In this document: positions 1 through 64,000 of the stretch, in pieces | How the letters are laid out: each line of letters opens with the position of its first letter | How positions within the stretch are numbered: position 1 is the stretch's first letter | NCBI RefSeq assembly: GCF_011762485.1 | Contig: NZ_JAAKGI010000001.1 | Coordinates: 385,962 to 449,961, forward strand | DNA length: 64,000 nt | Source of the DNA: Yeosuana marina | Lineage (GTDB): Bacteria; Bacteroidota; Bacteroidia; Flavobacteriales; Flavobacteriaceae | Direction of reading: 5' to 3' | Program-made: the position numbers and the translations under genes | Notes under the pieces: generated by a model | What the model was told of the DNA's origin: nothing | The model's input: only the letters and a program-made list of their open reading frames with translations | The model's database searches: none

Positions 1-298
1 TAATTGGTAGCCGCAGATCTGTTGGGATTGGCGTTGAACTCTGTAATCCAAATAGGCAAACCATACAGGTCGTGCACTCTTTTTAGGTAATTTTTAAATC
101 TGTTAAACACATTTTGAGGACTTTCATTTGGCGAGTTTTTAGGTTTTGATCCCCAATCGTACCAATGCACTCCAATTACGTCAATTCTGATGTCTTGAGC
201 AGTTGCTTTATCATGAAATTCTTTGAGCCAACCAAAAGGGGCCTCTTCTCTGCAATTTGGAGATACCAAGAGGGGGAGCAAGTTATAAAAGAAAAGCA
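1..298 (-). pseudogene. 5'-truncated glycoside hydrolase (clan GH-A / GH5-like) gene fragment. It runs off the left edge of the window.
   Basis: Minus-strand ORF from ATG at complement(296..298), preceded by an in-frame TAA. Translation reads ...DIRIDVIGVHWYDWGSKPKNSP...LYGLPIWITEFNANPN. H-x-Y (beta6) and ITE (beta7 nucleophile) are spaced as in GH5 TIM barrels, but the ORF begins only ~40 aa before them, so beta1-5 and the acid/base are missing. All three upstream frames hit stops within 60 nt. Confidence 0.3.
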
Positions 299-527
299 TC
301 AGTTAATACTGGTGCTTTTTTATTTTATAAAACTATTCTATAAGATTTCTGTATACTTTGTTTAATATTTTTTAAGTTAAAAATTTGAGCAAGGTGTTGG
401 TTTAAATTCAACTATTTTATTACTTGTTTCACTTTACAGAAAGCAATCCTCAATAAATGATATTCAAAACTAAATTGTTACTAGCTGTTTCTAATTTTAT
501 TAATGATTTACAATATATTATATCAAT

Positions 528-561
528 GGATGTAATAATATTTTGTAAATTTATTACATCC
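528..561. promoter_or_regulatory. Perfect 11-bp inverted repeat (GGATGTAATAA-N12-TTATTACATCC) in the AT-rich region upstream of the PAS kinase gene
   Basis: The palindrome was read directly from the sequence. It lies ~160 bp upstream of the 717 start codon. Confidence 0.3.
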
Positions 562-716
562 AATTTATTAAATAACTTCAAATTCCAGAATAAACAGTTT
601 GCTATTATAAAGTAAATAATGGATTATTATGCCCGTGTTTCTCATATGAAAAGTTAGAGCCAATCCTAAAAAGAAATGCTATAATTGAAAATCCATGTTA
701 AAAAACCAAATTTATT

Positions 717-3700
717 ATGGCTACCTATGATAAAAAGAAGGAAGAACTCATTATTGAGTTACAGGAATTAAGGCAAAAATATGATTCTTTATTAAAGTCA
801 ACTCAAAGAGATTTTCTTGAAAATACACTTCAGAATAATGAGGCAAGATATATAGGGTTGTTACAGAATCTTGAAGCGGGGATAGTGGTTCATGCTCCAG
901 ATACTTCTATTTTGATGAATAATTCCAGAGCGTCAGAATTATTGGGATTAACCGATAATCAGATGAAAGGCAAAGAGGCCATTGATCCATCATGGAAATT
1001 TATAAAAGAAGATTTTACCACCGCACCATTTGATGAATATCCTGTTAATAAGATTGTAAAAAGCAAGAAAGCAATAAAAAATCAAATATTAGGAATTTAC
1101 CATCCTATTAAAAACCACATGGTTTGGGCGACTATCAATGGTTTTCCTGTGTTAAATACTAAGGGAGAAATAACAGAAATAGTTATTAGTTTTATTGATG
1201 TTACCGAGCGAAAACAGGTAGAAAAACGGTTAAGAAAAAGTAGAGATTCTATTGAAAACTTAACTAATTCTTTATGGGATATTGTGTTTTCAGTAAGAAT
1301 GCCTGAGAGAGTAATTGAGTGGTGTAATACAAGTATTAGGTCTATTGGCTATGAGCCCTCTGAATGTATAGGAAAAGGCACAGATTTTCTTTACTCCAAT
1401 GAGGAAAATTATTTAGATTTTGGCAAAAAATTACAAAACTTTTTTAATGAGGGGTCTGATGTTTTAAGAACAGAACAAATATTTAAAAAGAAAAATGGAG
1501 AAACATTTACAGCCGATGTTTCGCTTACATTTGAGAAGGAAGACGGTATTATTGTTCGTACCACAAGTGTCGTTAGAGATATTACCGAACTTAAATTAGC
1601 AGAAGAAGCACTAAGTAATAGCGAAGAAAATTTAGCTATCACGCTCCAATCTATCGGTGATGGTGTAATTTCAACAGATATAAACGGGAGAGTTGAGCAC
1701 ATGAATCCGATGGCTGAAAAGCTTTGTGGCTGGCGTTTGGCTGATGCCGTTAGAAAACCTTTAAGCGAAGTATTTAACATTATAAATGCAGAAAGCCGTA
1801 AAAAAGTTGAGAATCCTGTTGAAAAAGTTTTGGAAAAAGGTGAAATTGTTGGTCTTGCCAATCACACAGTTTTAATTTCTAAAAACGGTAGCGAATATCA
1901 AATTGCCGACAGCGCTGCTCCCATCATAAATAAAGAAGGGTTAATTAGGGGTGTCGTTCTGGTTTTTTCTGATATAACTGAAAAGTATGCTGAAGAAAAG
2001 AAATTAAAAGAAAGCGAAGAACGATTTAATCTGGTAATGAATGCGTCTAACGATGGTTTATTTGACTGGGACCTTATAACCAATAAAATATATTACTCTC
2101 CAGGATGGAAAAAAATGCTTGGATATGAAGATCATGAAATTCCTAATGATTTCTCTATCTGGGAAAAAATAACAGATTCAGAAGACGTTAAAAAATCATG
2201 GGAGCTTCATCAGAAACTCATTAATAAGCAAATTGACCGCTTTGTAATGGAGTTTAAAATGAAACACAAAAACGGTCATTGGGTTGACATTCTCTCGCGT
2301 GCAGAAGCTGTTTTTGATGCTGATGGCAAAGCAATAAGAATGGTTGGAACCCATGTTGATATTTCCAAGCAAAAAAAATTAGAACAACAACTATTACTTT
2401 CTAAAGAGAAAGCAGAGGAAAGCAAGACATATCTAGATAATATAATTAACAAGATTGGTGACCCCATTTTTGTGAAAGACGAGCATAGTAGTCTGCTTCT
2501 TGTTAATGAAGCGTTTTGCAATATGTTCGGATTAAATAAAGACGAAATAATAGGTAAAACACTTGCTGAAGATGTGTCTCCAAAAGAGCAGGAAGTTTTT
2601 TTAAAAATTGATAAACAAGTCCTTAAAGATGGGATTGAAAATATAAATGAAGAGTCTCTTACAGTGAGAGGTGGTGAAACTCGAACAATTGCGACACATA
2701 AGACTCGTTTTTTAGATAGCAATGGTAAAAAATATTTAATAGGGGTAATTCGAGACATTACAGACATTAAGAAAACCCAACTAGAATTATTAAAAGCTAA
2801 AGAAAAAGCTGAAGAAAGCGAACTTAATTTGCAACAAATAAATAGCAGTTATAAACGGAGTAATCAATTATTAGAAGCATCACAATCTATAGCAAAAGTA
2901 GGTGGATGGGAACTAAATTTACTCACTAATAAACTATATTGGACTGGTGAAACTTACAGAATTCATGATACATCACCTGAGGAGTTTAATCCTACAGTTG
3001 AAGCAGGTATAGGATATTTCCTGCCAGAATCACAGCAAATTATAAGTAATGCTTTAGAACTCGCTATAACGCAAGGCAAAAATTATGATTTACAACTTGA
3101 AACTTACACAACAAAAGGACGAAAAATAAATGTAAGAACGACAGCTGATGTTACTATTGTTGATGGAAAACCAACAAAACTAACAGGAATATTTCAAGAT
3201 ATTACTGAAATAAAAAAGATAGAACTCGCCCTTATTAAGGCTAAAGAGAGCGCAGAAGAAAGCCAAGCAAAATATAGTAAAATGGTAGAAAACATGAATA
3301 GCGGTGTAGCTATTTATCAACCTATTAAAAATGGAAAAGATTTCGAAATTATTGATTTTAATAAAGCCGCCGAAAAAATTACAAATACATCGGCGAAGGA
3401 TATCATAGGTTCCACCTTATTAAACGAATTTCCTAATATGGACAAAAGCTCTTTATTTACAGCGCTTCAAACCGTATTTAAATCAGGAAAAGATGTACAC
3501 ATACCGCCATTTTTTTATAAAGATAACCAAAGAGAAGGTTGGAGGGAAAATTATATTTACAAATTACCATCAGGAGAAATTGTTGCTATTTTTGACGATA
3601 TAACAGAGCGTAAAACTGCAGAAATAAGTTTACAAAATCAAAACGAAGAATTAATCTTTGCTAAAGAAAAAGCCGAAGAAAGCGATCGATTAAAATCTGC

Positions 3701-4829
3701 TTTTTTAGCGAATATGAGCCACGAAATTCGCACGCCAATGAATGGTATTTTAGGTTTTTCAGAACTTCTAAAAACACCTAATCTTTCGGGCGACCAGCAA
3801 CAAAAATTCGTAGGAATAATTGAAAAAAGCGGTAAGCGAATGTTAAATATCATCAACGATATTGTTGATATTTCAAAGATAGAAGCAGGGTTAATGAGAT
3901 TGGATATCAACGAATCAAATATCAACGAGCAAATAGAATATATTTATACATTTTTTAAACCTGAAGTTGAAGCCAAAGGGATGCGACTTTTCTTAAAAAA
4001 GGCCTTGCCTACAAAAGAAGCCACCATTAAAACCGACCGTGAAAAATTGTTTGCCATTCTTACCAACCTTGTAAAAAATGCCATTAAGTATTCCAACGAA
4101 GGTTCCATAGAATTTGGATATGTCTTAAAAACAGATAACGAAACGGTTAATCACAATCAAAAAGCAGAATTAGAATTTTTTGTAAAAGACACAGGTATTG
4201 GCATTCCAAAAGATAGGCAAGAAGCTATTTTTGAGCGTTTTATTCAGGCAGACATAATGGATAAAATGGCCAGACAAGGAGCTGGTCTTGGGTTGTCAAT
4301 TACCAAAGCATATATAGAAATGCTTGGAGGTAAGATATGGTTAGAGAGCGAAGAAGGAATTGGCTCAACATTCTATTTTACCTTGCCTTACACTATTGAA
4401 ACGAATAGAAACCAAATAAGCAAACAGATTAAGGCTAGTAATAATTTAGAAAATAAAGTAAAAAACTTGACAACTCTTATTGCTGAAGATGATGAAACAT
4501 CTGAGGTATTGATTTCTATGTATGTAAGGGAGTTTAGCAATGAAATTATAATTACAAAAAATGGCAAAGAAGCTATTGAAGCGTGTAGTAAAAACCCTAA
4601 CATTGATTTGATTTTGATGGATATTCAAATGCCTGAAATGGATGGGTATAAGGCAACACGCAAAATCAGAAAATTTAATAAAAATGTAATCATTATTGCA
4701 CAAACAGCCTATGGATTGTCTGGCGATAGAGAAAAATCCTTGGAAGCAGGATGTAATGATTATATAACAAAACCTATTGACAGAACTAAATTAGAATCAC
4801 TAATCCAAAAGCATTTCACGAAACGATAA
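717..4829 (+). CDS. Hybrid sensor histidine kinase/response regulator with multiple N-terminal PAS/PAC domains
   Basis: 1370 aa. PAC-like DITE[RL]K motifs repeat. H-box is LANMSHEIRTPMNGILGFSELL. HATPase_c G-boxes are DTGIGIP and GAGLGLSI. C-terminal receiver has LIAEDDE...LILMDIQMPEMDGY...K. Confidence 0.9.
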   Translation: MATYDKKKEELIIELQELRQKYDSLLKSTQRDFLENTLQNNEARYIGLLQNLEAGIVVHAPDTSILMNNSRASELLGLTDNQMKGKEAIDPSWKFIKEDFTTAPFDEYPVNKIVKSKKAIKNQILGIYHPIKNHMVWATINGFPVLNTKGEITEIVISFIDVTERKQVEKRLRKSRDSIENLTNSLWDIVFSVRMPERVIEWCNTSIRSIGYEPSECIGKGTDFLYSNEENYLDFGKKLQNFFNEGSDVLRTEQIFKKKNGETFTADVSLTFEKEDGIIVRTTSVVRDITELKLAEEALSNSEENLAITLQSIGDGVISTDINGRVEHMNPMAEKLCGWRLADAVRKPLSEVFNIINAESRKKVENPVEKVLEKGEIVGLANHTVLISKNGSEYQIADSAAPIINKEGLIRGVVLVFSDITEKYAEEKKLKESEERFNLVMNASNDGLFDWDLITNKIYYSPGWKKMLGYEDHEIPNDFSIWEKITDSEDVKKSWELHQKLINKQIDRFVMEFKMKHKNGHWVDILSRAEAVFDADGKAIRMVGTHVDISKQKKLEQQLLLSKEKAEESKTYLDNIINKIGDPIFVKDEHSSLLLVNEAFCNMFGLNKDEIIGKTLAEDVSPKEQEVFLKIDKQVLKDGIENINEESLTVRGGETRTIATHKTRFLDSNGKKYLIGVIRDITDIKKTQLELLKAKEKAEESELNLQQINSSYKRSNQLLEASQSIAKVGGWELNLLTNKLYWTGETYRIHDTSPEEFNPTVEAGIGYFLPESQQIISNALELAITQGKNYDLQLETYTTKGRKINVRTTADVTIVDGKPTKLTGIFQDITEIKKIELALIKAKESAEESQAKYSKMVENMNSGVAIYQPIKNGKDFEIIDFNKAAEKITNTSAKDIIGSTLLNEFPNMDKSSLFTALQTVFKSGKDVHIPPFFYKDNQREGWRENYIYKLPSGEIVAIFDDITERKTAEISLQNQNEELIFAKEKAEESDRLKSAFLANMSHEIRTPMNGILGFSELLKTPNLSGDQQQKFVGIIEKSGKRMLNIINDIVDISKIEAGLMRLDINESNINEQIEYIYTFFKPEVEAKGMRLFLKKALPTKEATIKTDREKLFAILTNLVKNAIKYSNEGSIEFGYVLKTDNETVNHNQKAELEFFVKDTGIGIPKDRQEAIFERFIQADIMDKMARQGAGLGLSITKAYIEMLGGKIWLESEEGIGSTFYFTLPYTIETNRNQISKQIKASNNLENKVKNLTTLIAEDDETSEVLISMYVREFSNEIIITKNGKEAIEACSKNPNIDLILMDIQMPEMDGYKATRKIRKFNKNVIIIAQTAYGLSGDREKSLEAGCNDYITKPIDRTKLESLIQKHFTKR

Positions 4830-4920
4830 AAAACACCTAAAAATTAAAATCACAGATAGCATTTTATCTATAATTAGCAAGAAGACAAAGGCTTATATTA
4901 AAATATAGGTCTTTCTTGTT

Positions 4921-6381
4921 TTAATTTGAGAGTGTGTTTTCAGCCATTTTTACAAGTTGCCAATACGGAGGTAAATAGCCGTTTAATTTTTTAAAAGTCT
5001 CAATTTTTACTTTTGTTTGTGTCTTACAATTTTGAAATTTTTCAACAAAATTATTATTCTTTAATGCGCTTATAGCGTCCATTCCTTCTGGAATCACGCC
5101 TTCTTTGCCCATAATATTAAATATATAGGAGTAGCCTTTAATAACTCTTGCTAGCGGCAGCATAAAAATATTGTAATCTAGTTTTGCTCCATTATTAGCT
5201 TCACTTAGTAAAGCATCCATTACGGCATTATCTAGATGGTCTTGAAAAAGAATATCTTTATCCCTCCATTCTGCAACAACACTTAACATAGGGTCATATT
5301 CGAGGTCCGATGGCATTTGAGTTACAAAATTCTCTACTCCAAAAGTATTAAGCCAGTCCATAACTCCATCTGACGAGATAGTCGATTTAAACTCCCATAA
5401 CGATATCCCAAACTGTTTATAGGCATAAGAACCAACTTCAGAACAAAACATAGCACTAGAATCGTAATAATCCATTTTGAAGTCATATGGGATATGTCTA
5501 GTTTGCGATTCCTTAAAAATATATGAAGAAACCTGATATGGAAGCATGGGATTTGATTCTATTTGAGGTAAATCATTTCTAGGTCTCATAACTATAAAGC
5601 GCAATTTTTTATCATTCAAATAAGTTTTAAGTGATGATATTGCAACACCTTTTTCAATGTGAGCCTCCACAAAATAAGGTTTATTTGTAGCTTTATCAAT
5701 ATGAATAATTGCAACGTGCGAAAAATTTCCAGGATAATCATTTCCTCTTGAAATAAATGCTGAAACTTCGGCACCACCCCGACTTATCAATAAATCTCCA
5801 CTATGAACTTTTATTCCTAGGATATTAACCGAAGGCGTTACAGATGGTTCTTCAGTTACATACATTGTAGAGATAAAATCATTATTATTTGATTGTAATA
5901 AAACTTCTTCTACAGATGCTCTCATACCATATAGTAAGCGGTAAGATGTATTACGGGCATTTATATGATTCATATTCCAAAAGCGAGAATCTGATTTTAT
6001 CTTTTTTCTAACCCTATTATAGTAGTTAATATACCAATCTGATTTCTTTGGTTGTGCGGCAATTAAGGGGGTTATGTTAAAGAAATTAGTCTCAATCAAA
6101 CTGTATAGGCTATCGTCTGGTTTGCTTATTGTGTTTTCAAGAGTATTTAATAGAGCATCTGCGTTATAACTCAAGTCATTTACAATAGAATCCAATTCTA
6201 TAGAAGGAATTCTTTTAGCTTCTTGAAATCTTATTTCTAAACCTTCCCAAAGGCTATCTTGGTTCCAAATAAAAGGGTTATGGGTTGCCTTTTGAATGTT
6301 TTTTTCATTTGAGGGAAAGGGAATAAGCAGTAAAACATATAAACCTAAAATAACTAATAAAAAAATATAAATTTTTTTCAT
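4921..6381 (-). CDS. Membrane-anchored hypothetical protein. Its C-terminal half resembles a permuted papain-like (YiiX/YaeF, NlpC/P60 superfamily) domain.
   Basis: N-terminal TM helix MKKIYIFLLVILGLYVLLLIPF. GDLLISRG...FSHVAIIHID (His) precedes SAMFCSEVGSY (Cys), the His-before-Cys order typical of permuted YiiX-like enzymes. The domain call is tentative. Confidence 0.45.
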   Translation of the reverse strand: MKKIYIFLLVILGLYVLLLIPFPSNEKNIQKATHNPFIWNQDSLWEGLEIRFQEAKRIPSIELDSIVNDLSYNADALLNTLENTISKPDDSLYSLIETNFFNITPLIAAQPKKSDWYINYYNRVRKKIKSDSRFWNMNHINARNTSYRLLYGMRASVEEVLLQSNNNDFISTMYVTEEPSVTPSVNILGIKVHSGDLLISRGGAEVSAFISRGNDYPGNFSHVAIIHIDKATNKPYFVEAHIEKGVAISSLKTYLNDKKLRFIVMRPRNDLPQIESNPMLPYQVSSYIFKESQTRHIPYDFKMDYYDSSAMFCSEVGSYAYKQFGISLWEFKSTISSDGVMDWLNTFGVENFVTQMPSDLEYDPMLSVVAEWRDKDILFQDHLDNAVMDALLSEANNGAKLDYNIFMLPLARVIKGYSYIFNIMGKEGVIPEGMDAISALKNNNFVEKFQNCKTQTKVKIETFKKLNGYLPPYWQLVKMAENTLSN

Positions 6382-6558
6382 GATGTTATATAATTTACAA
6401 AGCGTTAAAACTAATAATCGAAACCTTCCAAATATAATCCTTTCGTCCGAATAATAATTAATTGTTTAAGTTGCTTACAATTACTTCTTATTTTGTTGTG
6501 GATATAGTTATTTATTTTGTTTCTTTTGCATAATATATTTTTCGAGTAATCAATAATT

Positions 6559-6630
6559 GGCTCCATAGTTCAAGGGATAGAACAAAAGTTTCCTAAACTT
6601 TAGATCCAGGTTCGAATCCTGGTGGAGTCA
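6559..6630 (+). tRNA. tRNA-Arg (anticodon CCU)
   Basis: 72-nt cloverleaf. Acceptor GGCTCCA/TGGAGTC with one G-U pair. D-arm GTTC-AAGGGATA-GAAC. Anticodon arm AAAGT-TTCCTAA-ACTTT gives anticodon CCT. T-arm CCAGG-TTCGAAT-CCTGG. Discriminator A, no encoded CCA. Confidence 0.85.
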
Positions 6631-6670
6631 CAAAAAACGAATCTAGTTGATTTTTTAAAAACTATAAATT

Positions 6671-7645
6671 ATGATTTTAAACGCACCTATTACATTTTAT
6701 CCCATATTAAAAGAACGTATTTGGGGAGGAGAAAAACTAACTACAGTATTTAAAAAAGAATCAGATAAAACTAATATTGGCGAAAGTTGGGAGCTTTCAG
6801 ATGTTGAGGGAGATGTCTCTGTGGTTGCTTCAGGTGAATTACAAGGAAAAACTTTAAAAGAACTAATTAAGACCTATAAAGGCGCATTGGTTGGAGAAAA
6901 AGTTTATAAAACGTTTGGTAACGATTTCCCTATTCTTATAAAATATATCGACGCTAAAACACCGCTGTCTATTCAAGTACATCCAAATAATGAATTAGCA
7001 AAGGAGCGCCATAATTCATTTGGAAAAAATGAAATGTGGTATATTATGCAAGCCGATAAAAATGCTGAATTAATTGTAGGGTTTAATCAAGATATTGACA
7101 AAAAAACCTACTTAAGTAAGTTAGAGGAAGGCAACGTATTGGAAATATTAAATTCCGAAAAAATATCTAAAGGTGATACGTTTTACATTCCAACAGGAAG
7201 AGTCCATGCCATTGGTGCCGGGGTTATGCTTGCTGAAATTCAACAAACTTCTGATGTAACGTATAGAATTTATGATTACAAACGAGTTGATGCTACAACA
7301 GGAAAAGAGAGAGAACTGCATACAGATTTAGCAGTAGATGCCATAGATTACAAACAGTATGATAACTACAAAACATCTTATGAGCTTAAGAAAAACGACT
7401 CTAGTGAGTTAGTGTATTCTCCTTATTTTAAAACTAACATTATTCAACTTGAAGGAGCCGTTAAGAAAGATTACAGTAATTTAGATTCGTTTGTTATTTA
7501 TATGTGTGTTGAAGGGGATGCTGTTGTAACCTGTAATGACAAACAGTTTTCATTACAAGTAGGTCAAACCATGCTTATTCCTGCAGCCGTTAGTACTATT
7601 GAATTACAATCTGAAAACGCCAGAATTTTAGAAGTATTTCTTTAA
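6671..7645 (+). CDS. manA: Type I mannose-6-phosphate isomerase (cupin-type PMI)
   Basis: ERIWGGEKL, GESWELSD, LSIQVHPN, NEMWYIMQA and HAIGAGVMLAEIQQTSDVTYRIYDY motifs are typical of class I PMI. Confidence 0.85.
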   Translation: MILNAPITFYPILKERIWGGEKLTTVFKKESDKTNIGESWELSDVEGDVSVVASGELQGKTLKELIKTYKGALVGEKVYKTFGNDFPILIKYIDAKTPLSIQVHPNNELAKERHNSFGKNEMWYIMQADKNAELIVGFNQDIDKKTYLSKLEEGNVLEILNSEKISKGDTFYIPTGRVHAIGAGVMLAEIQQTSDVTYRIYDYKRVDATTGKERELHTDLAVDAIDYKQYDNYKTSYELKKNDSSELVYSPYFKTNIIQLEGAVKKDYSNLDSFVIYMCVEGDAVVTCNDKQFSLQVGQTMLIPAAVSTIELQSENARILEVFL

Positions 7646-7659
7646 AAGTTGGCTAATTA

Positions 7660-8013
7660 TTATTGATGAATATACTGTTTGGCTTGCTCAACAACTTGTT
7701 TTGAGTTGCCAATAAATATGTGGTCATTGGCAATAATAACAGGTCTGCTTAAAAAGGTATAGTGGTCAAGAATATAATGTTTGTAATCGCGTTCTTCAAG
7801 CGCTTGGTTTTTTAAATCCATTTCTTTGTAAAGTTTGGAACGCTTACTAAAAAGAGCTTCATAACTACCTGCAAGATCTTTCATTTCATCTAATTGCTTA
7901 ACCGTTATTTCTTCAGTTTTAATGTCTTGTAAAACAAATTCTGAAGGCAGATTCAACTCTTTTAAAATTCTAATACAGGTACTACATGTTTTTAGGTAAT
8001 ATACTTTTTTCAT
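7660..8013 (-). CDS. ArsC/Spx/YffB-family thioredoxin-fold protein (arsenate reductase family)
   Basis: 117 aa. N-terminal MKKVYYLKTCSTC with CxxC at residues 10-13. Confidence 0.65.
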   Translation of the reverse strand: MKKVYYLKTCSTCIRILKELNLPSEFVLQDIKTEEITVKQLDEMKDLAGSYEALFSKRSKLYKEMDLKNQALEERDYKHYILDHYTFLSRPVIIANDHIFIGNSKQVVEQAKQYIHQ

Positions 8014-8083
8014 CTGTTAATAATTTAAAAACAAAATAAAGCAATTATATCATTTAACCTATATTTATAAAAAAATAAATACC

Positions 8084-8548
8084 ATGCATTTTACCTTAGA
8101 AGTACTTTCAAATACCCGGAAATTTTTCAAAAAATATTTAGAAACTTTATCTCTTGAAGACTTAAATAAAATCCCAGAAGGCTTTAATAATAACATTATC
8201 TGGAATGTTGGGCACATCCTTGTTACGCAACAGCTATTAGCCTATAAACTATCAGGATTACCAATGATGGTTAGCGATACGTTAATTGCTAAGTATATGA
8301 AAGATACAAAACCTGAAGGATTTATAAATCAACAAGAAGTTGATGAAATAAAAGAGCTACTATTTTCTACAATTGAAAAAACAAAAGAAGATTTTAATAA
8401 CGGCCTCTTTAAAAACTTTAAAGAATATACGGTTTCAACAACAGGCAACACCTTAACAACTATTGATGAGGCTTTCCAGTTTATTTTATTTCATGAAGGT
8501 ATGCATTTAGGCTATGTTATGGCCTTATTGCGTGGTGTCAAAAACTAA
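8084..8548 (+). CDS. DinB/YfiT-like putative metal-dependent four-helix-bundle protein
   Basis: 154 aa. Conserved His-containing helices (WNVGHILVTQQ, FHEGMHLGYV) resemble the DinB_2 family. Confidence 0.45.
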   Translation: MHFTLEVLSNTRKFFKKYLETLSLEDLNKIPEGFNNNIIWNVGHILVTQQLLAYKLSGLPMMVSDTLIAKYMKDTKPEGFINQQEVDEIKELLFSTIEKTKEDFNNGLFKNFKEYTVSTTGNTLTTIDEAFQFILFHEGMHLGYVMALLRGVKN

Positions 8549-9244
8549 AAGTGAGTTTACATCATCATACGGGATGGTGAATTCTAAAGTACCTGCAGAA
8601 TAGGCTGCTATTTCGTAGGTATTATACAATAAAATAATTCCATCTTCGGTATAACCAATATTGGCTGGAAGCACAAAGTTTTCAGAATCAAAAACCGCAT
8701 CTTTTTCGTCAATATTATTTTGGTAATAGGTTTTAGCAAGCTTAAAAAAGGCTTTTTTATCGTTAAATAAATCAGTGTTTGCGATTAATTTTCCTGTTTT
8801 TGCATTAAAGTTTAAAAATGAAATGTTTAAGTTTCCGTGGGCGCCACCAGTATCCATATAGGACGTTAGTGCAATGCTTATTAAGCTTTCAGACTGGTAC
8901 ATAATATCGCCATCTATTTGAGCTTCCCAGTGTTGATCGCTATCAGGAAAATCATTTTTAAAGGCATCAAATTCTTGATTAAAGGCATCAATACTTTTTT
9001 TGATTGTTTCTATTTTAGAATCATCATCATATTCTCCAATTTGTAAAGAAGCAATCACCTTGTTTTCAATAATTGAATTGATAGAATTTACGGCAGGTGT
9101 ATCTCCTTCAGCTAAAGGAATATTGACTTCGACTGCTGAGTTATTACCTCCGGTTATGCTGGTTTCTTTAAAAGTAATTAGGGGATCCTCTTTACAAGAA
9201 ATGAAAGTAAAAAAACAACAAAGAATAAAAAGATAGCGTTTCAT
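8525..9244 (-). CDS. Lipoprotein, DUF4163/DUF3298 (RsiV-like) family
   Basis: Signal peptide with lipobox Cys (FTFISCKED). Central DTGGAHGN motif and a YNTYEIAAY..G tail are characteristic of DUF3298. Confidence 0.6.
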   Translation of the reverse strand: MKRYLFILCCFFTFISCKEDPLITFKETSITGGNNSAVEVNIPLAEGDTPAVNSINSIIENKVIASLQIGEYDDDSKIETIKKSIDAFNQEFDAFKNDFPDSDQHWEAQIDGDIMYQSESLISIALTSYMDTGGAHGNLNISFLNFNAKTGKLIANTDLFNDKKAFFKLAKTYYQNNIDEKDAVFDSENFVLPANIGYTEDGIILLYNTYEIAAYSAGTLEFTIPYDDVNSLLVFDTTQ

Positions 9245-9331
9245 TGAGATACAAGATTAAACACCCTAAAGGTAAATATTGCATTTGAATACACCGAATT
9301 ATAAAGTACTTTTGTACAAATACATCATAAA

Positions 9332-10471
9332 ATGAAGTTTAACACAAAAGTTATACATGGTGGCCAAGAGCACGATTTAGCTTATGGTGCTGTAATGCCT
9401 CCAATTTATCAAACAACGACTTATGCACAAACAACTCCCGGAGGACATAAGGGTTATGAATATTCAAGAACTCATAATCCGACACGACATGCTCTAGAGA
9501 GTGCGTTTGCAAGTATTGAAAACGGTAAATATGGACTAGCATTTGGGTCGGGGTTAGCTGCTATTGATGCTGTAATGAAGCTATTAAAGCCTGGCGATGA
9601 GGTTATTTCAACTAATAATTTATACGGAGGCTCTTATAGGTTATTCACTAAAATATTTCAAGACTTTGGCATTAAATTTCATTTTGTTGAAATGGAGAAT
9701 GTATCTCATATTGAAACCTACATCAATGATAATACAAAACTTATCTGGGTAGAAACGCCAACGAACCCGATGATGAATATTATTGATATTCAAGCAGTGT
9801 CAATACTTTCAAAAAAGCACCATATTTTATTAGCAGTCGATAATACATTTGCCACTCCCTATTTGCAACAACCTTTAGAACTGGGAGCAGATATCGTGAT
9901 GCATTCCGCCACCAAATATTTGGGAGGCCATAGCGATGTTGTTATGGGAGGCTTGGTCGTTAACGACAAGGCGTTGGCAGATAAGTTATATTTTATTCAA
10001 AATGCCAGTGGAGCTATTTGTGGTCCACAAGATAGTTTTCTAGTATTACGTGGTATTAAAACTTTGCATGTAAGAATGCAGCGTCACTGTGAAAATGGAA
10101 AAGCTATAGCTTATTTCTTGAAGACGCATCCAAAAATTGATAAGGTTTTTTGGCCTGGTTTTGAAGATCATCCTAATCATGCTATTGCAAAATCTCAAAT
10201 GAAAGATTTTGGAGGTATGCTATCATTTACAATAACAGGAAATGATTATAAGCAAGCTATTAAAACAGTTGAAAACCTTAAAGTTTTTACTTTGGCAGAA
10301 TCATTAGGGGGCGTAGAGTCACTTTGTGGTCATCCAGCAAGTATGACACATTCTAGTATTCCAAAATCGGAACGTGAAAAAATAGGAATTGTAGATTCTT
10401 TAATACGGTTAAGTGTTGGTATAGAAGATGTAGATGATTTGATTGCCGATTTACAACAGGCTTTGTCTTAA
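9332..10471 (+). CDS. PLP-dependent trans-sulfuration enzyme (cystathionine gamma-synthase/beta-lyase family)
   Basis: 379 aa. PLP-lysine motif HSATKYLGGHSD. Cys/Met-metabolism PLP enzyme length and architecture. Confidence 0.85.
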   Translation: MKFNTKVIHGGQEHDLAYGAVMPPIYQTTTYAQTTPGGHKGYEYSRTHNPTRHALESAFASIENGKYGLAFGSGLAAIDAVMKLLKPGDEVISTNNLYGGSYRLFTKIFQDFGIKFHFVEMENVSHIETYINDNTKLIWVETPTNPMMNIIDIQAVSILSKKHHILLAVDNTFATPYLQQPLELGADIVMHSATKYLGGHSDVVMGGLVVNDKALADKLYFIQNASGAICGPQDSFLVLRGIKTLHVRMQRHCENGKAIAYFLKTHPKIDKVFWPGFEDHPNHAIAKSQMKDFGGMLSFTITGNDYKQAIKTVENLKVFTLAESLGGVESLCGHPASMTHSSIPKSEREKIGIVDSLIRLSVGIEDVDDLIADLQQALS

Positions 10472-11274
10472 TCCAGATAAAAAATATAGCCTACATTAAA
10501 CCATAGTAACCAATCATTATATTTATTATAATCTAATTGATGGTTTAATCCATCAACCCAGTCATTAAAATAATATTGCCATCTCAAGTCTAGCATTAAA
10601 TCAGACGTGGTATTAAGTTTATATCGAACACCCACACTTGAAACAACAGAAAACGTACTTCCAGAAGAGGCATCAACGGATCCCGGAGCCCATTGAGAAT
10701 AAAAATTGGTAGGGTTTAACACATTACCATAAGCAAGAGGGTTTGGATTGTCATAGGTTGTGCTAACTTCTGGAGAAAAAAAGGTATAATGCACACCCAA
10801 ACTAACAAATGGTGCAAATCTAGGCGTAAAAGCTTCAAAAGCATGAATACTTAAAGGATAAAATTCTAATTGTGTTCCAATATCAAAATTATTAGCCACT
10901 CCTTTGTGCCCTCTTAGCCTTTTGGCATCTTCAGAGGTTTTACTAGGGTCAACCCATTGTCCAAAATGTTCTAATTTAGTTTTATTCCAGGATATTTCAT
11001 TACGCACTTTAAAGTGATCATTAAAATAAGAGTCTCTATTAATTAAATTTGAGTAATTTCTTCGGTAAGAAAAGTTAAAGTATTGAACAACACCTATACC
11101 AAAACCCATATTACCAATGTTTGTCGCCTTGTCAGTTCTACTACCAAAATCTGATCTAAATTGGACAGGACCAGCAATAATGCCAATTTCTGGTGAAAAA
11201 CCAAATTGAGAGAACGCTGCTTGCGTTATTATAAACACGCAAAACGCAGCAGCTAAATGTTTAAAATTAAACAT
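10468..11274 (-). CDS. Hypothetical outer-membrane beta-barrel protein
   Basis: Signal peptide MFNFKHLAAAFCVFIITQAAFSQ. Alternating aromatic/polar composition. C-terminal YIFYLD. Confidence 0.4.
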   Translation of the reverse strand: MFNFKHLAAAFCVFIITQAAFSQFGFSPEIGIIAGPVQFRSDFGSRTDKATNIGNMGFGIGVVQYFNFSYRRNYSNLINRDSYFNDHFKVRNEISWNKTKLEHFGQWVDPSKTSEDAKRLRGHKGVANNFDIGTQLEFYPLSIHAFEAFTPRFAPFVSLGVHYTFFSPEVSTTYDNPNPLAYGNVLNPTNFYSQWAPGSVDASSGSTFSVVSSVGVRYKLNTTSDLMLDLRWQYYFNDWVDGLNHQLDYNKYNDWLLWFNVGYIFYLD

Positions 11275-11473
11275 ACTATGGTTTATTTTTTTGAGGCATT
11301 AACTTAGCAAATATATAAAAACAGAATTTAGAATCAAATCATTATAAAAACGTAGAAATAGCAATAAAATTATTTATTATGAAATTATAAAAAAATCGGC
11401 TTTTTTTTGAAGATATCGTATCTTTGTTATAATATATTGAAAAGTTCATAATTATTAACTCAAATTTGAATAA

Positions 11474-12817
11474 ATGAAAAGTAATATTGAAGCATTTTTA
11501 GATCTTGTAAAAGAAAGAAATGGTCAAGAACCAGAGTTTTTACAAGCCGTTCAGGAAGTTGCAGAAACAGTAATTCCTTACATCGTCGAGCACGATATTT
11601 ATTACGGTAGAAACATTCTATTAAGAATGGTAGAACCAGAAAGAGCGTTAACTTTTAGGGTGTGCTGGGTAGATGATTCTGGTGAAATTCAAGTAAACAG
11701 AGGATATAGAATTCAAATGAATTCAGCTATAGGCCCGTTTAAAGGCGGTTTGCGTTTTCATCCAACGGTTAACATGAGTATTTTAAAGTTTTTAGCTTTT
11801 GAACAAGTATTTAAAAATGCGTTGACCACACTACCAATGGGAGGTGGAAAAGGGGGAAGTGATTTTGACCCTAAAGGTAAAAGTGATGATGAAATTATGC
11901 GTTTTTGTCATTCATTTATGAGTGAATTATTTAGACATATAGGCCCTAATACAGATGTGCCAGCAGGAGATATTGGAGTAGGTGCCAGAGAAATTGGCTT
12001 CCTATTTGGTATGTACAAAAAATTAAGAAATGAATTTACTGGGGTTTTAACAGGTAAAGGATTATCTTGGGGAGGCTCTTTAATACGACCAGAAGCAACA
12101 GGTTATGGAACTGTTTATTTTGCAGAAAGTATGTTAAAAACTAAAGAGGAAGATTTAAATGGTAAGGATGTTGTTATATCTGGATCTGGTAATGTAGCGC
12201 AATATGCTGCAGAAAAATGTCTTCAGTTAGGCGCTAAAGTTTTAACATTATCTGATTCTTCTGGATATATTTATGATTCGGAAGGAATAGATGCAGATAA
12301 GTTAGCGTATGTAATGAATCTAAAAAACGTGAAAAGAGGGCGAATAAGTGAATATTTAGAAAACTATCCTCATGCTAAATTTGTAAAAGGAAAAACACCA
12401 TGGGAAGTTAAGTGCGATATAGCTTTACCATGTGCCACACAAAATGAACTTCATGAAGCCGATGCTAAAATGCTGTTGAAAAATGGCTGTATTTGTGTGA
12501 GTGAAGGAGCTAATATGCCATCAACTATTGATGCTGTACATGCATTCCAAAAAGCTAAAATTTTATATGCGCCAGGAAAAGCATCTAATGCAGGTGGTGT
12601 TGCAACGTCTGGTTTAGAAATGACTCAAAACTCGTTGCGTTTTAACTGGACGAGAGATGAAGTAGATTTAAAACTGAAAAGCATCATGTCTAACATTCAC
12701 GATGCATGTATAGAGTTTGGTACAGAAGAAGATGGTTATATTAACTATGTAAAAGGAGCCAATATTGCAGGATTTGTTAAAGTGGCTGATGCCATGTTAG
12801 CGCAAGGTATCGTGTAA
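11474..12817 (+). CDS. gdhA: NADP-specific glutamate dehydrogenase
   Basis: KGGLRFHP, GGGKGGSDFDPKGKSD and GSGNVAQYAAEK...SDSSG are near-identical to E. coli GdhA motifs. Confidence 0.9.
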   Translation: MKSNIEAFLDLVKERNGQEPEFLQAVQEVAETVIPYIVEHDIYYGRNILLRMVEPERALTFRVCWVDDSGEIQVNRGYRIQMNSAIGPFKGGLRFHPTVNMSILKFLAFEQVFKNALTTLPMGGGKGGSDFDPKGKSDDEIMRFCHSFMSELFRHIGPNTDVPAGDIGVGAREIGFLFGMYKKLRNEFTGVLTGKGLSWGGSLIRPEATGYGTVYFAESMLKTKEEDLNGKDVVISGSGNVAQYAAEKCLQLGAKVLTLSDSSGYIYDSEGIDADKLAYVMNLKNVKRGRISEYLENYPHAKFVKGKTPWEVKCDIALPCATQNELHEADAKMLLKNGCICVSEGANMPSTIDAVHAFQKAKILYAPGKASNAGGVATSGLEMTQNSLRFNWTRDEVDLKLKSIMSNIHDACIEFGTEEDGYINYVKGANIAGFVKVADAMLAQGIV

Positions 12818-12846
12818 AACAAAACATCGTTATAGTTTAAATAAAA

Positions 12847-15800
12847 ATGCATAAAAATAGACTACCAGATTTAAGAAATTACGAATTTGAAGAAGTTGCA
12901 TTTGGAGAATTAATGCAAAACAGAATTAATAAAGTTCTTATAGTTTGTTCTAACTATGATTTTTATATGTTAGAAGAAGATGGTAGAATAGATGAACGCA
13001 TTTTTAACGAATATACAGATTTAAACTTACGATATCCTCCAAATTTCGTACATGCAAACTCTGCTAAAAGAGCTATAAAACTAATGGCTGAAGTTAAAAT
13101 AGACTTAGTCATAACGTGGTTAGATATTGGTAATTATAACGCATTCGAAACTTCAAAAGAGATAAAAGGGGCCTTTCCGGAGGTCCCAATTGCTGCTCTA
13201 AGTTTTTACTCTTCAGAATTAAGAAGTAAATTAGAAAAGAGTAATAAAGGCATTATCGATACTGTGTTTCACTGGAATGGTAATGTTGATATTTTCTTGG
13301 CAATTATAAAATTGACAGAAGATAGAATGAATGCTAAAAGAGATATTAATCAAATTGGTGTAAAAGCCATCTTGATGGTAGAAGACTCTTTAAAATTCTA
13401 TTCAAGATATTTACCCATTATCTATAAAATTCTTTTAAAACAAACGCGCGCTTTTATGTCTGAAGGCTTAAATGAGCACAGAAGCATGATGCTTATGCGA
13501 GGGCGCCCAAAAATGTTATTGGCAACAACTTATGAAGAAGGCTTAGAACTTTTTGAAAAGTATAAAAGTAATTTACTAGGCGTAATTTCTGATGTTAATT
13601 ATTTTAAAGATGGCAAAAGAGACCCAGAAGCAGGGTTTGAATTTTTAAAATATGTACGAAGTTCTCAACGTTATTTTCCTTTTTTAATTCAATCGTCCGA
13701 TAACAATAATGAAGAAAAAACCCATGAATTAAAAGGTAAATTTTTATACAAGCACTCAGAAACATTAGGAACAGATTTAAAAAACTATATCAATAAATAT
13801 TTTTCATTTGGTGATTTTGAGTTTTGGGATCCAGAACAAATGAAAGTGTTGGCGGTTGTAAAAAATTTAAGTGAACTCCAAAAAGCTTTAAAAACGGTTA
13901 GTAAAGCGTCTATTGCGTATCATGCTAAGCGAAGTGAATATTCTAAATGGCTCAAATCTAGAGCCTTATTCCCTTTAGCAAATCTATTTAGTAATGTAGA
14001 GTATGATGATTTTGACGACCTAGAACAAATTAGAGAATTTTTAATAAAAGCTATAAGGGCTTATAGTATTTATAGGTCTAAAGGTGTTATCGTAAAATTT
14101 GATAAAGAGAAGTATGATGAATATTTAGGTTTTGCCAGAATAGGAGATGGTTCTCTTGGAGGTAAAGGACGCGGACTAGCTTTTATAGATTCATTTTTAA
14201 AACGTCATAAGCTTTTTAGGAAATATGAAGACGTTTATATTTCTATACCCAGAACCGTTGTAATAAGTACTGAAGTTTTTGATGAGTTTATTGAACGATA
14301 CGATTTAATTAGGTTTGCTGCTAACTCAAATAGCGATGAAGAAATATTAAATAAGTTTATTTCAAAACCTCTGCCTCAATGGGTTTTAGAGGATATTCAA
14401 GCATTTCTAAATATTGTAAAAAGACCTATAGCAGTTCGTTCTTCTAGTGTTCTAGAAGATTCCCATTTTCAGCCTTTTGCGGGTGTGTTTGCAACATATA
14501 TGATTCCAAACACCAACGACAGCCAAATGCTGGAAACCCTATCTAATGCTATTAAATCGGTGATGGCATCAGCCTTTTTTCAAGCAAGTAAGGCCTATTT
14601 AAAGGCAACATCGCATACCATAGAAGAAGATAAAATGGCTGTTATTCTTCAAGAATTAACAGGTAAACAATATGATGATATTTACTATCCAAATATTTCG
14701 GGAGTTGCAAGATCTATTAACTTCTATCCTATTGGAAATGAAAAACCAAATGAAGGAATTGCGAATATTGCTTTAGGTTTGGGTGAAATTATAGTTGGTG
14801 GTGGCCGTAGTTTGCGTTTTTCGCCTTACCATCCTAAAAAAGTCTTGCAATTGTCTTCGCCAGATTCAACCCAGCGTGATACACAGCAATATTTTTACGG
14901 TCTAGATTTAGATCCTAAAAGTTATAAAGTTTCAATAAATGAGGGTGTTAATAAAAAGAAGGTTACTTTAAGACAAGCTAAAAACCATCCATCTTTAAAA
15001 TTTGTTGCTTCCACTTACGATTTGCAAAATAATATCATCAGACCTGGTGTTTTACACGATGGAATACGCGTAGTAACTTTTGATAATGTTTTAAAATACG
15101 GTTCGTTTCCGTTGCCAGAAATCTTAAAAGATTTATTGCACGTTGGGCAACGAGAAATGAGAAACCCAATAGAAATTGAGTTTGCTGTAAACCTAGATGT
15201 TCCCAAAGGGCAACCAAGAATTTTTAGTTTTTTACAAATAAGACCCATTGTTGAAAGTGTTGTAACCAATAATGAATTACCTGAAGACTTTAATGTTGAT
15301 GATACTATTATATATACAGAATCTGCATTAGGAAATGGCACTTATGATTATATAAAGAATTTTGTGTATGTAAAGCCAGAAACATTTAACCCTGCAAACA
15401 CAAGAGAAATAGCTTATGCGGTCGAGAATATAAATAAAAAGTTTACTGACAAAGATGAACAATACATTTTAGTTGGACCAGGACGATGGGGCTCAAGCGA
15501 CCCTTGGCTAGGAATTCCTGTTATTTGGCCTCAAATTTCTTCGGCTAAAATAATAGTCGAAGCTGGTTTAAATGATTTTAGAATCGACCCAAGTCAAGGC
15601 ACACATTTTTTTCAAAATTTAACCTCTTTCAAGGTTGGCTATTTTACTATTAATCCTTTTATGAATGACGGCTCTTTTGATTTAGACTATTTAAATAAAC
15701 AAGAAGCCTGTTATGAAGATGAGTACTTAAGACACATTTGTTTTAAGGATCCATTAACTATTATTATTGAAGGTAAAAGCAATAAAGCAGCTATTTTCAA

Positions 15801-15879
15801 GTCTGGATTTAAAATCACAAGGCACCTAGAATCCTTAGAAAATTCTATAGATGATTTACCGCCTGAGGGGTTTATGTAA
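12847..15879 (+). CDS. Multidomain protein with two N-terminal receiver-like (pseudo-receiver) domains and a PEP/pyruvate-binding PPDK_N-type domain
   Basis: 1010 aa. REC-like segments are KVLIVCSNYD... and KAILMVEDSLKFYSRYLPIIYKIL. Glycine loop IGDGSLGGKGRGLAFID is typical of the PEP synthase/PPDK nucleotide-binding domain. It starts 29 bp after the gdhA stop, which suggests co-transcription. Confidence 0.55.
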   Translation: MHKNRLPDLRNYEFEEVAFGELMQNRINKVLIVCSNYDFYMLEEDGRIDERIFNEYTDLNLRYPPNFVHANSAKRAIKLMAEVKIDLVITWLDIGNYNAFETSKEIKGAFPEVPIAALSFYSSELRSKLEKSNKGIIDTVFHWNGNVDIFLAIIKLTEDRMNAKRDINQIGVKAILMVEDSLKFYSRYLPIIYKILLKQTRAFMSEGLNEHRSMMLMRGRPKMLLATTYEEGLELFEKYKSNLLGVISDVNYFKDGKRDPEAGFEFLKYVRSSQRYFPFLIQSSDNNNEEKTHELKGKFLYKHSETLGTDLKNYINKYFSFGDFEFWDPEQMKVLAVVKNLSELQKALKTVSKASIAYHAKRSEYSKWLKSRALFPLANLFSNVEYDDFDDLEQIREFLIKAIRAYSIYRSKGVIVKFDKEKYDEYLGFARIGDGSLGGKGRGLAFIDSFLKRHKLFRKYEDVYISIPRTVVISTEVFDEFIERYDLIRFAANSNSDEEILNKFISKPLPQWVLEDIQAFLNIVKRPIAVRSSSVLEDSHFQPFAGVFATYMIPNTNDSQMLETLSNAIKSVMASAFFQASKAYLKATSHTIEEDKMAVILQELTGKQYDDIYYPNISGVARSINFYPIGNEKPNEGIANIALGLGEIIVGGGRSLRFSPYHPKKVLQLSSPDSTQRDTQQYFYGLDLDPKSYKVSINEGVNKKKVTLRQAKNHPSLKFVASTYDLQNNIIRPGVLHDGIRVVTFDNVLKYGSFPLPEILKDLLHVGQREMRNPIEIEFAVNLDVPKGQPRIFSFLQIRPIVESVVTNNELPEDFNVDDTIIYTESALGNGTYDYIKNFVYVKPETFNPANTREIAYAVENINKKFTDKDEQYILVGPGRWGSSDPWLGIPVIWPQISSAKIIVEAGLNDFRIDPSQGTHFFQNLTSFKVGYFTINPFMNDGSFDLDYLNKQEACYEDEYLRHICFKDPLTIIIEGKSNKAAIFKSGFKITRHLESLENSIDDLPPEGFM

Positions 15880-16057
15880 TGTAAATCTATTTAATTTTAG
15901 GTAGTACATATATACTTTAAACCGCGTAACATAATGTGTTATAAAATTTCAACTTAATTTATTGAATTAATAAAAAATGCGAACATAAATCATGAATTAT
16001 TGATTTTAATATTGGTATTTTTGCATTATATTTTAAACACTTTTATATTTAAAGATC

Positions 16058-17395
16058 ATGAATGTAAAAAACATAATGACAAACCTTGAAACCAAGCATC
16101 CTGGTGAAAAGGAATACTTACAAGCAGTACATGAAGTATTGGAATCTATTGAAAGTATTTATAACGAAAACCCACAATATGAGTCCGCTAAAATTATCGA
16201 ACGATTAGTTGAGCCAGACCGTGTTTTAACCTTCAGAGTTTCTTGGTTAGATGATGATGAGCAAGTACATGTTAACCTAGGTTACAGAATACAATTTAAC
16301 AATGCTATAGGCCCTTACAAAGGTGGTATCAGACTGCATCCGAGTGTTAATTTAAGTATTTTAAAATTTTTGGGTTTTGAACAAACTTTTAAGAACGCAT
16401 TAACAACGTTGCCTTTAGGAGGGGCCAAAGGCGGATCTGATTTTAATCCAAAAGGAAAATCAGATACGGAAATTATGCGTTTTTGTCAAGCTTTCATGCT
16501 AGAGTTATGGCGCATTATTGGACCTAATACAGATGTTCCTGCAGGAGATATTGGTACCGGAGGAAGAGAAATTGGGTATATGTATGGCATGTACAAAAAA
16601 CTTAAATCAGAAAACACAGGAGTTCTTACTGGTAAAGGGCTCAATTGGGGAGGTAGTTTGATTAGACCTGAAGCTACTGGTTTTGGAGCTACCTATTTTA
16701 CCAATGAAATGTTAGTATCTAACAACGATTCTTTCAAAGGTAAAATAGTAACGGTTTCTGGTTTTGGTAATGTAGCTTGGGGGGTAGCTCTTAAAGTAAC
16801 AGAACTAGGAGGTAAAGTAGTAACAATATCTGGTCCTGATGGTTATATTTATGATGAAAAAGGGTTAGATGCCGATAAAATAGACTATTTGCTAGCGCTT
16901 AGAGCGTCTAATAACGATATTGTTTCTCCGTATGCAGATGAGTTCCCAGAAGCCATATTTGTTCCAGGCAAAAAACCTTGGGAGGTAAAATGTGATATAG
17001 CTATGCCAAGTGCTACACAAAATGAATTAAATGGTGAGGATGCGGCACAATTAATTGCTAATGGCGTTAAATATGTTGCTGAAGTGTCAAACATGGGATG
17101 TACTCCAGAAGCTATTGAAGTGTTGCACGACGCAAAAATTCCTTTTGGTCCAGGAAAAGCAGTTAATGCTGGTGGTGTTGGTGTTTCTGGTTTAGAAATG
17201 TCTCAAAACGCCATGAAATTAAATTGGACCGTAGATGAAGTGGATGCCAAATTACATCATATGATGTCATCAATTCATATGGCATGTATAAAATTTGGTA
17301 CTGAAGATGACGGTTATGTAAACTATGTAAAAGGTGCCAATATTGCTGGATTTATTAAAGTAGCAGATGCTATGTTAGACCAAGGTATTGTATAA
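16058..17395 (+). CDS. gdhA: Glutamate dehydrogenase, second paralog
   Basis: KGGIRLHP, GGAKGGSDFNPKGKSD. About 70% identical to the 11474..12817 product. Differs in the dinucleotide-fold region (GFGNVAWGVALK...SGPDG). Confidence 0.9.
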   Translation: MNVKNIMTNLETKHPGEKEYLQAVHEVLESIESIYNENPQYESAKIIERLVEPDRVLTFRVSWLDDDEQVHVNLGYRIQFNNAIGPYKGGIRLHPSVNLSILKFLGFEQTFKNALTTLPLGGAKGGSDFNPKGKSDTEIMRFCQAFMLELWRIIGPNTDVPAGDIGTGGREIGYMYGMYKKLKSENTGVLTGKGLNWGGSLIRPEATGFGATYFTNEMLVSNNDSFKGKIVTVSGFGNVAWGVALKVTELGGKVVTISGPDGYIYDEKGLDADKIDYLLALRASNNDIVSPYADEFPEAIFVPGKKPWEVKCDIAMPSATQNELNGEDAAQLIANGVKYVAEVSNMGCTPEAIEVLHDAKIPFGPGKAVNAGGVGVSGLEMSQNAMKLNWTVDEVDAKLHHMMSSIHMACIKFGTEDDGYVNYVKGANIAGFIKVADAMLDQGIV

Positions 17396-17415
17396 CAAAA
17401 ACTATAATTTATAAT

Positions 17416-17447
17416 AAAAAGCTTCCTTTATTGAGGGAGCTTTTTTT
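17416..17447 (+). terminator. Rho-independent terminator after gdhA paralog 2
   Basis: AGCTTCC-tttattga-GGGAGCT stem (7 bp with one G-U) followed by TTTTTTT. Confidence 0.5.
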
Positions 17448-17516
17448 ATATATTTATATCATTTTCAAGTAATACTCGTTAGATATAAATATATTTGAAA
17501 GTTTAAAACAGTATCT

Positions 17517-19862
17517 ATGTTTAAAAGAATAGTTGTATTTGCAATTTATCTCTTTCCGCTCTGTTATTTTGCTCAAGACTTTTCTGGGCTTTGGAAAGGC
17601 TATTTTTCGTTTTACAATATTAAAGACGTTGTTCAAGGCAATAATAAAATTTATGGAGCTTCAGAAAATGCTGTTTTTAGCTATGATACACAGACTCATG
17701 ATATCAAAGAAATTACGACGGTTAACGGGTTGTCTGGAGAGCAAATATCTACCATTTATTACAGCGAAGCTTATCAATTATTGATGATCGGTTATGAAAA
17801 CGGACTCATAGAAATCGCATTTGATAACGATGATAATGTACTAACTCTTGTAGATATTATAGACAAGGCAACCATACCACCAACAAACAAAAGAATCAAT
17901 CACTTTAACGCTTATGGCAATGTAGTGTATGTGGCTACAAATTATGGAATATCTGTTTTTAATTTAGATAGGCTAGAGTTTGGAGACACCTATTTTATTG
18001 GAAATTTAGGAAGTCAGACCAAAGTAAATCAAACAAGCATTTTTGGCGATTATATGTATGCGGCTTGCCAAGATGGAAACGGATTGCGAAAAGCACTTAT
18101 TTCAAATCCTAATCTCATAGATTATCAAAATTGGCAAACCGTTACAACGGGTGATTTTTTGGCTGTTGAAGCTGTGCAAGATAATTTGTACGCCATAAGA
18201 ACCAACAGAAGGCTTTATAGCGTTATAAATGATGTTTTAAGTGAATTAGTATTATATGATAACCCACCGCTGGATGTAAAATCGGTTAATGATAATTTAA
18301 TAGTCACCACCAAAAGCAATGTTTTTGTGTATGATGCTAATTTTAATATCCTTTCTCAAATAGGCCTAAATGCAGACTATAATACAACGTATTCTTCAGC
18401 AAGCCTTGTGTCAGATAATGTATATATAGGAACAAACGATTTTGGAGTGTTAAAAACGGTATTACTATCGCCAGTTACTTTTGAAGAGGTACATCCTGAT
18501 GGACCCTTATTAAACACCCCGTTTTCTATAAAAGCAACACCCAACAATCTTTGGGTAACATATGGAGATTATACTATTTATTACAACCCTTCACCTTTTC
18601 GAACTTATGGAATAAGTCATTTGAAAGATGAGCGGTGGGTTAATATTCCTTATGATAGTCTATTTAATTCAAGAAATTTAAACACGATTGCTATAAACCC
18701 TCTTAATACGAGTCAAGTTTTTATTAGTTCTTTTCAGGATGGGTTATTAGAAGTCGAAAATAATCAAGCAGTAATCAGGTACGATCAAACTAACAGTGGT
18801 TTAGAATCTCTTTACTTGCCTGGTAGTCCAAACTATATTAGTTTAAGGTTGTCTGGATTAGTTTTTGATAGTGCAGGATTACTGTGGTCTATAACATCTT
18901 TACTTAATAAGCCTTTAAAGTCTTATAACCCAAGCACCAAAGAATGGAGAAGCTACGATTTTACAAATATTATTAATGATCCTATTCAAGATAATTTGGG
19001 GTTTAATAATTTAGTTATTGATCCTTCAGGAACAAAATTCATCTCTTCATTTTCTAAAGGTGTTATCGGTTTTAATGAAAATAATGGAAATCCATTATTA
19101 AAAAATATAAGTGAGGAAGCTAATTTACCAGATAAGTCTGTCAGGACGGTTGCTTTAGATAAAAGAAATCAACTTTGGATAGGCACTCATAAAGGCTTAC
19201 GAATTTTATACAATACGTCCAACTTTTTTACTGATGATAATGTGCAAGCCGATGATATTATTATTCTAGAAGATGGTATTCCAAAAGAATTATTATTTGA
19301 ACAATTTATTTCGGATATTGAAGTCGATGGATCTAATAACAAGTGGATAGGCACCATTGGTTCTGGGCTTTTTTATTTGAGTTATGATGGTCAAAAAACA
19401 ATCCATCATTTTACTAAGGATAATTCACCGCTGCCATCAAATGATATACAAGATGTTTCCATTGATAATGCAACGGGAGAGGTTTATATTGCAACTAGTA
19501 AAGGCTTAGTATCCTTTCATTCAGGAGGCTCTAATCCGCAGGAAAACTTACAAAGTGCTTATGTATATCCAAATCCTGTTCGTCCAACGTTTAATATCGT
19601 AGATCAGAAAGTCAAAATTAAAGACATTTCAGAAAATGTAAATATTAAAATAACCGATATTGAAGGTAATTTGGTGGCCGAAGCCCAATCGAGAACCAAT
19701 TTACGTTATAATGGCTATAATCTTGAAATTGATGGCGGAACTGCCTATTGGAACGGTAAAAACCTTGCTAATAACGTGGTAGCGTCTGGGGTTTATTTAG
19801 TGATGCTTTCCGATTTGGATACCTACGAAACCAGAGTTATAAAATTAATGGTCGTTAGATAA
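17517..19862 (+). CDS. Secreted T9SS cargo protein with beta-propeller (two-component-regulator propeller-like) repeats
   Basis: Signal peptide MFKRIVVFAIYLFPLCYFAQ. Repeated Y/W-rich propeller-like blades. C-terminal T9SS type-A sorting domain (YVYPNPV...GVYLVMLSD...RVIKLMVVR). Confidence 0.6.
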   Translation: MFKRIVVFAIYLFPLCYFAQDFSGLWKGYFSFYNIKDVVQGNNKIYGASENAVFSYDTQTHDIKEITTVNGLSGEQISTIYYSEAYQLLMIGYENGLIEIAFDNDDNVLTLVDIIDKATIPPTNKRINHFNAYGNVVYVATNYGISVFNLDRLEFGDTYFIGNLGSQTKVNQTSIFGDYMYAACQDGNGLRKALISNPNLIDYQNWQTVTTGDFLAVEAVQDNLYAIRTNRRLYSVINDVLSELVLYDNPPLDVKSVNDNLIVTTKSNVFVYDANFNILSQIGLNADYNTTYSSASLVSDNVYIGTNDFGVLKTVLLSPVTFEEVHPDGPLLNTPFSIKATPNNLWVTYGDYTIYYNPSPFRTYGISHLKDERWVNIPYDSLFNSRNLNTIAINPLNTSQVFISSFQDGLLEVENNQAVIRYDQTNSGLESLYLPGSPNYISLRLSGLVFDSAGLLWSITSLLNKPLKSYNPSTKEWRSYDFTNIINDPIQDNLGFNNLVIDPSGTKFISSFSKGVIGFNENNGNPLLKNISEEANLPDKSVRTVALDKRNQLWIGTHKGLRILYNTSNFFTDDNVQADDIIILEDGIPKELLFEQFISDIEVDGSNNKWIGTIGSGLFYLSYDGQKTIHHFTKDNSPLPSNDIQDVSIDNATGEVYIATSKGLVSFHSGGSNPQENLQSAYVYPNPVRPTFNIVDQKVKIKDISENVNIKITDIEGNLVAEAQSRTNLRYNGYNLEIDGGTAYWNGKNLANNVVASGVYLVMLSDLDTYETRVIKLMVVR

Positions 19863-20581
19863 TGATTGTTTCAACCCATGCAATTGTAATTTCAAAACTA
19901 CGATATCGCGATCATGATTTAATTGTAAAATGTTACACGCAGCAATACGGGGTGCTGAGTTTTTTATTACGAGGTGTTTTAAAAAGCAAAAAAGGACTTG
20001 CCAAAACAGCCTATTTTCAATTATTAACGCAATTACAATTGGTTATTGTTTATAACCCTAACAGGTCGTTGCACTCTATAAAAGAAGCCAAACTTAACCA
20101 TTTGTACAGCAGCTTACATTCTAATGTATCAAAAAGTGCTATCGTTATGTTTTTGGCCGAAGTGCTGTCAAGCATATTAAAGGAGGAAGAAGAAAACAGC
20201 ACGCTTTTTAGCTATATAGAAACCACTTTATTGTGGCTAGACACCCATACCGAATGTTCAAACTTTCATTTGCTTTTTTTATTAAACTTAACAAAATATC
20301 TCGGGTTTTATCCTGAAAACACCACCGTCGATTTCCCGTTTTTTAACCTTCAAGATGGTAAGTTTCAATTGAAGCCAATGGGACCTTATACAATATCTGG
20401 TGATAATTTTAATCTCTTAAAGCAATTACTTGATACTAAGTTTGATGAGTTATCTCAGTTAAAGATAAATTCCAAGCAGCGTCAAGCATTTTTAAACATG
20501 ATGCTACAGTATTACGAACTTCATTTGGGTGATTTTAAAAAACCAAAATCGCTACAGGTATTAAACCAGGTTTTTGGCTAA
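19862..20581 (+). CDS. recO: DNA repair protein RecO
   Basis: 239 aa. N-terminal MIVSTHAIVISKLRYRDHDLIVKCYT OB-fold segment typical of Bacteroidetes RecO. Confidence 0.7.
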   Translation: MIVSTHAIVISKLRYRDHDLIVKCYTQQYGVLSFLLRGVLKSKKGLAKTAYFQLLTQLQLVIVYNPNRSLHSIKEAKLNHLYSSLHSNVSKSAIVMFLAEVLSSILKEEEENSTLFSYIETTLLWLDTHTECSNFHLLFLLNLTKYLGFYPENTTVDFPFFNLQDGKFQLKPMGPYTISGDNFNLLKQLLDTKFDELSQLKINSKQRQAFLNMMLQYYELHLGDFKKPKSLQVLNQVFG

Positions 20582-20586
20582 CTAGT

Positions 20587-20708
20587 GTCATTACGAGGAG
20601 CAAAGCGATGACGTAATCTTTTTATTTGGAGTTAAAAAGTCTATAGATTGCTTTGTTTTACTTGCAATGGCATTAAATTAGTGACTAACTGAGTTAGCAA
20701 TGACAAGT
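20587..20708. repeat. Degenerate copy of the composite repeat element (T1 hairpin + T2 pair) seen around the GIY-YIG ORF
   Basis: GTCATTACGAGGAGCAAAGCGATGACGTAATC followed by GATTGCTTTGTTTTACTTGCAATGGC and ...GTTAGCAATGACAAG. Module order matches 26556..26682. Confidence 0.45.
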
Positions 20709-20715
20709 TTTAAAC

Positions 20716-22917
20716 TTAATTTAAAATAGCTTTTTTGGTCACTAAAGAACCATTCGATAATTCAATGTTCGCAATAAAAATGGATTGATTTAAATGAGGA
20801 AGATTGTAAGTTTCTTCGCTGTTAACACCCTTTAATTTATATAACATTCTTCCTTGTAAATCAATAATATTTATTGATTTAATAGACGTATTGTTCGCTA
20901 CTTTAAAGCACACTTGATTTTGTCCTTGTTTGAAAATTTTAACAGTATTACTCTCTAATGTAGCTGTATCTGTCGACAAAGCAGCGGTTTGAAATACAAT
21001 TTCAAAACGACTATTAAATTCTCCAACTTCCGAACTAAAGGTGTAGTCGTTAGCAGATAAATCATGAATTGTGTTAAGTAGGTTATCTTTTAAATAAATT
21101 GTATGTCCTTTCAAAAAATCACCTTCCATTTGCGCTATAGAAATAGTATAAACAGTTGCTTCTGTAATTTTAGTTTTAAAGCCTAGAGCAATAACTTCTT
21201 CATCAGTCAAACTGTTTACATTTTTACCTTGAATAACATACTTTTTAGATGAATTTTGAATAGTTGAATATAATAATGCGGCCCCTGAATCTGATTTTGG
21301 CGAATCATACATTAAGCCATCATTGTCATTAGTGGCGCCATCAACATATCCAACCAAAATTTGACTAAACACACCGTTGTTTGATTTTAAATCAATCCAT
21401 AATTTATTTGAAACGATGTTATTTGTGGTGTTTTTAGTGTTTGATGATTTAAAAAACTGGGTATTATCGGTAGTTCCTTTTACACGCATATTATTTTTAA
21501 AAGTCAAAATTCCATCCGCTTTTGCAGTTAGAGATACTCCTTGTCCCGAAGGTATAAATTGGGTAGGAATCACCTCGCTTGCACCCGCTACTCCAGCATG
21601 CATTCCAACAGAATAAGTGGCATAATCATTTTGACTAAATTTCCCACTACTATTTGCTGGAGTTGCTTGAGACCAAAAGGACACAGTACCTTCTATTACA
21701 GAACTATTCTCGGCGTATAACTTATCAAAATCAATAGCAGATGCATAAGGATTACCAATTAAATTTGGATGACCTTCAGAATTTGCATCACCAGTATATG
21801 CTATAGGTGTAGTTATGATTCCTGTATTAAAGGTACCCGTAAAGGTTACATAGTCTGGACCAGGAAAGGTTGATGAGGTTGACGATGTTACTGCATAGGC
21901 TACTCCGGGAATCATAACACTATTTCCTGGAGCTATTTGCCAATCATTTCCGTCATCATCAAAATTATCATTATTAGCATCTAAAAAATTACTCGCCTCA
22001 AAGTAAAACCTTCTGCTTGAAGACACATTAGGAAACGCCTCTGCTACAGTCATGTTTGCTACTGGCGAGCCCCAAAACGTATAATAATACCAGGCGTTTT
22101 TATTGGCAGTTGTTTTATTAACATGTCCTGTTCCGGTAAATGTTCCATTATCGTTTACTTGTACAAAAGCACCTTTAGTTTCTACAATAAGGTCACCATT
22201 TATAACAGCATCATTTTCCACTTCAACATAGGTTTCATTGTCAACTGTTAGTGTTTTACCAGCATTAACTGTTAGTTCTTTACAACTAAAACTTCCTCTT
22301 ATTCCAGTATTAAAATCATCGTCAATAGTCACTATTTTATTAGATGATGGAAGCACACCGTTAATCCAACTGTTGTTTCTCCAAATAGCATCTAATAATG
22401 TTCCTGTTACATTTACATTATCAAAGGTGTGAGATTTAAACCCGTCATTACGTAGTTTAACAATAATAGTTAAGTTGGAATAGCCATTATTTTGAAGATT
22501 ACTGAGTGTTATGGTTGTATCACTAAAATTATTAAATTTAGATTGTATTAAAACTTCATTTCCACCGTCTATAGAATAATAGGCACTAATATAATCACTA
22601 CTATTTATTCCCCATCCACTAACGCTCACATCTAGCGAGATATTTAAATCTGTATAATTAGAAATATCAATAGATGAACTTGTCCATACATCCTCTCCTT
22701 GAGAGTAAAACGATCTCATTTGATTGTTATTTACATCAAAAGGGCTCAACCAGGACGTATAATAATTATTAGAAGACCAGTTAGAAGTAGACGTTGTACC
22801 ATTGTTAGCGGTAAACGTTTCATTATATAGACTGGTTTGAGCATTGCTTAAAGCAACACTGCTTAAAAAAAGTATTGTAAACGCTATTAATTTGGTAATT
22901 GTAAAGTTAAATTTCAT
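20716..22917 (-). CDS. Secreted T9SS cargo protein, paralog A
   Basis: Signal peptide. C-terminal sorting domain ...IELSNGSLVTKKAILN. The core (FVQVNDNGT..., NAWYYYTFWGSPV, TFKNNMRVKGTTDNTQFFKSSNTKN, GVFSQILVGYVDGATNDNDG) is shared with 23250..25754. Confidence 0.65.
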   Translation of the reverse strand: MKFNFTITKLIAFTILFLSSVALSNAQTSLYNETFTANNGTTSTSNWSSNNYYTSWLSPFDVNNNQMRSFYSQGEDVWTSSSIDISNYTDLNISLDVSVSGWGINSSDYISAYYSIDGGNEVLIQSKFNNFSDTTITLSNLQNNGYSNLTIIVKLRNDGFKSHTFDNVNVTGTLLDAIWRNNSWINGVLPSSNKIVTIDDDFNTGIRGSFSCKELTVNAGKTLTVDNETYVEVENDAVINGDLIVETKGAFVQVNDNGTFTGTGHVNKTTANKNAWYYYTFWGSPVANMTVAEAFPNVSSSRRFYFEASNFLDANNDNFDDDGNDWQIAPGNSVMIPGVAYAVTSSTSSTFPGPDYVTFTGTFNTGIITTPIAYTGDANSEGHPNLIGNPYASAIDFDKLYAENSSVIEGTVSFWSQATPANSSGKFSQNDYATYSVGMHAGVAGASEVIPTQFIPSGQGVSLTAKADGILTFKNNMRVKGTTDNTQFFKSSNTKNTTNNIVSNKLWIDLKSNNGVFSQILVGYVDGATNDNDGLMYDSPKSDSGAALLYSTIQNSSKKYVIQGKNVNSLTDEEVIALGFKTKITEATVYTISIAQMEGDFLKGHTIYLKDNLLNTIHDLSANDYTFSSEVGEFNSRFEIVFQTAALSTDTATLESNTVKIFKQGQNQVCFKVANNTSIKSINIIDLQGRMLYKLKGVNSEETYNLPHLNQSIFIANIELSNGSLVTKKAILN

Positions 22918-23185
22918 AATTAAAATAGTTTTGGGGACTAATTTTAAATGTATGGTCGTTTTATCGACGATTTTTACATGTAATATCTTTTCATCTGTTT
23001 TTTTTATATTTGTTTGCAGTTTATCGGAATTTATTGCATTTCAAACAACTGATAATCAAATACTTAGCAAATTTATTATATAGGATAGATTGTTCAATAA
23101 AAATTAGATTAATGGTTAATATATTTGTTGAAACGAGTTAAAATGGTAGAAACAGTCTTTTTTTATTTTTAAATAAGTACGTAAA

Positions 23186-23226
23186 AACCCAGAGTCTTTT
23201 GAGTTGCGCTCAAAAGACTCTGGGTT
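23186..23226 (-). terminator. Strong intrinsic terminator for the 23250..25754 gene
   Basis: Perfect 18-bp stem AACCCAGAGTCTTTTGAG-ttgcg-CTCAAAAGACTCTGGGTT. On the minus strand it is followed by TTTACGTACTTATTT. Confidence 0.6.
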
Positions 23227-23249
23227 ACACTAGAAGTACAGTCAATAAG

Positions 23250-25754
23250 TTACTTTTTAATGGCTTTTTTGGTAATTACTGAACCATTAGATAATTCTAT
23301 TTTAGCAATGAATACAGCATTTTTTAGGTTGGCTAACTTATACGTTTCTATGTTATGACTTCCTTTTAATTGATATAATTGACGCCCTAACAAATCAAAA
23401 ATAGTCACTGTTTTAATGTTGAGGTTGTTAGATGCTTTAAAGCTTACATGCGTATCATCAATTTGCAAAATTTTTACCGTCGAGTTATCCAATTGAACGT
23501 CTGCCGTAGATAAGGTGTTACTAGCTTTAAATACAATTTGAAAACGGTCGTTAAACTCACCAACGTCTGATGTAAATGTATAATCGGAAGTTGATAAATC
23601 GTGTAAGATATTGGTAAGGTTGTCAAGTACATAGATGGTATTAGTACTTAAAAAATCACCTTGTAGTTTTGCTATAGACAAGGTGTACAGGGTGGGTACA
23701 TCAATTTGGGTGCTAAAACCAAGGTTTATAATTTCATCTTCATTTAAACTGCTTTCAGATTTACCTTGAATAGCAAACACTTTGTTTGACCCTTCAATAG
23801 TAGAGTATAAAATGGCAGCTTTACTACTGGAATTTTTTTCTGCATCAAAATAGGCACCATCGTAATTATTGGTAGCCCCTTTTGTATAGCCAATAAGAGT
23901 TTGATTAAACACACCGTTATCAGAGGTTAAATTGACCCAAAGTTTGTTTATAGTTGATGTTGATGTATAGGATTTTGTATTTGAATTTTTGAAAAACTGA
24001 CTATTATCTGAAGCACCTTTTACACGCATGGAGTTATTAAAAGTTACGTAGCCTTTCGCAATAGGTTGTCCCTCAGTATTAGGAGTGGTTGAAACAGGCG
24101 TAGCTAAATCAGACATTGTAATAAAAAACCCTTGTCCTGAAGGTATAAAGTCATTTGGTTGTTCGCCATCGCCACCAGCTACACCGCCCATTCCATTAAT
24201 GATGGCATAATCAGAATCAGAAAAATTACGATCTTCGTTACCATTTGCTATTGATGAAGGCGGTGTGTTTTGCGACCATAAATAGATGGCTCCATTTGTA
24301 TAAGGGTTTCCATTAATATCAGTTCCGCTACCATTTGTTGCTATCACCGTATTAGCAGCTAAAAATGAATTAGCATCAATAGCAGACGGATACGGATTAC
24401 CAATAAAATTAAAGTTTTCATCAGCTTTTTCAGAGTCATTTCTGTAAATAGGAACTGAAATAACACCATTATTAAAGGGCCCAGAAAATGTAAATTTGAT
24501 GTGTTTGTCTGAGGTTCCTGGAGCTGTACTATATGCGAATTCTGAAAGAGTAGCAGCATAACCAACACCACGTTTCATAACGTCAGTACCACTTACCAAT
24601 TGCCAGTCATCTCCATTATCATCAATACCATCTTGTCCAGTGCTTGCTGTGCCATCATTATTTGTTTCTTTCTTAACATCTAAATAATTTTGAGCATTAA
24701 ATGAAAAAATTCTAGTAGGGTTAGCATCACTTAAAGCAACTTGTATTTGTGGTTCAAAAACAGGGGAACTCCAATAGGTATATTCATACCAAGCATTTGT
24801 TGCTGCTGTTAGTTTTTCAACTTGAATTAAATTAGGGGTTGTTAAAACGGCACCACTAACGGTTGCATCATCATTAACTTGAACAAATGCTGCTTGTGGG
24901 TTTACAAGAATAGCTCCATCGACAACAACATCATTTTGTACTTCAATAAAAGTGTTGGAAAGAGCCCCATTAATAACATCATTAATTGATAATGTAGCAC
25001 CAGAATTAACTGTTAAACTGCACGCAGAAAAACTACCATAAGTAGCTGTGTCATAGTCAGCATCAATAGTTACAGAGGTATTCGCTGTCGGTGGACTAGG
25101 AATCCATCCTCCAGCAGTCCAAGTGGAGGAATTAAGACAACATGCTGCCGGTGCGTTTCCAAAACCTATCATATTTTGTCCATCTGCAATTTGAGTAAAT
25201 CTTGTGCTTGGGTCTGTCCAACCTGCAGTGTCCCCATCACATAAGCCATTTATAATTTGTAAATTATTACCTTCTGTTGATACACCTCCACCACTCCAGG
25301 CTGTAATAGGATCATCACCACAAGTTCCAAAGGCATCTTGTAACACACCACCTAAGTATAACTGTAAGGCATCATTACCGTTAAAATCGAAACCGTATTC
25401 TTTAATATCAGAGAGGTTAGTTCCGTTAGCGATTGCATAATCTGTTAAATTTTTTGTGCCAATTACCCAAACTTCATTTGCACGTAAAGTTCCACTTGTG
25501 ATTTCTGCTCCAGGGAAACCATCGGCACAAGGATATCCGTTTCTTCCAACATAAACTTGTAAATTATTTGTACCTGAAAAAGTAATATCAGAACCTGAAA
25601 TATTATAAATTTCAATACCTTTTGGAGTTGACCCAAATGAAGTCTCTATGTATTGACTAATAATTATTTGAGATTGCCCAAACCCAAAACTCACGGCAAA
25701 AAATAGTGTTAGTACTAGAGACAGGAATTTTATAGAAGTAATTTTTGTATTCAT
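23250..25754 (-). CDS. Secreted T9SS cargo protein, paralog B, with N-terminal lamin-tail-like (LTD) domain
   Basis: Signal peptide. IIISQYIETSFGSTPKGIEIYNISGSDITF resembles LTD. Core is shared with paralog A. C-terminal sorting domain ...IELSNGSVITKKAIKK. Confidence 0.65.
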   Translation of the reverse strand: MNTKITSIKFLSLVLTLFFAVSFGFGQSQIIISQYIETSFGSTPKGIEIYNISGSDITFSGTNNLQVYVGRNGYPCADGFPGAEITSGTLRANEVWVIGTKNLTDYAIANGTNLSDIKEYGFDFNGNDALQLYLGGVLQDAFGTCGDDPITAWSGGGVSTEGNNLQIINGLCDGDTAGWTDPSTRFTQIADGQNMIGFGNAPAACCLNSSTWTAGGWIPSPPTANTSVTIDADYDTATYGSFSACSLTVNSGATLSINDVINGALSNTFIEVQNDVVVDGAILVNPQAAFVQVNDDATVSGAVLTTPNLIQVEKLTAATNAWYEYTYWSSPVFEPQIQVALSDANPTRIFSFNAQNYLDVKKETNNDGTASTGQDGIDDNGDDWQLVSGTDVMKRGVGYAATLSEFAYSTAPGTSDKHIKFTFSGPFNNGVISVPIYRNDSEKADENFNFIGNPYPSAIDANSFLAANTVIATNGSGTDINGNPYTNGAIYLWSQNTPPSSIANGNEDRNFSDSDYAIINGMGGVAGGDGEQPNDFIPSGQGFFITMSDLATPVSTTPNTEGQPIAKGYVTFNNSMRVKGASDNSQFFKNSNTKSYTSTSTINKLWVNLTSDNGVFNQTLIGYTKGATNNYDGAYFDAEKNSSSKAAILYSTIEGSNKVFAIQGKSESSLNEDEIINLGFSTQIDVPTLYTLSIAKLQGDFLSTNTIYVLDNLTNILHDLSTSDYTFTSDVGEFNDRFQIVFKASNTLSTADVQLDNSTVKILQIDDTHVSFKASNNLNIKTVTIFDLLGRQLYQLKGSHNIETYKLANLKNAVFIAKIELSNGSVITKKAIKK

Positions 25755-25785
25755 ATGCGTTCAAATTAAACTTTGTGTTTTTTAA

Positions 25786-26298
25786 ATGCCTAATATGTCT
25801 GTTTCAATTGTTACTTTTGGGTTTATGCAAGCCAAAAAAACATATACTGTACAAGAAGCTACCAAAAAACTAGAGCATTATTGTGCGTACCAAGAACGTT
25901 GTCATCAAGAGGTTAAAAACAAGCTAACCAATATGCATATGATTCCTGAGGCTATCGATGTGATTATCGTTCACCTGCTGGAACATAACTTTCTTAATGA
26001 AGAACGTTTTGCCAAAACATTTGCTAGCGGTAAGTTTAAAATTAAGAATTGGGGGAAACGCCGAATTGCTTTTGAACTTAAGAAAAAAGACGTTTCCAAA
26101 GTTAATATAAATCAAGCACTTACAGAAATATCTGACGAGGATTACATCGATGTTTTTAATGATTTAGCCGAGAAAAGAGCCAATTCAATCAAAGAGTCCA
26201 ACGTTTTTAAGAAACGAAAAAAGTTTGTGGATTATTTTTTATACCGAGGCTGGGAGTCGCATTTGGTGTATGAAAAGGCTAATGAGTTGATACAATAA
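25786..26298 (+). CDS. recX: RecX-family regulatory protein
   Basis: 170 aa. Helical repeats; the HYCAYQERCHQEV...FLNEERFA pattern resembles Bacteroidetes RecX. Confidence 0.55.
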   Translation: MPNMSVSIVTFGFMQAKKTYTVQEATKKLEHYCAYQERCHQEVKNKLTNMHMIPEAIDVIIVHLLEHNFLNEERFAKTFASGKFKIKNWGKRRIAFELKKKDVSKVNINQALTEISDEDYIDVFNDLAEKRANSIKESNVFKKRKKFVDYFLYRGWESHLVYEKANELIQ

Positions 26299-26303
26299 CC
26301 TAT

Positions 26304-26700
26304 CGTCATTACGAAGGAGGCACGACTGAAGTAATCTTTTGAATTGGAATTCATAATCTTTTGAATCGTAGTTTAGAATCATGAGATTGCTTCGCTTTGC
26401 TCGCAATGACGGTTCCAATTCGTCACTGCGAGGAATTGATGACGTGGCAGTCTTTAGTTTTGTAGTTGGTAATCATGAGATTGCTTCGCTACGCTCGCAA
26501 TGACGTTTCAATGAGGGTAAGATTGCTTCGCTACGCTCGCAATGACGTGCATTTCGTCATTACGAAGGAAGAATGACTGAAGTAATCTTTTGAATTGTAG
26601 TTTAAATCATAAGATTGCTACGCTTTGCTCGCAATGACGGTTCAATGAGACAGAGATTACTTCGCTACGCTCGCAATGACGGTTCAATGAAAACACCAAT
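26304..26700. repeat. Array of two interleaved short palindromic repeat families (T1 ~45 bp, T2 ~28 bp), left flank of the GIY-YIG ORF
   Basis: T2 consensus is GATTGCTTCGCTWYGCTCGCAATGACGG, with copies at 26385, 26479, 26521, 26613 and 26655. T1 is CGTCATTACGAAGGARGMAYGACTGAAGTAATCTTTTGAATTG at 26304 and 26556. The composite T1 + T2 pair at 26556..26682 recurs at 27042..27168. Confidence 0.7.
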
Positions 26701-26718
26701 AAATTAGTATATTTAATC

Positions 26719-27018
26719 ATGCACAAATCACATGTATATTTTATGACTAATAAAAACAACACCGTTATTTATATCGGTGTTACCAGTGATTTGTTAAAAA
26801 GGGTATATCAGCATAAAACAAAATCTTATAAAGGGTTTACACAGAAATATAGTTGTGATAAATTGGTTTATTTTGAAGAGTTTTCAGATATAAACCAAGC
26901 TATTTTAAGAGAAAAACAATTAAAATCTGGAAACAGAAAACGAAAGGAGGATTTGATTAACTCTAGCAATCCAGAGTGGAATGATTTATCTGATGGCTGG
27001 CTGTTTTATTTTGATTGA
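26719..27018 (+). CDS. Small GIY-YIG nuclease superfamily protein
   Basis: 99 aa. VYFMTNKNNTVIYIGVTSDLLKRVYQH matches the GIY...YIG motifs, with Arg and Glu downstream. Confidence 0.8.
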   Translation: MHKSHVYFMTNKNNTVIYIGVTSDLLKRVYQHKTKSYKGFTQKYSCDKLVYFEEFSDINQAILREKQLKSGNRKRKEDLINSSNPEWNDLSDGWLFYFD

Positions 27019-27021
27019 GCT

Positions 27022-27168
27022 CGTCATTACGAAGGAGGCACGTCATTACGAAGGAAGAATGACTGAAGTAATCTTTTGAATTGTAGTTTAAAGCATAAGA
27101 TTGCTTCGCTTTGCTCGCAATGACGGTTCGATGAGACAGAGATTGCTTCGCTTTGCTCGCAATGACGG
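27022..27168. repeat. Right-flank copy of the composite T1 + T2-pair repeat (direct repeat of 26556..26682)
   Basis: A partial T1 at 27022..27042 is followed by a complete T1 and two T2 copies at 27099 and 27141. I estimate ~93% identity to the left copy. Confidence 0.7.
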
Positions 27169-27234
27169 TTGCATATAAAAAAAGCGGAAAACAATTGTTT
27201 TGCTTTCCACTTTTTAAAATGATATAAAGAGCTT

Positions 27235-27726
27235 TTATAAATTAAATGTAGCTCCTAAATTTACTGTAAACTGATTGTATAATGTTTCAGCAGGTGTTAA
27301 CGTATCGGTATTAAACTTAGCAAAAGGGGTGCTTAATTCAGTAAAAATTCCAAACCCATCTGTAAAGAAATAACGCATTCCTAAATGACCACCAAAGTTT
27401 TTTAGGCTCACATCTAAACCTGGGTAAATATCAAAGTTCTCATCTATATTCACCACATTTCCTAAGTTAGCATTAAAGCGTGCTTTTAAATCAAACCGAT
27501 CTTGAAACTTGGCATCAATGGCCTCATTTACATTTAAGGCATACGATGAAGACAAACCTAACGAAATGTTTTCGCCTACACCCACATCGTAACTAGCATT
27601 AATTCCGGTTGCATTATCTTGAAAACTAGCACCTATTTGAAATTTGTCATCGCCATTACCTTTAAAGGCTTGTGCATTGATCAATGAAACAGTAAGTAAG
27701 CTAGCTATTAAAATTAGTTTTTTCAT
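27235..27726 (-). CDS. Small hypothetical outer-membrane/secreted beta-rich protein
   Basis: Signal peptide MKKLILIASLLTVSLINAQA. C-terminal ...GATFNL. Confidence 0.4.
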   Translation of the reverse strand: MKKLILIASLLTVSLINAQAFKGNGDDKFQIGASFQDNATGINASYDVGVGENISLGLSSSYALNVNEAIDAKFQDRFDLKARFNANLGNVVNIDENFDIYPGLDVSLKNFGGHLGMRYFFTDGFGIFTELSTPFAKFNTDTLTPAETLYNQFTVNLGATFNL

Positions 27727-27826
27727 GTCTTTTTTATTTTAAAATTACGAGGCAAAGATACCAATACATCGTAATAATTTTCTTAAAAAATATACAAATA
27801 ATAATGGGTTTTACCAAGTAAATGAC

Positions 27827-28699
27827 CTATGAAGTTATTCTGTTTTTAGTATGAGCTCGTATAATGGCTTGGTTGTTTTTCCAGTCAATCCATTTTTGTC
27901 CTTTTAGGCGTCTCATCATGTTGTCAAAGTTTCTCATAACCAACAGGTTATAAACAGCTTTACTTAAATTTACTGGGTTTCGGGGAATGGCACGTAAACT
28001 CATAGAAAAGCCAGGTGTTATATACCGCATATAATGCCAGTAGCCTTCGGGCATATACAATATCTCACCATGATTGAGTTGGGTTTTATAACCTTTAGCT
28101 TTAGTAAGTAGAGGCCATTTTATAAAATCGGGGTTGTTAAAATCAATATCTTCTCTGGTTATTAAAGAGTGCGGAATTTTGTATAAATAGTTACTTTGTT
28201 TTTGATCAAAGAGAATGATTTCTTTGGTTCCTTGAAAATGGAAATGAAAAATATTGGCTAAATCGATGTCATAATGCATAAATGTATAGGAATCATAACC
28301 ACCAAAAAAGAGCATAGGAATATCTTTCATAAGGCGTAAACCAAAATCTGGAAAAGTAAAATCTTTTTGAAGCTCCGGAATTTCCTTTAATGCATTCCAT
28401 AAAAAAATACGATATCTGGTAGGCTCACGCTTTAATAAGTCAATATAATCACTCATTTTCATGGTTGCATGAGGCTCATTAAAACCATCTTTATAATCTA
28501 CTGGGCGGTCATCGTACAACGGAATGGTTATATGTCCTGCCACCGTTTTCATATAGTCTAAATTCCATTTGCTATAGGCTGGCCAGTCCTCTATAAAACG
28601 CTCAATAACCACAGGCTTTTGTGGTTTAAAATAGTGTTTTAAAAACTCCTCTTTGGTAATAGTTTTTACCCTAGGAATATCTTGTAGATTAAGTGCCAT
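27827..28699 (-). CDS. Cupin-like (JmjC-type) domain protein
   Basis: FMHYD...H and LNHGEILYMPEGYWHYMRY resemble the JmjC/cupin_8 HxD...H metal site. Confidence 0.5.
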   Translation of the reverse strand: MALNLQDIPRVKTITKEEFLKHYFKPQKPVVIERFIEDWPAYSKWNLDYMKTVAGHITIPLYDDRPVDYKDGFNEPHATMKMSDYIDLLKREPTRYRIFLWNALKEIPELQKDFTFPDFGLRLMKDIPMLFFGGYDSYTFMHYDIDLANIFHFHFQGTKEIILFDQKQSNYLYKIPHSLITREDIDFNNPDFIKWPLLTKAKGYKTQLNHGEILYMPEGYWHYMRYITPGFSMSLRAIPRNPVNLSKAVYNLLVMRNFDNMMRRLKGQKWIDWKNNQAIIRAHTKNRITS

Positions 28700-28850
28700 T
28701 AATATTATTTAATGAATCTGTAAAGTTAAGCAAACGTTACCAAATTAAGAATAGTATTTTGATATTCTCTTAAAGGTTTTACCTTCTGGAATTTAGGATA
28801 TTTTGCTTTAACAAATGTATAAAACCGTGACATCTGAGATAAAAAAACAA

Positions 28851-29816
28851 CTATTTTAGCTCGAAAAACGTATCAAAAAGTGCATAAAACTTTTCAGGTT
28901 CTTCTAAATAGGGATTGTGCCCACTATTCTCAAACATTACAAACTGTGCTTGTGGCATAAAAGTTTTATACTGCACATTAAATTCGGGTGTAGATACGCC
29001 ATCATACCTACCAGCAACTATGAGTGTTTTAGCGGTTACATTTTTTAGTTGTTGCCTAAAATCTTGGTTAATCATGCTGCCACTAACATCAAAATCACCA
29101 TCTCTCCCAATAATAGTGGTATAGACATCGTTCGCCCAACCGCGATACGGTTCTTTAGGTGCAATTCCTTGAATAGATGTATCGTGATAATATACATATT
29201 TGGTTGGAATATTGGCATATAATGATTTTAATGGTTCTTGGCTCGACACGTAACCTAAGGCTCTTAAAGAATCAACTTGTTTCCATTTTTCTGGAAAATG
29301 AGTTTTAGCATAAAAGTTGTAGCTATCGCAGTTCGCTTGCCACATGGTGCCACTATGGAAACCGCTAATAAGCATTAATTTATCAACGTTATTGGGGTAT
29401 TTAATAGCATAGGCTTGTGCAGGCACAGTTCCGTAAGAATGCCCAACAATCGATATTTTATCAAACTTTAAAAGCGTTCTTAGCTTTTCAATAAGAGCGA
29501 CATCATTTTCAACTGAATATTCAGATTTATCTTTGGCATCATCACTTTTTCCGCGTCCTAAAAAATCAAAAAATACGACCGTATTGGTTTTGTAATACTG
29601 GCCAAAATTGGCTTGCATATAGTCATGAGAATTTCCTGGGCCGCCAGGTAAAAAGAAAATAGGATCGCCAGTTCCTTTGACTTCTACATTAATCTTGTAG
29701 TTATCAATGACATAGAATTTAGATTCAAATTTATTGAAGATGTCTGGGTCTCTTTGTGAATAAGCATTAAAAGATAATAATATACCTAAACATAATGCTA
29801 ACGTAGTACGTTTCAT
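28851..29816 (-). CDS. Secreted alpha/beta-fold hydrolase
   Basis: Signal peptide. Nucleophile elbow IVGHSYGT (GxSxG). Confidence 0.65.
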   Translation of the reverse strand: MKRTTLALCLGILLSFNAYSQRDPDIFNKFESKFYVIDNYKINVEVKGTGDPIFFLPGGPGNSHDYMQANFGQYYKTNTVVFFDFLGRGKSDDAKDKSEYSVENDVALIEKLRTLLKFDKISIVGHSYGTVPAQAYAIKYPNNVDKLMLISGFHSGTMWQANCDSYNFYAKTHFPEKWKQVDSLRALGYVSSQEPLKSLYANIPTKYVYYHDTSIQGIAPKEPYRGWANDVYTTIIGRDGDFDVSGSMINQDFRQQLKNVTAKTLIVAGRYDGVSTPEFNVQYKTFMPQAQFVMFENSGHNPYLEEPEKFYALFDTFFELK

Positions 29817-29888
29817 AATAAGTTAGTTTTTGTAAAGATACTTATTTTGAAAACAAACTAAATGAGGTGTTCCCTCAGTCATAAGACG

Positions 29889-30998
29889 CTAGTAGTTAAT
29901 TAATTGTCTTCCTAATTCGGCTAAAAAAGGAAATCCAATCGTATCATACTCATATTGATTATCGTTAAAAATCTGATTGTTGTTAACGTGAACCGTCGCT
30001 GTAATAATGTATTCTTTGTTTGTTTTTTCATTAACGATATAGGCACAATCGGTTAAGTAGCCATAGGCATCACCCACTTTATTATACATTTTGATATAAC
30101 TAGGAAGTGGTTTTTTAGAATCGCCAAACACTAAAAATTTCACATAGCTTTCATAATACTCATCTGAGGTATAGCCAGCTTCTTGAGGAAGTATGGTCAT
30201 GGTTTTTATTAAAAAGGCTCTGTCATCTGGAGATAAATGAAATTGTTTGTCGTACGGATACAATTCAGGAAACATAAGCTGTTTCATAATGTTGTGCAAG
30301 GAGGTTATGGGTAAATAGTTTTTTCGAGAAAAATCCATGGGTTCGTTAACCAAACTATCACCAACCATATAGCCTTGTCCTTTGATTATCTTTTGGAGTT
30401 GTAAAGGTTTAACAGGTTGGTTTACTGTGGAGTCTGTTTTAAAAACCGCCTCATTATTATCATAAAAAACCAATGGTTTTGTAGTGGTTACATCAGAATT
30501 TGGAACAGATAATCTATGAGAAATTCTGGCTTTGATGCCTCTTTCTGATAGTTTAGCGTTAATATAATCTTGTCCTAAATACTCAAATAGCCTGTTGTAG
30601 GCTTCATTATCACTAACTGCAAATATTTTTTTTATTTCAGTAGCAAAAGTGCTTACTACCGTGTCGCCTTCAACAGAAAAAGGGGTGTCTCTGTTAATTT
30701 GCTTATTGGTATTCAATTTTTCTAAAGCAAGAATAGCAATGGGAAACTTTACAGTGCTTGCAGGATAAAAATAAACACTATCATTTACTTGAAAGCTATA
30801 GTCTTGAAATGATACTGAGTCGCCATTTCTTTTAACTTCTGTATATAAAATTTGAACTTCGTGATCTTGAATATGGTCAACTACGTTTTTAATTTTTGGA
30901 TTATCTGATGAAAGGACTTCTAAAATAGGGTCTTCGTTTTTTTGAGTACAACTCAAAGAGCAAATAAGTAGTGTAAAAACAAAAAATCTCATAGTCAA
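29889..30998 (-). CDS. Class A beta-lactamase-like serine hydrolase lipoprotein
   Basis: Lipoprotein signal (LSCTQ). SxxK motif ASTVK and SDN motif (AVSDNEAYN). Confidence 0.55.
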   Translation of the reverse strand: MTMRFFVFTLLICSLSCTQKNEDPILEVLSSDNPKIKNVVDHIQDHEVQILYTEVKRNGDSVSFQDYSFQVNDSVYFYPASTVKFPIAILALEKLNTNKQINRDTPFSVEGDTVVSTFATEIKKIFAVSDNEAYNRLFEYLGQDYINAKLSERGIKARISHRLSVPNSDVTTTKPLVFYDNNEAVFKTDSTVNQPVKPLQLQKIIKGQGYMVGDSLVNEPMDFSRKNYLPITSLHNIMKQLMFPELYPYDKQFHLSPDDRAFLIKTMTILPQEAGYTSDEYYESYVKFLVFGDSKKPLPSYIKMYNKVGDAYGYLTDCAYIVNEKTNKEYIITATVHVNNNQIFNDNQYEYDTIGFPFLAELGRQLINY

Positions 30999-31048
30999 GT
31001 GATATGTTACGTTGATATTTTAAAAATAGAGTCGCAATAAATTTATAT

Positions 31049-31076
31049 AAAAAAACCGCTAACTAGCGGTTTTTTT
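31049..31076 (-). terminator. Bidirectional intrinsic terminator (AAAAA-ACCGCT-aact-AGCGGT-TTTTTTT) downstream of the flotillin operon
   Basis: GC stem is flanked by an A-run and a T-run, so it works on either strand. Confidence 0.55.
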
Positions 31077-31170
31077 GAATTCTATTTTCATTCTTAGAAT
31101 CATCAATCTCTTTGCCGTTTGATGGATGTATCTGATTCTAAAGGTTTTTGTCTAAAAAGTATATTTTTAG

Positions 31171-31247
31171 GTCATTGCGAGGAACGAAGCAATCTGTAAG
31201 TTATTAGTATTTCAACAACAGATTACTTCACTGCGTTCATAATGACG
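31171..31247. repeat. Inverted pair of T2-family repeats
   Basis: GTCATTGCGAGGAACGAAGCAATC (reverse orientation), then 26 bp, then GATTACTTCACTGCGTTCATAATGACG. Confidence 0.6.
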
Positions 31248-31277
31248 TTTTTTGATTACCTTTTAGACAGCTTCATA

Positions 31278-32723
31278 TTATTCTTTGTCTTTTGAATCCT
31301 TAACATCCGCTTTGTCAGTGGAGGGTTCTATATCTGGTTTAGTTTTTTCTTCAACATTTTTACCCTTTAAATACTCAGGTAATTCCATACCAGCCATATT
31401 AAACATGTCTTGTAATGGTGGAACCGATTTATACATACCTGAAAGGAAATTTGCTGTAGACGATTTCCCGTCTTTTCCATTGCCGTTATCCCACACCGTT
31501 ACTTTATCTATTTTAATATTCTTAATAGCTTCGGCTTGTATTTTAACCAATTCTGGTAATTTATCTGCAATTAATAATAACACGGCATCTTTAGAGTTGT
31601 TACCGGCAGCTTTTACAATTTGATCTAAACCAGCAGCTTGCTTGGTTAAGACTTCATAAAGACCTTTGGCTTCAGCTTCAGCTTTTAAGAAGATAGCATC
31701 TGCTTCCCCTTTTGCACGTCTTCTAATTTTTTCAGCTTCAGCTTCGGCATCAATTTCTACTTTACGTTTATCAATTTCTGCAGGAACTATAATATCGGCC
31801 ATTTGAGAAGAACGCTCTCGCTCTGCTCTGGCAGTTTCTGCTTCTTTTTCAGCAGCATATGATTCTTCCAAAGCTTTTGCACTTTGTACTTTTTCTGATG
31901 CTATGGCGACACGTTCTGCTTCTGCTTCACGTTGACGACGTAAAGAATCTGAGTTAGCTACGGCAATTTTTGCTTTGTTTTCACCTTCAACGGCTTGTGC
32001 ATTAGCAGCTGCCACTTGCGTTCTTTCATCTTGTACCGCATTGGCTTCACCAATAGATCCATCTCTGGTTTTTTCGGCAACCGATTTACGTGCTGCATTG
32101 ATGGCGTGAGCCGCAGCTTCTTTTCCTAAAGCTTCAATATAGCCTGATTCATCTACAATATCGGTAATGTTTACGTTGATAAGTTTTAGTCCGACCTTCT
32201 TCAATTCAGATTCAACAGATTGTGAAATGTTGGTTAAAAATTTATCTCTGTCTGAATTGATTTCTTCAATATCCATGGAAGCCACGACTAAACGTAACTG
32301 ACCAAAAATAATTTCTTTTGCCAATTCTTGAACATCTTGTAAGCCTAACCCTAATAAACGCTCAGCGGCATTTTGCATAATGCCAGGTTCTGTTGAAACC
32401 CCAATGGTAAAACGAGAGGGTACATTTACACGAATGTTTTGTCTACTTAAAGCGCTAATTAAATTTACCTCAATAGACATGGGTGTTAAATCTAGAAACT
32501 CGTAATCTTGAATAACGGGAAATATAAACGCAGCACCACCATGAATACATTTGGCAGATTGACCACCACCAACTTTACCATAAACTACTAAAATCCTATC
32601 TGAAGGACAACGTTTATAGCGCCTTACAAGGACAATAAAAAATATAAATACAAAAAGGACTGCTGCAATAATGGTTATTGGAAGTCCAAAACTAAAGGCA
32701 TCTTGTGCAATAAGTGGTAGCAT
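31278..32723 (-). CDS. Flotillin/SPFH (band 7) family protein
   Basis: N-terminal TM helix, SPFH core and a long EA-rich coiled coil (EAEAERVAIASEK...). Confidence 0.8.
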   Translation of the reverse strand: MLPLIAQDAFSFGLPITIIAAVLFVFIFFIVLVRRYKRCPSDRILVVYGKVGGGQSAKCIHGGAAFIFPVIQDYEFLDLTPMSIEVNLISALSRQNIRVNVPSRFTIGVSTEPGIMQNAAERLLGLGLQDVQELAKEIIFGQLRLVVASMDIEEINSDRDKFLTNISQSVESELKKVGLKLINVNITDIVDESGYIEALGKEAAAHAINAARKSVAEKTRDGSIGEANAVQDERTQVAAANAQAVEGENKAKIAVANSDSLRRQREAEAERVAIASEKVQSAKALEESYAAEKEAETARAERERSSQMADIIVPAEIDKRKVEIDAEAEAEKIRRRAKGEADAIFLKAEAEAKGLYEVLTKQAAGLDQIVKAAGNNSKDAVLLLIADKLPELVKIQAEAIKNIKIDKVTVWDNGNGKDGKSSTANFLSGMYKSVPPLQDMFNMAGMELPEYLKGKNVEEKTKPDIEPSTDKADVKDSKDKE

Positions 32724-32726
32724 AAA

Positions 32727-33305
32727 TTATTTGTTAAGTGGTTCTACAATTAAAATTCCGTTTTCGGTAACATTTTTTACTATGATAACAGAACCCGATT
32801 TTAAATCGGTTTCAGAGTCGGTAAGCGCTTCAAGTTCTCTTAAAGCACCTTGAATTCTCACATGTGCCTTTCCAATAGTTGACCTTTTTGCTCCAATAGT
32901 TAAATAAACTTCACCAACAGCATTTATAGCATTTTTGAAGTCTAGCGTACCGCTGTCATTAAGTTTTTGCATATAATAAAACATGGCTGCCATAATAGCC
33001 ATCATTGCTAAACCACAAACTAAGGATATGATAACGGTAAGAGGTTTTGATAGGTCGGAATCTATGCAGGCTATGCCACTCCAACCAAATATGGTAAAGA
33101 ATCCAACCAGATTTTTGAAGGTTATAAATTGAAATCCTATACCAGTGTCAGACTCTATATCTGTATCTACGTCTGCATCAAGACCATCTGTTTCTGCACC
33201 AATAAAGGTAAAAAGCATCATGAAGATAAAGACTAAAGATGCTATTAACGCTATACCCCAATAAACTTTAGGAAATAACTCTAAGTTTGAAAACCACTCA
33301 ACCAT
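32727..33305 (-). CDS. NfeD/YqiJ-like membrane protein partner of flotillin
   Basis: Multi-TM N-terminus and a C-terminal OB-fold-like soluble domain. Located immediately upstream of the flotillin gene, as in yqiJ-yqiK/yuaF-yuaG pairs. Confidence 0.5.
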   Translation of the reverse strand: MVEWFSNLELFPKVYWGIALIASLVFIFMMLFTFIGAETDGLDADVDTDIESDTGIGFQFITFKNLVGFFTIFGWSGIACIDSDLSKPLTVIISLVCGLAMMAIMAAMFYYMQKLNDSGTLDFKNAINAVGEVYLTIGAKRSTIGKAHVRIQGALRELEALTDSETDLKSGSVIIVKNVTENGILIVEPLNK

Positions 33306-33423
33306 AATAATAAAACTTAAATAGTTTTGTAAGATAAAACTTTAAAAAGAGTTTTACAATACTAAAATATAATTTTATTAATAGGTGTTTTAAACTATTT
33401 TTTCGTTACAATAAATTCGGTAA

Positions 33424-35286
33424 TTATTTAAAATGATAGGTGAGTCCAAACAGCATATTTCCTTTAGGCATAGGGACTAAGTTGGTTTCCGTATAATCTG
33501 TATTAAAAATATTATTTGCAATTACAGACACTTCAAAACCATTAAATATTGCATTGATACTGGCGTCTACTACCGAATAACTTTCTCCGTTGGTTCTTTC
33601 GGCGTATTTGTAGACTATATTTTGAGTGACATTTTTTATAAAACTGGTACTTAATTTTGAGGTAACGTGATGTTTTAAAGAATTAATGGAATATCTAGAA
33701 AAGTTTACATTTAAACTTTTAATATCATCTTCTAAAAACGAATAAGACAGATTTAAATCTTGATTTAAGTTGCCTAGTTTAAAATTGAAATTGGTAGCTA
33801 ACTCAAAGCCTTTGGTATTTAGTTGTCTTATGTTTGTTGCTTGCCAAGGGTCATCTGCATTGTCTTTAACAAAATCAATAAGCTTGTCTGCATCTCTGTT
33901 AAAAAATGCGACCGATGCGCTAAAATGATTGGTAAAAAATTTTAATCCTAATTCTTCAGAAATGGCTTCTTCAGGTTTTAAGTTAGCATCTCCAAGTGTT
34001 GTAGGATCGCTATAATATAAATCGGTATAGGTTGGAATTCTGTACGTGTAGCCAATATTTCCATAAGCTTTTAACTGGTCACTTAATTTGTAACTGATAT
34101 CAACTCCTGGAAAAGCATGAAATTTAAAATCGGAAAAATAAGTAACGGCAACACCAGGCGTAATATCCAATTTATTATCAGCCAATTTAAAGAGATGTTC
34201 AAGGAACATAGTGGTCATAAAACGGTTTCGGTTTCCTAAATTATTACTAGATAGATATACTTTTGCGATGTCAATACCAAAACCAGTGATCCCTAAATTG
34301 GAGTTGTATTGCATGTTCATTTCGGCACCAACCTTATTCGTTTGGTGTAGGTTTCTGTAAATTGATGGGTCTTGACGCACAAAAATATATTCATCTTGAT
34401 TGCGTCTCCAATACATTCGGGGTTTTAAAGTAAGACGTTCCTTTTTTATTTCAGTTGAAACACCTACCAAACTGGTTTGTGTTTCTTCATATTGATTGGT
34501 AGCTGTAGGGCTTGCATAAAAACCATTTGCTCCAAATTTTCGTTCGGAAAAAGCGGTCATCAAATTAATAGGTAATTTGGACTTATTAAAGGTGCTTTTT
34601 ATAAAATAGTTTTGATTGTCGTAATCGGTATTGTATCGGTAACCATCAGAAACATTTCTTGAAACATGCACTAAATGTGAAGAATTTTCTAAGTTATTGG
34701 CTACCGTGACTGAGGCATTTTTTTGTGCGTAAGAACCTGCTTCAACACCAAGAGACATCGAGTTTTCCTGATTTTTTTTAGTCACAATATTAATTGCTCC
34801 CGTAAAGGCATTTTGCCCAAATACTCTAGCAGCCGATCCTTTAATAATTTCAATACGTTCAATAACCTCAAGAGGCAGTGCCATATTCATAGAGTGGTGT
34901 CCCGTTTGGGCATCATCTACTTTAATACCATCAATAAGTAACAGAGTTTGATCAAAACTACCACCGCGAATGTATAAATCGGCTTGCATACCAGAAGTCC
35001 CTCGACGGCGTATATCAACACCTGCAAATTGTTGTAATACATCGGCAACGTTGGTAGCAGCACTTTGTTTAATATCTTCAGATGAAATCACCGTTATGGT
35101 TCTTGAGTTTTCTTTAAAAGGTAAACTTATTCGAGTAGAGTTGATGATTACTTCACCAAGTGCCGTCGTATCTTGTTTTGTAATTTGCTCGTTTTGGGCA
35201 TCTAACATTACAGACATTAATATAGATACTCCTAAGAAATAGTATTTTTTCATAAATAAGTAATAGACTCTTTTTGGACGATGCAA
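33424..35286 (-). CDS. TonB-dependent outer-membrane receptor (BtuB-sized)
   Basis: Plug domain motifs (VLQQFAGVDIRRRG, LIDGIKVDD) and a C-terminal ...LTYHFK barrel terminus. The second Met (MKKYYFLGVSILM, ~35253) is the likelier start. Confidence 0.8.
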   Translation of the reverse strand: MHRPKRVYYLFMKKYYFLGVSILMSVMLDAQNEQITKQDTTALGEVIINSTRISLPFKENSRTITVISSEDIKQSAATNVADVLQQFAGVDIRRRGTSGMQADLYIRGGSFDQTLLLIDGIKVDDAQTGHHSMNMALPLEVIERIEIIKGSAARVFGQNAFTGAINIVTKKNQENSMSLGVEAGSYAQKNASVTVANNLENSSHLVHVSRNVSDGYRYNTDYDNQNYFIKSTFNKSKLPINLMTAFSERKFGANGFYASPTATNQYEETQTSLVGVSTEIKKERLTLKPRMYWRRNQDEYIFVRQDPSIYRNLHQTNKVGAEMNMQYNSNLGITGFGIDIAKVYLSSNNLGNRNRFMTTMFLEHLFKLADNKLDITPGVAVTYFSDFKFHAFPGVDISYKLSDQLKAYGNIGYTYRIPTYTDLYYSDPTTLGDANLKPEEAISEELGLKFFTNHFSASVAFFNRDADKLIDFVKDNADDPWQATNIRQLNTKGFELATNFNFKLGNLNQDLNLSYSFLEDDIKSLNVNFSRYSINSLKHHVTSKLSTSFIKNVTQNIVYKYAERTNGESYSVVDASINAIFNGFEVSVIANNIFNTDYTETNLVPMPKGNMLFGLTYHFK

Positions 35287-35331
35287 AATTCGTAACTTTC
35301 TGGACTAGTTAAGTAGTCCAGTTTTAAAATA

Positions 35332-36828
35332 ATGAATAGTCCGGTTAATACACTTTTAAAGCAGTTAATTTTTCTTGAAAAATCAAATTCAACAGCCATT
35401 TATATTCAGGCTGCACAACAAATTATTAACGCCATTCAACGTGGGTATTTAACAGAAGGTACTTGGTTACCTGGTACGCGTACGTTTAGCGAATTATTTA
35501 ATATTAACAGAAATACGGTTGTTGCCATTTACGATGAATTAGCCTCTCAAGGGTGGGTAGACATTATACCAAATAAAGGGACTTGTGTTTTAGTTCCGGA
35601 ACAAAAAACAGCGTCAATTAAAGCAACTTCGCAGCGTATCGATCAGGTACACGATTATTCAAAAACTACAGGTTTTCCCTTTCAACCGTCTTTTAATTTG
35701 GCACCTACGCGTGAACAGAATCAAAAAACATACAGCATTAATGATGGGCAACCAGATTTGAGATTGCACCCAACACATCAATTTTCAAAATGGTATAGTG
35801 CTTCCATGAAACGAAAATCTTTAATTTCAAAATGGAATCAAACAACGTTACCTTCTTATTCTAGCTTCGAAGTTCAACTTTGTAATTATTTGAATGCCAC
35901 ACGCGGATTTCATATAAAATCTCATAATTTAATGAGTACAAGAAGTATAGAAATGAGTCTGTATATTGTATCTCAGCTATTATTAAAACCAAAAGATATT
36001 GTGTTGGTTGGCGATTTAAGTAATTATGCAGCCAATATGATTTTTCAACAATCTGGCGCTATAATAAAAACTATTCCAACAGATAATAATGGTATCGATG
36101 TAGACTACATTAGAACACATTTTACAAAACATACCATTCGCTGCATGTATGTATGTGCCAATAGGCATTACCCAACAACGTGTACTTTAAGTGTAGAACG
36201 CCGTTTGCAGTTAATGCAACTTGCTAAAGATTATCAGTTTGCTATTATTGAAGACGATTTCGATTACGATTTTCAGTTTGATGGCTCTGCTATGTTACCT
36301 ATGGCGAGTTCAGATGCCAATGGCGTTATTATCTATTTAGGAAAACTAGGACAATCCTTGTTTCCTAGTTTTCAAACGGGGTTTGTAATAGCGCCAGAGA
36401 ATTTAATTTCGGAAGCTAAAAACTATTTAAAACTATTAGATAGTCAAGGAGACTTAATTCAGGAACAAATGTTATCCGAACTTATTTTTGAAGGAGAAAT
36501 ACATCGGTTAATTAAGAAAAACATTATAATCTATAAACAAAGACGCGATTTTTTATGCGACTGTCTCACCAAAAATTTTAAGGAACACTTATATTGGGAA
36601 AAACCATCGGGAGGTTTAGCATTATGGCTGTGCTTTAAATCAAACATATCTTTAGTTAAGTTAGCTGAACAAGCTCAGAAATACGATTTGTTTCTTCCCA
36701 AAATAATTCTTTATCAAAATAAAAATACCTGCAGCATTCGTTTTGGATATGGAGATTTAAACGAAGAAGAAATTGAAATTGTGGTCAAGAAGTTAAGAGC
36801 TGCTTATGATTTAGTCTCAATTAATTAA
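35332..36828 (+). CDS. MocR/GntR-family transcriptional regulator with PLP-dependent aminotransferase-like domain
   Basis: N-terminal GntR HTH (LPGTRTFSELFNINRNTVVAIYDEL) followed by a fold-type I aminotransferase-like ~350 aa domain. Confidence 0.75.
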   Translation: MNSPVNTLLKQLIFLEKSNSTAIYIQAAQQIINAIQRGYLTEGTWLPGTRTFSELFNINRNTVVAIYDELASQGWVDIIPNKGTCVLVPEQKTASIKATSQRIDQVHDYSKTTGFPFQPSFNLAPTREQNQKTYSINDGQPDLRLHPTHQFSKWYSASMKRKSLISKWNQTTLPSYSSFEVQLCNYLNATRGFHIKSHNLMSTRSIEMSLYIVSQLLLKPKDIVLVGDLSNYAANMIFQQSGAIIKTIPTDNNGIDVDYIRTHFTKHTIRCMYVCANRHYPTTCTLSVERRLQLMQLAKDYQFAIIEDDFDYDFQFDGSAMLPMASSDANGVIIYLGKLGQSLFPSFQTGFVIAPENLISEAKNYLKLLDSQGDLIQEQMLSELIFEGEIHRLIKKNIIIYKQRRDFLCDCLTKNFKEHLYWEKPSGGLALWLCFKSNISLVKLAEQAQKYDLFLPKIILYQNKNTCSIRFGYGDLNEEEIEIVVKKLRAAYDLVSIN

Positions 36829-36920
36829 CTATGTATGGTCTGTAAAAAGACTTCAAACTCACTTTGTAAAACCTATATTTTTTGACGAAAATTATTGTTT
36901 TACGATAATTATTTATATGT

Positions 36921-37517
36921 TTGTTATTGTTAAACGATAATTTCATGAAAAAAGTAGCTTTAATTTTAAGATGGCTGATAATATTATTTTCTTTAAGATT
37001 GGTATATTTATTTGGCAGACAGATTTGGTATGTTATACAGAGTTATTTGAATGGAACAGTTGAGAAACATGTGTTTTTTGGAATTAAAATACCTGATGAT
37101 TTTACACAAACGGGATTTCTTATTGTTTCTGTTGTTAGTTGTGCTATTCTAATTTACTTGTTTTTTCTACTTTATGTTTTTAGAAAAGTTATTCAGGGTC
37201 TGATTAAAAATCAATTATTTATTTCTGAAAACGCTGAACAATTGGTTAAAATTAGTAAGGGACTTTTCTTTTTTGGTGTTGTGCTATTTTTGATTCAATT
37301 CGTATTAAGAATGACACAATCTTTTCCTGCGGTTGCTGTAAATAAGGGTTTAGCATATTCTGCGAGTTATGACTTAGGGTATAAAATTGGCGTAACTATT
37401 AATTTGTTACTATCAAATGGTTTCCCCATTTTTATATATGCTCTTTTTATCTTTATTATCGCCAAACTTATTAAAGAAGGGAATCTTTTAAAGCAAGAAA
37501 ACGACTTAACAATATAA
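36921..37517 (+). CDS. DUF2975-like multi-pass membrane protein
   Basis: Four predicted TM helices. Immediately followed (3-bp gap) by a small XRE HTH gene, the conserved DUF2975-HTH pairing. Confidence 0.5.
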   Translation: MLLLNDNFMKKVALILRWLIILFSLRLVYLFGRQIWYVIQSYLNGTVEKHVFFGIKIPDDFTQTGFLIVSVVSCAILIYLFFLLYVFRKVIQGLIKNQLFISENAEQLVKISKGLFFFGVVLFLIQFVLRMTQSFPAVAVNKGLAYSASYDLGYKIGVTINLLLSNGFPIFIYALFIFIIAKLIKEGNLLKQENDLTI

Positions 37518-37520
37518 CTC

Positions 37521-37727
37521 ATGTCAATATTAGTAAATCTGGATAATATGTTGGAAAAGCGAAACATGAAAAGCAACGAATTGGCTGATATTATAGGCAT
37601 TACAACCGCCAACCTTTCTATTTTAAAAACAGGTAAAGCAAAAGCCATTCGCTTTTCAACTTTAGAGGCCATTTGTATGGCGCTAGATTGCCAGCCAAGT
37701 GATATTTTAGAGTATGTTGAGGATTAG
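37521..37727 (+). CDS. XRE-family HTH transcriptional regulator (YozG-like)
   Basis: 68 aa. MKSNELADIIGITTANLSILKTGKAKAIRFSTLEAICMALDCQPSDIL matches the Cro/C1 HTH. Confidence 0.8.
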   Translation: MSILVNLDNMLEKRNMKSNELADIIGITTANLSILKTGKAKAIRFSTLEAICMALDCQPSDILEYVED

Positions 37728-37749
37728 TTTATGCTTTTTACCCTAAAAA

Positions 37750-38199
37750 ATGTACTTTTGGAATATTCTAAATATTCTCGCTATTATGAAAACCACCTTT
37801 TTTATGTTCCTGTTTTTTATTGTAAGTATGAGCTTTGCTCAGAACAATATCATTGTAAAAACAGATGATGGCAGACGTGTCTTACTTAAAGCAGATAATA
37901 CATGGGAGTATATAGATATGGAAAAGCCAGCTACTAATAACACATGTAATCTAGCCGAGGATTTTGTTGAACCCGAATTGAACAGTAAAATTCAATTGCA
38001 ATTAAAAAGGGGACGCGCCGCTATTGAGGATGTAAAGCAAAAAGTGGCTAACGATTATAATTGCGAAATATCAGATGTTATACTGATGTCGTTTAAAGAA
38101 CAAAAAGTAAAGGCCGTATACCATTTTTGTGCTAATGGCACTAAAGTAACCTATAAACGCACAGGCAATGCTATTATTAAGAGTCCTAAGCTTTTTTAA
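37750..38199 (+). CDS. Hypothetical secreted protein
   Basis: Probable start at the internal MKTTFFMFLFFIVSMSFAQ signal peptide. No recognisable catalytic motifs. Confidence 0.4.
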   Translation: MYFWNILNILAIMKTTFFMFLFFIVSMSFAQNNIIVKTDDGRRVLLKADNTWEYIDMEKPATNNTCNLAEDFVEPELNSKIQLQLKRGRAAIEDVKQKVANDYNCEISDVILMSFKEQKVKAVYHFCANGTKVTYKRTGNAIIKSPKLF

Positions 38200-38235
38200 A
38201 ACGATGATAAATTGTAGTTGAGTTTAATATAAAAG

Positions 38236-38826
38236 TTAATCTATATATTCAATTTTACCAGTTTCTCTATAGGCTGATTTATAAACCCACCTGTGGTTTC
38301 CTCTTATTCTAGCATCAAGTAAATCAATATTTAATTTTTCAGAAAGAGAAAAAGCTTTTTCAAAAGCTTCGTTGGAATCCTCTAGGGCAAATACCCTCAA
38401 AAATTTATTTTTTTTATACCATAGGTTTATTTCATAGCCACTATATGCATTAAAAACAGATATGTATTTCAGATCTTCTAAATTTTGCCATTTTTCATTA
38501 TAAGTGAAAATTCCAATTGAGTAACTATGCATTATTTTAAAATTAGAAAAATTAAAATGAATATAGTGTCTCGATATCAAGGGAAGAATAAAAACAATCA
38601 ATACCCCAAAAAGCCAAATTAAATGAAAAGTCACATTGGCAAGGTCTAAAGTGGTCAATTCATTAATAACATTATCGCTAAAAAAATAAATGATAAATGT
38701 TAAAAAAGCTGAAAATATAACAGAAAACAGGATACGATTGAACCAAGGTACTTTGGGCTCTCTTATTGTTAATTCTTTATCATACATCAAAACAAATGTA
38801 TGAAAACCATGTATTTTTAAAGCCAT
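38236..38826 (-). CDS. Hypothetical membrane protein (2 TM + cytoplasmic domain)
   Basis: Hydrophobic segments FSVIFSAFLTFIIYFF and LIWLFGVLIVFILPLI. No known motifs. Confidence 0.35.
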   Translation of the reverse strand: MALKIHGFHTFVLMYDKELTIREPKVPWFNRILFSVIFSAFLTFIIYFFSDNVINELTTLDLANVTFHLIWLFGVLIVFILPLISRHYIHFNFSNFKIMHSYSIGIFTYNEKWQNLEDLKYISVFNAYSGYEINLWYKKNKFLRVFALEDSNEAFEKAFSLSEKLNIDLLDARIRGNHRWVYKSAYRETGKIEYID

Positions 38827-38990
38827 TTACATTTAGTAGTTTGCAACAACTGTTACTCCTATTGCTGTTTTAAGCAATAACGATGGCTGTATGATTTCGC
38901 GAAGAGATTATTCTTTGCTATAAAGGACGTTGTCTTTCAGGTATAATGATGTTCTCAACCATAACATAAATATAAAAACGAGTTTTATTT

Positions 38991-40208
38991 TCACTGCCTC
39001 CTATTCGCTAAAAGCGGGGGAGGTTCTCCATTAAATGGATTCCATCTACTTATTGTTTTTGCTTCCATACCAGCTGCCGCTATAACAGCTCTGTCTCCAT
39101 AACGCTCACGCATTTTGTCTATAGCTTTACATAAATGAAGGTGTTTTTCGTCGTCTTCAAATAAATTAATTTGGTGCCCGCCTTCAACTAAATGGCTAAA
39201 CTTAACACCAATAAGTCTCACCAATAATCTACGATGATATAGTTTTTTAAATAAGTCTAAAACCACAGGCATAATAACATGATCCATAGAGCTATAGGGG
39301 ATATGCTGCTGCTGTGTATAGGTTTGAAAATCTGAATATCGAATTTTAAAAGTAACACAGGCTGTTAATTTATTGCCTCGGCGTAACTGATAGGCTAAGT
39401 TTTCGGTCATGGCAATAATGATGCTTTTTAGTTTAGCAATATCTGTAGTGTCCTTATTAAACGTGCGTTCTGTAGAAATAGATTTGCGTTCGTGATATTG
39501 TACAACAGGACTATTATCTATACCGTTAGCCTTTTTCCAAATGGATAATCCGTTTTTGCCAAGTACTTTGTGCATTAAATCCATAGGCATTTCTTGTATG
39601 GTTTTAATACGTTTTACACCTAAATCGCATAAAGATTTATAAGTAACTTCGCCAACCATTGGGATTTTTCTAACGGAAAGTGGTGCTAAAAAAGGCTTTT
39701 CGGTACCTGTAATAATCCTGATTTCATTGTTGGGTTTCGCTTCTCCCGTTGCTATTTTAGAAACGGTTTTGTTAACAGATAACCCAAAGGAAATTGGTAA
39801 TCCTGTTTCTTTTATGATGCGTTGGCGTAACTCGGATGCCAATTTGTGGCATCCAAAAAACTTATCCGTTCCCGTAAGATCAATATAGAATTCATCGATA
39901 GAGGTTTTTTCGTATATGGGTACGTTTTCTTTAATAACATCGGTAACGTCTTTTGAGAAATTACTATAAACCCCAGAATTTCCACGAAGTACAATAGCTT
40001 CAGGGCAAAGCATTTTTGCCATACGCATGGGCATGGCAGAATGGATGCCAAAGGTTCTGGCTTCATAACTACAAGAAGCCACAACACCTCTATCGCTTGT
40101 ACCGCCAATAAGTATGGGTTTACCTATTAAACGACTATCAAGCAAGCGCTCGCAAGACACAAAAAAAGTATCCAAATCCATGTGTACTATGGCACGTTCG
40201 TTACTCAT
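38991..40208 (-). CDS. dinB: Y-family DNA polymerase (DinB/Pol IV-like, catalytic residues intact)
   Basis: HMDLDTFFVSCE (the HxDxDxFF motif), SIDEFYIDLT (SIDE), KIPMVGEVT and ISTERTF resemble Pol IV. The start abuts the dnaE2 stop. Confidence 0.8.
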   Translation of the reverse strand: MSNERAIVHMDLDTFFVSCERLLDSRLIGKPILIGGTSDRGVVASCSYEARTFGIHSAMPMRMAKMLCPEAIVLRGNSGVYSNFSKDVTDVIKENVPIYEKTSIDEFYIDLTGTDKFFGCHKLASELRQRIIKETGLPISFGLSVNKTVSKIATGEAKPNNEIRIITGTEKPFLAPLSVRKIPMVGEVTYKSLCDLGVKRIKTIQEMPMDLMHKVLGKNGLSIWKKANGIDNSPVVQYHERKSISTERTFNKDTTDIAKLKSIIIAMTENLAYQLRRGNKLTACVTFKIRYSDFQTYTQQQHIPYSSMDHVIMPVVLDLFKKLYHRRLLVRLIGVKFSHLVEGGHQINLFEDDEKHLHLCKAIDKMRERYGDRAVIAAAGMEAKTISRWNPFNGEPPPLLANRRQ

Positions 40209-43200
40209 TTACAATGTTTTTATAATGTTATGTTTTCTTCTTGATAGAAATTTTGGCGATGGGTCGCTATATCTTGGGTCTTGTATAATAGGTAGTTTTG
40301 CCATAGCTCTCACTTCGATAGTAATGCAATCAAACTCTTCTATAACTTTACCTGTTATTTTATAAATTCCTCTGCCTCTAAAAGGAAATTTTGATGCTAC
40401 GGGCGGAAAGTGAACCGTGTCTATAAAGTCACCATCACAATCTAAAAAAGTACCGAAATGCATTATTTTTCCGTTTGATGTTGCGGTGTTTTTGGTAGTA
40501 ATTAAATAGCCTTCGATACTAACCGTTTTACCAATGTATTTTATGAGGTCTTCGGCTTTAAGCGTGCATTTTAATTCAGTTTCCAGTAATTCAAAAGGAC
40601 TACAAAGTGGGAATCCTAGTAGTTCGATAGCATCGAAAGCATTTTCTAAATAATCACTAGGGAGCTGGGGTGTTTTATAATGTAGTTTTTCAGTTTTAAA
40701 TAAGGTCATAATAGGATCTTCAATAGACACTTTACTAATTTTTAAATGAGCTTCCCAAAGCAATTCACGCTTGTTGATTGTTGTAAATCGAAAGGCATTA
40801 ATCTTTATGAGGATAGAAATTTGCTCTACCGATATAGGAACACGGTCTATAAAATCGTCTAGACTTTTAAATAAACCATTTTTTTGACGTTCTATAAGTA
40901 GTTTTTTTATGATTCTTGCTTCTAATGCATGTAAAAACATAAAGCCTAAATAAATAGTTTTTCCTTTGATAATGGTTTCATTAAAACTCTGGTTAATGCA
41001 AGGAGCTTCAATAATACCACCATGCATTCTGGCTTCGTGCACATACAATTCTGTGTTATAAAACCCACCAAAATTATTAAGGGTTGCAACCATATATTCT
41101 AACGGATAGTAGGCTTTTAAAAACAGACTTTGATAGCTTTCTACAGCATAAGAAGCCGAGTGGCCTTTAGCAAAGGCATAGCCTGCAAAACTTTCTGTTT
41201 GTCGCCAGACTTCTGCTGTGAGTGCTTCGGACTTTCCGCTTTTTTTGCAGTTATCAAAAAAAAGTTGTTTTACTGCTAAAAACTCGTCACGAGAACGAAA
41301 CTTACCAGACATGCCGCGGCGTAATTTATCGGCTTCACCTAAAGTTAATCCACCAAAAATATGAGCTACTTTTATAACATCTTCTTGATATACCATAACG
41401 CCATACGTTTCTGGCATAATGCTAAGTAAAACGGGATGTGCATTTTTTATACGTTCGGGGTAGCGGTAACGCAAAATGTATTCGCGCATCATGCCCGATT
41501 TGGCTACTCCTGGCCGAATGATGGAACTGGCAGCGACCAACCCTAAATAATGATCTACTTGTAATTTTTTAAGAAGCATACGCATGGCTGGAGATTCTAC
41601 ATAAAAACACCCGATAGCTTTGGCATTTCTTAGTAAATCTTTAATACGTTCATCTTGTTTGAAACGCTTAATATCATGAATATCAATAGGTGCTTTTTCA
41701 GGATGGTTATATTTGACAATATCTACCGTGTCTTTAATTTTTCCTAGGCCTCGCTGACTTAAAATATCAAATTTATAGAGTCCAATGTCTTCAGCTACAA
41801 TCATATCAAAGTGTGTGGTAGCATAGCCTTTTGGAGGCAAAAACGTGGCGGTGTAATAATGAATGGGTTTTTCCAAAATAATAATACCGCTGGCATGAAT
41901 ACCCAAATAATTTGGAAACCCTTGAATATATGAGCTGTATTTAATTACTAATTGGGATAATTTGTCTAATTGATGTATGTTGTATTTGCCACGCGTTAGA
42001 ATATCCATTTCGGCTTTTGGTAAGCCAAAAACTTTACCTAATTCTCGTACTGCAGCTCTAAATTTAAAAGTGTTATAAACGGTGAGTAAAGCCGTGTGTT
42101 TAAATCGACTAAAAATATAATCGGTAATGTCGTCTCTATCTGTCCATGAAAAATCAATATCAAAATCGGGTGGATTTTTTCGATATAAATTAATAAACCG
42201 TTCAAAATAAAGGTCGAGTTCTATGGGGTCTACGTCAGTAATTCTTAGTAAATAAGCAATAATACTGTTAGCTCCACTACCACGGCCTACATAAAAATAA
42301 CCTTTGCTTCGGGCGTATTTTAAAATTTTCCAGTTGATTAAAAAATAAGAGACAAACCCTTTTTGTTTTATAATTTCAAGTTCCTTTTCAATACGACTAT
42401 AAATAATGTCGTCTGGATTTTTATAGCGATAATTCAGATTTTTGTAGGTTAGTTTTTTTAGTAACCTAAAATCTAAAGCTTCATTATTTGTGTACGATTT
42501 TTGGTTATTTGGTATTTCTTGCGAAAAATCAAATGCAATATGACACTCATTTAAAAGGGATGACGTGTTTTTAAGAAGTTCTGGAAATTCCTGATAGATA
42601 CCACATAATTCATCATATGGTAACATCTTATCCGTTTCCTTGCCTTCTTCACTTTTTGGAAGCTTGCTTAATAAAGTATTATTGTCAATAGCACGTAATA
42701 ACCGATGGGTGTTGAATCCTTTTTTATTTTCAAAAGTAACCGTTTGTAAAACCACTAATTTGTTTTGTAGTTTGGACCATTTAGAGAACTTAAAATGATT
42801 AAGGTCTTGAGGTTTGATGCCTATAAATTCATTAGGCTTTAACTGATAGTTTTTGTGATGTATATAGGGGTAAATAACAAAAGTGTCTTCTAATTCTGGT
42901 GCTATATCAGGAATGCTTAAATTGGAGTCATGTAAAAATGCAGACAGGTATTCGTTAATATTTTTAAAGCCATTATTGTTTTTTGCAAGGAGGATGAATT
43001 GTTGCTGCGCACCATTTCTAAAATCGACACCTAGTACAGGTTTAATACCATATTTTTCAGATAACCTTACAAAGTCCAAACATGAAGACGTATTGTTAAT
43101 GTCGGTCAACGCTAATGTTTGTATGCCATTTTCAGAAGCCATAGCAAGTAATTGTTCTGGCTTTATGGTGCCATAACGTAAACTATAATATGTGTGGCAA

Positions 43201-43211
43201 TTAAGATACAT
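40209..43211 (-). CDS. dnaE2: Error-prone DNA polymerase III alpha paralog (DnaE2/ImuC-like)
   Basis: 1000 aa. N-terminal PHP domain (CHTYYSLRYGT). Pol III alpha core motif GRGSGANSIIAYLLRITDVDPIELDLYFERFIN. Its length fits DnaE2 rather than DnaE1. Confidence 0.8.
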   Translation of the reverse strand: MYLNCHTYYSLRYGTIKPEQLLAMASENGIQTLALTDINNTSSCLDFVRLSEKYGIKPVLGVDFRNGAQQQFILLAKNNNGFKNINEYLSAFLHDSNLSIPDIAPELEDTFVIYPYIHHKNYQLKPNEFIGIKPQDLNHFKFSKWSKLQNKLVVLQTVTFENKKGFNTHRLLRAIDNNTLLSKLPKSEEGKETDKMLPYDELCGIYQEFPELLKNTSSLLNECHIAFDFSQEIPNNQKSYTNNEALDFRLLKKLTYKNLNYRYKNPDDIIYSRIEKELEIIKQKGFVSYFLINWKILKYARSKGYFYVGRGSGANSIIAYLLRITDVDPIELDLYFERFINLYRKNPPDFDIDFSWTDRDDITDYIFSRFKHTALLTVYNTFKFRAAVRELGKVFGLPKAEMDILTRGKYNIHQLDKLSQLVIKYSSYIQGFPNYLGIHASGIIILEKPIHYYTATFLPPKGYATTHFDMIVAEDIGLYKFDILSQRGLGKIKDTVDIVKYNHPEKAPIDIHDIKRFKQDERIKDLLRNAKAIGCFYVESPAMRMLLKKLQVDHYLGLVAASSIIRPGVAKSGMMREYILRYRYPERIKNAHPVLLSIMPETYGVMVYQEDVIKVAHIFGGLTLGEADKLRRGMSGKFRSRDEFLAVKQLFFDNCKKSGKSEALTAEVWRQTESFAGYAFAKGHSASYAVESYQSLFLKAYYPLEYMVATLNNFGGFYNTELYVHEARMHGGIIEAPCINQSFNETIIKGKTIYLGFMFLHALEARIIKKLLIERQKNGLFKSLDDFIDRVPISVEQISILIKINAFRFTTINKRELLWEAHLKISKVSIEDPIMTLFKTEKLHYKTPQLPSDYLENAFDAIELLGFPLCSPFELLETELKCTLKAEDLIKYIGKTVSIEGYLITTKNTATSNGKIMHFGTFLDCDGDFIDTVHFPPVASKFPFRGRGIYKITGKVIEEFDCITIEVRAMAKLPIIQDPRYSDPSPKFLSRRKHNIIKTL

Positions 43212-43233
43212 GTAGATTTTTTAAACAAAAATA

Positions 43234-43273
43234 ACTACAAATAGTAGTTTTTGTTGCTTATATTTGTAGCAAT
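43234..43273. promoter_or_regulatory. Candidate operator region in the divergent dnaE2 / lexA-like promoter
   Basis: AACTAC-AAATA-GTAGTT (43234..43250). TTGCT-N9-AGCAA (43255..43273). Nested 9-bp inverted repeat CTACAAATA...TATTTGTAG (43236..43244 and 43262..43270). Confidence 0.4.
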
Positions 43274-43295
43274 TAATGTTAAAAATTGAGATAAG

Positions 43296-44066
43296 ATGAC
43301 GCCTATTCAGATTAACATAAAACACTTAAGATTGTTAAAAAAGCTTTCTCAAGAACGTTTTTCAGAAGAACTGAAATGTACACGTTCGATGATTGGATCT
43401 TACGAAGAAGGTCGCTCCGAGCCTCCAATAGAGAGGCTTATAGACTTGTCAAACTATTTTAATATCCCTATTGATATTTTAGTTAAGAATGATTTGAGAT
43501 TGGCAAAAGACACGTCATTCATAGAAATAGGGAGTAAGCGCGTATTATTTCCCATTACAGTTAATGAAAATAACGAAGACCTTATTGAAATTATTCCTGC
43601 ACAAGCGTCAGCAGGTTATTTAGCTGGTTATGCAGACCCTGAATATATAGAGCAATTACAAAAAATTAAATTACCTTTTTTACCTACGGGAACTCATCGT
43701 GCTTTTCCGATAAAAGGCGACTCTATGTTACCCGTAAAAGATGGATCTTTTATTGTAGCCAAGTTTGTTGAAGATATTCAAGACATTAAAAATGGGAGAA
43801 CCTATATTGTTTTAACTAAAGATGATGGTCTAGTTTATAAGCGTGTTTATGATAAAGATGCGGATACTTTAATTTTGAGTAGTGATAATAGATTTTATAA
43901 TCCTTACGAAGTTAAAAAAGATCAAATTTTAGAATTATGGGAGTTTACCTGTTGTATAAATACGCAAGAGTATAAAGCCGAAGAATTAAAACTGAGCAGT
44001 ATTATGAATATGTTTCAAGAATTAAAAGTGGAATTGGAATCCATAAATATTCAGAATAAACCTTAA
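43296..44066 (+). CDS. LexA-like repressor (XRE HTH + S24 peptidase)
   Basis: N-terminal HTH (LSQERFSEELKCTRSMIGSYEEG). C-terminal S24 autoprotease motifs are GDSM (Ser) and LVYKRV (Lys). Confidence 0.8.
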   Translation: MTPIQINIKHLRLLKKLSQERFSEELKCTRSMIGSYEEGRSEPPIERLIDLSNYFNIPIDILVKNDLRLAKDTSFIEIGSKRVLFPITVNENNEDLIEIIPAQASAGYLAGYADPEYIEQLQKIKLPFLPTGTHRAFPIKGDSMLPVKDGSFIVAKFVEDIQDIKNGRTYIVLTKDDGLVYKRVYDKDADTLILSSDNRFYNPYEVKKDQILELWEFTCCINTQEYKAEELKLSSIMNMFQELKVELESINIQNKP

Positions 44067-44126
44067 ATTTCTATACCTTTAAAACAATTTAAAAAAGATA
44101 TTTGTTGTTACAAGAACGATGAAAAT

Positions 44127-44567
44127 ATGATACGACATAACGCTAAACCGCTAACTTTCTTTACTCCAGATGATAGTGATAATTCAGGAGCTTTTTTCTT
44201 TGATACAGGGATTTCTGCAGGATTCCCGTCACCTGTCGACGATTTTAGAGAAGAACGACTATCTTTAGACAGCATACTTGTTAAAAATAAACTAGCGACG
44301 TTCTATGCACGCGTAAGTGGTCAATCTATGATTGGTGCGGGACTAGACGATAACGATTTGTTGGTTATAGATAGAAGTCTAGAACCTACAAACAATAAAA
44401 TAGCCGTTTGCTTTTTGGATGGAGAATTTACGGTAAAACGTTTAAAAGTAGATAAAGATGAGGTTTGGCTACAACCAGAAAACCCTGATTATCCTATTAT
44501 AAGAATTACGGAAGACAATGATTTTCTTATTTGGGGGATTGTTACCAATGTAATAAAGAGGGTGTGA
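44127..44567 (+). CDS. umuD: UmuD-like S24 autopeptidase (translesion polymerase accessory subunit)
   Basis: 146 aa, no HTH. GFPSPVDDF...LDSILVKN...ATFYARVSGQSMIGAGLDDNDLLVIDRS...DGEFTVKRL aligns closely with E. coli UmuD (CGFPSPAADY...[27 protein letters not shown]...DGEFTVKKL). Confidence 0.75.
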   Translation: MIRHNAKPLTFFTPDDSDNSGAFFFDTGISAGFPSPVDDFREERLSLDSILVKNKLATFYARVSGQSMIGAGLDDNDLLVIDRSLEPTNNKIAVCFLDGEFTVKRLKVDKDEVWLQPENPDYPIIRITEDNDFLIWGIVTNVIKRV

Positions 44568-44684
44568 TTTTTATGTTTAAGTAAATCCATAGAATCTCTT
44601 TAATATGGAAAAAACATAGTAAATCACAACAACACATTTAGACTAGTTGTTTGTGAAACTATAACACATAAACGAGGAACTCAA

Positions 44685-45167
44685 GTGGATGCTTACCCTG
44701 AAATCATACTTACAAGTGCTGAATCTTACTTTTTACAGGCTGAAGCAGTTGTTAGAGGTATAGAAACAGGGGATGCTCAAGCGTTATTTGCATCTGGTAT
44801 TGTAGAGGCCATGAAATTATGGAATATTTCTACGGGTGATGCTGAAACTTATATTGCTAATTCATCTATTGCTGATATTTCAGCGGGTACTATGGATGAA
44901 AAATTAGAAAAAATAGCATTACAAAGATGGTTGAATGCTTACACAGATGGATTCGAAGGCTGGGCAGTAGTTAGAGATACAGGATATCCTTCAGAATTAT
45001 ATGCTGGTGTATCAAATCCTACAATTTTCGCATTAGGTAACTTGAACGGCGCTTATCCTCAAAGATTACGTTATGGATCTAGTGCACAAGCAAATCCAAA
45101 TTTTGCTGCTGCAGTTTCTGCTCAAGGAGCAGATGTACAGGCAACAAAATTATGGTTTGCAAAATAA
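44685..45167 (+). pseudogene. C-terminal remnant of a SusD/RagB-family gene
   Basis: Only 160 aa with a GTG start. ...LQRWLNAYTDGFEGWAVVRDTGYP...ATKLWFAK is a typical SusD C-terminus. There is no upstream susC, and an in-frame stop lies 84 bp upstream with no SusD-like sequence. Confidence 0.55.
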
Positions 45168-45192
45168 TCATATAGTATAAAGTTTAGTTTAT

Positions 45193-45229
45193 AAAAAGAG
45201 GTTGAACACGTGTCAACCTCTTTTTTTAT
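45193..45229 (+). terminator. Intrinsic terminator (perfect palindrome AAGAGGTTGAACACGTGTCAACCTCTT + T7)
   Basis: 10-bp GC-containing stem followed by TTTTTTT. Confidence 0.6.
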
Positions 45230-45308
45230 TTATTTCATTCAAGAAAGATTTTGAAAACTAAATCATATGAAAATTGATAATTATAAATGCATAAAATAAT
45301 CAAAGAAT

Positions 45309-46649
45309 ATGAGCAACGATACAACAATACCATCATCAAAAAACAACACATTAGTTCCTATTTTAATTATTGCTGGGCTATTTTTTATTTTTGGCTTTGT
45401 AACATGGATTAATGGTGCGTTAATTCCTTTTATGAAAACTATTAGTGAATTAACATCAGCACAATCATTTTTAGTAGCCTCAGCATCCTATATCTCTTTT
45501 GTTGTGATGGCACTTCCGGCATCTTATATTTTATCGAAAATAGGCTATAGAAAAGGAATGTCGTTAGGACTGTTTATAATGGCATTAGGTGCATTGGTAT
45601 TTATTCCAGCAGCTGAAGCTAGAACGTATTGGATGTTTCTCTCAGGAATATTTATTCAAGGAGCAGGAATGACTTTGTTACAAACGGCCTCAAACCCTTA
45701 TATTACTATATTAGGTCCTATTGAAAGTGCTGCAAAGCGTATTGCCATTATGGGAATAGCCAATAAGGTAGCAGGCGCATTAGGATCTTTAATTTTTGGT
45801 ACAATTTTGTTATCTGGTATCGATGAAATTAAAGAGAAATTAAGTACCGTTACAATTTCTGAAAAAGGACAATTACTAGATACTATGGCCGATAGTGTTG
45901 TAACACCTTATATAGTTATGACCGTTGTTTTGATTGTATTAAGCCTATTGATATTAAAAGCGCCTTTACCCCATGTTGAAGCTGAACCCATTGAGGAATC
46001 AAAGGATGGAACAACGTCGAAAACGAGTATTTTTCAATTCCCTCATTTATGGTTAGGGGTTTTAACCTTGTTTATGTATGTTGGGGTTGAAGTTATTGCT
46101 GGAGATACTATTATAGCTTATGGAATTTCTTTAGGAATACCCGCTGCTGATGCTCGTTTTTTTACAACCTTTACATTAATGGCTATGGTAGCCACGTATG
46201 CTTTGGGAGCTATTTTAATTCCAAAATTTATTAGTCAAACTACAGCTTTAAAAGCAAGTGCCGTAATTGGTATTGTCTTCTCAATATGCATTGTATTTAC
46301 AACAGGGTATACATCCGTTTTATTTGTTGCTGCTTTAGGAGTGGCAAATGCACTAGTTTGGCCTGCGGTATGGCCCTTAACGTTAAAGGGCCTTGGTAAG
46401 TTTACAAAAACGGCTTCTGCCTTGTTAATAATGGCTATTTCAGGTGGAGCAATAATTCCGCCGTTATACGGAAGATTGGTTGATGGTAATAAAGCAGATT
46501 TAATTGCGCAAGGCATGAATGATATTTCAGCAGCTGCTGAAGCCGCAACGAGTGGATATTGGATTTTGCTACCTTGTTACTTCATCATTTTATACTATGC
46601 TATTTGGGGCCATAAGCTAGGGTTAAAAGTGAAAAGTAGTGTATTTTAA
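45309..46649 (+). CDS. MFS sugar:H+ symporter of the fucose/glucose-galactose permease (FHS) family
   Basis: 446 aa, 12 TM. The N-terminal region (GLFFIFGFVTWINGALIPFMK...LQTASNPYITILGP) is typical of FucP/GluP. Confidence 0.8.
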   Translation: MSNDTTIPSSKNNTLVPILIIAGLFFIFGFVTWINGALIPFMKTISELTSAQSFLVASASYISFVVMALPASYILSKIGYRKGMSLGLFIMALGALVFIPAAEARTYWMFLSGIFIQGAGMTLLQTASNPYITILGPIESAAKRIAIMGIANKVAGALGSLIFGTILLSGIDEIKEKLSTVTISEKGQLLDTMADSVVTPYIVMTVVLIVLSLLILKAPLPHVEAEPIEESKDGTTSKTSIFQFPHLWLGVLTLFMYVGVEVIAGDTIIAYGISLGIPAADARFFTTFTLMAMVATYALGAILIPKFISQTTALKASAVIGIVFSICIVFTTGYTSVLFVAALGVANALVWPAVWPLTLKGLGKFTKTASALLIMAISGGAIIPPLYGRLVDGNKADLIAQGMNDISAAAEAATSGYWILLPCYFIILYYAIWGHKLGLKVKSSVF

Positions 46650-46661
46650 AAAGTTTGATGC

Positions 46662-46695
46662 AAAAAAAATGCCAAGCTATGCTTGGCGTCTTTTT
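46662..46695. terminator. Bidirectional terminator between the MFS gene and atpC
   Basis: AAAAAAAAT-GCCAAGC-tat-GCTTGGC-GTCTTTTT. Confidence 0.55.
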
Positions 46696-46712
46696 ATATT
46701 TTATAAAATACA

Positions 46713-47006
46713 TTAGTCTGCTAAGACAATAACTTTATTGTCTTTCATTTCTATTGTTCCAGAATTAATCTTAACCGTTAGTACTTTTTTATCATCAAAA
46801 TGAGGAATTACTTCACCGTGAAGATGATCAAAGTCTAAATGGCTTTGAGAGTGCGTTTTAATTTTAACAGTTCCCTGTTTTAAAAGCGATACAATTGGAG
46901 CGTGATCTTTTAACATTTCAAACTCACCATTAACTCCAGGAACAGATACAGAATCTACTTCTGAACTAAATATGGTTGCTTCTGGTGATACAATTTCTAA
47001 ATACAT
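46713..47006 (-). CDS. atpC: F0F1 ATP synthase epsilon subunit
   Basis: 97 aa. LEIVSPEATIFSSEVDSVSVPGVNGEFEMLKDHAPIVSLLKQGTVKI pattern. Confidence 0.85.
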   Translation of the reverse strand: MYLEIVSPEATIFSSEVDSVSVPGVNGEFEMLKDHAPIVSLLKQGTVKIKTHSQSHLDFDHLHGEVIPHFDDKKVLTVKINSGTIEMKDNKVIVLAD

Positions 47007-47085
47007 ATTTCTTATTAGTTGTTAGTTGTGGATTGTTTGTTGTCTGTTTTAACTAAAAACTATCAACGAATAACCATTAACCAAA

Positions 47086-48597
<1,512 letters not shown>

Positions 48598-48705
48598 TTA
48601 TATGTTTAATATTATGCGTTTTAATTGAAAAAATTCGCGTTATGTTTTCGCGTGCAAAGATAGATTTTTTAATTTAAAATAAAAGCTGTTTTTTTTCTTT
48701 TTTGA

Positions 48706-48735
48706 TATAAAAAACGCCTTCAACTAGAAGGCGTT
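48706..48735 (-). terminator. Intrinsic terminator after the SGNH-lipoprotein gene
   Basis: AACGCCTTC-aacta-GAAGGCGTT (9-bp perfect stem) followed by a T-run on the minus strand. Confidence 0.55.
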
Positions 48736-48760
48736 ATGTAATATTATTTTATTCTGTTCC

Positions 48761-50440
48761 TTATTGTAGTAATGGAGAATAGTTTGTTGGATAGTCACCA
48801 ATATTAGCTACATTTCCAGATTCAACAAAATTAGAACCAAAAGCGGCATCTATAGCTTCTAAAAATTTGTCAGCCATATACGCATAACCTCTTGCAGTAA
48901 GATGAATACCGTCTAAACTAACGGCACCTCCGGTTACTAAACTAGTCGTTAGTGTAAAATTATCAGAAACAAGTCCTGTGGTTGCAGCCTCATCAAGAAT
49001 GCTATTTAAATCAACTAATGCCACATTTGGGTTTGAGGAAGCCACACTTGCAATGGTAGCATTATAGGCATCTGTTGCTGCTTTAATTTCGGCTTGCTCG
49101 CTAGGTATTAGCACCCATTTATCTTCAAGAGGAAGTGTTACACCTTCTGTAGAAAACTGTGCTGCCAATTGTTGAGATAAACCATATCCCATTAAGGCTT
49201 GCATTGCCGTAGTATTTACAGTTCCAATAACACTCATACTAGGCAAAACAAGTAAATCATTTGCTGTTGCTTGTCTTGATTGACCATAACTAGCACCAAA
49301 CAAAGCTGCTACTGTACCAACTGTAACAGGGTCTGTTGGTAAACCAAAACTTTGTAATAACCCGGCAAATTCGGGACTTGCACTTAATACTCCTGCTATT
49401 TGAGCAGATATGTCTGTTAAAGTCTCATCTTTTATTACAACTGCACTTGCGGCAGTCGTAGAAAAAACAATTGAGCGTTCTTCTGCATTAGTAATTGCTC
49501 CTACTGATTGTAAATAAGCAAAGACGTTATTTAATTGACCAAAAATTCCATTAAGTGTTGGAATTAACGGACCAAAACTTGAATTTGATGGATCTAAAGG
49601 ACTATAAGGAACCGTTGTAAAATGTGGTAAATCTGTAATGTATGGTACATTAGTAACAACCCCTTTAGCACCACCAGAAGTGAGCATAGTAACTAAAGTG
49701 TTAAACGCAAAATCAAAAGTTGGAGAATCTGTAATTGGATTGGATCCATCGCCTCCTGATGTAGCGTACCCTAACACATCATTACCACCAATTTCTGATA
49801 GGGTAAAAAATGTAGGATTTTGAGCCATTGCTAATTCTAAAATAGAGGCGTTCGGTGAACTTCCTGTTAAGCGAATAGCATATGGATTGGCTGCTGCTGG
49901 AAAGTTAGCTATGTTTCCGTAGCCATTTGCTAGCAGATGAAAACTTTTGGCACCAGGAACACCTAAGTTATTAAAAGTTCCTGTTGGGTTGTTAAGTACA
50001 ATGTCTGTACTAACAGTTACTGGACCAATTACGGATTCTAATGATACAGGGCCAGCACCTCCAAACACTAACCTTGGATCTGTAATTCGGTTTCCTCCAG
50101 CGGCCAAACCACCATAATTATCATTCATTAAAGGCTGGGTAAATGTTCCGCCACCTAATTTTGCAAATTCTTTTGCTATGATATTTGGAAACGAATTTTC
50201 TTGGCTTGCTTTAAATAAAGCATTGTCTGTATAGCCTGCGGTAAAAGAAGCACCAAGTGCTACATAGTTTGAAAAGTCTGCCGTTCCAGTAGTTAATTCT
50301 GGTAATGGTTCTACTACCGGAGTTCTAGAAAGATCTTCTTCTGTGTTACAAGCTGTAAATCCTAATAGGATTATTAACAGCCATATATATTTTGCATTCA
50401 TAATAATTTTTTTATAAGTTGTTAATAGTCCATGAAACAT
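48761..50440 (-). CDS. SGNH/GDSL-like hydrolase lipoprotein
   Basis: Lipobox (GFTACNTEED). Block I is VALGASFTAGY with Ser retained. Block III is IGGNDV. Block V is DGIHLTARGY (DxxH). Overlaps the upstream TBDR by 29 bp, suggesting an operon. Confidence 0.5.
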   Translation of the reverse strand: MFHGLLTTYKKIIMNAKYIWLLIILLGFTACNTEEDLSRTPVVEPLPELTTGTADFSNYVALGASFTAGYTDNALFKASQENSFPNIIAKEFAKLGGGTFTQPLMNDNYGGLAAGGNRITDPRLVFGGAGPVSLESVIGPVTVSTDIVLNNPTGTFNNLGVPGAKSFHLLANGYGNIANFPAAANPYAIRLTGSSPNASILELAMAQNPTFFTLSEIGGNDVLGYATSGGDGSNPITDSPTFDFAFNTLVTMLTSGGAKGVVTNVPYITDLPHFTTVPYSPLDPSNSSFGPLIPTLNGIFGQLNNVFAYLQSVGAITNAEERSIVFSTTAASAVVIKDETLTDISAQIAGVLSASPEFAGLLQSFGLPTDPVTVGTVAALFGASYGQSRQATANDLLVLPSMSVIGTVNTTAMQALMGYGLSQQLAAQFSTEGVTLPLEDKWVLIPSEQAEIKAATDAYNATIASVASSNPNVALVDLNSILDEAATTGLVSDNFTLTTSLVTGGAVSLDGIHLTARGYAYMADKFLEAIDAAFGSNFVESGNVANIGDYPTNYSPLLQ

Positions 50441-53174
50441 AGTACATGGAACCTATGTAGCCTGTTCCAAAAGCAGTAGTATATTCTTTTCCAGTAAGAT
50501 TAGTTGCACCTAATTTAAACATAGATTTCATACTAGGTATGGTTAAGTTAATTTGTGCATCAACCACATGATATTCTGGTATTACACCATCACCAAAGGT
50601 CGCTTCCCAATAGTAATCATCACTAAACCTGTAAGACACATTAAATCCAAAGTTTTTGAATAATTCTGTATTTCCAAAAGACGCTTTGAATTTATGCTCA
50701 GGCGTATTAAAATTTGTTACGAAGTCTGGATATTTAGCTTGGTCAAAGTCTAATTTTGCAAATGTATAACTTCCGCTTAAATCAAAATTGCCAAATACTT
50801 TAGTTGATAATCCAATTGAAGCACCATATGATTTAACATCGGCTTCTGCGTTAGTATAAGTGCCATATACTTGATAATCTTCATTGGCCACTGCAGCCAC
50901 TGATAAGGAATTATCTCCTGCTGTCCCATACAATGGGGCTATAACATATCCTTGAGAGATAAAATCTTTATACTTATTGTAATAAGCACTAAAGTCAACA
51001 ATTAGGTTTTTAAATTTCCCTCGATAACCTACCTCGGCAGAAGTAACTTGCTCCGGTTTTACTAAGCCCGGATTGGCCACTTTTAAAACACTAGGATCAC
51101 CAGTTGCAGCAAGTTGCTCTACAGATCTTCTTGAATATGAATTTGTATAAGCTGTAGCACCTGTTTGTGTAATAGTACTTGGTTGACCAAGTGCTTGACC
51201 AGCATCACTTATGTTGTAGGGTCTTGAATAGCGATTTAAATTATCTGGCGCAGAACCCATTAAAACATAGGCTCCAGTATCTAGACCAATAAACAAATCT
51301 TGGGTTGTTGGATTTCTAAACCCTGTTTGTACAGAGGCTCTAATATTATGGTTTTTATTGATGGTTAAACCTGCAGATAATCTTGGAGAAAAGAAACCAT
51401 CAAAGAATTCTGATTTATCATAACGAATAGAACCGGTTAGTTTTAAACTTAAAGCATCATTCAACTCAATTGGTTTTTGAATTTGAGTGTAAATTCCATA
51501 TTCTGAATAATCTATAGGACCATTTTCTGGAGTATCAGTATAAATAGTACCCGATGAATTTAACTTATATTTTCTATAAGACCCACCCACTTGTATTTCA
51601 GCCCAATCAATTAAATGGCTAAAATTGTAGTTTCCATCGGCATGGTAATATTTAGAAGCATCCTGAAATTTAGAACCTGTTATTAAATTAGGATCATTGA
51701 TACTTTTATTATAAGCAGCGTTAAATTCAGGAGTGCCTGGTAAAAATCTACCAGATTCAGCAACGGCTCTAGCAGCTGCATGAGCCTGCGCGTCTGTTGC
51801 CCCACCAAGGGTTGATTGAACATAAGTACCAATATAATCTCCAAACCATTGTGTATCACTTTTCCATGCTCTGTTAATCTGAATAGCTGTTGCCACCATA
51901 TCATAGGATTTTCCAGCTTTATCTCCAACTACATAGCCTCTTAGAAAGAAATTATTATTTCTTATTTCTAATTTATGCTGTTCTTGGAAGAAACCATCAA
52001 TATGATACCTGTTACTTCCTTGGTAAATAGTTGAACCTGTACCTGCTTTTCCCACATAAGATATTTCAAAATCATTTTCAAAAGGGCGATAATATAAACC
52101 CCAATCTGCTTTAATGCTTTCAGCATTATAGTCTGTTAAGTCCGCTTCATCATAACCTGTTCTACTCACAGAAACGTCTGGAACAAGTGATTTGTAGGCT
52201 AATGGAGCTTTAGATCTAATATTTGTAGCAACCACATCACCATAAACATTAACACCATTGTAATTTATATTAGTTTCTCTTGTACCTCCATTTGAATTTT
52301 TATCTACTCGGCTATTCGCAGCCCAATCAGTTCCTTTTAAATAACCAAAGTTTACTTTAGCAGCAAATTTGTTACTAAATTTATAGGCTGCCCGAATGCC
52401 AAAATCAGTGTATGGATTATCTCCTGCGGCTTGTTGAGATGTTATTCCTTGTTTGTAATAAGCGCTTATTCCATGGTGATCAAAAGGGTTTTTACTGCGC
52501 ATAAATAATATTCCATTAAAGGCATTTGCACCGTAAAGAGCAGAGGAGGCACCTGGAAGCAATTCAACACTTTGAACATCGGTTTCAATCATACCAACTA
52601 AATTTCCAATAGGAAAGTTTAATGCAGGGGTGGAGTTGTCCATGCCGTCAACCAATTGCATAAACCGGTTATTAGCAAAAGTCGCAAAACCTCTGGTGTT
52701 AACAGATTTAAAAGTTAAACTGTTTGTGTTTACATCGACACCTTTAAGGTTTTCAAGGCCATCATAAAAATCGACTGAAGCCGTGTTTTTTATTTCTTTA
52801 AGTCCTAAGCGTTCTACTGTAACAGGAGATTCAAAAATACGTTCTGGTGTTCTAGAAGCAGAAATAACGACTTCATCTAATGAGGTTCCTTCAGTTAAAA
52901 CAAAATTAACGGTTTGATTATCTTTAGTAATCTGTTCTGTTACTGTTTCAAAACCAATAATACTTGCTTGCAGGGCAAATGGAGGATTTAGATTAGTTTT
53001 CAGGGTAAAGTTACCATCAAAATCAGTAACTGTTCCGGTAGAAGTTCCAACAATTATAATGTTGGCTCCTGGTAAAGGTTGACTACTATCATCAACAACG
53101 GTTCCAGTAATTGTTGTTTGTGCATTTGCTAATCCGCAAAAAAACAACATTAAAATTGGGAGAATTGTTTTCAT
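50412..53174 (-). CDS. TonB-dependent receptor with N-terminal carboxypeptidase-regulatory-like domain (SusC/RagA-like class)
   Basis: Signal peptide. TITGTVVDD...GANIIIVGTSTGTVTDFDGNFTL matches CarbopepD_reg. A plug domain and a 22-strand-sized barrel follow. Confidence 0.8.
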   Translation of the reverse strand: MKTILPILMLFFCGLANAQTTITGTVVDDSSQPLPGANIIIVGTSTGTVTDFDGNFTLKTNLNPPFALQASIIGFETVTEQITKDNQTVNFVLTEGTSLDEVVISASRTPERIFESPVTVERLGLKEIKNTASVDFYDGLENLKGVDVNTNSLTFKSVNTRGFATFANNRFMQLVDGMDNSTPALNFPIGNLVGMIETDVQSVELLPGASSALYGANAFNGILFMRSKNPFDHHGISAYYKQGITSQQAAGDNPYTDFGIRAAYKFSNKFAAKVNFGYLKGTDWAANSRVDKNSNGGTRETNINYNGVNVYGDVVATNIRSKAPLAYKSLVPDVSVSRTGYDEADLTDYNAESIKADWGLYYRPFENDFEISYVGKAGTGSTIYQGSNRYHIDGFFQEQHKLEIRNNNFFLRGYVVGDKAGKSYDMVATAIQINRAWKSDTQWFGDYIGTYVQSTLGGATDAQAHAAARAVAESGRFLPGTPEFNAAYNKSINDPNLITGSKFQDASKYYHADGNYNFSHLIDWAEIQVGGSYRKYKLNSSGTIYTDTPENGPIDYSEYGIYTQIQKPIELNDALSLKLTGSIRYDKSEFFDGFFSPRLSAGLTINKNHNIRASVQTGFRNPTTQDLFIGLDTGAYVLMGSAPDNLNRYSRPYNISDAGQALGQPSTITQTGATAYTNSYSRRSVEQLAATGDPSVLKVANPGLVKPEQVTSAEVGYRGKFKNLIVDFSAYYNKYKDFISQGYVIAPLYGTAGDNSLSVAAVANEDYQVYGTYTNAEADVKSYGASIGLSTKVFGNFDLSGSYTFAKLDFDQAKYPDFVTNFNTPEHKFKASFGNTELFKNFGFNVSYRFSDDYYWEATFGDGVIPEYHVVDAQINLTIPSMKSMFKLGATNLTGKEYTTAFGTGYIGSMYYVSWTINNL

Positions 53175-53447
53175 TTATAAGTTAGTTTAATTTAAGTGTG
53201 GCAATATAAAAAATAAAATGAGGTATAATTACATAAATATAAAAAAATTATGCGCGCATAGTAGTTTCTTGTCAAAAAAAGGCGTTAATACTTGCATCAT
53301 CAGCAAAATTATAGCCTTTTATTGAGAAATTAGCATATTAAACTGAATAGTAAATTTAATATGTGTAGATTTAAAAAAGTCTGTTACAACTTATTCTACG
53401 GTAATTAAACTTGACAATTCTCCAGATTGAAATGAGTTAATGTAAAA

Positions 53448-53720
53448 CTAACTTGGTTTTGTTTCAATCTTTCCTAAGAAGTTTAGAATAATAAATAATA
53501 TTCCAACAATCATTTGTATGAAGAATATAAAATTTAACTCTTCTTTTTCAATCAAATTAACAATAGCACTGAGAGTAAATATCACTCCATAAAAATACCA
53601 AAATACTTTTCTGGTTTTTTGTTTTTTGTTATCTGAAACTTTCATCATTCTAATTGAAATAAAATGAAGAATTCCAACACTGATAAAAACAATTAACATA
53701 ATTACAACACCTTTCCCCAT
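53448..53720 (-). CDS. Small hypothetical 2-TM membrane protein
   Basis: 90 aa with two hydrophobic helices. No homology is recognisable by eye. Confidence 0.3.
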   Translation of the reverse strand: MGKGVVIMLIVFISVGILHFISIRMMKVSDNKKQKTRKVFWYFYGVIFTLSAIVNLIEKEELNFIFFIQMIVGILFIILNFLGKIETKPS

Positions 53721-53736
53721 GAACCAAATTTAAGAA

Positions 53737-53931
53737 TTATTCATTTAATATCAACCCAACACTTACAGCTTTTGGTGGTTTAATTTTTTGTAATCTTTTT
53801 ATCCGTTTATTCATTTTATCAAACAATCCAAAAACTTGTTGGGAAGTAAATTTATCAGTTCGTTGAGGTTTATATTCGGAAGTATTTAGATAATCACTTA
53901 TTTCAAGAAAAGTAAATCCATCATCTCTCAT
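53737..53931 (-). CDS. Small HTH-like ORF. Possible C-terminal remnant of a resolvase/recombinase-type protein.
   Basis: The frame stays open upstream to 54063 with no ATG (...EEKFNLIKKMRDDGFTFLEISDYLNTSEYKPQRTDKF...). The pattern is reminiscent of serine-recombinase C-terminal HTH domains. It lies directly downstream of the glmS stop. Confidence 0.25.
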   Translation of the reverse strand: MRDDGFTFLEISDYLNTSEYKPQRTDKFTSQQVFGLFDKMNKRIKRLQKIKPPKAVSVGLILNE

Positions 53932-54067
53932 TTTTTTAATGAGATTGAATTTTTCTTCTTGATTTTTGGAAATTGGAAGAACCCAAAATTTTGGAGAGGT
54001 AATCTCAACAATACAAGTTAAGAATACCTCTCCATTATAATTATCCGATAAATACCCCCTTTCAAGA

Positions 54068-55915
54068 TTACTCCACCGTAACAGACTTTGCTAAATTTCG
54101 TGGTTGATCTACGTTTTTACCTAATAAAACAGCAATATGGTAAGAAAGCAATTGTAAAGGGATAGTCGTTAATAATGGAGATAAAGATTCTAATGTTTCA
54201 GGAACTTCGATAACATGATCTGCTAATGCTCTTACATCAACGTCTCCTTCAGTAACGATAGCTATAATTTTTCCTTTTCTTGATTTAATTTCTTGAATAT
54301 TGCTCACTACTTTTTCGTAGTGTCCTTTTTTAGTAGCAATAACAACAATAGGCATGTTTTCGTCAATTAAAGCAATAGGGCCGTGTTTCATTTCAGCAGC
54401 AGGATAACCTTCGGCGTGAATATAGGATATCTCTTTTAATTTTAAAGCACCTTCAAGTGCCACTGGGAAATTATAGCCTCTTCCTAAGTATAAACAATTG
54501 CGTGAGTCTTTATAAATATCTGCAATCATTTTAATATGAGCATCAGACTCTAACGCTTTTTCTACTTTCTTTGGAATCATTTCAAATTCAAGTAAATGAT
54601 GACGGAACTCTGAACTAGAAATTGTGCCTTTAGCTCTTGCTAAACGTAATGCAATAAGTGATAAAACAGTAATTTGTGTTGTAAAAGCTTTTGTAGAAGC
54701 TACACCAATTTCTGGACCAGCGTGTGTATAAGCCCCAGAGTGCGTTTCTCTCGCAATTGAAGAGCCTACAACATTACAAACTCCAAAAACAAAAGCACCT
54801 TTAGATTTTGCTAGTTTTATAGCTGCAAGCGTATCGGCTGTTTCTCCAGATTGAGAGATAGCTATAACGACATCTCTTTCTGTTATAATAGGATTTCTAT
54901 ATCTAAATTCTGAAGCATACTCTACTTCTACAGGAATTCTCGCTAAATCTTCAAATATATATTCTGCAACTAAACCTGCGTGCCATGATGTACCACAAGC
55001 TACAATAATAATTCGGTCTGCAGCAAGAAATTTTTTCATATTGTCTTCTACACTGGACATTTTTATGATAGCTTCATTTCTGTTAAGTCGTCCTCTATAG
55101 GTATCTGTAATAGCTTTAGGTTGTTCATAAATCTCCTTCAACATAAAATGCTCAAAACCACCTTTTTCAATTTGATCCAAGTTCATTTGAAGCGCCTGCA
55201 TGTAAGGATTTACTAAGGAATCATCTTTTATTTTTCTAACCTTAATATCTTTGTTTAACCTAATAATAGCCATTTCTTCATCTTCTAAATAAATGGCATT
55301 TTTGGTATATTCTATAAACGGAGAAGCATCACTAGCTATAAAATATTCGCCTTCGCCAACTCCAATAGCTAAAGGACTTCCTAAACGAGCAATAACTATT
55401 TCGTTAGGTTGTGTTTTATCAAAAACAGCAATAGCATAGGCCCCTATTACTTGGTTTAATGCAATTTGAACTGCTTTTCCTAATTTAACGTTTTCCTGTT
55501 TTTTTACTTCTTCAATCAGATTCACTAATACTTCGGTATCAGTGTCAGATTTGAATGTATATCCACGAGAAATTAACTCTTTACGAAGTGATTCGTAGTT
55601 TTCGATGATACCATTATGAATAATAACTAAATTTTGAGAATTTGAATAGTGAGGATGCGAGTTAACATCATTTGGAACACCGTGCGTTGCCCATCTGGTA
55701 TGTCCAATTCCTATTTTTCCTTTTATGGAAATTTCATCTGCTAACTTATTTTCTAAGTCTGCAACTTTCCCTTTGGTTTTACATACTTTTAATTCTGAGT
55801 TATCGAATAGAGCAATACCTGCGCTATCGTAACCTCTATATTCTAATCGTTTAAGTCCTTCAATAACAATTGGGTAGGCTTCTCTGTATCCAATATATCC
55901 AACAATTCCACACAT
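54068..55915 (-). CDS. glmS: Glutamine--fructose-6-phosphate aminotransferase
   Basis: N-terminal MCGIVGYIG (Ntn Cys), two SIS domains and a C-terminal ...AKSVTVE. Confidence 0.95.
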   Translation of the reverse strand: MCGIVGYIGYREAYPIVIEGLKRLEYRGYDSAGIALFDNSELKVCKTKGKVADLENKLADEISIKGKIGIGHTRWATHGVPNDVNSHPHYSNSQNLVIIHNGIIENYESLRKELISRGYTFKSDTDTEVLVNLIEEVKKQENVKLGKAVQIALNQVIGAYAIAVFDKTQPNEIVIARLGSPLAIGVGEGEYFIASDASPFIEYTKNAIYLEDEEMAIIRLNKDIKVRKIKDDSLVNPYMQALQMNLDQIEKGGFEHFMLKEIYEQPKAITDTYRGRLNRNEAIIKMSSVEDNMKKFLAADRIIIVACGTSWHAGLVAEYIFEDLARIPVEVEYASEFRYRNPIITERDVVIAISQSGETADTLAAIKLAKSKGAFVFGVCNVVGSSIARETHSGAYTHAGPEIGVASTKAFTTQITVLSLIALRLARAKGTISSSEFRHHLLEFEMIPKKVEKALESDAHIKMIADIYKDSRNCLYLGRGYNFPVALEGALKLKEISYIHAEGYPAAEMKHGPIALIDENMPIVVIATKKGHYEKVVSNIQEIKSRKGKIIAIVTEGDVDVRALADHVIEVPETLESLSPLLTTIPLQLLSYHIAVLLGKNVDQPRNLAKSVTVE

Positions 55916-56069
55916 AATTAATTTGGGTTTTTAATTTTGAACAAATATGTATAAAAAATCTTAACGAACTCTAATATATTATGTAAACTTATTGTTTTAA
56001 ACGATGAAATTCACTTCTATAATCATATTAGAAGTGAATTTTACCGAATAATGTTTAATAATTAAAATC

Positions 56070-57776
56070 TTATTTAGGGTCTGTAAAGAAGACCTCTAAT
56101 TCCATTCTTCTATTATCTGGTACATTTTGATTGCTACCGTATAATATGGTACCTCTTGGAGTTATAATTGATGCTGAGGGCACACCTGTTACGGCATCAT
56201 GACTATTTAAAATGTCTGAGCTAGAAGTTTCATTAACGTTTGTTGACAATACCAACCCTATTTTAGTGTTTGTAGAGTCTCTAAGTAAAATATTATTTAA
56301 ATGCTCGGTAAGACGTATTTTGTATTTAGAAATTCCATTGTCATCCGTTTGGCGTTGTCCTAAATGAACGTATTTCGAGTTTAATGGATCTGTTGTGCTG
56401 CCTGTTGGGTCGTAATCATAATCGGTTAAAAATATATTGTTTTTAATATCATAAGCGTAAAGTCTATCATATTTATGATAATCAACTGGAGCAGTCATGT
56501 TTTCATCTTCGTAAACTACTAATTGAGCTTCGTTAATGAGTTTTTTTAATTCAAACTTTCCGTTTTTTACAATATAGTTTCCATTGGCGTCTACCGCTCT
56601 GTAGGTTTTTTTAAATGCATCTAATGCACTAATTTGTTCACCATTATAATCAACTGTACCTGTAAACAAATCAACTTCTGCCATAGAACCTTCAGCACCT
56701 TTTAAGTAAAGTTTTTCATCGCCATTAGTCTTGTCTCCATTAGCTAAAGGAACTGGGGTATAATCGTTAATAAAGGTATTTAATATATTGCCTGTAAAGT
56801 TAAGCGTATAAGTACTTTGAAGTCTTTCTCCAGTTGTAATGGTAGAATCATAAGAATAATATATAGTTATTTTAGAAGCAGAGGATCTTAAGTTGAGCAT
56901 AACCATATTGCCATCATTACCAATTGCTTCTGCTTTAAAATATAGGCCTCTAAAATAGTTTTTAAAGCTATTACCGTTACTTAATTCTGTACTTCCTTCT
57001 TTATCTATAATGGCAGTTTTCCAAAAAGTAGGATCTAACATAACTCTTAAAGCAGGAATTGATCTTTCAAGGGTTTCTGTATCTCCATTCACTATTTTTT
57101 CTACAATAGCGTCACTACTAGGCGTAAAGTTTCCATTTTCATAGATAAGATCTCCTTTAAAATCGTCAAAATTAATAGAGCCACTTTCTGTTATTGCAAA
57201 ATTATCTGTGGCATTAATGTCTCCATTAGCATGAGAATAAAACTTTTGAGCCTCGTTAGTCTGTGAGTTCGGATCAAAATCTCTTAAAAAATAGTTGTTT
57301 TGGTAAACACTTAGTTTTATTGGTGCAGTTCCGTATAAAGAATCACTAATCGAGTAAACAGTATTTCCATCTGCATCAGGTGAGTCTGCAGCCGTTTTAC
57401 TATAATATGGGATACTTAAAACTACAGAGTCAATAGCTGGATTATCACCAAAACTAGGGCTAAATGATGTTGGGACTACTTGCGCAATAATACTTGCTTT
57501 TGTTTGTCCGTAAACAGGGTCGTTAAACACACCAAGCTCAGTAGTCGGTAGATTGTTTATTTGAAGAGAATCGAGTTTTTTGTTAAACGATGTTATAGGC
57601 ACCAAAGCATGGTCTGTCTCGAAGTTTTTCACACCAATAACGTCGCTTTCAATAGTGTTAAATTCTTTATCACATCCAATAAATGTGGCAGCAATTAACA
57701 AGAAAACACTAGTAAATTTAAGGGCTTTAAATATTTTTTTCATATCTTTTTTGTGAAGAACAACAGGTTTATGCAA
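56070..57776 (-). CDS. DUF4270-like lipoprotein
   Basis: Lipobox at FIGCDKE. The internal Met (MKKIF...) is the likely start. The position glgA-like gene - this gene - glmS is conserved in Flavobacteriia. Confidence 0.5.
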
Positions 57777-58578
57777 TAACTTTTGAATTTAAAAAACTTG
57801 TATAAGCTTCACCAAATTCGTCTTTATATTTGTATTCTAAAACAGGTTTTTTAGAATCTTTTAAATAGGTTTCTAAATCAGCTGGAATGTTTTCAGATCC
57901 AACTATTAAGGCATCAGAATAATTGATAGCCACTTTCATCAAGTTAGTGTAAGAAGGAACTTTAAGCACTTCAATTGCAGTTTCATCAATGTTATCAAAT
58001 TTCACTTTGTTAAGCATATCTTTATTCAAGGTATCATCGAAACTTTGACTATAAATAGAGGTTACAATTTTGCTGTCGCTAAATAATGGCTCATCCTTGT
58101 AATACTCTTTTAAGTACAACGGTAATAATGAAGCCAACCAACCATGAACATGAATAACGTCTGGAGACCAGTTTAATTTTTTAACGGTTTCAATAACGCC
58201 TTTTGCAAAAAATATAGCACGCTCATCATTGTCTGGAAACAGGCTTCCGTTTTCGTCTGTTAAAGTTGCTTTTCTTTTAAAGTACTCGTCATTATCAATA
58301 AAATAAACCTGAATACGTTCTTTTGGAATAGAGGCTACTTTAATAATAAGAGGCATATCAAGATCGTTTATAACCAAATTTATCCCTGATAATCTTATAA
58401 CTTCGTGTAGTTGATGTCTTCTTTCATTAATATTTCCGTATCTAGGCATGAAAATTCTTATTTGACCACCTTGTTGATTCACCAATCTTGGTGCCTCAAA
58501 AGACATTGAAGAAATTTCGGTTTCAGGTAAATAAGGCACTACTTCAGATGATACATATAATATCCTCTTATCTTTCAT
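57769..58578 (-). CDS. Short glycogen/starch-synthase-like protein (GT5 N-terminal domain only)
   Basis: 269 aa. [13 protein letters not shown]..., IRIFMPRYG and [19 protein letters not shown] resemble the GlgA N-terminal Rossmann domain. It lacks the C-terminal domain. Confidence 0.55.
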
Positions 58579-58776
58579 AAGTTCGTTTTTGTTGCATTTT
58601 CAATGGCTCTATATAACATAAATAACCACGTTTTTTTAAATCAAAAATTGCCATTTGCCTATTTAGAAAAGGGCTAGCTTTATAAAAATCAAAATAAAAA
58701 ACACGCAAAAGTACAAAAATTTATGCAGATTGCTTGTAAAATCTTAAGTTTGCACCCGTTAAAATTTTATTAAATA

Positions 58777-59625
58777 ATGGAGGTTTTTTCAGATTCAGAG
58801 CAAATTAATGAAGTGATTGAAGCTATTAAGGCTCAACATTTAAAAATTGGATTTGTTCCTACCATGGGGGCTTTGCATGAAGGTCATTTAGCTTTGGTTA
58901 AAAAAGCATTACTTAATAACGACAAGGTTTTTGTTAGTATTTTTGTTAACCCTACACAATTTAATAATGTTAACGATCTTAAAACGTATCCAAGAACTTT
59001 AGAGGATGATCTTAAGCTTCTTGAAGCTATTTCGAGTGAAATTTTGATTTTTGCTCCGTCAGTAGATGCTATATACAAAGGAAATACTAAGTCTAGAAAA
59101 TTTAATTTTGACGGACTTGAATTAGAGATGGAAGGTAAGTTTAGAGCAGGTCATTTTGATGGTGTTGGTACAGTCGTAAAACGATTGTTTGAAATTATAC
59201 AACCAGACAATGCTTATTTTGGAGAAAAAGATTTTCAGCAATTACAAATCATTAAAAAACTTGTAGACAATTATAATATTCCAGTTAACGTAGTAGGTTG
59301 CGACATATATAGGGAACGCAATGGTCTGGCTATGAGTTCTAGAAACACTAGACTGACAGATGAGCAAAAAAATGCAGCACCATTCATTTATAAAACTTTA
59401 AAAGCTGCCAAAGAACAATTTGGCACAAAAAGTGCTGATAAAGTTACTAAGTGGGTAACAATGCAGTTTAAAAATCATCCACAATTAAAACTGGAATATT
59501 TTATAATTGCAGATGTTGACACGTTAAAAACAGTAAAACGAAAATCAAAAAATAAAGTATATAGAGCGTTTATAGCAGTATATGCAGGTGATATTAGACT
59601 TATTGATAATATCGCATTAAATTAA
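58777..59625 (+). CDS. panC: Pantoate--beta-alanine ligase
   Basis: [20 protein letters not shown] (HIGH-class motif) and the full PanC length. Confidence 0.9.
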
Positions 59626-59638
59626 TTATCTTTGCCAC

Positions 59639-59989
59639 ATGCAAGTTCAAGTTGTAAAATCTAAGATTCACAGAGTAAAATGTACAGGTGCGGACCTTAA
59701 CTACATTGGTAGTATCACTATTGATGAAGATTTAATGGATGCAGCTAATATTATTCAAGGCGAAAAAGTTCAAATTGTTAATAACGATAATGGAGAGCGC
59801 CTCGATACGTATGTTATTCCTGGGCCACGTAATAGTGGTGAAATTACTCTTAATGGAGCCGCCGCCAGAAAAGTTTCTGTAGGCGATACATTAATATTAA
59901 TTACCTATGCCTTTATGGATATTGAAGAGGCTAAAATATTTAAGCCCTCTTTAGTCTTCCCAGATGAAGCCACTAATTTGTTAAAATAA
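59639..59989 (+). CDS. panD: Aspartate 1-decarboxylase
   Basis: [23 protein letters not shown], the pyruvoyl-dependent PanD N-terminus (G24-S25 cleavage site). Confidence 0.9.
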
Positions 59990-59993
59990 TCGG

Positions 59994-60953
59994 TTGAATC
60001 AAAATACTAAAAGAACACTAAAAATTATACTCCCATTATTATTGGGAGTTTTTTTGGTTTGGTATTCATTGTCAAAAGTGTCTTTTGATGAATTACTTGT
60101 TTATTTTAAAAAGGCTGACTATAAATGGATTTTTATAGGTGTTTTTTTTGGGTTATTAAGTCATCTTTCAAGAGCTTATCGTTGGAGGTTCATGCTGGAG
60201 CCTTTAGGCTACAAAATTAAATTGGGAAATAGCATAATGGCTGTTTTTTCGGCCTATTTAATCAATTTTACTATTCCAAGAGCCGGCGAGGTTGCTAGAG
60301 CGTCTATTTTAAGCAACTATGAACAAGTTCCTTTTGAAAAAGGATTTGGGACCATAGTTTCAGAACGTATTGCAGATGTTATAGTAATGCTAGCTATTAT
60401 TGCAATAACTCTCTTTCTTCAATTTGAATTTATTTATAATTTTTTTGTATCCAGATTTAATCTTTTTAAAATCATGACTGGCGGACTAGTTCTTCTTTTT
60501 ATGGCTATATTGATTTTAGTTTTTATTAAAAGAAGCAACTCGTTAATTGCATTAAAAGTTAAAGCGTTTGTTAACGGATTAATTGAAGGCATATTAAGTA
60601 TTTTTAAAATGAAAAAAAAATGGGCATTTATTTTCCATACACTATTCATTTGGGTTATGTATGTGCTTATGTTCTATGTAACGTCGTTTGCTGTTGAAGA
60701 ATTAGATAGTATTTCAATAGGAGCCATTTTAATTGGATTTATTTCTGCAAGTTTTAGTATTGCTGCAACTAATGGCGGAATAGGCTCATATCCATTAGCC
60801 ATTTATGCAGCATTTTCAATTTTCGGAATTGCAAAAGAACCAAGTTTGGCGTTTGGCTGGATTATCTGGTCATCACAAACACTTCTAATTATTATTATCG
60901 GCGGTTTATCGTTAATATACTTGCCCATTTATAACAGACAAAAGAACAGTTAA
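59994..60953 (+). CDS. UPF0104/LPG-synthase-TM-like (flippase-like) membrane protein
   Basis: Eight hydrophobic segments. N-terminal ...LSHLSRAYRWRFMLEPLG is a family-typical motif. It starts 4 bp after panD. Confidence 0.55.
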   Translation: MNQNTKRTLKIILPLLLGVFLVWYSLSKVSFDELLVYFKKADYKWIFIGVFFGLLSHLSRAYRWRFMLEPLGYKIKLGNSIMAVFSAYLINFTIPRAGEVARASILSNYEQVPFEKGFGTIVSERIADVIVMLAIIAITLFLQFEFIYNFFVSRFNLFKIMTGGLVLLFMAILILVFIKRSNSLIALKVKAFVNGLIEGILSIFKMKKKWAFIFHTLFIWVMYVLMFYVTSFAVEELDSISIGAILIGFISASFSIAATNGGIGSYPLAIYAAFSIFGIAKEPSLAFGWIIWSSQTLLIIIIGGLSLIYLPIYNRQKNS

Positions 60954-61025
60954 AACTTTGCTTTTAAACTTTCGCTTTATTTGTTACCTTGCCTGTATAA
61001 AATCTCAAATCAAACAAATTAACAC

Positions 61026-62174
61026 ATGAAATCAATTATTTATATTTTAGTATTGGTGGTCTCAATAAAAACTATGGAGGCACAAGTTATTTACGAGCCT
61101 TTTATGTCTACTAAGCTAGATGAATCACGCGAACTAAAAATTCAATTACCTAGAGGTTACGGTGAAGACACAGATAAAATATACCCTTTGTTTATTGTGT
61201 TTGATGGCGATTATATGTTTGAAGCCGTTGCAGGTAATGTAGATTATTATTCCTATTGGGAAGATATGCCAGAAGCTATCGTGGTTGGCGTTAATCAATC
61301 AGATAAACGTTTTGATGATTGTATGTATTCAGGACAAAATTCACTTCCTATCGAAACAGGTGCTAAGTTTTTCGAATTTATTGGGACGGAGTTAATTCCT
61401 TATTTAGAAAAAAAATATAGAATTGGTAATTTTAAAGTTGCTGTGGGTCATGGAGATACAGCTAATTTTATCAACTATTTTTTACTTAAAGAACAGCCAA
61501 TTTTTAAGGGATACATTGTGGTTAGCCCAGAACTGGCCCCTAAAATGAATACCTATATTCCAGATAGGTTAACAAATCTTAACAACAAGACATTTTATTA
61601 TTTAGCGACAACTACTAATGATATAGCTTCTATCAAAGAAGGAACAACAGAGTTAAACCAAAGTATCTCTGCCGTTGATAATGAAAAGGTATTTTATTAT
61701 TTCGATAATTTTGAAGGTCCTTCACATTATTCAGTTCCAGCACATGCCATTCCAAACGCTTTAGAAGATATTTTTTCGGTGTACCAACCCATTAGTAAAG
61801 ATGAGTATAAAGAAACAATACTTAAATTAGAAACATCTCCGGTAGAATATCTTGAAAATAAATACCAAGATATCAATGAGTTGTTTGGTATAAAAAAACA
61901 AATTCTAATCAATGATTTTAAAGCTATTGAAGCTTGTATAGAAAAGAAAGAAGAATTTGAATATTTTGAGGAATTAGGAAAGTTAGCTCGTAAAGAATAT
62001 CCTAAAACTCTTTTAGGGAATTATTATTTAGCCCGTTTTTACGAAGAAACAGGAGAACCAAAAAAAGCTATGAAAACATATCAATCGGCTTATATACTTG
62101 AAGAAATTGGTGGAATTACTAAAGATTTAATGCTCGAGAAAGCCGATGCGATTAAAGAAGATTTTGGGTACTAA
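61026..62174 (+). CDS. Secreted esterase-family alpha/beta hydrolase with C-terminal helical (TPR-like) extension
   Basis: Signal peptide. The YPLFIVFDGDYMF...GHGDTANFINYFL pattern resembles the putative esterase family (PF00756). Confidence 0.45.
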   Translation: MKSIIYILVLVVSIKTMEAQVIYEPFMSTKLDESRELKIQLPRGYGEDTDKIYPLFIVFDGDYMFEAVAGNVDYYSYWEDMPEAIVVGVNQSDKRFDDCMYSGQNSLPIETGAKFFEFIGTELIPYLEKKYRIGNFKVAVGHGDTANFINYFLLKEQPIFKGYIVVSPELAPKMNTYIPDRLTNLNNKTFYYLATTTNDIASIKEGTTELNQSISAVDNEKVFYYFDNFEGPSHYSVPAHAIPNALEDIFSVYQPISKDEYKETILKLETSPVEYLENKYQDINELFGIKKQILINDFKAIEACIEKKEEFEYFEELGKLARKEYPKTLLGNYYLARFYEETGEPKKAMKTYQSAYILEEIGGITKDLMLEKADAIKEDFGY

Positions 62175-62207
62175 AAAATAAGATTCCCACATTTATGGGA
62201 CGTATAT

Positions 62208-63566
62208 ATGGCTAAAGTAAAAACAACTTTTTTTTGTCAGAATTGTGGTAGTCAGTACTCAAAGTGGCAAGGCCAATGCACTGCTTGCAAAGAGTGGAAT
62301 ACTATAGTTGAAGAAGTTATTCAGAAGGAAGAAAAAACTGATTGGAAATTATCAAGTTCATCAACAAAACGCGTCTCTAAACCCTTGCGTATTCAGGATA
62401 TTGATACGTCAAAAGAAGCAAGATTAGATACATTTGATTCAGAATTTAATCGTGTATTAGGAGGCGGCATTGTTCCCGGATCTTTAATACTTTTAGGAGG
62501 AGAACCAGGTATTGGTAAAAGTACGCTTCTTTTACAAGTGGCTTTAAAAATGATCTATAAAACCTTGTATGTGTCTGGAGAGGAAAGCCAAAAGCAAATA
62601 AAAATGCGGGCAGAACGTATTCATTCAGAGAGTACAAATTGTTATATTTTAACTGAAACAAAAACTCAAAACATTTTCAAACAGATTGAAGCTTTAGAGC
62701 CGGATATTGTTATTATCGATTCTATTCAAACCCTTCATAGTGATTATATAGAATCCTCTTCTGGGAGTATTTCACAAATAAAGGAATGCACAACGGAGCT
62801 AATTAAATTTGCTAAAGAAACAGCAACTCCCGTAATTTTAATTGGACACATTACAAAAGACGGTAATATTGCAGGGCCTAAAATTTTGGAGCATATGGTA
62901 GATACTGTTCTACAATTTGAAGGCGATAGAAATCACGTATTTAGAATTTTAAGAGCTAATAAAAATCGGTTTGGTTCTACAAATGAATTAGGAATTTATG
63001 AAATGCAGGGCTCAGGCTTGCGAGAGGTATCAAACCCATCAGAAATTTTAATTTCAAAAAAGGACGAAGAGCTGTCGGGTAATGCTGTAGCTGCTACTTT
63101 AGAAGGAATGCGTCCGTTAATGATTGAAGTACAAGCCTTGGTAAGTACAGCGGTTTATGGAACCCCCCAAAGAAGTGCTACGGGTTTTAATGCCAAACGA
63201 CTTAATATGTTATTAGCTGTTTTAGAAAAACGAGCAGGCTTTCGTTTAGGCGCCAAAGATGTGTTTTTAAATATTACGGGGGGCATCAATGTTGATGATC
63301 CAGCGATCGATTTAGCGGTTGTAGCTTCCATTTTATCTTCTAACGAAGATATGGCATTACCAAAGGATTATTGTTTTGCTGCAGAAGTTGGTCTTTCTGG
63401 TGAAATTCGTCCAGTACAACGGGTGGAGCAACGTATTTTAGAAGCAGAAAAATTAGGTTTTTCAACTATTTTTGTATCCAAATACAATAAAATTTCACTT
63501 AAACCTACCGTTATTAAAATTCAGCTGGTTTCTAAAATTGAAGATTTGGTAAGTATCTTGGTTTAA
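62208..63566 (+). CDS. radA: DNA repair protein RadA (Sms)
   Basis: C4 zinc finger (CQNCGSQYSKWQGQCTACKEW), Walker A GGEPGIGKSTLLLQ, a KNRFG motif and a Lon-protease-like C-terminus. Confidence 0.95.
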   Translation: MAKVKTTFFCQNCGSQYSKWQGQCTACKEWNTIVEEVIQKEEKTDWKLSSSSTKRVSKPLRIQDIDTSKEARLDTFDSEFNRVLGGGIVPGSLILLGGEPGIGKSTLLLQVALKMIYKTLYVSGEESQKQIKMRAERIHSESTNCYILTETKTQNIFKQIEALEPDIVIIDSIQTLHSDYIESSSGSISQIKECTTELIKFAKETATPVILIGHITKDGNIAGPKILEHMVDTVLQFEGDRNHVFRILRANKNRFGSTNELGIYEMQGSGLREVSNPSEILISKKDEELSGNAVAATLEGMRPLMIEVQALVSTAVYGTPQRSATGFNAKRLNMLLAVLEKRAGFRLGAKDVFLNITGGINVDDPAIDLAVVASILSSNEDMALPKDYCFAAEVGLSGEIRPVQRVEQRILEAEKLGFSTIFVSKYNKISLKPTVIKIQLVSKIEDLVSILV

Positions 63567-64000
63567 ATAGGTTTCTAACATTTAAAAATCGCGGTAATTT
63601 TTAATTATTTGAAAAACAATAAATTAAAACTTAAATATTGTAGCTTTTTACACACAAATAAGCAGTGTTTTTAGTCGTTTATTTAAGTATTTCATATTTT
63701 TTATCGGTTTTTAATCGGATTTTTTAATCACTTTATCGAAAAAAAATCACTTTTCCCTATTGCGCATACAAAGAATATATTAAATTTGTACAATTAGATG
63801 TAAGGTAAACGGTTTTGTTCTCTTTATAACTAATATACTTCCCTCAGTAGTTTTAAAATCCATTTTACTAGCAAGAGTTAAGTAGTACTTATGAAATAGT
63901 CCTAAATAAGATGCTTGACTTATGAAATTAAATTACTACAATATCACTTATGTGATATTAACATTGCTTATTATTGAATTCTTTACTGCGCATCGACTTC

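Follow-up and report, generated by a model that had tools for sequence, protein, structure and literature searches.

A predicted response regulator–ATP-grasp fusion protein encoded between two glutamate dehydrogenase genes of Yeosuana marina: a candidate component of glutamate dehydrogenase control

Why should a gene for a 1010-amino-acid multidomain protein lie between two genes for glutamate dehydrogenase (GDH)? This arrangement occurs in Yeosuana marina (Flavobacteriaceae), in a 64,000-nucleotide stretch of contig NZ_JAAKGI010000001.1 (the window; all bp numbers below refer to it), where GDH1, the middle gene (called X here) and GDH2 are arranged in tandem. Ammonia assimilation in the Bacteroidota, the dominant human gut genera among them, proceeds mainly through GDH and less through the GS-GOGAT route, and the adjacency of X to GDH genes points to an undescribed control of GDH. 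The X protein family is large, with 4883 clusters at 50% identity that match at E < 1e-3 and 1075 that match at E < 1e-30; in the literature on this family, on the B. thetaiotaomicron locus tags and on Bacteroides GDH inactivation, no characterized member was found. Found next to GDH genes in organisms as far apart as Flavobacteria and Planctomycetes, these thousands of proteins, in which a receiver is combined with what looks like a phosphotransfer engine of the PEP synthase type, are a testable candidate for post-translational GDH control.

Organization and transcription signals of the locus

The three open reading frames are located where the earlier note on this DNA had placed them: GDH1 (447 amino acids) at bp 11474–12817, X at bp 12847–15879 and GDH2 (445 amino acids) at bp 16058–17395. 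All three, and the sequence features mapped within and around them, are on the + strand. The gap between GDH1 and X is exactly 29 nt, as had been stated, and the X-GDH2 spacer is 178 nt. A box of the Bacteroidetes -7 promoter type, TATCTTTG, lies at bp 11419–11426, 48 nt before the start codon of GDH1, and is identified only by its match to the pattern TAnnTTTG, which we take to be the consensus of such boxes. It is probable that X is cotranscribed with GDH1 in the Y. marina genome, because a scan of the 29-nt spacer (bp 12818–12846) for both signals showed neither a terminator nor a good promoter box.

Such a short spacer is present only in Y. marina and Gaetbulibacter (L045). In the relatives L001–L004, L009 and L072 the GDH1-X spacer is 113–167 nt long and contains an intrinsic-terminator hairpin, and most of these spacers, though not evidently that of L072, also carry a conserved box similar to TATCTTGC. 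A strict three-gene operon is thus rejected as a general feature of the locus, and it is further ruled out by the conserved -7 box that GDH2 has of its own (TATTTTTG, bp 16016–16023, again a pattern match to TAnnTTTG), which is preceded by a conserved TTTAATAT. Nine of the 12 Flavobacteriaceae spacers compared show a box of this GDH2 type at the corresponding position, a clean match being absent from L002, L004 and L009. An intrinsic terminator with a 13-bp stem followed by a T-run lies after GDH2 (bp 17416–17445).

The two glutamate dehydrogenases

GDH1 and GDH2 are full-length hexameric GDHs of family I; both have the ELFV_dehydrog_N and ELFV_dehydrog domains (Pfam, E 1e-51 to 1e-92) and the catalytic lysine motif GGxKGGSDF. 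The longer form of this motif that had been read in both proteins, GGxKGGSDF(D/N)PKGKSD, is indeed there, as GGGKGGSDFDPKGKSD at amino acid 123 of GDH1 and GGAKGGSDFNPKGKSD at amino acid 121 of GDH2. The two are less alike than the about 70% identity first estimated, being 60% identical (75% positives) over 444 amino acids, and they match the solved Escherichia coli and Clostridium symbiosum enzymes at the 55–60% identity level.

The dinucleotide folds contain the strings that had been taken to indicate different cofactors, GSGNVAQYA...SDSSG in GDH1 and GFGNVAWGVA...SGPDG in GDH2. GDH1 scores 760.6 bits against the NCBIfam model for NADP-specific GDH (PRK09414, cut-off 536), and its closest solved relative is the E. 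coli NADP-GDH (4fcc/3sbo); GDH2 scores 829 bits against PRK14030 (cut-off 743), and its closest solved relative is the C. symbiosum NAD-GDH (1bgv), with which it has the strings GFGNVAWG and SGPDGYIYD in common. At the positions equivalent to C. symbiosum F238 and P262, GDH1 has Ser/Ser like the E. coli NADP enzyme and GDH2 has Phe/Pro like the clostridial NAD enzyme; the F238S/P262S change in clostridial GDH raises its efficiency with NADPH about 170-fold (PMC3157743). Closest relatives and residues both support the proposed difference, with GDH1 predicted to prefer NADP(H) and GDH2 predicted to prefer NAD(H). GDH1 is presumably assimilatory and GDH2 presumably catabolic.

Domain architecture of the X protein

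The predicted order of domains in X is pseudo-receiver, receiver, small helical module, PPDK_N-type ATP-grasp domain and swivel-like C-terminal domain (AlphaFold model of the full-length protein, mean pLDDT 83.9, pTM 0.78); in other words, X is predicted to be a response regulator with two receivers in tandem, joined to an ATP-grasp domain and a swivel-like domain. Of the domain profiles that had been thought relevant (Pfam), PPDK_N matches, PEP-utilizers and PEP-utilizers_C do not, and Response_reg matches weakly and below cut-off (19.7 bits in domain 1, cut-off 30.2).

Two receiver (βα)5 folds are nonetheless present in the model, where Foldseek matches the receivers of PleD, BfmR, KdpE and PorX, and most homologs have a precomputed PF00072 match. 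The description of both as lacking an obvious phospho-acceptor context is correct for the first but not for the second. Domain 1 (amino acids ~27–170, bp 12925–13356) has the (βα)5 topology in the model and profile matches to solved receivers, with C34-S35-N36 instead of the acidic pair, W143 instead of the lysine, and S, N, R or H at the position of D93 in most homologs (column counts); by its acceptor residues it is a pseudo-receiver. Receiver 2 (amino acids ~172–320, bp 13360–13806), recognized from the model, conservation and Foldseek, qualifies as a response-regulator receiver: its acceptor quintet is complete (E179, D180, D249 [codon at bp 13591–13593], S283 and K302) and sits at the C-terminal ends of β1, β3, β4 and β5 in the AlphaFold model. 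In 75 sequences D249, E179, S283 and K302 are invariant and the whole quintet is invariant or nearly so, and its residues are kept in 30–34 of 36 distant homologs. Peculiarities of this domain are a long α1 and a β-hairpin inserted after D249. Since receiver 2 is canonical, X is most simply the output of a two-component system and not, as had been suggested, a sensory protein in its own right. The β-hairpin and helical module that follows (amino acids ~321–428, bp 13807–14130) contains conserved FGDFxF and YH..R...S.WL motifs and weakly resembles DUF5752 (Pfam; 20.7 bits in X, cut-off 23, and 25.5 bits in homolog P0186). It is a candidate ligand- or acceptor-binding module.

The nucleotide-binding ATP-grasp domain occupies amino acids ~429–805 (bp 14131–15261), with support from Pfam, Foldseek and column counts. 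PF01326 (PPDK_N) matches amino acids 436–803 with E 1.9e-36 (126.4 bits, cut-off 27), a span that includes the string GGKGRGLAFID, and the top Foldseek match is to a dikinase's ATP-grasp subunit, HpeI (9goj, E 7.5e-9). The assignment of an ATP-grasp domain from that string therefore stands, but the PEP/pyruvate binding that was assigned with it does not, as PPDK_N binds AMP/ATP (Pfam description). The ATP-grasp invariants are GGK440, R531-S-S-S, E537-D538, Q602, E776-x-E778 and Q797-x-R799; GGK, RSS, ExE, QxR and His920 are kept at 94–100% in homologs 31–47% identical to X, and K440, R531, E776/E778, Q797/R799, G879/R880, H920 and the receiver 2 quintet are invariant or nearly invariant down to 31% identity.

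After the ATP-grasp domain only about 200 residues remain, and these form the C-terminal domain (amino acids ~806–992, bp 15262–15822), a probable divergent phosphohistidine "swivel" domain with the invariant motifs GPGRWGS (877–883) and PSQGTH920FFQN. His920 (codon at bp 15604–15606) is at the N-terminus of a helix. Foldseek does not recognize the C-terminal fold, and a motif scan of the window and loci found no true swivel-domain protein for profile-profile comparison. The canonical swivel motif is T/SxxGGxxxH (PMC12167813), and X has DPSQGTH in its place. This replacement and the lack of a recognizable acceptor-binding domain both speak against the reading favored below.

Neither a PEP-utilizers_C barrel nor an RPH/HpeH substrate-binding domain can be recognized in X with Pfam or Foldseek. 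NCBIfam equivalogs of the PEP synthase and rifampin phosphotransferase (RPH) kind give 16–64 bits against cut-offs of 598–1350 (the best, PRK06241.2-2, 63.8 against 883; RPH, 18.4 against 999; PigC, 50.5 against 1300). With these scores and the PEP/pyruvate domain missing, X is not the conventional PEP synthase or RPH homolog that the earlier note had allowed for, and the label "PEP-utilizer-like" fails if it is taken to mean that PEP or pyruvate is bound.

Gene neighborhood of X in other genomes

At 29–31 of 80 Bacteroidota loci a GDH gene is found no farther than about 5 kb from X, and outside this phylum GDH adjoins a family member at 8 of the 11 loci sampled (from Ignavibacteriota, Zixibacteria, Aminicenantes, Phycisphaerae, Deltaproteobacteria and unclassified MAGs). 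The adjacency therefore recurs beyond Y. marina; it is found in at least six bacterial phyla, in three gene arrangements and with unrelated flanks. GDH1-X-GDH2 is also present in other Flavobacteriaceae, with unrelated genes flanking it. Gillisia, Alistipes and Prevotella have the order X-GDH2; in Bacteroides, Phocaeicola and Paludibacter, GDH2 and X form a divergent pair. Because about 60% of the Bacteroidota loci and 3 of the 11 others have no GDH gene within 5–7 kb, the link is not obligatory in gene order. The GDH-linked regulatory module first proposed is thus supported as a functional link by the recurrent adjacency, but not in its specificity for a pair of GDH paralogs, as most genomes have a single GDH gene beside X. 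A link specific to NAD-type GDH holds within the Bacteroidota and is rejected overall, since five of the six non-Bacteroidota neighbor GDHs examined are of the NADP type.

GDH is the sole strongly recurrent neighbor. Next come the alpha and beta subunits of 2-oxoacid:ferredoxin oxidoreductase (OFOR), upstream at 11 loci, either in place of a GDH gene or in addition to one (including the order OFOR-X-GDH2); other neighbors are glmS and a set of TPP-enzyme, aminotransferase and aldehyde dehydrogenase genes. One non-Bacteroidota contig has two GDH-X pairs in tandem, and tandem paralogs of X are common in the Bacteroidales. A conserved third partner downstream was considered for Ignavibacteria and Zixibacteria and rejected, since the two large ORFs there are related neither to one another nor to the PorZ-like ORF of the window. 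Histidine kinase genes lie directly beside X at three loci (L083, L086 and L091); most loci, including the immediate neighborhood in the window, have no adjacent histidine kinase. A PAS hybrid kinase is encoded in the window at bp 717–4829, 6.6 kb upstream. The PAS hybrid kinases near the locus in two genomes are 43% identical in the kinase/receiver tail, a region too generic to indicate orthology.

Possible functions of X

We put at roughly 0.5 the probability that the locus is a GDH control module in which X is a response-regulator-gated, ATP-dependent phosphotransferase that controls GDH and the 2-oxoglutarate/glutamate node. A histidine kinase would phosphorylate Asp249 according to nitrogen or carbon status, and this would free or block the ATP-grasp domain; the latter would phosphorylate His920, and from there the phosphoryl group would go to an acceptor by which GDH activity is set, the likeliest candidate being the neighboring GDH or a GDH-bound factor. 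In this way the balance between glutamate synthesis with NADPH and glutamate breakdown linked to NADH would be shifted post-translationally. The histidine kinases encoded beside X at three loci fit a receiver that is phosphorylated in trans. If true, this would be a new type of output for two-component signaling and a new substrate class for the dikinase superfamily. A bolder version, which we regard as unlikely, is that X is a two-component-controlled, dikinase-type protein kinase that phosphorylates hexameric GDH and thereby turns nitrogen assimilation on or off post-translationally, in several phyla besides the Bacteroidota. Such a kinase would represent a new class of protein-modifying enzyme and would also explain a 1996 report on GdhA (below). 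To our knowledge, no dikinase-type enzyme phosphorylates a protein, which weighs against the GDH control reading.

The known substrates of characterized PPDK_N enzymes are all small molecules or glucans (PMC12167813), and X could, with low probability in our estimate, be a receiver-regulated dikinase whose product is a phosphorylated metabolite of the glutamate/2-oxoglutarate node or some phosphorylated effector, converting ATP to AMP plus Pi as RPH and HpeHI do. The helical module at amino acids 321–428 would then be the substrate site, and GDH adjacency would reflect a shared pathway and not direct control. The intact ATP-grasp residues and the OFOR, glmS and TPP-enzyme/aminotransferase/aldehyde dehydrogenase neighbors agree with such an enzyme, whereas no domain of X resembles the PEP/pyruvate barrel or the substrate-binding domain of RPH and HpeH, and the tandem GDH-X pairs and the one-to-one pairing with GDH across phyla suit an enzyme and its regulator better. 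It is rather improbable that X is instead a self-contained phosphorelay, in which the ATP-grasp/His920 part would act as an autokinase for Asp249 of its own receiver or that of a tandem paralog, and the receiver pair would contact GDH with no separate histidine kinase. The scarcity of adjacent histidine kinases, the tandem paralogs of the Bacteroidales and the fact that one polypeptide holds both a canonical acceptor Asp and a conserved His predicted to be a carrier would all be accommodated, but not so easily the kinases that do adjoin the gene at three loci or the PAS hybrid kinase upstream in the window, and we know of no precedent for transfer from a swivel His to a receiver Asp.

That X is a non-catalytic sensor or scaffold, whose ATP-grasp domain would bind ATP, ADP or AMP as a signal of energy charge and regulate GDH allosterically with no phosphotransfer, seems very doubtful: the non-canonical swivel motif, the absent acceptor domain and the C-terminal fold that Foldseek does not recognize are in its favor, but 94–100% retention of GGK, RSS, ExE, QxR and His920 is hard to explain by binding alone. 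Finally, the notion that X is a conventional PEP synthase or RPH-like enzyme that neighbors GDH by coincidence, although some database records do name its homologs "phosphoenolpyruvate synthase", is already contradicted by domain content and synteny (scores far under every PEP synthase, RPH, PigC and RedH equivalog cut-off, two receivers and no PEP/pyruvate domain, GDH adjacency across phyla, arrangements and unrelated flanks) and has hardly any probability left. If the GDH control reading is true, widespread misannotation as "phosphoenolpyruvate synthase" or "histidine kinase" would be corrected.

Comparison with known systems

X is like the RPH and HpeHI dikinases, and more distantly PEP synthase and PPDK, in its PPDK_N ATP-grasp domain with conserved nucleotide-site residues; its best structural match is HpeI and it has sequence-profile matches to RPH entries. 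Unlike all of these it has no PEP/pyruvate barrel or rifampin/phenol-binding domain, and it differs further in its DPSQGTH motif and in its two N-terminal receivers and DUF5752-like module. Response regulators of the PleD type (Foldseek E 5e-7 to PleD) similarly consist of a receiver and an adaptor pseudo-receiver in succession, so that the acceptor set is present in one of the two folds only, fused to a nucleotide-using enzyme domain. However, the order is reversed in X, where the pseudo-receiver comes first, receiver 2 has the long α1 and hairpin insertion, and the output is an ATP-grasp/swivel engine and not GGDEF. EI-Ntr (PtsP), of the nitrogen phosphotransferase system, has GAF, PEP-utilizers and a PEP-binding barrel and takes PEP as its donor, whereas X has receivers and an ATP-grasp domain, no PEP domain, and would use ATP.

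The Bacteroides gdhA (NAD(P)H) and gdhB (NADH) products are likewise family-I paralogs with different coenzymes and opposite physiological roles (PMC4539542). The Ser/Ser versus Phe/Pro signature is also found in a Bacteroides locus (L049) that has an X homolog between the two genes. Baggio and Morrison reportedly found in 1996, to go by the title of their paper, that B. thetaiotaomicron GdhA activity depends on a trans-acting gene or genes downstream of gdhA, a tentative lead for GDH control by X; in L049, however, the gdhA-type gene is followed directly by genes for a PCMD lipoprotein and an outer-membrane barrel instead of an X homolog. The Bacteroides pair is not co-directional and has other genes intervening, whereas the Yeosuana trio is in tandem on one strand.

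Organization of the locus

The two glutamate dehydrogenase genes, GDH1 (11474–12817, 447 aa) and GDH2 (16058–17395, 445 aa), flank and are co-directional with the gene for the middle protein X (12847–15879, 1010 aa); the ORF positions in the earlier note were exact. X is 100% identical, from end to end, to a Y. marina protein at NCBI. The spacers are 29 nt between GDH1 and X and 178 nt between X and GDH2, and a strong intrinsic terminator (17416–17445) lies 3′ of GDH2. The longer spacer carries a TAnnTTTG box (TATTTTTG, 16016–16023), and a box of this type is readable in nine of the 12 Flavobacteriaceae GDH2-upstream spacers compared. Boxes of this type are the −7 promoter element of Bacteroidetes, which gives GDH2 a promoter separate from that of GDH1. 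A conserved TTTAATAT-like element directly 5′ of this box (16005–16023) is shared by most of the Flavobacteriaceae spacers compared; it may bind a regulator or extend the promoter.

In relatives (homologous loci L001–L004, L009, and L072) the GDH1–X spacer measures 113–167 nt and clearly contains a terminator hairpin, to which most of these loci add a conserved TATCTTGC-like, promoter-like box. Among those compared, a 29 nt spacer with neither hairpin nor box is found only in this window (12818–12846) and in Gaetbulibacter, and the Yeosuana/Gaetbulibacter lineage has lost both elements. Because its spacer lacks them, X is probably co-transcribed with GDH1 here. A conserved three-gene operon can be ruled out, since relatives have a terminator between GDH1 and X and GDH2 has a promoter of its own; only the adjacency is conserved.

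The two glutamate dehydrogenases

GDH1 and GDH2 are 60% identical and 75% similar by alignment (the earlier estimate of about 70% identity was too high). Both are complete family-I enzymes of the hexameric type, and the catalytic lysine lies in the motif GGGKGGSDFDPKGKSD (GDH1) or GGAKGGSDFNPKGKSD (GDH2). The top NCBIfam score of GDH1 is to the NADP-specific model PRK09414, and its nearest solved structures are of the Escherichia coli NADP enzyme (4fcc, 3sbo), with which it shares GSGNVAQYA and SDSSG in residue-level alignment. GDH2 scores best with PRK14030 and is nearest to the NAD-specific Clostridium symbiosum enzyme (1bgv), with which it shares GFGNVAWG and SGPDGYIYD. These segments hold the sites of C. 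symbiosum F238 and P262 (Ser/Ser in GDH1, Phe/Pro in GDH2); replacement of these two residues by Ser raised the catalytic efficiency with NADPH about 170-fold (Griffin and Engel; PMC3157743). The coenzyme difference proposed earlier from the dinucleotide folds, still a prediction from sequence, thus rests on experimentally tested determinants. The predicted split resembles that reported for a Bacteroides fragilis pair, in which the NAD(P)H enzyme is assimilatory and the NADH enzyme works in the reverse direction (PMC4539542).

Domain structure of X

Pfam finds one solid domain in X, PPDK_N (aa 436–803, 126 bits), and only sub-threshold signals for Response_reg and DUF5752. An AlphaFold model built with 75 homologues as input is confident (pLDDT 83.9, pTM 0.78) and has five modules. 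The first (aa ∼27–170) is a receiver fold with C34-S35-N36 in place of the acidic pair and W143 in place of the lysine; an Asp after β3 is confined to the Yeosuana lineage, with S, N, R, or H at that position elsewhere. This module is a pseudo-receiver from which receiver chemistry is absent. The second (aa ∼172–320) is a receiver in which the model places E179 and D180 after β1, D249 at the end of β3, S283 at the end of β4, and K302 after β5. These five residues are invariant or nearly so in the 75 sequences and are kept in 30–34 of 36 at 31–47% identity, and it is this receiver that gives X the features by which response regulators are defined. The earlier remark that the receivers have no obvious phospho-acceptor context therefore holds for the first and fails for the second, where the acceptor set lies at the strand ends and is conserved.

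A hairpin and helical bundle with weak DUF5752 similarity (aa ∼321–428) leads into the ATP-grasp domain (aa ∼429–805), where GGK440, R531-SSS, E537-D538, Q602, E776-x-E778, and Q797-x-R799 are essentially invariant; this pattern matches the nucleotide-site residues of PPDK (Lys, Arg, Asp/Glu-x-Glu, and Gln-x-Arg). The last module (aa ∼806–992) contains the invariant sequences GPGRWGS and PSQGTHFFQN, the latter including His920, and its assignment as a divergent phosphohistidine swivel domain is moderately supported. It gave nothing significant in Foldseek and nothing in profile searches, and it lacks T/SxxGGxxxH, the canonical swivel-domain motif (PMC12167813). With the whole X model, the top Foldseek match is HpeI, the ATP-grasp subunit of a two-component dikinase, followed by PleD and other tandem-receiver regulators.

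Only a part of the ATP-grasp domain of X is matched by the NCBIfam models for PEP synthase, for rifampin phosphotransferase, and for PigC/RedH, with scores an order of magnitude under their cut-offs. Membership among the PEP synthases, PPDKs, or rifampin phosphotransferases (RPH) can be ruled out, as X falls below the curated cut-offs and the defining domain is missing; the label PEP/pyruvate-binding used in the earlier note does not fit, there being no PEP/pyruvate domain. Homologues of X are variously named "hypothetical," "CheY-like chemotaxis protein," "PEP/pyruvate-binding," "phosphoenolpyruvate synthase," "histidine kinase," and "response regulator." Of these, "phosphoenolpyruvate synthase" and "histidine kinase" are at odds with the domain content of the family, and the former, like "PEP/pyruvate-binding domain-containing protein," goes back to an old name of PF01326. 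X would work like the ATP-grasp/swivel half of RPH or HpeHI (the swivel part with the moderate support noted), and has a PleD-like tandem receiver joined to its ATP-grasp part. It represents a new domain architecture and probably a new acceptor class in the dikinase superfamily, and would be a new output type for two-component signaling.

Distribution of the X family

Searched exhaustively, 1.8 billion cluster representatives yielded 4883 clusters at E < 1e-3 and 1075 at E < 1e-30; of the 150 best matches, over 100 (31–47% identity) share the ∼1000-aa architecture. The family occurs in Flavobacteriaceae and many Bacteroidales (Bacteroides, Phocaeicola, Prevotella, Alistipes, Parabacteroides, Muribaculaceae, Paludibacter) and, beyond Bacteroidota, in Ignavibacteriota, Zixibacteria, Aminicenantes, Cloacimonetes, Phycisphaerae, and Deltaproteobacteria MAGs; our literature search found no paper on it. 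Five long homologues (P0183, P0186, P0209, P0259, and P0261; 1130–1557 aa) have N-terminal extensions of 150–570 aa with no significant Pfam match, which may be extra input domains.

Gene neighborhood of X

A scan of Bacteroidota genomes for X gave 79 loci, a relative being present in at least 592 genomes; neighboring GDH genes were found by tblastn with GDH1 and GDH2 as queries. The full GDH1–X–GDH2 order is present in Lutibacter, Gaetbulibacter, Polaribacter, and several other Flavobacteriaceae/Bacteroidia assemblies and MAGs, with differing flanking genes. Gillisia, Alistipes, and Prevotella have X–GDH2 without GDH1; Bacteroides, Phocaeicola, and Paludibacter have a divergent GDH2/X pair, and in one Bacteroides locus GDH2 and X are followed 3.4 kb on by a GDH1-type gene. 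Wherever the motif is readable, the Bacteroidota GDH beside X is of the F/P type. When all neighboring ORFs were clustered, GDH was the sole strongly recurrent neighbor (29 of 80 loci). The second commonest neighbor is a two-subunit 2-oxoacid:acceptor oxidoreductase (TIGR03710, PorB_KorB), whose beta and alpha genes occur in 11 loci, always upstream of X on the same strand, in orders such as OFORa-OFORb-X-GDH2 and OFORb-X′-X-SOD-GDH2. Two X paralogues lie in tandem in 13 Bacteroidales loci. In such pairs (L011, L021, L026, L031, L035, L038, and other Bacteroidales) the upstream copy has 35–38% and the downstream copy 50–53% identity, the upstream copy has a predicted longer N-terminus (∼1050–1180 aa in ATG-based ORF calls), and a two-subunit 2-oxoacid:ferredoxin oxidoreductase often precedes the pair.

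For other phyla, a profile of the most distant X members was used to collect proteins, and 11 contigs were looked up; GDH neighbors X in eight. GDH is followed by X in Ignavibacteriota, Zixibacteria, Phycisphaerae, and one unclassified MAG, and another MAG has X–GDH–TPP enzyme–aminotransferase–aldehyde dehydrogenase. In Aminicenantes GDH is two genes from X, and genes for a histidine kinase and for an NtrC-type regulator lie alongside. Metagenomic contig L091 (1–11458) reads GDH–X–PAS/HisKA_3 kinase–NarL-type regulator–GDH–X–64-aa ORF–GDH, that is, a tandem of two GDH–X pairs followed by a third GDH. A deltaproteobacterial MAG (L085) has X–GDH–glmS; the window also has a glmS-like gene (54068–55915, minus strand) with the same glutamine amidotransferase and SIS domain content. 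The other three contigs have no GDH inside 7 kb of X, and in one of them (L086, 3854–9985) a dCache_1-HisKA-HATPase_c-receiver hybrid kinase and an OmpR-type regulator lie directly upstream of and co-directional with X. dCache domains commonly bind amino acids.

Beyond Bacteroidota, six neighbor GDHs were examined: five have GSGNVAQ...SDS and one, from Ignavibacteriota, has GFGNVAW...SGPDG. Since the neighbor can be of either coenzyme type, the partner of X is family-I GDH in general, and the Yeosuana locus combines both partner arrangements. By rough estimate, the chance that a specific one- or two-copy gene lies inside ∼10 genes of another is well below 1%; the observed GDH–X proximity is 36–39% in Bacteroidota and 73% in other phyla, in several orientations. 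Gene neighborhood is the strongest evidence tying X to GDH, and the adjacency, for which the earlier note had proposed a synteny check, recurs across phyla.

Possible function of X

The tandem GDH–X duplications and the presence of partners of either coenzyme type suggest an enzyme with its regulator rather than a step in a pathway. Comparative genomics, through the cross-phylum adjacency, gives the carbon/nitrogen regulatory module proposed earlier much more support than the window alone could provide, and the mechanism we infer for it is as follows. A histidine kinase would phosphorylate Asp249 and so gate the ATP-grasp domain, ATP would phosphorylate His920, and GDH activity would be set by the acceptor to which the phosphoryl group then passes, in the simplest case GDH itself.

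Alternatively, X might be a receiver-gated dikinase whose substrate is a small molecule, a metabolite of the glutamate/2-oxoglutarate node; X has neither a PEP/pyruvate barrel nor any other acceptor-binding domain, and this reading is doubtful. A self-contained relay from ATP to His920 to Asp249 would draw on the two conserved residues and is somewhat less probable again. That X is a non-catalytic nucleotide sensor, its invariant nucleotide-site residues serving binding only, is unlikely. A merely coincidental neighbor of GDH genes is very improbable and is contradicted by the evidence of this analysis.

For regulation of GDH by X there is one older lead: Baggio and Morrison reportedly found in 1996 that Bacteroides thetaiotaomicron gdhA alone was transcribed in E. 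coli and gave inactive enzyme without a 3-kb downstream fragment. In the one Bacteroides locus of this set with both GDHs, the gdhA-type gene is followed directly by genes for a PCMD lipoprotein and for an outer-membrane barrel, and we treat the connection to X as a lead only.

The window also encodes a 1370-aa hybrid histidine kinase (717–4829, plus strand; several PAS, HisKA, HATPase_c, receiver) 6.6 kb upstream of GDH1. In L001, from another member of the Flavobacteriaceae, GDH1 is preceded at ∼3.8 kb by a kinase/receiver tail with 43% identity to this protein. The hybrid kinase of the window is possibly the cognate kinase of the X receiver, the similarity being too generic for a conclusion. 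The pairing across phyla of an uncharacterized receiver-dikinase with GDH should surprise specialists in nitrogen metabolism or two-component signaling, and it is directly testable.

Other genes in the window

An 834-aa ORF (23250–25754, minus strand) has no Pfam match at E ≤ 1e-5. A 1000-aa DNA polymerase III alpha-like protein and an adjacent 405-aa ORF on the same strand (38991–43211, minus strand) may form an imuB-dnaE2-type mutagenesis cassette. Downstream of GDH2 (17517–20581, plus strand) lie genes for a 781-aa PorZ-like type IX secretion β-propeller protein and RecO, the start codon of the latter overlapping the stop codon of the former by one base.

Follow-up and report, generated by a model that had tools for sequence, protein, structure and literature searches.

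A GIY-YIG nuclease gene set between CGTC-tagged hairpins: a probable flavobacterial member of the Ssn/SRM system

What is a small GIY-YIG gene doing in the middle of an array of oriented hairpins? The question is raised by a locus in a 64-kb stretch of Flavobacteriaceae DNA (the window, meaning the whole stretch that was analysed), where a 99-aa GIY-YIG ORF and its hairpin array lie between recX on one side and a DUF6646 gene on the other. The Ssn family comprises single-domain GIY-YIG proteins that bind hairpins as ssDNA only and make their cut immediately on the 5' side (Chenal et al., Nat Commun 2025; PMC11893778). The locus is very probably a flavobacterial member of the Ssn/SRM system, with a gene and its presumed cognate CGTC-tagged hairpins. 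This places it in a nuclease family whose characterisation dates only from 2025 and which is of interest as a cutting tool for single-stranded DNA. The observation is real yet largely known, because it is a flavobacterial example of a system already described. What it adds is limited: the hairpins are not picked up by the search pattern in the literature, and strains and genera differ from one another at this locus.

The gene and its protein

The ssnA homolog occupies 26719..27018 on the + strand and was assigned from a Pfam match together with BLAST. As originally predicted, it encodes a GIY-YIG protein of 99 aa; residues 4–76 match PF01541 (Pfam GIY-YIG, E 6.5e-17) and there is no second domain. 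A candidate Bacteroidota -7 promoter element, TAGTATATTTA (26705..26715, +), lies just upstream of the start codon and is conserved in the window, Algibacter and Kordia.

Searching a plasmid collection with the window protein by tblastn returned two N. gonorrhoeae chromosomes that are filed as plasmids (E 1e-16 and 4e-15, 86% coverage). The gonococcal 94-codon ORF aligns by BLASTP without gaps at 45% identity over 85 aa of its 94 residues (E 2e-26). This ORF starts with ATT in the strain compared, and its status as the SsnA ortholog is taken from its length, three residues (Y6, Y17 and E64) and the full-consensus NTS repeats on its flanks. In the alignment, the window protein has Y7, Y18 and E65 where Neisseria SsnA has Y6, Y17 and E64, at equal spacing, and mutation of these residues in N. 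meningitidis SsnA abolished cleavage (PMC11893778). The window protein lies within the Ssn homology threshold of the same study (E < 1e-10, > 75% length), and its 45% identity to the gonococcal ortholog is below the stricter threshold of >= 60% identity to N. meningitidis SsnA. The CDD class of the Ssn family is cd10448 (GIY-YIG_unchar_3; PMC11893778). The UPF0213 structures 1zg2 and 1ywl match only weakly (E 0.019 and 0.37), and the PADLOC library gave weak matches only, to a generic GIY-YIG domain.

The gene had been described as homing-endonuclease-like, a label that does not hold. It shares with GIY-YIG homing endonucleases of the I-TevI type the fold itself and the habit of a small, free-standing gene with a patchy chromosomal position. 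In contrast to these enzymes, the window protein consists of a single domain with no DNA-binding domain, lies outside any intron or phage, and scores 24.4 bits against the cut-off of 56 for TIGR01453 (group I intron endonuclease), while the characterised Ssn members cut ssDNA only. A search of 50,697 phage records with the protein gave zero matches. These features fit the Ssn family.

One oriented hairpin on both sides of the gene

The array that holds the ORF consists of 12 hairpin units and one truncated unit, with eight upstream of the gene and four plus the truncated one downstream. Each unit is built from a CGTC tag, two complementary 5-nt stem halves with a variable interior between them, and a final C. 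All window units open with (C/T/G)GTC followed by AT or AC, and GTC directly 5' and C directly 3' of the palindrome are found in 12/12 complete units. The T2 sequence (GATTGCTTCGCTWYGCTCGCAATGACG) has seven copies, every one on the + strand at the gene locus, and shuffled sequences give none. The T1 head, CGTCATTACGAAGGA, has four copies against 0.06 expected, and the T1 tail three against 0. The original prediction treated T1 and T2 as two palindromic families. Read in reverse, however, T1 is GATTACTTCAGTC..TCCTTCGTAATGACG, so that a single unit type makes up T1-loop-T2, as an inverted dimer, and two families are excluded. There is instead one CGTC-tagged hairpin in opposite orientations, with subtypes: the T1 type lies on the strand of the gene and the T2 type on the opposite strand.

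Upstream of the gene, the array starts with the T1a unit (26304..26336, +), which has a CGTC tag and the stem ATTAC..GTAAT followed by C, and which forms an inverted dimer with a T2 unit (26385..26411, −) that reads CGTCATTGCGAGCAAAGCGAAGCAATC on the − strand. T2 units follow at 26479..26505 (−) and 26521..26547 (−), and extra T1 and T2 copies on the left flank (26304–26547) are thus present as claimed. A spacer of 7 nt separates the last of these from the next (+) unit, forming a tag-to-tag junction. This (+) unit, T1b (26555..26587), begins the left copy of a direct repeat and is followed by T2 units at 26613..26639 (−) and 26655..26681 (−). The latter has a G.T pair in its basal stem and is the last unit before the gene, toward which its CGTC tag points. 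Downstream, T1c (27041..27073, +) begins the right copy, followed by T2 units at 27099..27125 (−) and 27141..27167 (−), the final unit of the array. A repeat search puts the two copies at 26555–26693 and 27041–27179; they are 93% identical, as had been estimated, and somewhat longer than proposed (139 nt against about 127 bp). Within the array, T2 units recur at 42-nt spacing, and growth took place via duplication of a T1-T2-T2 block.

The tags that face the gene delimit a cassette, composed of the short promoter region and the ORF, which lies exactly between a (−) unit and a (+) unit. Empty tag-to-tag junctions also occur within arrays, with spacers of 7–9 nt. Two further elements had been overlooked in the original prediction. 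One is a third hairpin subtype, CGTCACTGCGAGGAATTGATGACGTGGCAGTC (26421..26452, +), with the stem ACTGC..GCAGT, a subtype that immediately precedes the gene in relative L124 as well. The other is a truncated T1a-type head (CGTCATTACGAAGGAGGCA; 27022..27040, +) that runs into the complete T1 unit at 27041, the two having a CG in common; it resembles a scar left by a junction where the gene cassette ends on the right.

Association across relatives, folding and a proposed mechanism

The link between gene and hairpins was measured in 80 diverse relatives (48–88% identity). The tag motif occurs within 200 nt upstream in 45/77 and downstream in 49/77; it is present on both sides in 36/74 and anywhere within 200 nt in 59/74 (80%). 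The background expectation is about 0.03 per 200 nt, and the published association figures are 71% and 42% (PMC11893778). Most GIY-YIG relatives elsewhere are therefore flanked by tag-bearing units, and the idea of a REP-like palindromic family tied to a GIY-YIG gene is borne out.

Further support comes from the stems and the bases next to them. The rates at which a stem half is paired with its own complement are 92% for ATTGC-GCAAT, 73% for ATCCT-AGGAT, 79% for ATTCT-AGAAT, 86% for ATCGC-GCGAT, 75% for ATTAC-GTAAT, 92% for ACTGC-GCAGT and 92% for ATTCC-GGAAT. Mismatched stem classes are mostly <= 0.2, and the stem halves thus covary across variants. Among 293 distinct units, 93% have a C right after the palindrome, and in 91% the base before GTC is C or T. 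Published mutagenesis found the bases flanking the palindrome (5' GTC and 3' C) to be critical for both cleavage and binding (PMC11893778). In addition, unit variants shift with the gene lineage among relatives. One relative (L176, 55% identical) has an NTS-like unit directly before the ATG, which provides a bridge to the Neisseria repeat; a protein search started from this relative returned Patescibacteria-type proteins only.

Folding, which had been suggested as a check on T1 and T2, gives a significant result for the dimer and not for its parts. The T1:T2 dimer folds as RNA at -54.8 kcal/mol (z -3.8), which is thermodynamically significant, and its G.U pairs lie on the sense strand of the gene. 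Lone units folded as ssDNA reach -0.3 to -4.3 kcal/mol (z -1.2 to +1.5), no better than shuffled sequences. The predicted stem of a single unit is backed by covariation and not by thermodynamics.

The strong RNA fold of the dimers, the intergenic position of all three window sites that carry them and the argument made by Di Nocera et al. for transcription of many REPs (PMC3733652) suggest that the hairpins could be mainly RNA or DNA structural elements for their neighbours, such as terminators, mRNA stabilisers or insulators, with the GIY-YIG link secondary; roles of this sort have been put forward for classical REPs. This is unlikely to be the main explanation, as it leaves unaccounted for the flanking units in about 80% of one nuclease family across phyla, as well as the conserved GTC tag and the 3' C. 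Neither Rfam at gathering thresholds (window plus 16 loci) nor a permissive Rfam scan of 26200–27300 places a family over the hairpins, and Neisseria SsnA does not bind RNA (PMC11893778). A structural role and a nuclease role are nonetheless compatible and not mutually exclusive.

A structural scan for the bare scheme (GTC, 5-nt stem, C) is unspecific, with 22 matches where shuffles give 14 +/- 3. The degenerate SRM pattern in the literature, HGTCWYN(0-2)YYVSBRHN(0-5)WNVSBRGN(0-2)RNCYNB (PMC11893778), has 0 matches in the 64-kb window; T1, T2 and the alphaproteobacterial consensus all fail it, and it occurs within 300 nt of the gene in 2/80 relatives. The pattern is a search device and is distinct from the definition of the family. 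Since cognate hairpins are more diverse than it permits, surveys that rely on it under-count the association.

The Ssn assignment thus joins a protein that is alike in size (94–99 aa), single-domain build and the three spaced residues to a similar arrangement of repeats. In both systems oriented hairpins with a GTC tag 5' and a C 3' lie on both sides of the gene, and gene-less repeats occur elsewhere in the genome. As in Neisseria, a (−) unit lies upstream and a (+) unit 3–4 nt past the stop codon. There are also differences. The window stems are 5-bp, AT-rich and interrupted by an internal loop, whereas Ssn repeats have 9-bp GC-rich stems (8–9 bp). Moreover, the window hairpins escape the SRM pattern, the locus has two or three diverged subtypes that are sorted by strand, and the host belongs to the Flavobacteriaceae.

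By analogy with Neisseria SsnA, from which the specificity, cut position and biological role of the window protein are inferred, the presumed cognate sites here would be the CGTC-tagged hairpins, in which 5'-(C/T)GTC comes before two complementary 5-nt stem halves around a variable interior, and a C comes after them. A unit would fold once its DNA becomes single-stranded, as in replication, repair, or conjugative or transforming DNA. The protein would then bind the folded unit plus the C at its 3' side and cut that same strand a few nt away from the GTC tag, on its 5' side, leaving duplex DNA and RNA alone.

Copies without the gene and possible mobility

Two more window sites carry dimers, close to where the original prediction had put related elements (20587..20708 and 31171..31247). 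A degenerate gene-less dimer lies between recO and the next gene at 20586..20705, with a (+) unit (20586–20618), a (−) unit (20646–20672) and a remnant (20694–20705). In relatives L205 and L206 the orthologous spacer is 14 nt long and lacks it. A gene-less inverted dimer is intergenic at 31170..31247, with a (+) unit (31170–31194) and a (−) unit (31221–31247). T1-loop-T2 dimers are therefore found at all three window sites, each intergenic and downstream of or between genes. In other genera, Algibacter dimers are 80–85% identical to those of the window across the full 85-nt dimer, and the T2 core pattern occurs at at least 120 loci in many phyla. These copies bear on the simplest reading of the array, a local tandem duplication of no wider meaning. 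The T1-T2-T2 block on both sides of the gene and the regular T2 spacing would suit it, but identical unit kinds at two more window sites and at the orthologous site in other genera, together with the at least 120 loci, refute it and leave it with next to no probability.

The window units are CGTC-tagged REPs as described by Di Nocera, De Gregorio and Rocco (BMC Genomics 2013; PMC3733652). Such REPs are known from five phyla including Bacteroidetes and from many Alphaproteobacteria, mostly as head-to-head dimers; they have an unpaired CGTC (or TGTC/CCTC) tag and A and T at the first two stem positions, and the Bradyrhizobium CGTC-1 type has variable loops (PMC3733652). The window units are alike in their terminal CGTC or TGTC tag, A/T stem start, head-to-head dimers and intergenic position. 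They differ in having a 5-bp stem, an interior of 12–18 nt and the tail C(T/C), in place of a stem of 8–9 bp, a loop of 4–5 nt and a CCA tail.

A similar comparison can be made with REP/REPIN elements and their RAYT (TnpA-REP) genes. There too, palindromes with an unpaired 5' tag are scattered between genes as inverted doublets, the enzyme is encoded by a single-copy gene flanked by its own units, and hairpins are recognised in single-stranded DNA. Membership was rejected, as the tag is CGTC and not GTAG and the gene encodes a hydrolytic GIY-YIG enzyme instead of an HUH Y1 transposase, which acts through a covalent intermediate.

The dimers carry terminal inverted repeats and are mostly gene-less; among the T2-motif matches listed, a homolog of the gene lies within 8 kb in 3/120. 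It could thus be argued that they are classical MITEs, moved in trans by an ordinary transposase elsewhere, and that the GIY-YIG gene rides along as a passenger or inserted at a hot spot. This is very improbable. Seen from the gene side, the association holds in most relatives across phyla and unit variants follow the gene lineage, and for the CGTC REPs Di Nocera et al. found neither an associated enzyme nor a dedicated transposase (PMC3733652). Regular target-site duplication is missing as well, with any flank repeat in just 12/248 clusters. A long target duplication was therefore dropped as a general signature, and membership in IS or MITE elements was rejected, as inverted repeats are present but flank duplications are this rare and the protein has no transposase domain.

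Gene and hairpins could also form an autonomous selfish element, with the gene-less dimers as its non-autonomous (MITE- or REPIN-like) derivatives and breaks made by the nuclease enabling spread. An empty tag-to-tag junction would be cut and repaired from a filled copy, with flanking units as homology. An IS-like idea was raised by the authors who described Ssn (PMC11893778). Here, it would be consistent with the layout inverted repeat – gene – inverted repeat in relatives, the truncated unit at the cassette edge (27022–27040), the dimer after recO that is found in the window only, and the 116-bp target duplication (99% identical) on the flanks of the element in relative L020. The site of the gene also differs by genus (UDG|CMD in Algibacter, DUF423|HMA in Kordia, recX|DUF6646 in the window). 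A comparison between strains had been suggested, and two Algibacter strains differ by whole dimers; the gene cassette differs at the level of genera, with relatives L205 and L206 having dimers and no gene at the orthologous recX|DUF6646 site. These points make the selfish element a tentative possibility, on the doubtful side. GIY-YIG enzymes are hydrolytic, and none is known to have strand-transfer activity. Against it also stand the lack of regular target-site duplication and of phage copies, and the plasmid collection gave 33 matching records, of which 32 are typed non-mobilizable and which include chromosomes filed as plasmids. The polymorphism is explained just as well if L205 and L206 have lost the gene. 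Moreover, the identity of SsnA between genera (about 85%) is similar to that of RecX (about 80–85%), so that vertical descent suffices.

A narrower proposal is that the ssnA cassette (promoter plus ORF) behaves as a selfish gene, homing into the tag-to-tag junctions that lie between units. We regard it as improbable. In Flavobacteriaceae and Neisseria alike, the cassette is bounded exactly by (−) and (+) units with CGTC tags facing it. If each strand were cut once, about 3 nt from the tag on its 5' side, an extruded empty junction would be left with a staggered break; a filled copy would then serve as the repair template, matched through the homology of the flanking units, and the gene would be copied in. 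If this were true, Ssn with its CGTC REPs would be a new type of mobile system, with an ssDNA-specific GIY-YIG nuclease at its core, and the missing mobilising enzyme for CGTC REPs would be supplied. Depending on the genome, the recX|DUF6646 intergenic site holds a single dimer, several of them, or the gene together with dimers, and this variation between strains and genera makes it a concrete place to test the spread of repeats and gene.

The GIY-YIG gene and its repeat units

The GIY-YIG ORF of the window encodes 99 aa (26719..27018, +) and, with its repeat array, adjoins recX (25786..26298, +) on the left and an outer-membrane-type DUF6646 gene (27235..27726, -) on the right. It matches Pfam GIY-YIG (PF01541) with an E of 6.5e-17, and no second domain was found in it by Pfam. 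The original prediction, in which a direct repeat of ~127 bp and ~93% identity flanks this ORF, describes a feature that is real and statistically solid, and its interpretation is largely correct. Here, a repeat search returned 139 nt at 93% identity (26555-26693 and 27041-27179). In the window, the T2 pattern has 7 copies, all of them + strand pattern matches at this locus, with 0 in shuffles. For the T1 head, 4 copies compare with an expectation of 0.06, and for the T1 tail 3 with 0.

T1 and T2 had been viewed as two palindromic repeat families. Instead, they are a single unit type in opposite orientations, as reverse-complementing T1 gives GATTACTTCAGTC..TCCTTCGTAATGACG, which matches the T2 pattern except for its longer interior. 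From the tag onward, the unit comprises (C/T)GTC, a stem half of 5 nt, an interior that varies, the 5 nt pairing with that stem half, and a C. The T1 version is CGTC-ATTAC-...-GTAAT-C (+ strand) and the T2 version CGTC-ATTGC-...-GCAAT-C (- strand); a third subtype, T3 (26421-26452), is CGTC-ACTGC-...-GCAGT-C. The locus totals 12 complete units and a truncated T1 head, t1' (27022-27040), which is fused to the following unit. The order is (T1 T2)(T3 T2 T2)(T1 T2 T2) gene (t1')(T1 T2 T2). Two further sites in the window are present as described: the degenerate element after recO (about 20586-20705), which is a ~120-nt dimer, and the inverted pair at 31170-31247.

Mechanical ORF calls read through the units (26381..26503, +; 26607..26762, -; 27027..27194, -; 27088..27210, -), and the resulting peptides, for example MRLLRFARNDG and NRHCEQSEAI, are translation artefacts of the repeats. 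Many nuclease homologs in databases are 120-170 aa long, gene callers having run upstream through a unit. The sole Rfam match of the window at the gathering threshold is a tRNA gene (6559-6630).

Folding and covariation of the unit

The same stem position is A..T in T1 and G..C in T2. Every unit is self-complementary, while T1:T2 pairing is degraded, giving a G.T pair on one of the strands and an A.C mismatch on its complement. This retention of self-complementarity as T1:T2 pairing degrades argues that the single unit, and not only the long dimer, is probably under selection. The stem halves covary: a 5-nt variant has its own complement after it in 62-92% of cases, and the complements of other variants mostly in <20%. 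Of 293 distinct units, 93% have a C after the palindrome and 91% a C or T before GTC; unit length is 24-93 nt, with a median of 34.

Folding of T1 and T2, proposed as a check in the original prediction, gave a divided result: the dimer has a significant fold (z -3.8), whereas single units folded as ssDNA are no more stable than shuffles. The computed thermodynamics points against the single-unit reading, and covariation pulls the other way. As only the dimer fold is thermodynamically significant, the structural case for the unit rests on covariation. The dimers may in addition have a role at the RNA level, which would be compatible with either the nuclease or the selfish-element reading explained below.

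The interior can carry, nested within it, a self-complementary segment of up to ~50 nt, as in L030 and L048 (Bradyrhizobium) and the metagenome loci L141, L190 and L197, and these units still keep the tag, the basal stem and the 3' C. The heptamer GCGAAGC lies within 58 of 296 distinct units, including window 26655-26681 and many alphaproteobacterial units. d(GCGAAGC) forms an unusually stable DNA mini-hairpin.

Relation to the Ssn family

The system of gene and repeats is already described. "CGTC-tagged REPs" were defined in five phyla, including Bacteroidetes, by Di Nocera et al. 2013 (PMC3733652); most of them are dimers in head-to-head orientation, their stems start with A and T, and the authors concluded that they "apparently lack a dedicated transposase". 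The associated enzyme came from Chenal et al. 2025 (PMC11893778). In that study, ssnA is a 94-aa, single-domain GIY-YIG gene (CDD cd10448) flanked by the Neisseria repeat NTS, CGTCATTCCCGCGMAVGCGGGAATCYRG, or related "SRM" motifs. SsnA binds the repeat as ssDNA only and cuts a few nucleotides upstream, with cleavage governed by the three bases 5' of the palindrome and binding by the C 3' of it. A motif is near 71% of homologs and on both sides of 42%, and the enzyme makes N. meningitidis less transformable by DNA that bears NTS (PMC11893778).

The Neisseria comparison used two ~2.17-Mb N. gonorrhoeae records filed as plasmids (NZ_CP119142.1, L207, and NZ_CP119140.1), which are evidently whole chromosomes with only 17 annotated features. 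The window protein matches these with E 1e-16 and 4e-15 at 86% coverage. The matched ORF has 94 codons and lies amid NTS units of full consensus. In BLASTP, the two proteins are 45% identical over an ungapped 85 residues (E 2e-26), and Y6, Y17 and E64 of the gonococcal ORF align with window Y7, Y18 and E65. This gonococcal ortholog has ATT at codon 1 and no in-frame ATG; it may initiate at a rare codon, or that strain may carry a defective gene. Neisseria ssnA shares its layout with the window, with a (-) unit upstream and a (+) unit 3-4 nt after the stop codon; Algibacter and Kordia also have this inward-tag layout. Because of the homology, conserved determinants and layout, the window gene is predicted with good confidence to encode an Ssn-type ssDNA nuclease recognising these units. 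The sole tested precedent for its role is control of incoming or exposed single-stranded DNA.

There are differences, however. The identity of the window protein lies below the 60% of the strict Ssn criterion, the published degenerate SRM pattern has 0 matches in the window and matches near only 2 of 80 relatives, and described CGTC families have stems of 8-9 bp, unlike the window units. The locus would be filed as an Ssn family member whose hairpin subtype lies outside the published operational pattern, and its value is a wider hairpin repertoire for the family.

Distribution and turnover of gene and repeats

Homologs of the protein are 80-89% identical across Flavobacteriaceae genera, and 3,744 clusters (50% identity) match it at E <= 1e-10. 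In two Algibacter strains and Kordia, the gene occupies other chromosomal sites, again with like dimers on its flanks. Association of repeats with GIY-YIG ORFs elsewhere, a further proposed check, is borne out in 80 diverse metagenome relatives (48-88% identity). Within 200 nt of the gene, the tag motif is found upstream in 45/77 and downstream in 49/77, on both sides in 36/74 and anywhere in 59/74, against a background of 0.03 per 200 nt. This gene-side link is strong, and a MITE reading with the gene as passenger is not supported. The 36 both-side loci have the outward-tag layout, in which the gene lies inside a dimer, preceded by a (+) unit and followed after its stop by a (-) unit. Across the relatives as a whole, a (-) unit is upstream in 15/77 and a (+) unit downstream in 22/77.

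The repeats are not unique to this locus, as the T2 core occurs at >= 120 loci in species genomes, and a purely local duplication is not supported. Hosts among the matches listed include Bradyrhizobium, Sphingomonas, Legionellales, Nitrospirota, Planctomycetota, Omnitrophota and others, and the loci are typically ~80-nt inverted dimers, CGTCATTGCGAG-x-GAAGCAATCC, loop, then complement. Since 3 of 120 have a nuclease homolog within 8 kb, most copies among the matches listed are gene-less.

Presence and absence between genomes, another proposed check, is seen at the recX-DUF6646 site, which has the full array and gene in the window, about three dimers without the gene in L205 (a related genus) and one dimer without it in Yeosuana aromativorans (L206). 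After recO, the ~120-nt window dimer faces a 14-nt spacer in both. Two Algibacter mikhailovii assemblies differ at the UDG/ssnA/CMD site (L001 2540-3520 and L002 2780-3440) by ~240 nt upstream, comprising two whole extra dimers and a diverged second copy of ~65 nt of flanking sequence, and by an 83-nt segment downstream. Their dimers are 80-85% identical to the window dimer over all 85 nt, loop included. These comparisons show turnover of units and gene and leave its mode unspecified.

Regular target duplication around the elements is absent. In one uncultured planctomycete contig (L020 4700-5800, -), however, an ssnA element (unit-gene-unit) has on either side a copy of a 116-bp direct duplication, 99.1% identical, of the start of the adjoining pheT-like gene. 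Upstream of the element this copy forms a truncated ORF, whereas the one downstream runs on into the intact gene. A selfish element with some form of self-spread would be consistent with the layout and polymorphisms, but it has neither a known chemistry nor a consistent insertion signature and is considered rather unlikely. The locus is of value as a polymorphic site where spread of the system could be tested.

A contig seemingly of the same species (L204 3514-3547; RecX 98% identical) stops within the first T1 unit, 34 nt past recX. Short-read assemblies break at the repeat array. Between recO and recX (17517-25754), the window has two large - strand ORFs of 733 and 834 aa, and L205/L206 have a single gene of 641-645 aa, which is a second gene-content difference near hairpin sites.

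Follow-up and report, generated by a model that had tools for sequence, protein, structure and literature searches.

A conserved lexA, dnaE2 and polY core with an attached umuD gene: a probable Flavobacteriaceae form of the SOS mutagenesis module of Bacteroidetes

A four-gene locus of Yeosuana marina combines a LexA-like repressor, a UmuD homolog, a Pol III alpha paralog and a Y-family polymerase, which raises the question whether this combination is a new type of mutagenesis system or a variant of a described one. We analyzed the locus within a stretch of 64 kb, referred to as the window. With a probability of about 72%, we regard it as the form that the SOS mutagenesis module of Bacteroidetes takes in Flavobacteriaceae, plus umuD. 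The core, consisting of lexA and the divergent dnaE2-polY pair, is known from Bacteroidetes and shared widely by marine Flavobacteriaceae, and only the attached umuD is mildly unusual. The locus is laid out as follows:

38991..40208, minus strand: polY, a 405-aa open reading frame for a DinB-like Y-family polymerase, predicted to be active and of the PolY2 type known from Bacteroidetes
40209..43211, minus strand: dnaE2, a 1000-aa open reading frame with the domains of a DnaE2-like Pol III alpha paralog (DnaE2B type)
43212..43295, no strand: divergent control region of 84 bp between dnaE2 and the lexA-like gene
43296..44066, plus strand: non-canonical LexA gene, a 256-aa open reading frame (HTH_3 and S24 autoprotease)
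44067..44126, plus strand: lexA-umuD spacer of 60 bp
44127..44567, plus strand: umuD, a 146-aa open reading frame for an S24 autoproteolytic Pol V-type accessory subunit

The initial annotation had described four open reading frames in two divergent units with gaps of 84 and 60 bp, and these coordinates proved exact. dnaE2 is the first gene of a dnaE2-polY operon, and its stop codon directly abuts the first codon of polY. Neither an imuA-like gene nor a second Y-family gene adjoins the cassette. The lack of imuA, the order of dnaE2 before polY and the idea of a single repressor had all been proposed correctly.

The 405-aa PolY protein matches the Pfam domains IMS (E=2.5e-43) and IMS_C (E=2e-26) and passes the NCBIfam DinB model PRK02406 (273 bits, cutoff 256). 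In an alignment with E. coli DinB, its residues D11, D13, F15/F16, D105 and E106 fall on the catalytic motifs IHVDMDCFF and SLDE of that enzyme, in agreement with the earlier claim that the Y-family enzyme keeps these motifs, and judged by these residues PolY is a catalytically competent, DinB-like polymerase. The C-terminal tail contains the beta-clamp motif QINLF (aa 346-350) and the RecA-NT-like motif AIDKMRERYG (aa 362-371), the latter a weak match; the tail also matches DUF4113 weakly (E=0.051). Orthologs show little or no variation in the catalytic, clamp and RecA-NT motifs. PolY is 99% identical to a Yeosuana marina 'DNA polymerase IV', and the orthologs WP_158846825 and WP_159018609 are listed as DinB homologs in the dataset of PMC8565304.

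The 1000-aa protein encoded upstream contains PHP, DNA_pol3_alpha, finger and HHH_6 domains (Pfam), so that open reading frames and domains bear out its description as a Pol III alpha paralog abutting the Y-family gene. Its PDFDIDF and KFDIL segments align with the catalytic aspartates of E. coli alpha, residues that orthologs retain with few if any exceptions. The name 'DnaE2' rests on published classification, as the protein reaches neither the NCBIfam DnaE cutoff (496 bits) nor that of the error-prone model (421 bits); it scores higher on the DnaE1 model than on the error-prone one, and only TIGR00594, the superfamily model, is passed. The matching DnaE models are longer (1146 positions), and the domain matches give no sign of a tau-binding C-terminal region. 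Across relatives, 61 of 77 loci have -14 to +18 nt between the dnaE2 stop and the polY start.

On the opposite strand, the predicted XRE-HTH plus S24 autoprotease of the LexA/CI type was recovered as an N-terminal HTH_3 domain followed by Peptidase_S24 (Pfam). The repressor belongs to the published family of non-canonical LexA proteins, which was characterized in 2021 and controls dinB operons, many of which contain a Pol III alpha gene (COG0587) (PMC8565304). Members bind dyad-N5-dyad sites, and a divergently encoded polymerase gene was induced by mitomycin C (PMC8565304). The protein studied here carries a LexA-like cleavage site, Ala106-Gly107, with Ser143 and Lys182, all invariant in 71 orthologs. 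The S24 domain is followed by a tail of about 45 aa.

Promoters of Bacteroidetes have a -7 consensus, TAnnTTTG. An alignment of the control region across 71 loci revealed a conserved core, in which we predict the following elements:

43226..43233, minus strand: predicted Bacteroidetes-type -7 box TAnnTTTG for dnaE2-polY, reading TATTTTTG on the minus strand
43235..43247, no strand: predicted main operator, the perfect palindrome CTAC-AAATA-GTAG
43257..43269, no strand: predicted second, imperfect operator CTTA-TATTT-GTAG

The main palindrome sits between two divergent -7 boxes, of which the lexA-side box is present in 71/71 loci and the dnaE2-side box in 57/71. CTAC-N5-GTAG, expected by chance 0.29 times per window, has no further intergenic copy within the window. 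It is perfect in 62 of the 71 loci, with conserved half-sites around 12 different spacer sequences. The imperfect operator, whose center lies 22 bp from that of the main one, overlaps the lexA -7 box TATATTTG (43259-43266) and is nearly invariant across loci. The sites bound experimentally by the family, CTAA-N5-TTAG and TTAC-N5-GTAA (PMC8565304), share the dyad-N5-dyad layout of the predicted main operator. LexA binding here is an extrapolation, because the predicted operator is CTAC-N5-GTAG and not the published CTAA-N5-TTAG.

We surveyed 80 species loci, of which 77 were assessable for the core and 71 provided control regions for comparison. The anatomy of the cassette, its conservation and the integrity of its residues are direct observations: the lexA and divergent dnaE2-polY core is kept in 73 of the 77 assessable Flavobacteriaceae loci. 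Where neighbors of the window genes were detected, the core lies between HTH_26/GntR genes and atpCD. Because the arrangement recurs in dozens of species, it is no chance juxtaposition. The architecture had initially been called unusual, which holds against the proteobacterial and actinobacterial textbook case but not within Bacteroidetes, where the core is published and conserved; any novelty of the three-gene core thus falls away. The initial annotation had itself named the alternative of a well-described, conserved flavobacterial cassette, and for the three-gene core this is largely what was found.

The same observations bear on the term "island", under which the four genes would be a recently acquired mobile element (prophage, ICE or transposon) and not part of the core chromosome. 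The CI-like character of the repressor would fit such an origin, as would the comparison with the closest genome, also Yeosuana marina, in which similarity ends at 38985, no more than 6 bp from the polY stop, and at 44667, some 100 bp past umuD. However, the GC content equals that of the surroundings, no terminal or flanking direct or inverted repeats surround the four genes, and neither open reading frames nor Pfam matches revealed an integrase, transposase or tRNA gene near the cassette, the sole tRNA of the window being located at 6559-6631. Furthermore, the same neighbors (HTH_26/GntR on one side, atpCD on the other) recur in many genera, and the divergence of the cassette tracks that of housekeeping genes. 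We consider recent mobile acquisition highly improbable, and the label is not apt, since GC matches, terminal repeats are absent and the chromosomal position recurs across genera.

The least ordinary part of the locus is a umuD without an adjacent umuC, as had been correctly pointed out. The 146-aa protein passes the NCBIfam UmuD model NF007621 (158 bits, cutoff 110), and E. coli UmuD is its best relative of solved structure, which upholds its assignment as a UmuD/S24 protein; it carries the cleavage site Ala31-Gly32 along with Ser67 and Lys104. umuD follows lexA in only 9 of 80 species loci, the other 71 being without umuD; complete genomes with lexA-umuD include those of Tamlana fucoidanivorans CW2-9 (NZ_CP074074.1) and Algibacter sp. 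R77976 (NZ_CP138989.1). The placement of umuD has a mundane origin, as other relatives carry a umuC-umuD pair at this point of the chromosome: umuC occupies the slot in each of the six genome contigs identified through close UmuD homologs, and likewise wherever the flanks of a metagenome locus were recognizable. DNA homology to the Flavivirga umuC-umuD locus begins 3 nt before the umuD ATG. The 60-bp spacer contains no palindrome or terminator-like site in our scan, which found terminators nowhere in the region, and only a one-mismatch -7-like box, GATATTTG. Given this short gap without a terminator, umuD is most likely co-transcribed with lexA.

Such a slot history would also fit a non-functional umuD, left behind by a umuC-umuD operon and not yet degraded after the cassette displaced umuC. 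The 71 loci without umuD, and the spacers upstream of umuD, which are unrelated among lexA-umuD loci, point the same way. Yet each of the 10 lexA-linked copies has its full length and retains the cleavage site, Ser and Lys, and their dN/dS of 0.03-0.11 (at saturated dS between pairs), indistinguishable from that of umuC-linked pairs, indicates purifying selection. Several genera contribute lexA-linked copies, and in the UmuD tree these are polyphyletic, which argues for an old or recurrent state, with the gene intact each time. A decaying remnant is improbable; umuD is most likely a bona fide, selectively maintained gene in the slot where relatives carry umuC-umuD.

Purifying selection would equally be expected if this UmuD served as the small subunit of an intact, conventional Pol V, without any relation to PolY or DnaE2. 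In that case umuC would be located elsewhere in the chromosome, and a rearrangement would have moved umuD behind lexA and kept it there under SOS control. The 83-84% identity of the window UmuD to umuC-linked UmuDs of relatives agrees with this. Pseudalgibacter alginicilyticus has umuC in the ancestral slot and an intact umuD elsewhere, and Tamlana sp. 2201CG12-4 carries both the cassette and UmuC; from these examples, a distant umuC beyond the 64 kb is possible in this genome. Against it, flavobacterial UmuC matches only the polY gene in the whole window (tblastn), none of the 80 cassette loci has a umuC closer than about 8 kb, and the umuC of relatives sits in the exact slot occupied here by the cassette; the lack of a named UmuC homolog from lexA-umuD species among the best 120 matches counts weakly in the same direction. 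We regard a conventional Pol V as possible, though less likely than not. Our preference, itself tentative, is for a UmuC-independent polymerase manager that may act on PolY and/or the alpha paralog. E. coli UmuD reportedly modulates DinB and binds Pol III alpha (PMC3901139, PMC3799427); a contact between the UmuD studied here and PolY or DnaE2B is conjectural.

For DNA binding, cleavage, induction and complex formation, we infer a mechanism by homology to studied relatives. Dimers of the non-canonical LexA most likely bind the predicted CTAC-N5-GTAG site and probably also the imperfect site 22 bp away. Being located between back-to-back promoters, these predicted operators would allow repression of the lexA transcript itself as well as of the divergent dnaE2-polY operon. 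Upon DNA damage, RecA filaments would trigger LexA self-cleavage at Ala106-Gly107 and derepress both units, and umuD, if co-transcribed with lexA, would be co-induced. The operon would supply a putative two-polymerase mutasome of the DnaE2B-PolY-RecA type, in which PolY, with its beta-clamp and RecA-NT-like motifs, is probably translationally coupled to an apparently catalytically competent alpha paralog.

Among known systems, the repressor compares best with the Bacteroidetes non-canonical LexA 'L2' group, which recognizes CTAA-N5-TTAG (Sanchez-Osuna et al. 2021, PMC8565304). Both have the same HTH_3 and S24 architecture, intact Ala-Gly, Ser and Lys residues, a C-terminal tail and a dyad-N5-dyad palindrome in their own promoter. 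Winogradskyella and Tamlana, labeled L2/M2 (PMC8565304), are genera carrying this cassette, and E. anophelis LexA, studied by EMSA and RT-qPCR, is likewise divergent from an error-prone polymerase gene (PMC8565304). In contrast to the L2 group, the best palindrome here is one base off per half-site, and only the imperfect neighboring site resembles entries in the published CTAA-N5-TTAG collection (CTACAAATTTAAG, CTACAAATATTAG).

E. coli Pol V (UmuD'2C-RecA) offers the reference for UmuD, which aligns over the full S24 domain with conserved cleavage site and catalytic dyad and in both cases stands under an SOS-type repressor. No umuC adjoins umuD here, however, and the normal operon order in Flavobacteriaceae is umuC then umuD, the reverse of E. 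coli. The canonical ImuA-ImuB-DnaE2 (ImuC) system of Proteobacteria and Actinobacteria similarly pairs a Y-family protein with a second C-family polymerase under SOS control and shares the clamp-binding and RecA-NT motifs of the Y-family partner. By comparison, the Y-family protein here is catalytically intact and without an ImuB-C domain, imuA is missing, the gene order is reversed, and the alpha paralog belongs to the DnaE2B and not the DnaE2A group.

The closest match to the polymerase operon is PolY2-DnaE2, described in 2019 as an active PolY with DnaE2 in Bacteroidetes without ImuA or ImuB-C (Timinskas & Venclovas, PMC6511836) and represented by Cellulophaga algicola ADV50500.1. It was renamed the DnaE2B-PolY-RecA putative mutasome in 2026 (NAR, PMC12926913), one of the conserved association modules for which the authors report AlphaFold modeling support (PMC12926913). 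As in our locus, PolY is encoded beside an apparently active DnaE2-type alpha paralog (PMC6511836, PMC12926913), in a Bacteroidetes host and without ImuA, ImuB or ImuB-C; all loci surveyed here have dnaE2 followed by polY. These papers name no UmuD partner (PMC6511836, PMC12926913), whereas the present locus and 9 of the 80 species loci have umuD behind the divergent repressor.

The block under study comprises four genes, as called from open reading frames (ORFs). Three of them, polY, dnaE2 and lexA, form the cassette, to which the window adds umuD:

38991-40208, minus strand, polY, 405 aa
40209-43211, minus strand, dnaE2-like gene of a Pol III alpha paralog, 1000 aa, its stop codon touching the polY start (0 nt between)
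43296-44066, plus strand, lexA-like gene, 256 aa, 84 bp from the dnaE2-like gene
44127-44567, plus strand, umuD, 146 aa, 60 bp behind the lexA-like gene

The four reading frames and both gaps lie exactly where the initial annotation had placed them, and Pfam together with NCBIfam models confirms all four identities. The observation behind that annotation is confirmed, and its interpretation is in part supported. An Rfam scan of the window returned one tRNA only.

At the protein level, PolY shows 99% identity to the 'DNA polymerase IV' of Yeosuana marina and 86-93% identity to its orthologs across many genera of Flavobacteriaceae. All four genes recur, in unchanged order, on L001, a contig of Y. 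marina. A tblastn survey with the four window proteins, limited to one genome per species, yielded 80 loci. The order dnaE2 then polY, pointed out for the window, holds in 77 of these, the other three being shortened or lacking a clear dnaE2 match. A divergent lexA-like gene accompanies the pair in 73 of those 77. The adjacent, co-oriented dnaE2-polY pair is kept in 79 loci in all, and at 61 of the 77 its junction measures between -14 and +18 nt. Only nine of the 80 species loci have umuD behind lexA, including L013, L025, L026, L033, L035, L039, L046 and L049. Counting L001 and the window as well brings the lexA-linked copies to ten.

The cassette is a core chromosomal feature of Flavobacteriaceae. 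The term 'island', under which the block had been introduced, does not fit: its GC content is that of the surroundings, and loci with detected neighbours share the neighbourhood of the window, in which the polY end is flanked by a GntR-type regulator, DUF2975, HTH_26 and DUF3157, and the lexA end by atpC-atpD. A mobile element was considered and rejected, as terminal repeats were not found and a GC anomaly was absent.

Against L001, the closest genome (97-98% DNA identity), similarity breaks on either side of the four-gene block, so the two flanks mark points of rearrangement between closely related strains. It ends 6 bp beyond the polY stop (window 38203-38984 side), where the window has a 196-aa ORF and L001 has 4.2 kb with rubrerythrin, a two-component system and DUF2231. 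The second break lies about 100 bp beyond umuD (44667 onward), after which L001 continues with nagB/PIG-L, LytTR and GH92, not atpCD. Between umuD and an MFS transporter gene, a 160-aa ORF (44685-45167) aligns with SusD-like proteins over their C-terminal third alone (profile positions 298-414 of 415). It has no SusC gene upstream, is followed by a 16-bp hairpin (45190-45228), was undetected in the related loci examined, and looks like a truncated susD remnant. On the polY side, a DUF2975 membrane protein gene and, 3 bp on, a gene for a 68-aa HTH_26 (Cro/C1-type) regulator occupy 36921-37727; the HTH_26 gene, with the DUF2975 gene alongside where detected, recurs beside the polymerase slot in many related loci.

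The Y-family protein carries the Pfam domains IMS and IMS_C and passes the NCBIfam equivalog model for DNA polymerase IV (DinB), PRK02406, with 273 bits against a cutoff of 256. In an alignment with E. coli DinB, D11, D13, D105, E106 and the steric-gate residues F15/F16 all correspond, which bears out the earlier view that the enzyme, unlike ImuB, is catalytically intact. These catalytic motifs are kept in the orthologs, as are a clamp motif (QINLF, aa 346-350) and a candidate RecA-NT-like motif in the tail (AIDKMRERYG, aa 362-371). The protein ends 55 aa past the clamp motif with no extra domain detected, and its tail matches positions 3-27 of DUF4113 weakly (E=0.051, 14 bits, below cutoff). 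The RecA-NT-like motif of related enzymes corresponds to the N-terminal part of DUF4113, and its detection took profile-profile searches in published work (PMC6511836, PMC12926913).

The alpha paralog contains PHP, DNA_pol3_alpha, finger and HHH_6 domains, and its PDFDIDF and KFDIL motifs align with the catalytic aspartates of E. coli alpha. Against the error-prone DNA polymerase model NF004225 it scores 421 bits (cutoff 939), which is below its DnaE1 score of 496 bits. No second Y-family gene was found in the 64-kb window, and no imuA-like gene among the ORFs next to the cassette; the absence of imuA, remarked on from the start, holds within 38236-45167.

In the repressor, an HTH_3 domain (aa 8-62, E=1.5e-12, Pfam) precedes a Peptidase_S24 match (E=6.3e-9) with A106-G107, S143 and K182 present and a tail of about 45 aa beyond it; the NCBIfam LexA model TIGR00498 gave no match to the 256-aa protein. 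Across 71 orthologs these residues are well kept, with SAGY in 69 and both GDSM and VYKR in all 71.

The aligned lexA-dnaE2 intergenic regions share a near-invariant core, TT[G/A]CTACAAATATAAGCAA-N4-AACTAC-N5-GTAGCTAATTTTG. TAnnTTTG is the -7 consensus of Bacteroidetes promoters. A sigma-70 promoter scan, uninformative for Bacteroidetes, gave 16 promoter-like sites against 25 expected, and because Bacteroidetes promoters differ from sigma-70, TAnnTTTG boxes were sought by hand. A scan for intrinsic terminators returned none. The following elements are predicted in the 84-bp region:

43226-43233, strand opposite to the lexA box, predicted TAnnTTTG box for dnaE2
43235-43247, predicted main operator, perfect palindrome CTAC-N5-GTAG, CTACAAATAGTAG
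43257-43269, predicted imperfect site, CTTATATTTGTAG, its centre 22 bp from that of the main palindrome
43259-43266, predicted TAnnTTTG box for lexA

The CTAC-N5-GTAG palindrome has perfect arms in 62 of the 71 loci, and its 5-bp spacer takes 12 different sequences. Conservation of the arms despite such variation is the signature of a dyad operator, and 0.29 such palindromes are expected by chance per window. One other copy occurs in the window, at 25033-25045 inside an 834-aa ORF (23250-25754, LTD / Por_Secre_tail), and is probably a chance match. In several species (L009 and L012; L073, L075 and L081), an insert of 150-300 bp separates the conserved operator and -7 box from the start codon of dnaE2. 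Such inserts barely differ from one species to another and may be short repeated elements, MITE-like in kind, that have landed in the dnaE2 leader.

Regulators of this type are known. HTH_3+S24 'non-canonical LexA' proteins are restricted to Bacteroidetes and target GGA-N5-TCC or CTAA-N5-TTAG, with diverged palindromes in paralogs, e.g. TTAC-AAATT-GTAA (Sanchez-Osuna et al. 2021, PMC8565304). The family is marked by a penta-helical HTH of the PF01381 type at the N-terminus, an alpha-helical segment that follows S24 at the other end, a dyad-N5-dyad operator in the promoter of its own gene, and self-cleavage that depends on RecA (PMC8565304). Binding was demonstrated there by EMSA, together with mitomycin C induction, one of the tested cases having a divergent error-prone polymerase gene, and the Winogradskyella and Tamlana regulators were assigned to group L2, motif M2 (PMC8565304). 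Neither published motif was found in exact form in the 84-bp region, and CTAC-N5-GTAG is predicted to be an operator, phylogenetically footprinted and differing from both. The imperfect site resembles CTAA-type entries of the published list, more specifically the CTACAAATTTAAG-type sites included in the CTAA-N5-TTAG collection (PMC8565304).

The fourth gene sets the window apart from most cassette loci. Its 146-aa product passes the UmuD subfamily model NF007621 (158 bits, cutoff 110) and aligns with E. coli UmuD, its best solved relative, with A31-G32, S67 and K104 present, so the original identification as UmuD stands. None of the ten lexA-linked copies is truncated, and each keeps its Ser, Lys and cleavage site (Ala-Gly, in one case Cys-Gly); they are polyphyletic in the UmuD tree. 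Between lexA-linked pairs, dN/dS is 0.03-0.11 with dS saturated, the range also seen for umuC-linked pairs, which shows that the gene is maintained by selection. As initially described, this UmuD has no adjacent umuC, and none occurs anywhere in the 64-kb window.

Close UmuD homologs (79-84% identity) were found in umuC-umuD operons of Flavivirga, Winogradskyella haliclonae, Lacinutrix, Algibacter sp. PT7-4 and two further contigs, where UmuC has IMS, IMS_C and DUF4113. These operons occupy the same slot, between DUF2975/HTH_26/DUF3157 and atpCD, with umuC immediately upstream of umuD. Furthermore, 27 UmuC-anchored metagenome loci have umuC then umuD wherever the downstream gene is covered; those with recognisable flanks lie in the same slot, and none of the 27 has lexA or dnaE2 nearby. 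A canonical CTAA-N5-TTAG site, CTAAAACATTTAG, lies upstream of umuC in W. haliclonae (locus L084, 5665-5677), and none of the palindromes tried was found in the Flavivirga umuC promoter (locus L083).

The slot thus has three states: umuC-umuD, the cassette polY<dnaE2<>lexA, and the cassette plus umuD. It is this last state that the window shows, with the cassette in the place of umuC. DNA synteny with Flavivirga falls into three blocks, HTH_26/DUF3157, umuD from 3 nt before its ATG, and atpCD, and skips the cassette. No umuC remnant was found in the 60-bp lexA-umuD spacer, the Flavivirga homology starting at that 3-nt point, and the spacers of other lexA-umuD loci are unrelated to it. The umuC-umuD operon and the cassette were never seen together at the slot, and a full lexA-umuC-umuD locus beside dnaE2-polY was absent from the 80 genome, 6 UmuD-anchored and 27 metagenome loci. 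Alternative contents occur even within Winogradskyella and Algibacter (window 36921-48594; loci L083, L084, L087-L090, L094-L113).

The UmuD of the window may work with a UmuC encoded at a distance. In Pseudalgibacter alginicilyticus the Pol V genes are naturally separated, with umuC in the ancestral slot without umuD (L118/L119) and an intact umuD alone between TonB-dependent receptor and penicillin amidase genes (L085/L086). Tamlana sp. 2201CG12-4 carries the cassette and also a UmuC. On the other side, the place where umuC is usually found is occupied, and the named UmuC homologs in the matches listed include no species with lexA-umuD, which is weak evidence.

In E. coli, UmuD reportedly modulates DinB and binds Pol III alpha (PMC3901139, PMC3799427), which makes a UmuC-independent role as polymerase manager plausible but unproven. 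We considered a tentative reading, to which we give about one chance in four: where lexA-umuD adjoins dnaE2-polY, UmuD' may have been recruited as a small regulatory subunit of a DnaE2B-PolY(-RecA) mutasome, possibly without umuC; the slot would then switch between two alternative mutagenesis modules, umuC-umuD or dnaE2-polY-lexA, and the window would hold a functional chimera of both. If true, a minority of Flavobacteriaceae would possess a hybrid of Pol V and ImuABC-type machines. Genomes with lexA-umuD, if truly without umuC, would offer natural material for studying what UmuD does independently of UmuC and how the DnaE2B-PolY complex is regulated.

The anatomy of the locus, its conservation and the integrity of its key residues are observed directly; judged by homology, DNA binding, cleavage, induction and complex formation would proceed as follows. 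The CI-like LexA would bind the predicted palindrome(s) between the back-to-back promoters and repress its own transcript, probably lexA-umuD, as well as dnaE2-polY. RecA filaments would trigger LexA cleavage at A106-G107; translationally coupled DnaE2B and PolY would then be made and presumably assemble with RecA on the clamp via the PolY motifs.

Compared with known systems, the window repressor shares with non-canonical LexA the HTH_3 type (not the winged-helix LexA_DNA_bind), S24, Ala-Gly and the Ser-Lys dyad. DinB homologs are 'often associated with' a Pol III alpha gene in an operon (PMC8565304), and two entries in that study's supplementary table, WP_158846825 and WP_159018609, are the proteins P0076 and P0103 of our set, orthologs 88-89% identical to the window's PolY. 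Timinskas and Venclovas described in 2019 a system from Bacteroidetes with 'two apparently active polymerases', a PolY2-group enzyme with a RecA-NT-like motif plus DnaE2, without ImuA or ImuB-C (PMC6511836); a 2026 survey names it DnaE2B-PolY-RecA and counts it among the conserved association modules for which its authors report AlphaFold support (PMC12926913). The window matches it with an active-site-intact PolY and an adjacent, co-oriented alpha paralog whose active site is also intact. It differs from the ImuA-ImuB-DnaE2 cassette, as its Y-family protein is catalytically intact without an ImuB-C domain, its operon has no imuA, and its alpha paralog fails the error-prone DnaE2 model cutoff. 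With Pol V (UmuD'2C) it shares an S24 protein of the UmuD type in which the cleavage site and Ser/Lys are present, but the umuD operon lacks umuC, whose Y-family product would end in a DUF4113 tail.

Given the published PolY2-DnaE2 and non-canonical LexA work, the core architecture is not new. The initial annotation named, as one finding that would refute it, that the exact arrangement be an already well-described conserved cassette in sequenced Flavobacteriia; for the core this is substantially the case (PMC6511836, PMC12926913, PMC8565304). The lexA-umuD linkage, with the alternative-module slot, is the only non-textbook element that we did not find described in the literature consulted, a modest comparative-genomics point with one mildly interesting implication. 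Its comparative value is that a single conserved slot in Flavobacteriaceae houses Pol V genes in some cases and the DnaE2B-PolY cassette in others, and that some lineages, the window's included, keep a selected UmuD without a neighbouring UmuC. The window locus is another instance of the published Bacteroidetes SOS module, and its main use is as a clear-cut case in which the predicted operator is footprinted and sharply delimited.

Follow-up and report, generated by a model that had tools for sequence, protein, structure and literature searches.

The closest described relatives of the system considered here are the "non-canonical LexA" proteins of Bacteroidetes, in which a CI-like HTH_3 domain is combined with an S24 domain (Sánchez-Osuna et al., NAR 2021, PMC8565304). 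These proteins form two ortholog groups, one binding GGA-N5-TCC and the other CTAA-N5-TTAG, as validated by electrophoretic mobility shift assay (EMSA) and mutagenesis, and members of the family bind such 4-N5-4 dyads in their own promoters (PMC8565304). Diverged arms with the same dyad-spacer layout have been reported within the CTAA-N5-TTAG group, and the published site collection includes the hybrids CTAC-AAATA-TTAG and CTTA-ATATA-TTAG (PMC8565304). A diverged paralogue from Elizabethkingia anophelis, WP_078407279.1, binds TTAC-AAATT-GTAA by EMSA (PMC8565304, Fig. 8); mitomycin C induces the gene for this paralogue together with an error-prone polymerase gene transcribed divergently from it (PMC8565304). 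The homologues in Table S9 of the same study include proteins from Winogradskyella, Tamlana, Algibacter, Lacinutrix, and Psychroserpens, and the Winogradskyella sp. PG-2 protein (WP_045470999.1) is two accession numbers away from a DinB homologue, WP_045470997 (PMC8565304). Winogradskyella sp. PG-2 and Tamlana carry the label "L2_M2" in the published tree (PMC8565304), which we read as meaning that the type-2 regulator is present and the type-2 motif was detected.

The locus analyzed here lies in a 64-kb stretch of Yeosuana marina DNA, hereafter the window. Its control region is an 84-bp intergenic segment (43212-43295) between a minus-strand DnaE-family gene and a plus-strand gene for an HTH_3-S24 repressor. 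The repressor gene (43296-44066, 256 aa) encodes a CI/Cro-type HTH_3 domain (Pfam PF01381) plus an S24 peptidase domain (PF00717). Downstream of it lie a umuD gene, an MFS transporter gene, and atpC/atpD. The umuD gene (44127-44567, plus strand) encodes a UmuD-like S24 protein of 146 aa (NCBIfam NF007621; score 158 bits, cutoff 110) and is probably cotranscribed with the repressor gene; neither a dyad nor a -7 box was found in the 60-bp gap between the two. On the other side, the DnaE-family (DnaE2-like) polymerase gene (40209-43211, minus strand, 1,000 aa) is the first gene of the divergent operon. Its product has the Pfam domains PHP, DNA_pol3_alpha, finger, and HHH_6, and it scores above the cutoff of the superfamily model TIGR00594 and below those of the DnaE-specific and error-prone-polymerase-specific models. 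With zero gap, it adjoins a gene for a DinB-type Y-family polymerase (Pol IV; 38991-40208, minus strand, 405 aa; Pfam IMS and IMS_C; NF002677, 273 bits against a cutoff of 256).

We scanned one genome per species for orthologues of the repressor and obtained 77 orthologous loci, all from Flavobacteriaceae, in genera that include Winogradskyella, Gaetbulibacter, Yeosuana, Tamlana, Algibacter, Psychroserpens, and Lutibacter, among others. The orthologues are 63 to 87% identical to the window protein. A 78th match, from Streptococcus, was discarded as spurious, its similarity being confined to the HTH. The divergent neighbor of the repressor gene is the dnaE-dinB pair in 72 of the 77 loci, and a UmuD-like gene occupies the same position as in the window in only 3 of them. 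The sequence-only reading had spoken of an "island"; nothing points to a mobile one. In 72 of the 77 related species the cassette is arranged alike. No prophage context (a cro-like divergent gene, an integrase, or phage structural or lysis genes) was found around the repressor gene, and its neighbors are chromosomal.

In the repressor, the HTH_3 domain spans residues 8 to 62 (E = 1.5e-12) and the S24 peptidase domain residues 102 to 210. No match to the LexA winged helix (PF01726) was found in the protein, which also falls below the TIGR00498 lexA model, and a sequence search of the PDB returned generic HTH matches only. The residues of a self-cleaving protein are present: a cleavage site, ASA-GY (Ala106-Gly107), and the catalytic GDSM (Ser143) and YKR (Lys182) motifs. 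The A-AGY, GDSMLP, and YKR motifs are invariant across 76 orthologues. We placed the protein within the family by BLASTP against the C-terminal domains in Data S5 of PMC8565304. Four members of the CTAA-N5-TTAG cluster match at 44 to 51% identity (E = 1e-35 to 2e-50), and the C-terminal domain is 46% identical over 157 aa to the EMSA-validated WP_025606010.1 of Pontibacter actiniarum (E = 2e-45). Matches to the GGA-N5-TCC cluster are at 31 to 35% identity (E = 1e-15 to 4e-22), and those to E. coli LexA, lambda CI, and UmuD are marginal (E = 0.03 or higher). These similarities place the repressor among the non-canonical LexA proteins of Bacteroidetes, closer to the CTAA-N5-TTAG cluster than to the GGA-N5-TCC one.

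Three palindromes in the intergenic region had been proposed as candidate operators from the window sequence alone, and all three are present where they had been placed. We simulated an 84-bp segment of the same AT-rich composition 5,000 times with a first-order Markov model. The 6-5-6 palindrome has a chance probability of 0.12, the 5-9-5 palindrome 0.29, and any 9-bp inverted repeat 0.34; taken singly, the palindromes of this AT-rich segment are not beyond chance. One sequence proves nothing, and the case therefore rests on cross-genome comparison. We aligned the promoters of the window and 74 of the loci, 75 promoters from as many species, anchoring them on the most conserved block. Per-column conservation was computed in a first pass from 73 anchored sequences, all distinct, and base-pairing was counted in 71 distinct sequences.

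The alignment contains no indels over about 60 bp, from position -28 to position +29. Across the 73 anchored sequences, conservation is concentrated in four blocks separated by freely varying positions. The first is CAAAATTA; the second is (G/A)CTAC, five variable bases, and GTAGT; the third, which follows a variable 5-bp linker, is TTGCTTATATTTGTAG(C/T)AA; and the fourth is TGTTAAA (43277-43283, plus strand), at +7 to +13 of the predicted repressor leader. The TGTTAAA block is 85 to 99% conserved per column and is lost where leaders are rearranged. By the same column statistics, the spacer of the first palindrome, the linker between blocks two and three, and the outer flanks vary freely. Dyad arms, both -7 boxes (described below), and a 19-bp block are near-invariant in the 75 promoters. 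The conserved elements are under selection at invariant spacing and coincide with promoter positions. These data bear directly on whether the palindromes are functionless chance features of AT-rich intergenic DNA, a notion that the single-sequence probabilities of 0.12 to 0.34 and the lack of motif enrichment over the window as a whole would allow. Such an origin is extremely improbable in view of arms that stay near-invariant at fixed spacing in 75 species while adjacent positions are randomized and the repressors themselves are only 67 to 87% identical. Conservation across these sequences contradicts chance for the first two palindromes; for the five extra base pairs of the third, chance is still the best account.

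The first palindrome contains the element that we call O1, a perfect dyad, CTAC-AAATA-GTAG (43235-43247, no strand), whose arms are conserved in the 75 promoters. In this genome it extends to AACTAC (43233-38), AAATA, and GTAGTT (43244-49), spanning 43233-43249, which is the 6-5-6 palindrome first described. The comparison upholds its core, CTAC-N5-GTAG, as a conserved 4-5-4 dyad and does not uphold the outer bases, which are not generally complementary: of 71 distinct sequences, only 19 have a Watson-Crick fifth pair and 50 a Watson-Crick sixth pair. The arms are a perfect CTAC/GTAG in 57 of the 75 promoters and CTAT/GTAG in another 12. In the 73 sequences, the C and G of the arms (C-19 and G-7 of the alignment) are 100% conserved, and the innermost C is C in 81% and T in 19%. 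The spacer, by comparison, takes 16 forms among the 75 promoters, AAATA occurring in the window only. Within the 973 kb examined, perfect CTAC-N5-GTAG occurs 64 times, and 57 of these matches are at this promoter position.

The conserved positions around O1 can be read as promoters. In Bacteroidetes, the -7 element is TAHHTTTG, with its G at -5 and the transcription start 4 to 5 nt downstream, and a -33 element is barely detectable (Baez et al., PMC6847099). The repressor gene has such a -7 element, TATATTTG (43259-43266, plus strand), which fits TAHHTTTG in 75 of 75 loci. It lies at a fixed distance from O1, whereas 18 to 637 nt separate it from the start codon. By the 4-to-5-nt rule, the repressor(-umuD) transcript is predicted to start at 43271-43272 on the plus strand, at an invariant A preceded by a C/T position, with a leader of about 25 nt. 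On the minus strand, TATTTTTG (43226-43233) likewise fits TAHHTTTG and would serve the dnaE-dinB operon, with a predicted start at 43220-43221 (minus strand), by the same rule, and a leader of about 10 nt. The minus-strand box (CAAAnnTA, within 1 nt) is found in 64 of the 73 loci with a divergent dnaE; the other nine have TAnnTTTA instead of TAnnTTTG on that strand. It is absent from both anchored loci that lost dnaE-dinB (L014 and L042). A -33 element is not recognizable in either promoter, and a sigma-70 scan of the intergenic region gave no match, as expected for a Bacteroidetes promoter.

The exact starts of both transcripts are predictions, and they lie about 50 bp apart. An independent check is provided by the start codons, which are never upstream of the predicted starts, either for the repressor or for dnaE. 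The repressor ATG comes no closer than alignment index +18, the start being predicted at +17/+18. For dnaE the nearest ATG is at -35 and the predicted start at -33/-34; in the 73 loci the codon is at its closest 1 to 2 nt downstream. In many loci no gap is left between the start codon and the predicted start, so that leaderless or near-leaderless mRNAs are implied; the repressor mRNA is predicted to be leaderless in four. Placed on this map, O1 is flanked by the two -7 boxes and overlaps each promoter's core, at -36 to -24 of the repressor promoter and -26 to -14 of the dnaE promoter.

Could the conserved blocks then be promoter elements only, their dyad symmetry incidental and the repressor acting elsewhere or not here at all? 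Both -7 boxes do match the phylum consensus, AT-rich motifs at -18 and -28 have been reported for Bacteroidetes promoters (PMC6847099), and, as noted, a single sequence lends the palindromes no statistical significance. Yet between the -7 boxes no G/C positions are conserved except those of CTAC and GTAG, which are not AT-rich elements, and the arms are symmetric at the same 5-bp spacing as in validated sites of the family. In addition, the repressor promoter has an unvarying GTAG at -5 to -2, of which the general consensus requires the G alone. Taking these points together, we consider a purely promoter-based explanation improbable.

This invariant GTAG belongs to the second palindrome. The 5-9-5 palindrome that had been described, TTGCT (43254-58), N9, and AGCAA (43268-72), coincides with the near-invariant 19-bp block TTGCTTATATTTGTAG(C/T)AA (43254-43272, no strand), which holds the repressor -7 box, the predicted start, and a second candidate operator, O2. 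Of its 19 columns, 17 are at least 95% conserved across 73 distinct sequences. At position 16, 42% of sequences have C and 58% have T, without a compensating change in its partner G, and the central G:C pair of the palindrome is Watson-Crick in only 31 of 71 distinct sequences. The block reads better as the -7 box TATATTTG combined with a CTTA-N5-GTAG dyad than as the palindrome first drawn. In this parsing, the last G of the -7 box would begin a GTAG half-site, the CT of a left half-site would precede the box, and a pyrimidine-A start would follow it.

The putative O2 is thus an imperfect dyad, CTTA-TATTT-GTAG (43257-43269, no strand), that overlaps the repressor -7 box at -14 to -2 of the repressor promoter. 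Its arms are CTTA/GTAG in 72 of 75 loci and CCTA/GTAG in the other 3. The centers of O1 and O2 are 22 bp apart, about two helical turns. O2 looks like a compromise between promoter and operator: its left arm is CTTA and not CTAC because positions 3 and 4 must supply the TA of the -7 box. The left arm agrees with the O1 arm at only two of four positions, and O2 could therefore be mere promoter and start-site context.

The third palindrome fared differently. This 9-bp inverted repeat, CTACAAATA (43235-43) with TATTTGTAG (43261-69), had been offered as a further candidate operator, but it is incidental and peculiar to this genome: it exists here because the O1 spacer of the window happens to be AAATA, and it reduces to CTAC/GTAG arms. 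Its conservation is limited to the four CTAC/GTAG pairs; the remaining five are formed in 3 to 61 of the 71 sequences, and overall 62% of cells are paired, no better than in a slid control. The same repeat bears on whether the inverted repeats are nucleic-acid structures (an RNA hairpin, a leader attenuator, or a DNA cruciform) and not protein-binding sites. The window sequence does fold better than its shuffles (z = -2.35 on the plus strand and -4.17 on the minus strand), but this advantage depends on the nonconserved 9-bp repeat. Moreover, the local palindromes show no covariation beyond that of shuffles, a pattern expected of protein-binding sites and not of RNA helices. In addition, both transcripts are predicted to start downstream of O1, and no Rfam match or terminator-like site was found in the region. 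We regard a structural role as very unlikely.

We also looked for operator sites upstream of other genes and found none that are convincing in the 64-kb window or in the 12-kb flanks of the orthologous loci. The window has two exact copies of CTAC-N5-GTAG, O1 and one at 25033 that lies inside an 834-aa ORF. With one core mismatch allowed, the window has 12 matches against 11.2 expected. Two of the near-matches were considered individually and look like chance: one at 38827 abuts the start of orf196 with no -7 box nearby, and one at 63838 is intergenic, near the window end. Among the orthologous loci, the extra perfect matches in L012, L013, L016, L054, and L059 are in coding sequence, and there is one more in L076. 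Two related patterns were also set aside as coding sequence for the ATP synthase epsilon subunit (atpC): a conserved AGCTAA-N5-TTAGCT palindrome in six loci, which encodes KLIILAD at the C-terminus of the subunit, and a GCTAA-N5-GTAGC hybrid in four loci, which encodes EATLFS.

CTAA-N5-TTAG is absent from the intergenic region, the sole such sites in the loci lying in atpC coding sequence, and so is GGA-N5-TCC. Neither CTGT nor ACAG occurs in the region, and the layout is 4-N5-4, so the earlier remark that the motif differs from the LexA box of E. coli holds. The motif found here also appears to be a new variant: CTAC-N5-GTAG is absent from the published site lists and Table S10 of PMC8565304, and we found no follow-up on this motif in the later literature beyond that 2021 paper.

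These searches are relevant to the question of which protein would occupy the dyads. They might be operators of another regulator, either a GGA-N5-TCC-type LexA or an unrelated factor, with the adjacent repressor having other targets. Flavobacteriaceae that possess both types place a broad regulon under the GGA-N5-TCC regulator (PMC8565304), and the visible part of this genome amounts to 64 kb. On the other hand, the region lacks a GGA-N5-TCC site, the linkage of dyad and repressor holds in 74 other species, and the CTAx/xTAG arms are one base per arm away from the motif of the repressor's own ortholog group. Winogradskyella and Tamlana, furthermore, are labeled as having the type-2 regulator only (PMC8565304). 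Control of these sites by a different protein accordingly seems to us a poor prospect, and we favor the adjacent repressor as their probable ligand.

The Lutibacter orthologues suggest how the variant motif may have arisen. These proteins are 63 to 66% identical to the window protein, and their loci have neither a divergent polymerase operon nor O1; instead, a single CTTA-N5-TTAG is present at the position of O2. Since Lutibacter keeps TTAG, the clade of the window would be the one that changed the innermost base of the half-site, from TTAG to GTAG (CTAA to CTAC). The recognition helix and the residues after it read GSYEEGRSEP in the window's clade and SSYEE(D/N)RA(I/T)P in Lutibacter. These helix substitutions correlate with the half-site change, a correlation based on two Lutibacter sequences only. 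More speculatively, and with less than even confidence, we suggest that a clade-wide half-site switch from CTAA to CTAC accompanies a two-operator, lambda-like switch that is dedicated to a mutagenesis cassette and not to a genome-wide SOS regulon. The clade to which this would apply is a large marine one within the Flavobacteriaceae (Winogradskyella, Tamlana, Gaetbulibacter, Yeosuana, Algibacter, Psychroserpens, and relatives), and the cassette of the dnaE2-like gene, dinB, and sometimes umuD.

Considering the comparative and published evidence together, we propose a model that we think is likely to be correct: a compact bidirectional region with two promoters and two repressor operators, from which the repressor is released upon DNA damage. 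Two back-to-back Bacteroidetes sigma-A promoters with TAnnTTTG-type -7 boxes would drive, respectively, the dnaE2-like gene with dinB and the HTH_3-S24 repressor gene, together with umuD in this genome. A repressor dimer would bind O1 and occlude the core of both promoters, and a second dimer bound at O2 would cover the repressor's own -7 box. The centers of the two sites are about two helical turns apart, and cooperative binding of the dimers is therefore possible. Upon DNA damage, RecA-ssDNA filaments would stimulate self-cleavage at Ala106-Gly107 by Ser143 and Lys182, and the cleaved repressor would leave the DNA, so that both transcription units are induced. O1 and O2 are thus probable autoregulated, DNA-damage-inducible operators. 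The two main predictions of the sequence-only reading, that the adjacent S24 repressor has operator sites in this region and that the unit is autoregulated and probably DNA damage inducible, gain support from both the cross-species comparison and the literature (PMC8565304). That reading holds in outline, with its details corrected as described above.

If correct, the model describes at base resolution how widespread marine flavobacteria keep error-prone polymerases off until DNA is damaged. It would also offer a natural example of binding-motif drift, by one base per half-site, in the non-canonical LexA family, a point relevant to the published proposal that duplication of a regulator is followed by divergence of SOS motifs. 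In practical terms, the 75-species alignment constitutes a ready position matrix for regulon prediction and defines clear targets for mutagenesis.

Several well-described systems provide points of comparison. Like canonical LexA, the regulator appears to be an S24 self-cleaving dimeric repressor with a palindromic operator, autoregulation, and control of translesion polymerases. It differs in having HTH_3 in place of the PF01726 winged helix and in a motif and spacing unlike CTGT-N8-ACAG, and in sequence it resembles the C-terminal domain of E. coli LexA only marginally (E = 0.03). UmuDAb of Acinetobacter is likewise a non-LexA S24 member and is reported to repress genes for error-prone polymerases by way of an atypical palindromic SOS box (PMC11332147). 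UmuDAb is UmuD derived and needs the DdrR corepressor, whereas here the repressor is CI-like and the UmuD-like protein is encoded by a separate gene downstream.

The resemblance to lambda CI extends to the architecture of the control region. Like lambda, the system would have an autoregulating, self-cleaving HTH-S24 repressor, and its putative pseudo-symmetric operators, as with OR1 to OR3 between PR and PRM, lie about two helical turns apart in a short divergent promoter region. The cI mRNA made from PRM is leaderless, as is predicted for the repressor mRNA in four of the related loci. Unlike lambda, the present system is chromosomal, with no prophage, and its divergent partner is a polymerase operon and not cro. 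Only two sites are seen in it, its promoters are of Bacteroidetes type, nothing in it suggests positive autoregulation or cooperativity, and the BLAST match between the C-terminal domains is marginal (E = 0.07).

Closer likenesses are found within the phylum. The CTAA-N5-TTAG group's proteins (PMC8565304) share with the window repressor an HTH_3 N terminus, an S24 domain with Ala-Gly, Ser, and Lys, and a helical tail after it. Also in common are own-promoter sites in which arms of 4 bp flank a 5-bp spacer and an association with dinB, dnaE, and umuD. They differ in the sites themselves, the arms here being CTAC/GTAG (O1) and CTTA/GTAG (O2) with a different innermost half-site base, and in that, within the window and the flanks, only own-promoter dyads are seen here. 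By analogy, we regard E. anophelis WP_078407279.1 as the nearest functional analogue of the arrangement in the window, a diverged 4-N5-4 dyad in a promoter region common to the regulator and a divergent polymerase gene being present in both. The arms there are TTAC/GTAA, a second promoter-embedded site is undescribed, and the regulator is a recent Weeksellaceae paralogue, in contrast to the widely conserved Flavobacteriaceae orthologue studied here. The system is accordingly a local variant of the SOS switch described for the phylum in 2021 (PMC8565304), and as such largely expected. What is new is not a kind of system but a motif variant that differs by one base per half-site, together with a resolved layout of two promoters and two operators.

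The divergent dnaE-dinB pair has been lost from two of the related flavobacterial loci that carry repressor orthologues (handles of the form L0xx), L042 (Winogradskyella bathintestinalis) and L014 (Gelidibacter salicanalis). In both, the minus-strand -7 box (the Bacteroidetes TAnnTTTG promoter element) has decayed, and the imperfect dyad O2 and the repressor promoter are retained. The predicted operator O1 reads CTAT-N5-ATAG in L042, the sole sequence with a symmetric double change.

Where the pair is present in the window, the DnaE-family gene is followed by the dinB-type gene with zero intergenic bases between them (40208/40209), and this gapless junction suggests translational coupling of dnaE and dinB. 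No imuA-like gene is adjacent to the pair in the window. Downstream of dinB, a 196-aa ORF on the minus strand (38236-38826) matches nothing in Pfam or NCBIfam; in L015 and L033, its homologues also come after dinB. The start codon of this ORF is directly adjoined by a near-operator, TTAC-ATTTA-GTAG (38827-38839), with one core mismatch; because there is no -7 box close by, this site is probably a chance occurrence.

On the other side of the operators, umuD occupies the same position as in the window in just three other loci (L058, L061, L064), which suggests a local rearrangement around this gene. The 160-aa ORF just 3' of umuD (44685-45167) looks like a truncated SusD-like remnant: its match to the 415-position profile of SusD-like proteins is confined to positions 298-414, the C-terminal quarter. 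Farther along the window, a 502-aa ORF (47086-48594, minus strand) precedes a 97-aa ORF (46713-47006, minus strand) that was read by eye as the ATP synthase epsilon subunit. In several related genomes, the final codons of the epsilon-subunit gene, which encode KLIILAD, happen to read as a perfect palindrome of the canonical type, AGCTAA-N5-TTAGCT (L013 8130, L021 11130, L022 11081, L027 11490, L043 6960, L053 7118). These being coding codons, we ruled the palindrome out as an "SOS box"; a motif-based regulon scan would list it as a false positive.

The repressor leader contains a conserved element, TGTTAAA (43277-43283; +7 to +13 of the predicted leader; 85-99% conserved per column), which both the operator and the promoter model leave unexplained. 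Its distance to the -7 box is fixed, and it is lost from loci with rearranged leaders. Insertions separate the conserved operator/promoter block from the repressor start codon in L010, L012, L017, L045, and L062 (~95-110 bp), in L014, L026, L076, L020, and L057 (up to 637 bp), and in L042, L043, and L074. Some open with a duplicated-looking ATGAAAC... remnant, and a leader hairpin, TTCCCAC-TTTC-GTGGGAA, is present in three loci.

In L059, L068, L072, and L077, the repressor start codon falls 18-20 nt past the anchor, the most conserved promoter block, and in many Winogradskyella loci the dnaE start lies at -35 to -38. These start codons directly adjoin the transcription starts predicted for the two genes. 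Leaderless transcripts, or transcripts with a leader of 1-5 nt, are therefore predicted for the repressor in the four species and for dnaE in ~34 of 73 loci. The lambda cI mRNA transcribed from PRM is likewise leaderless, resembling the repressor mRNA predicted for these four species.
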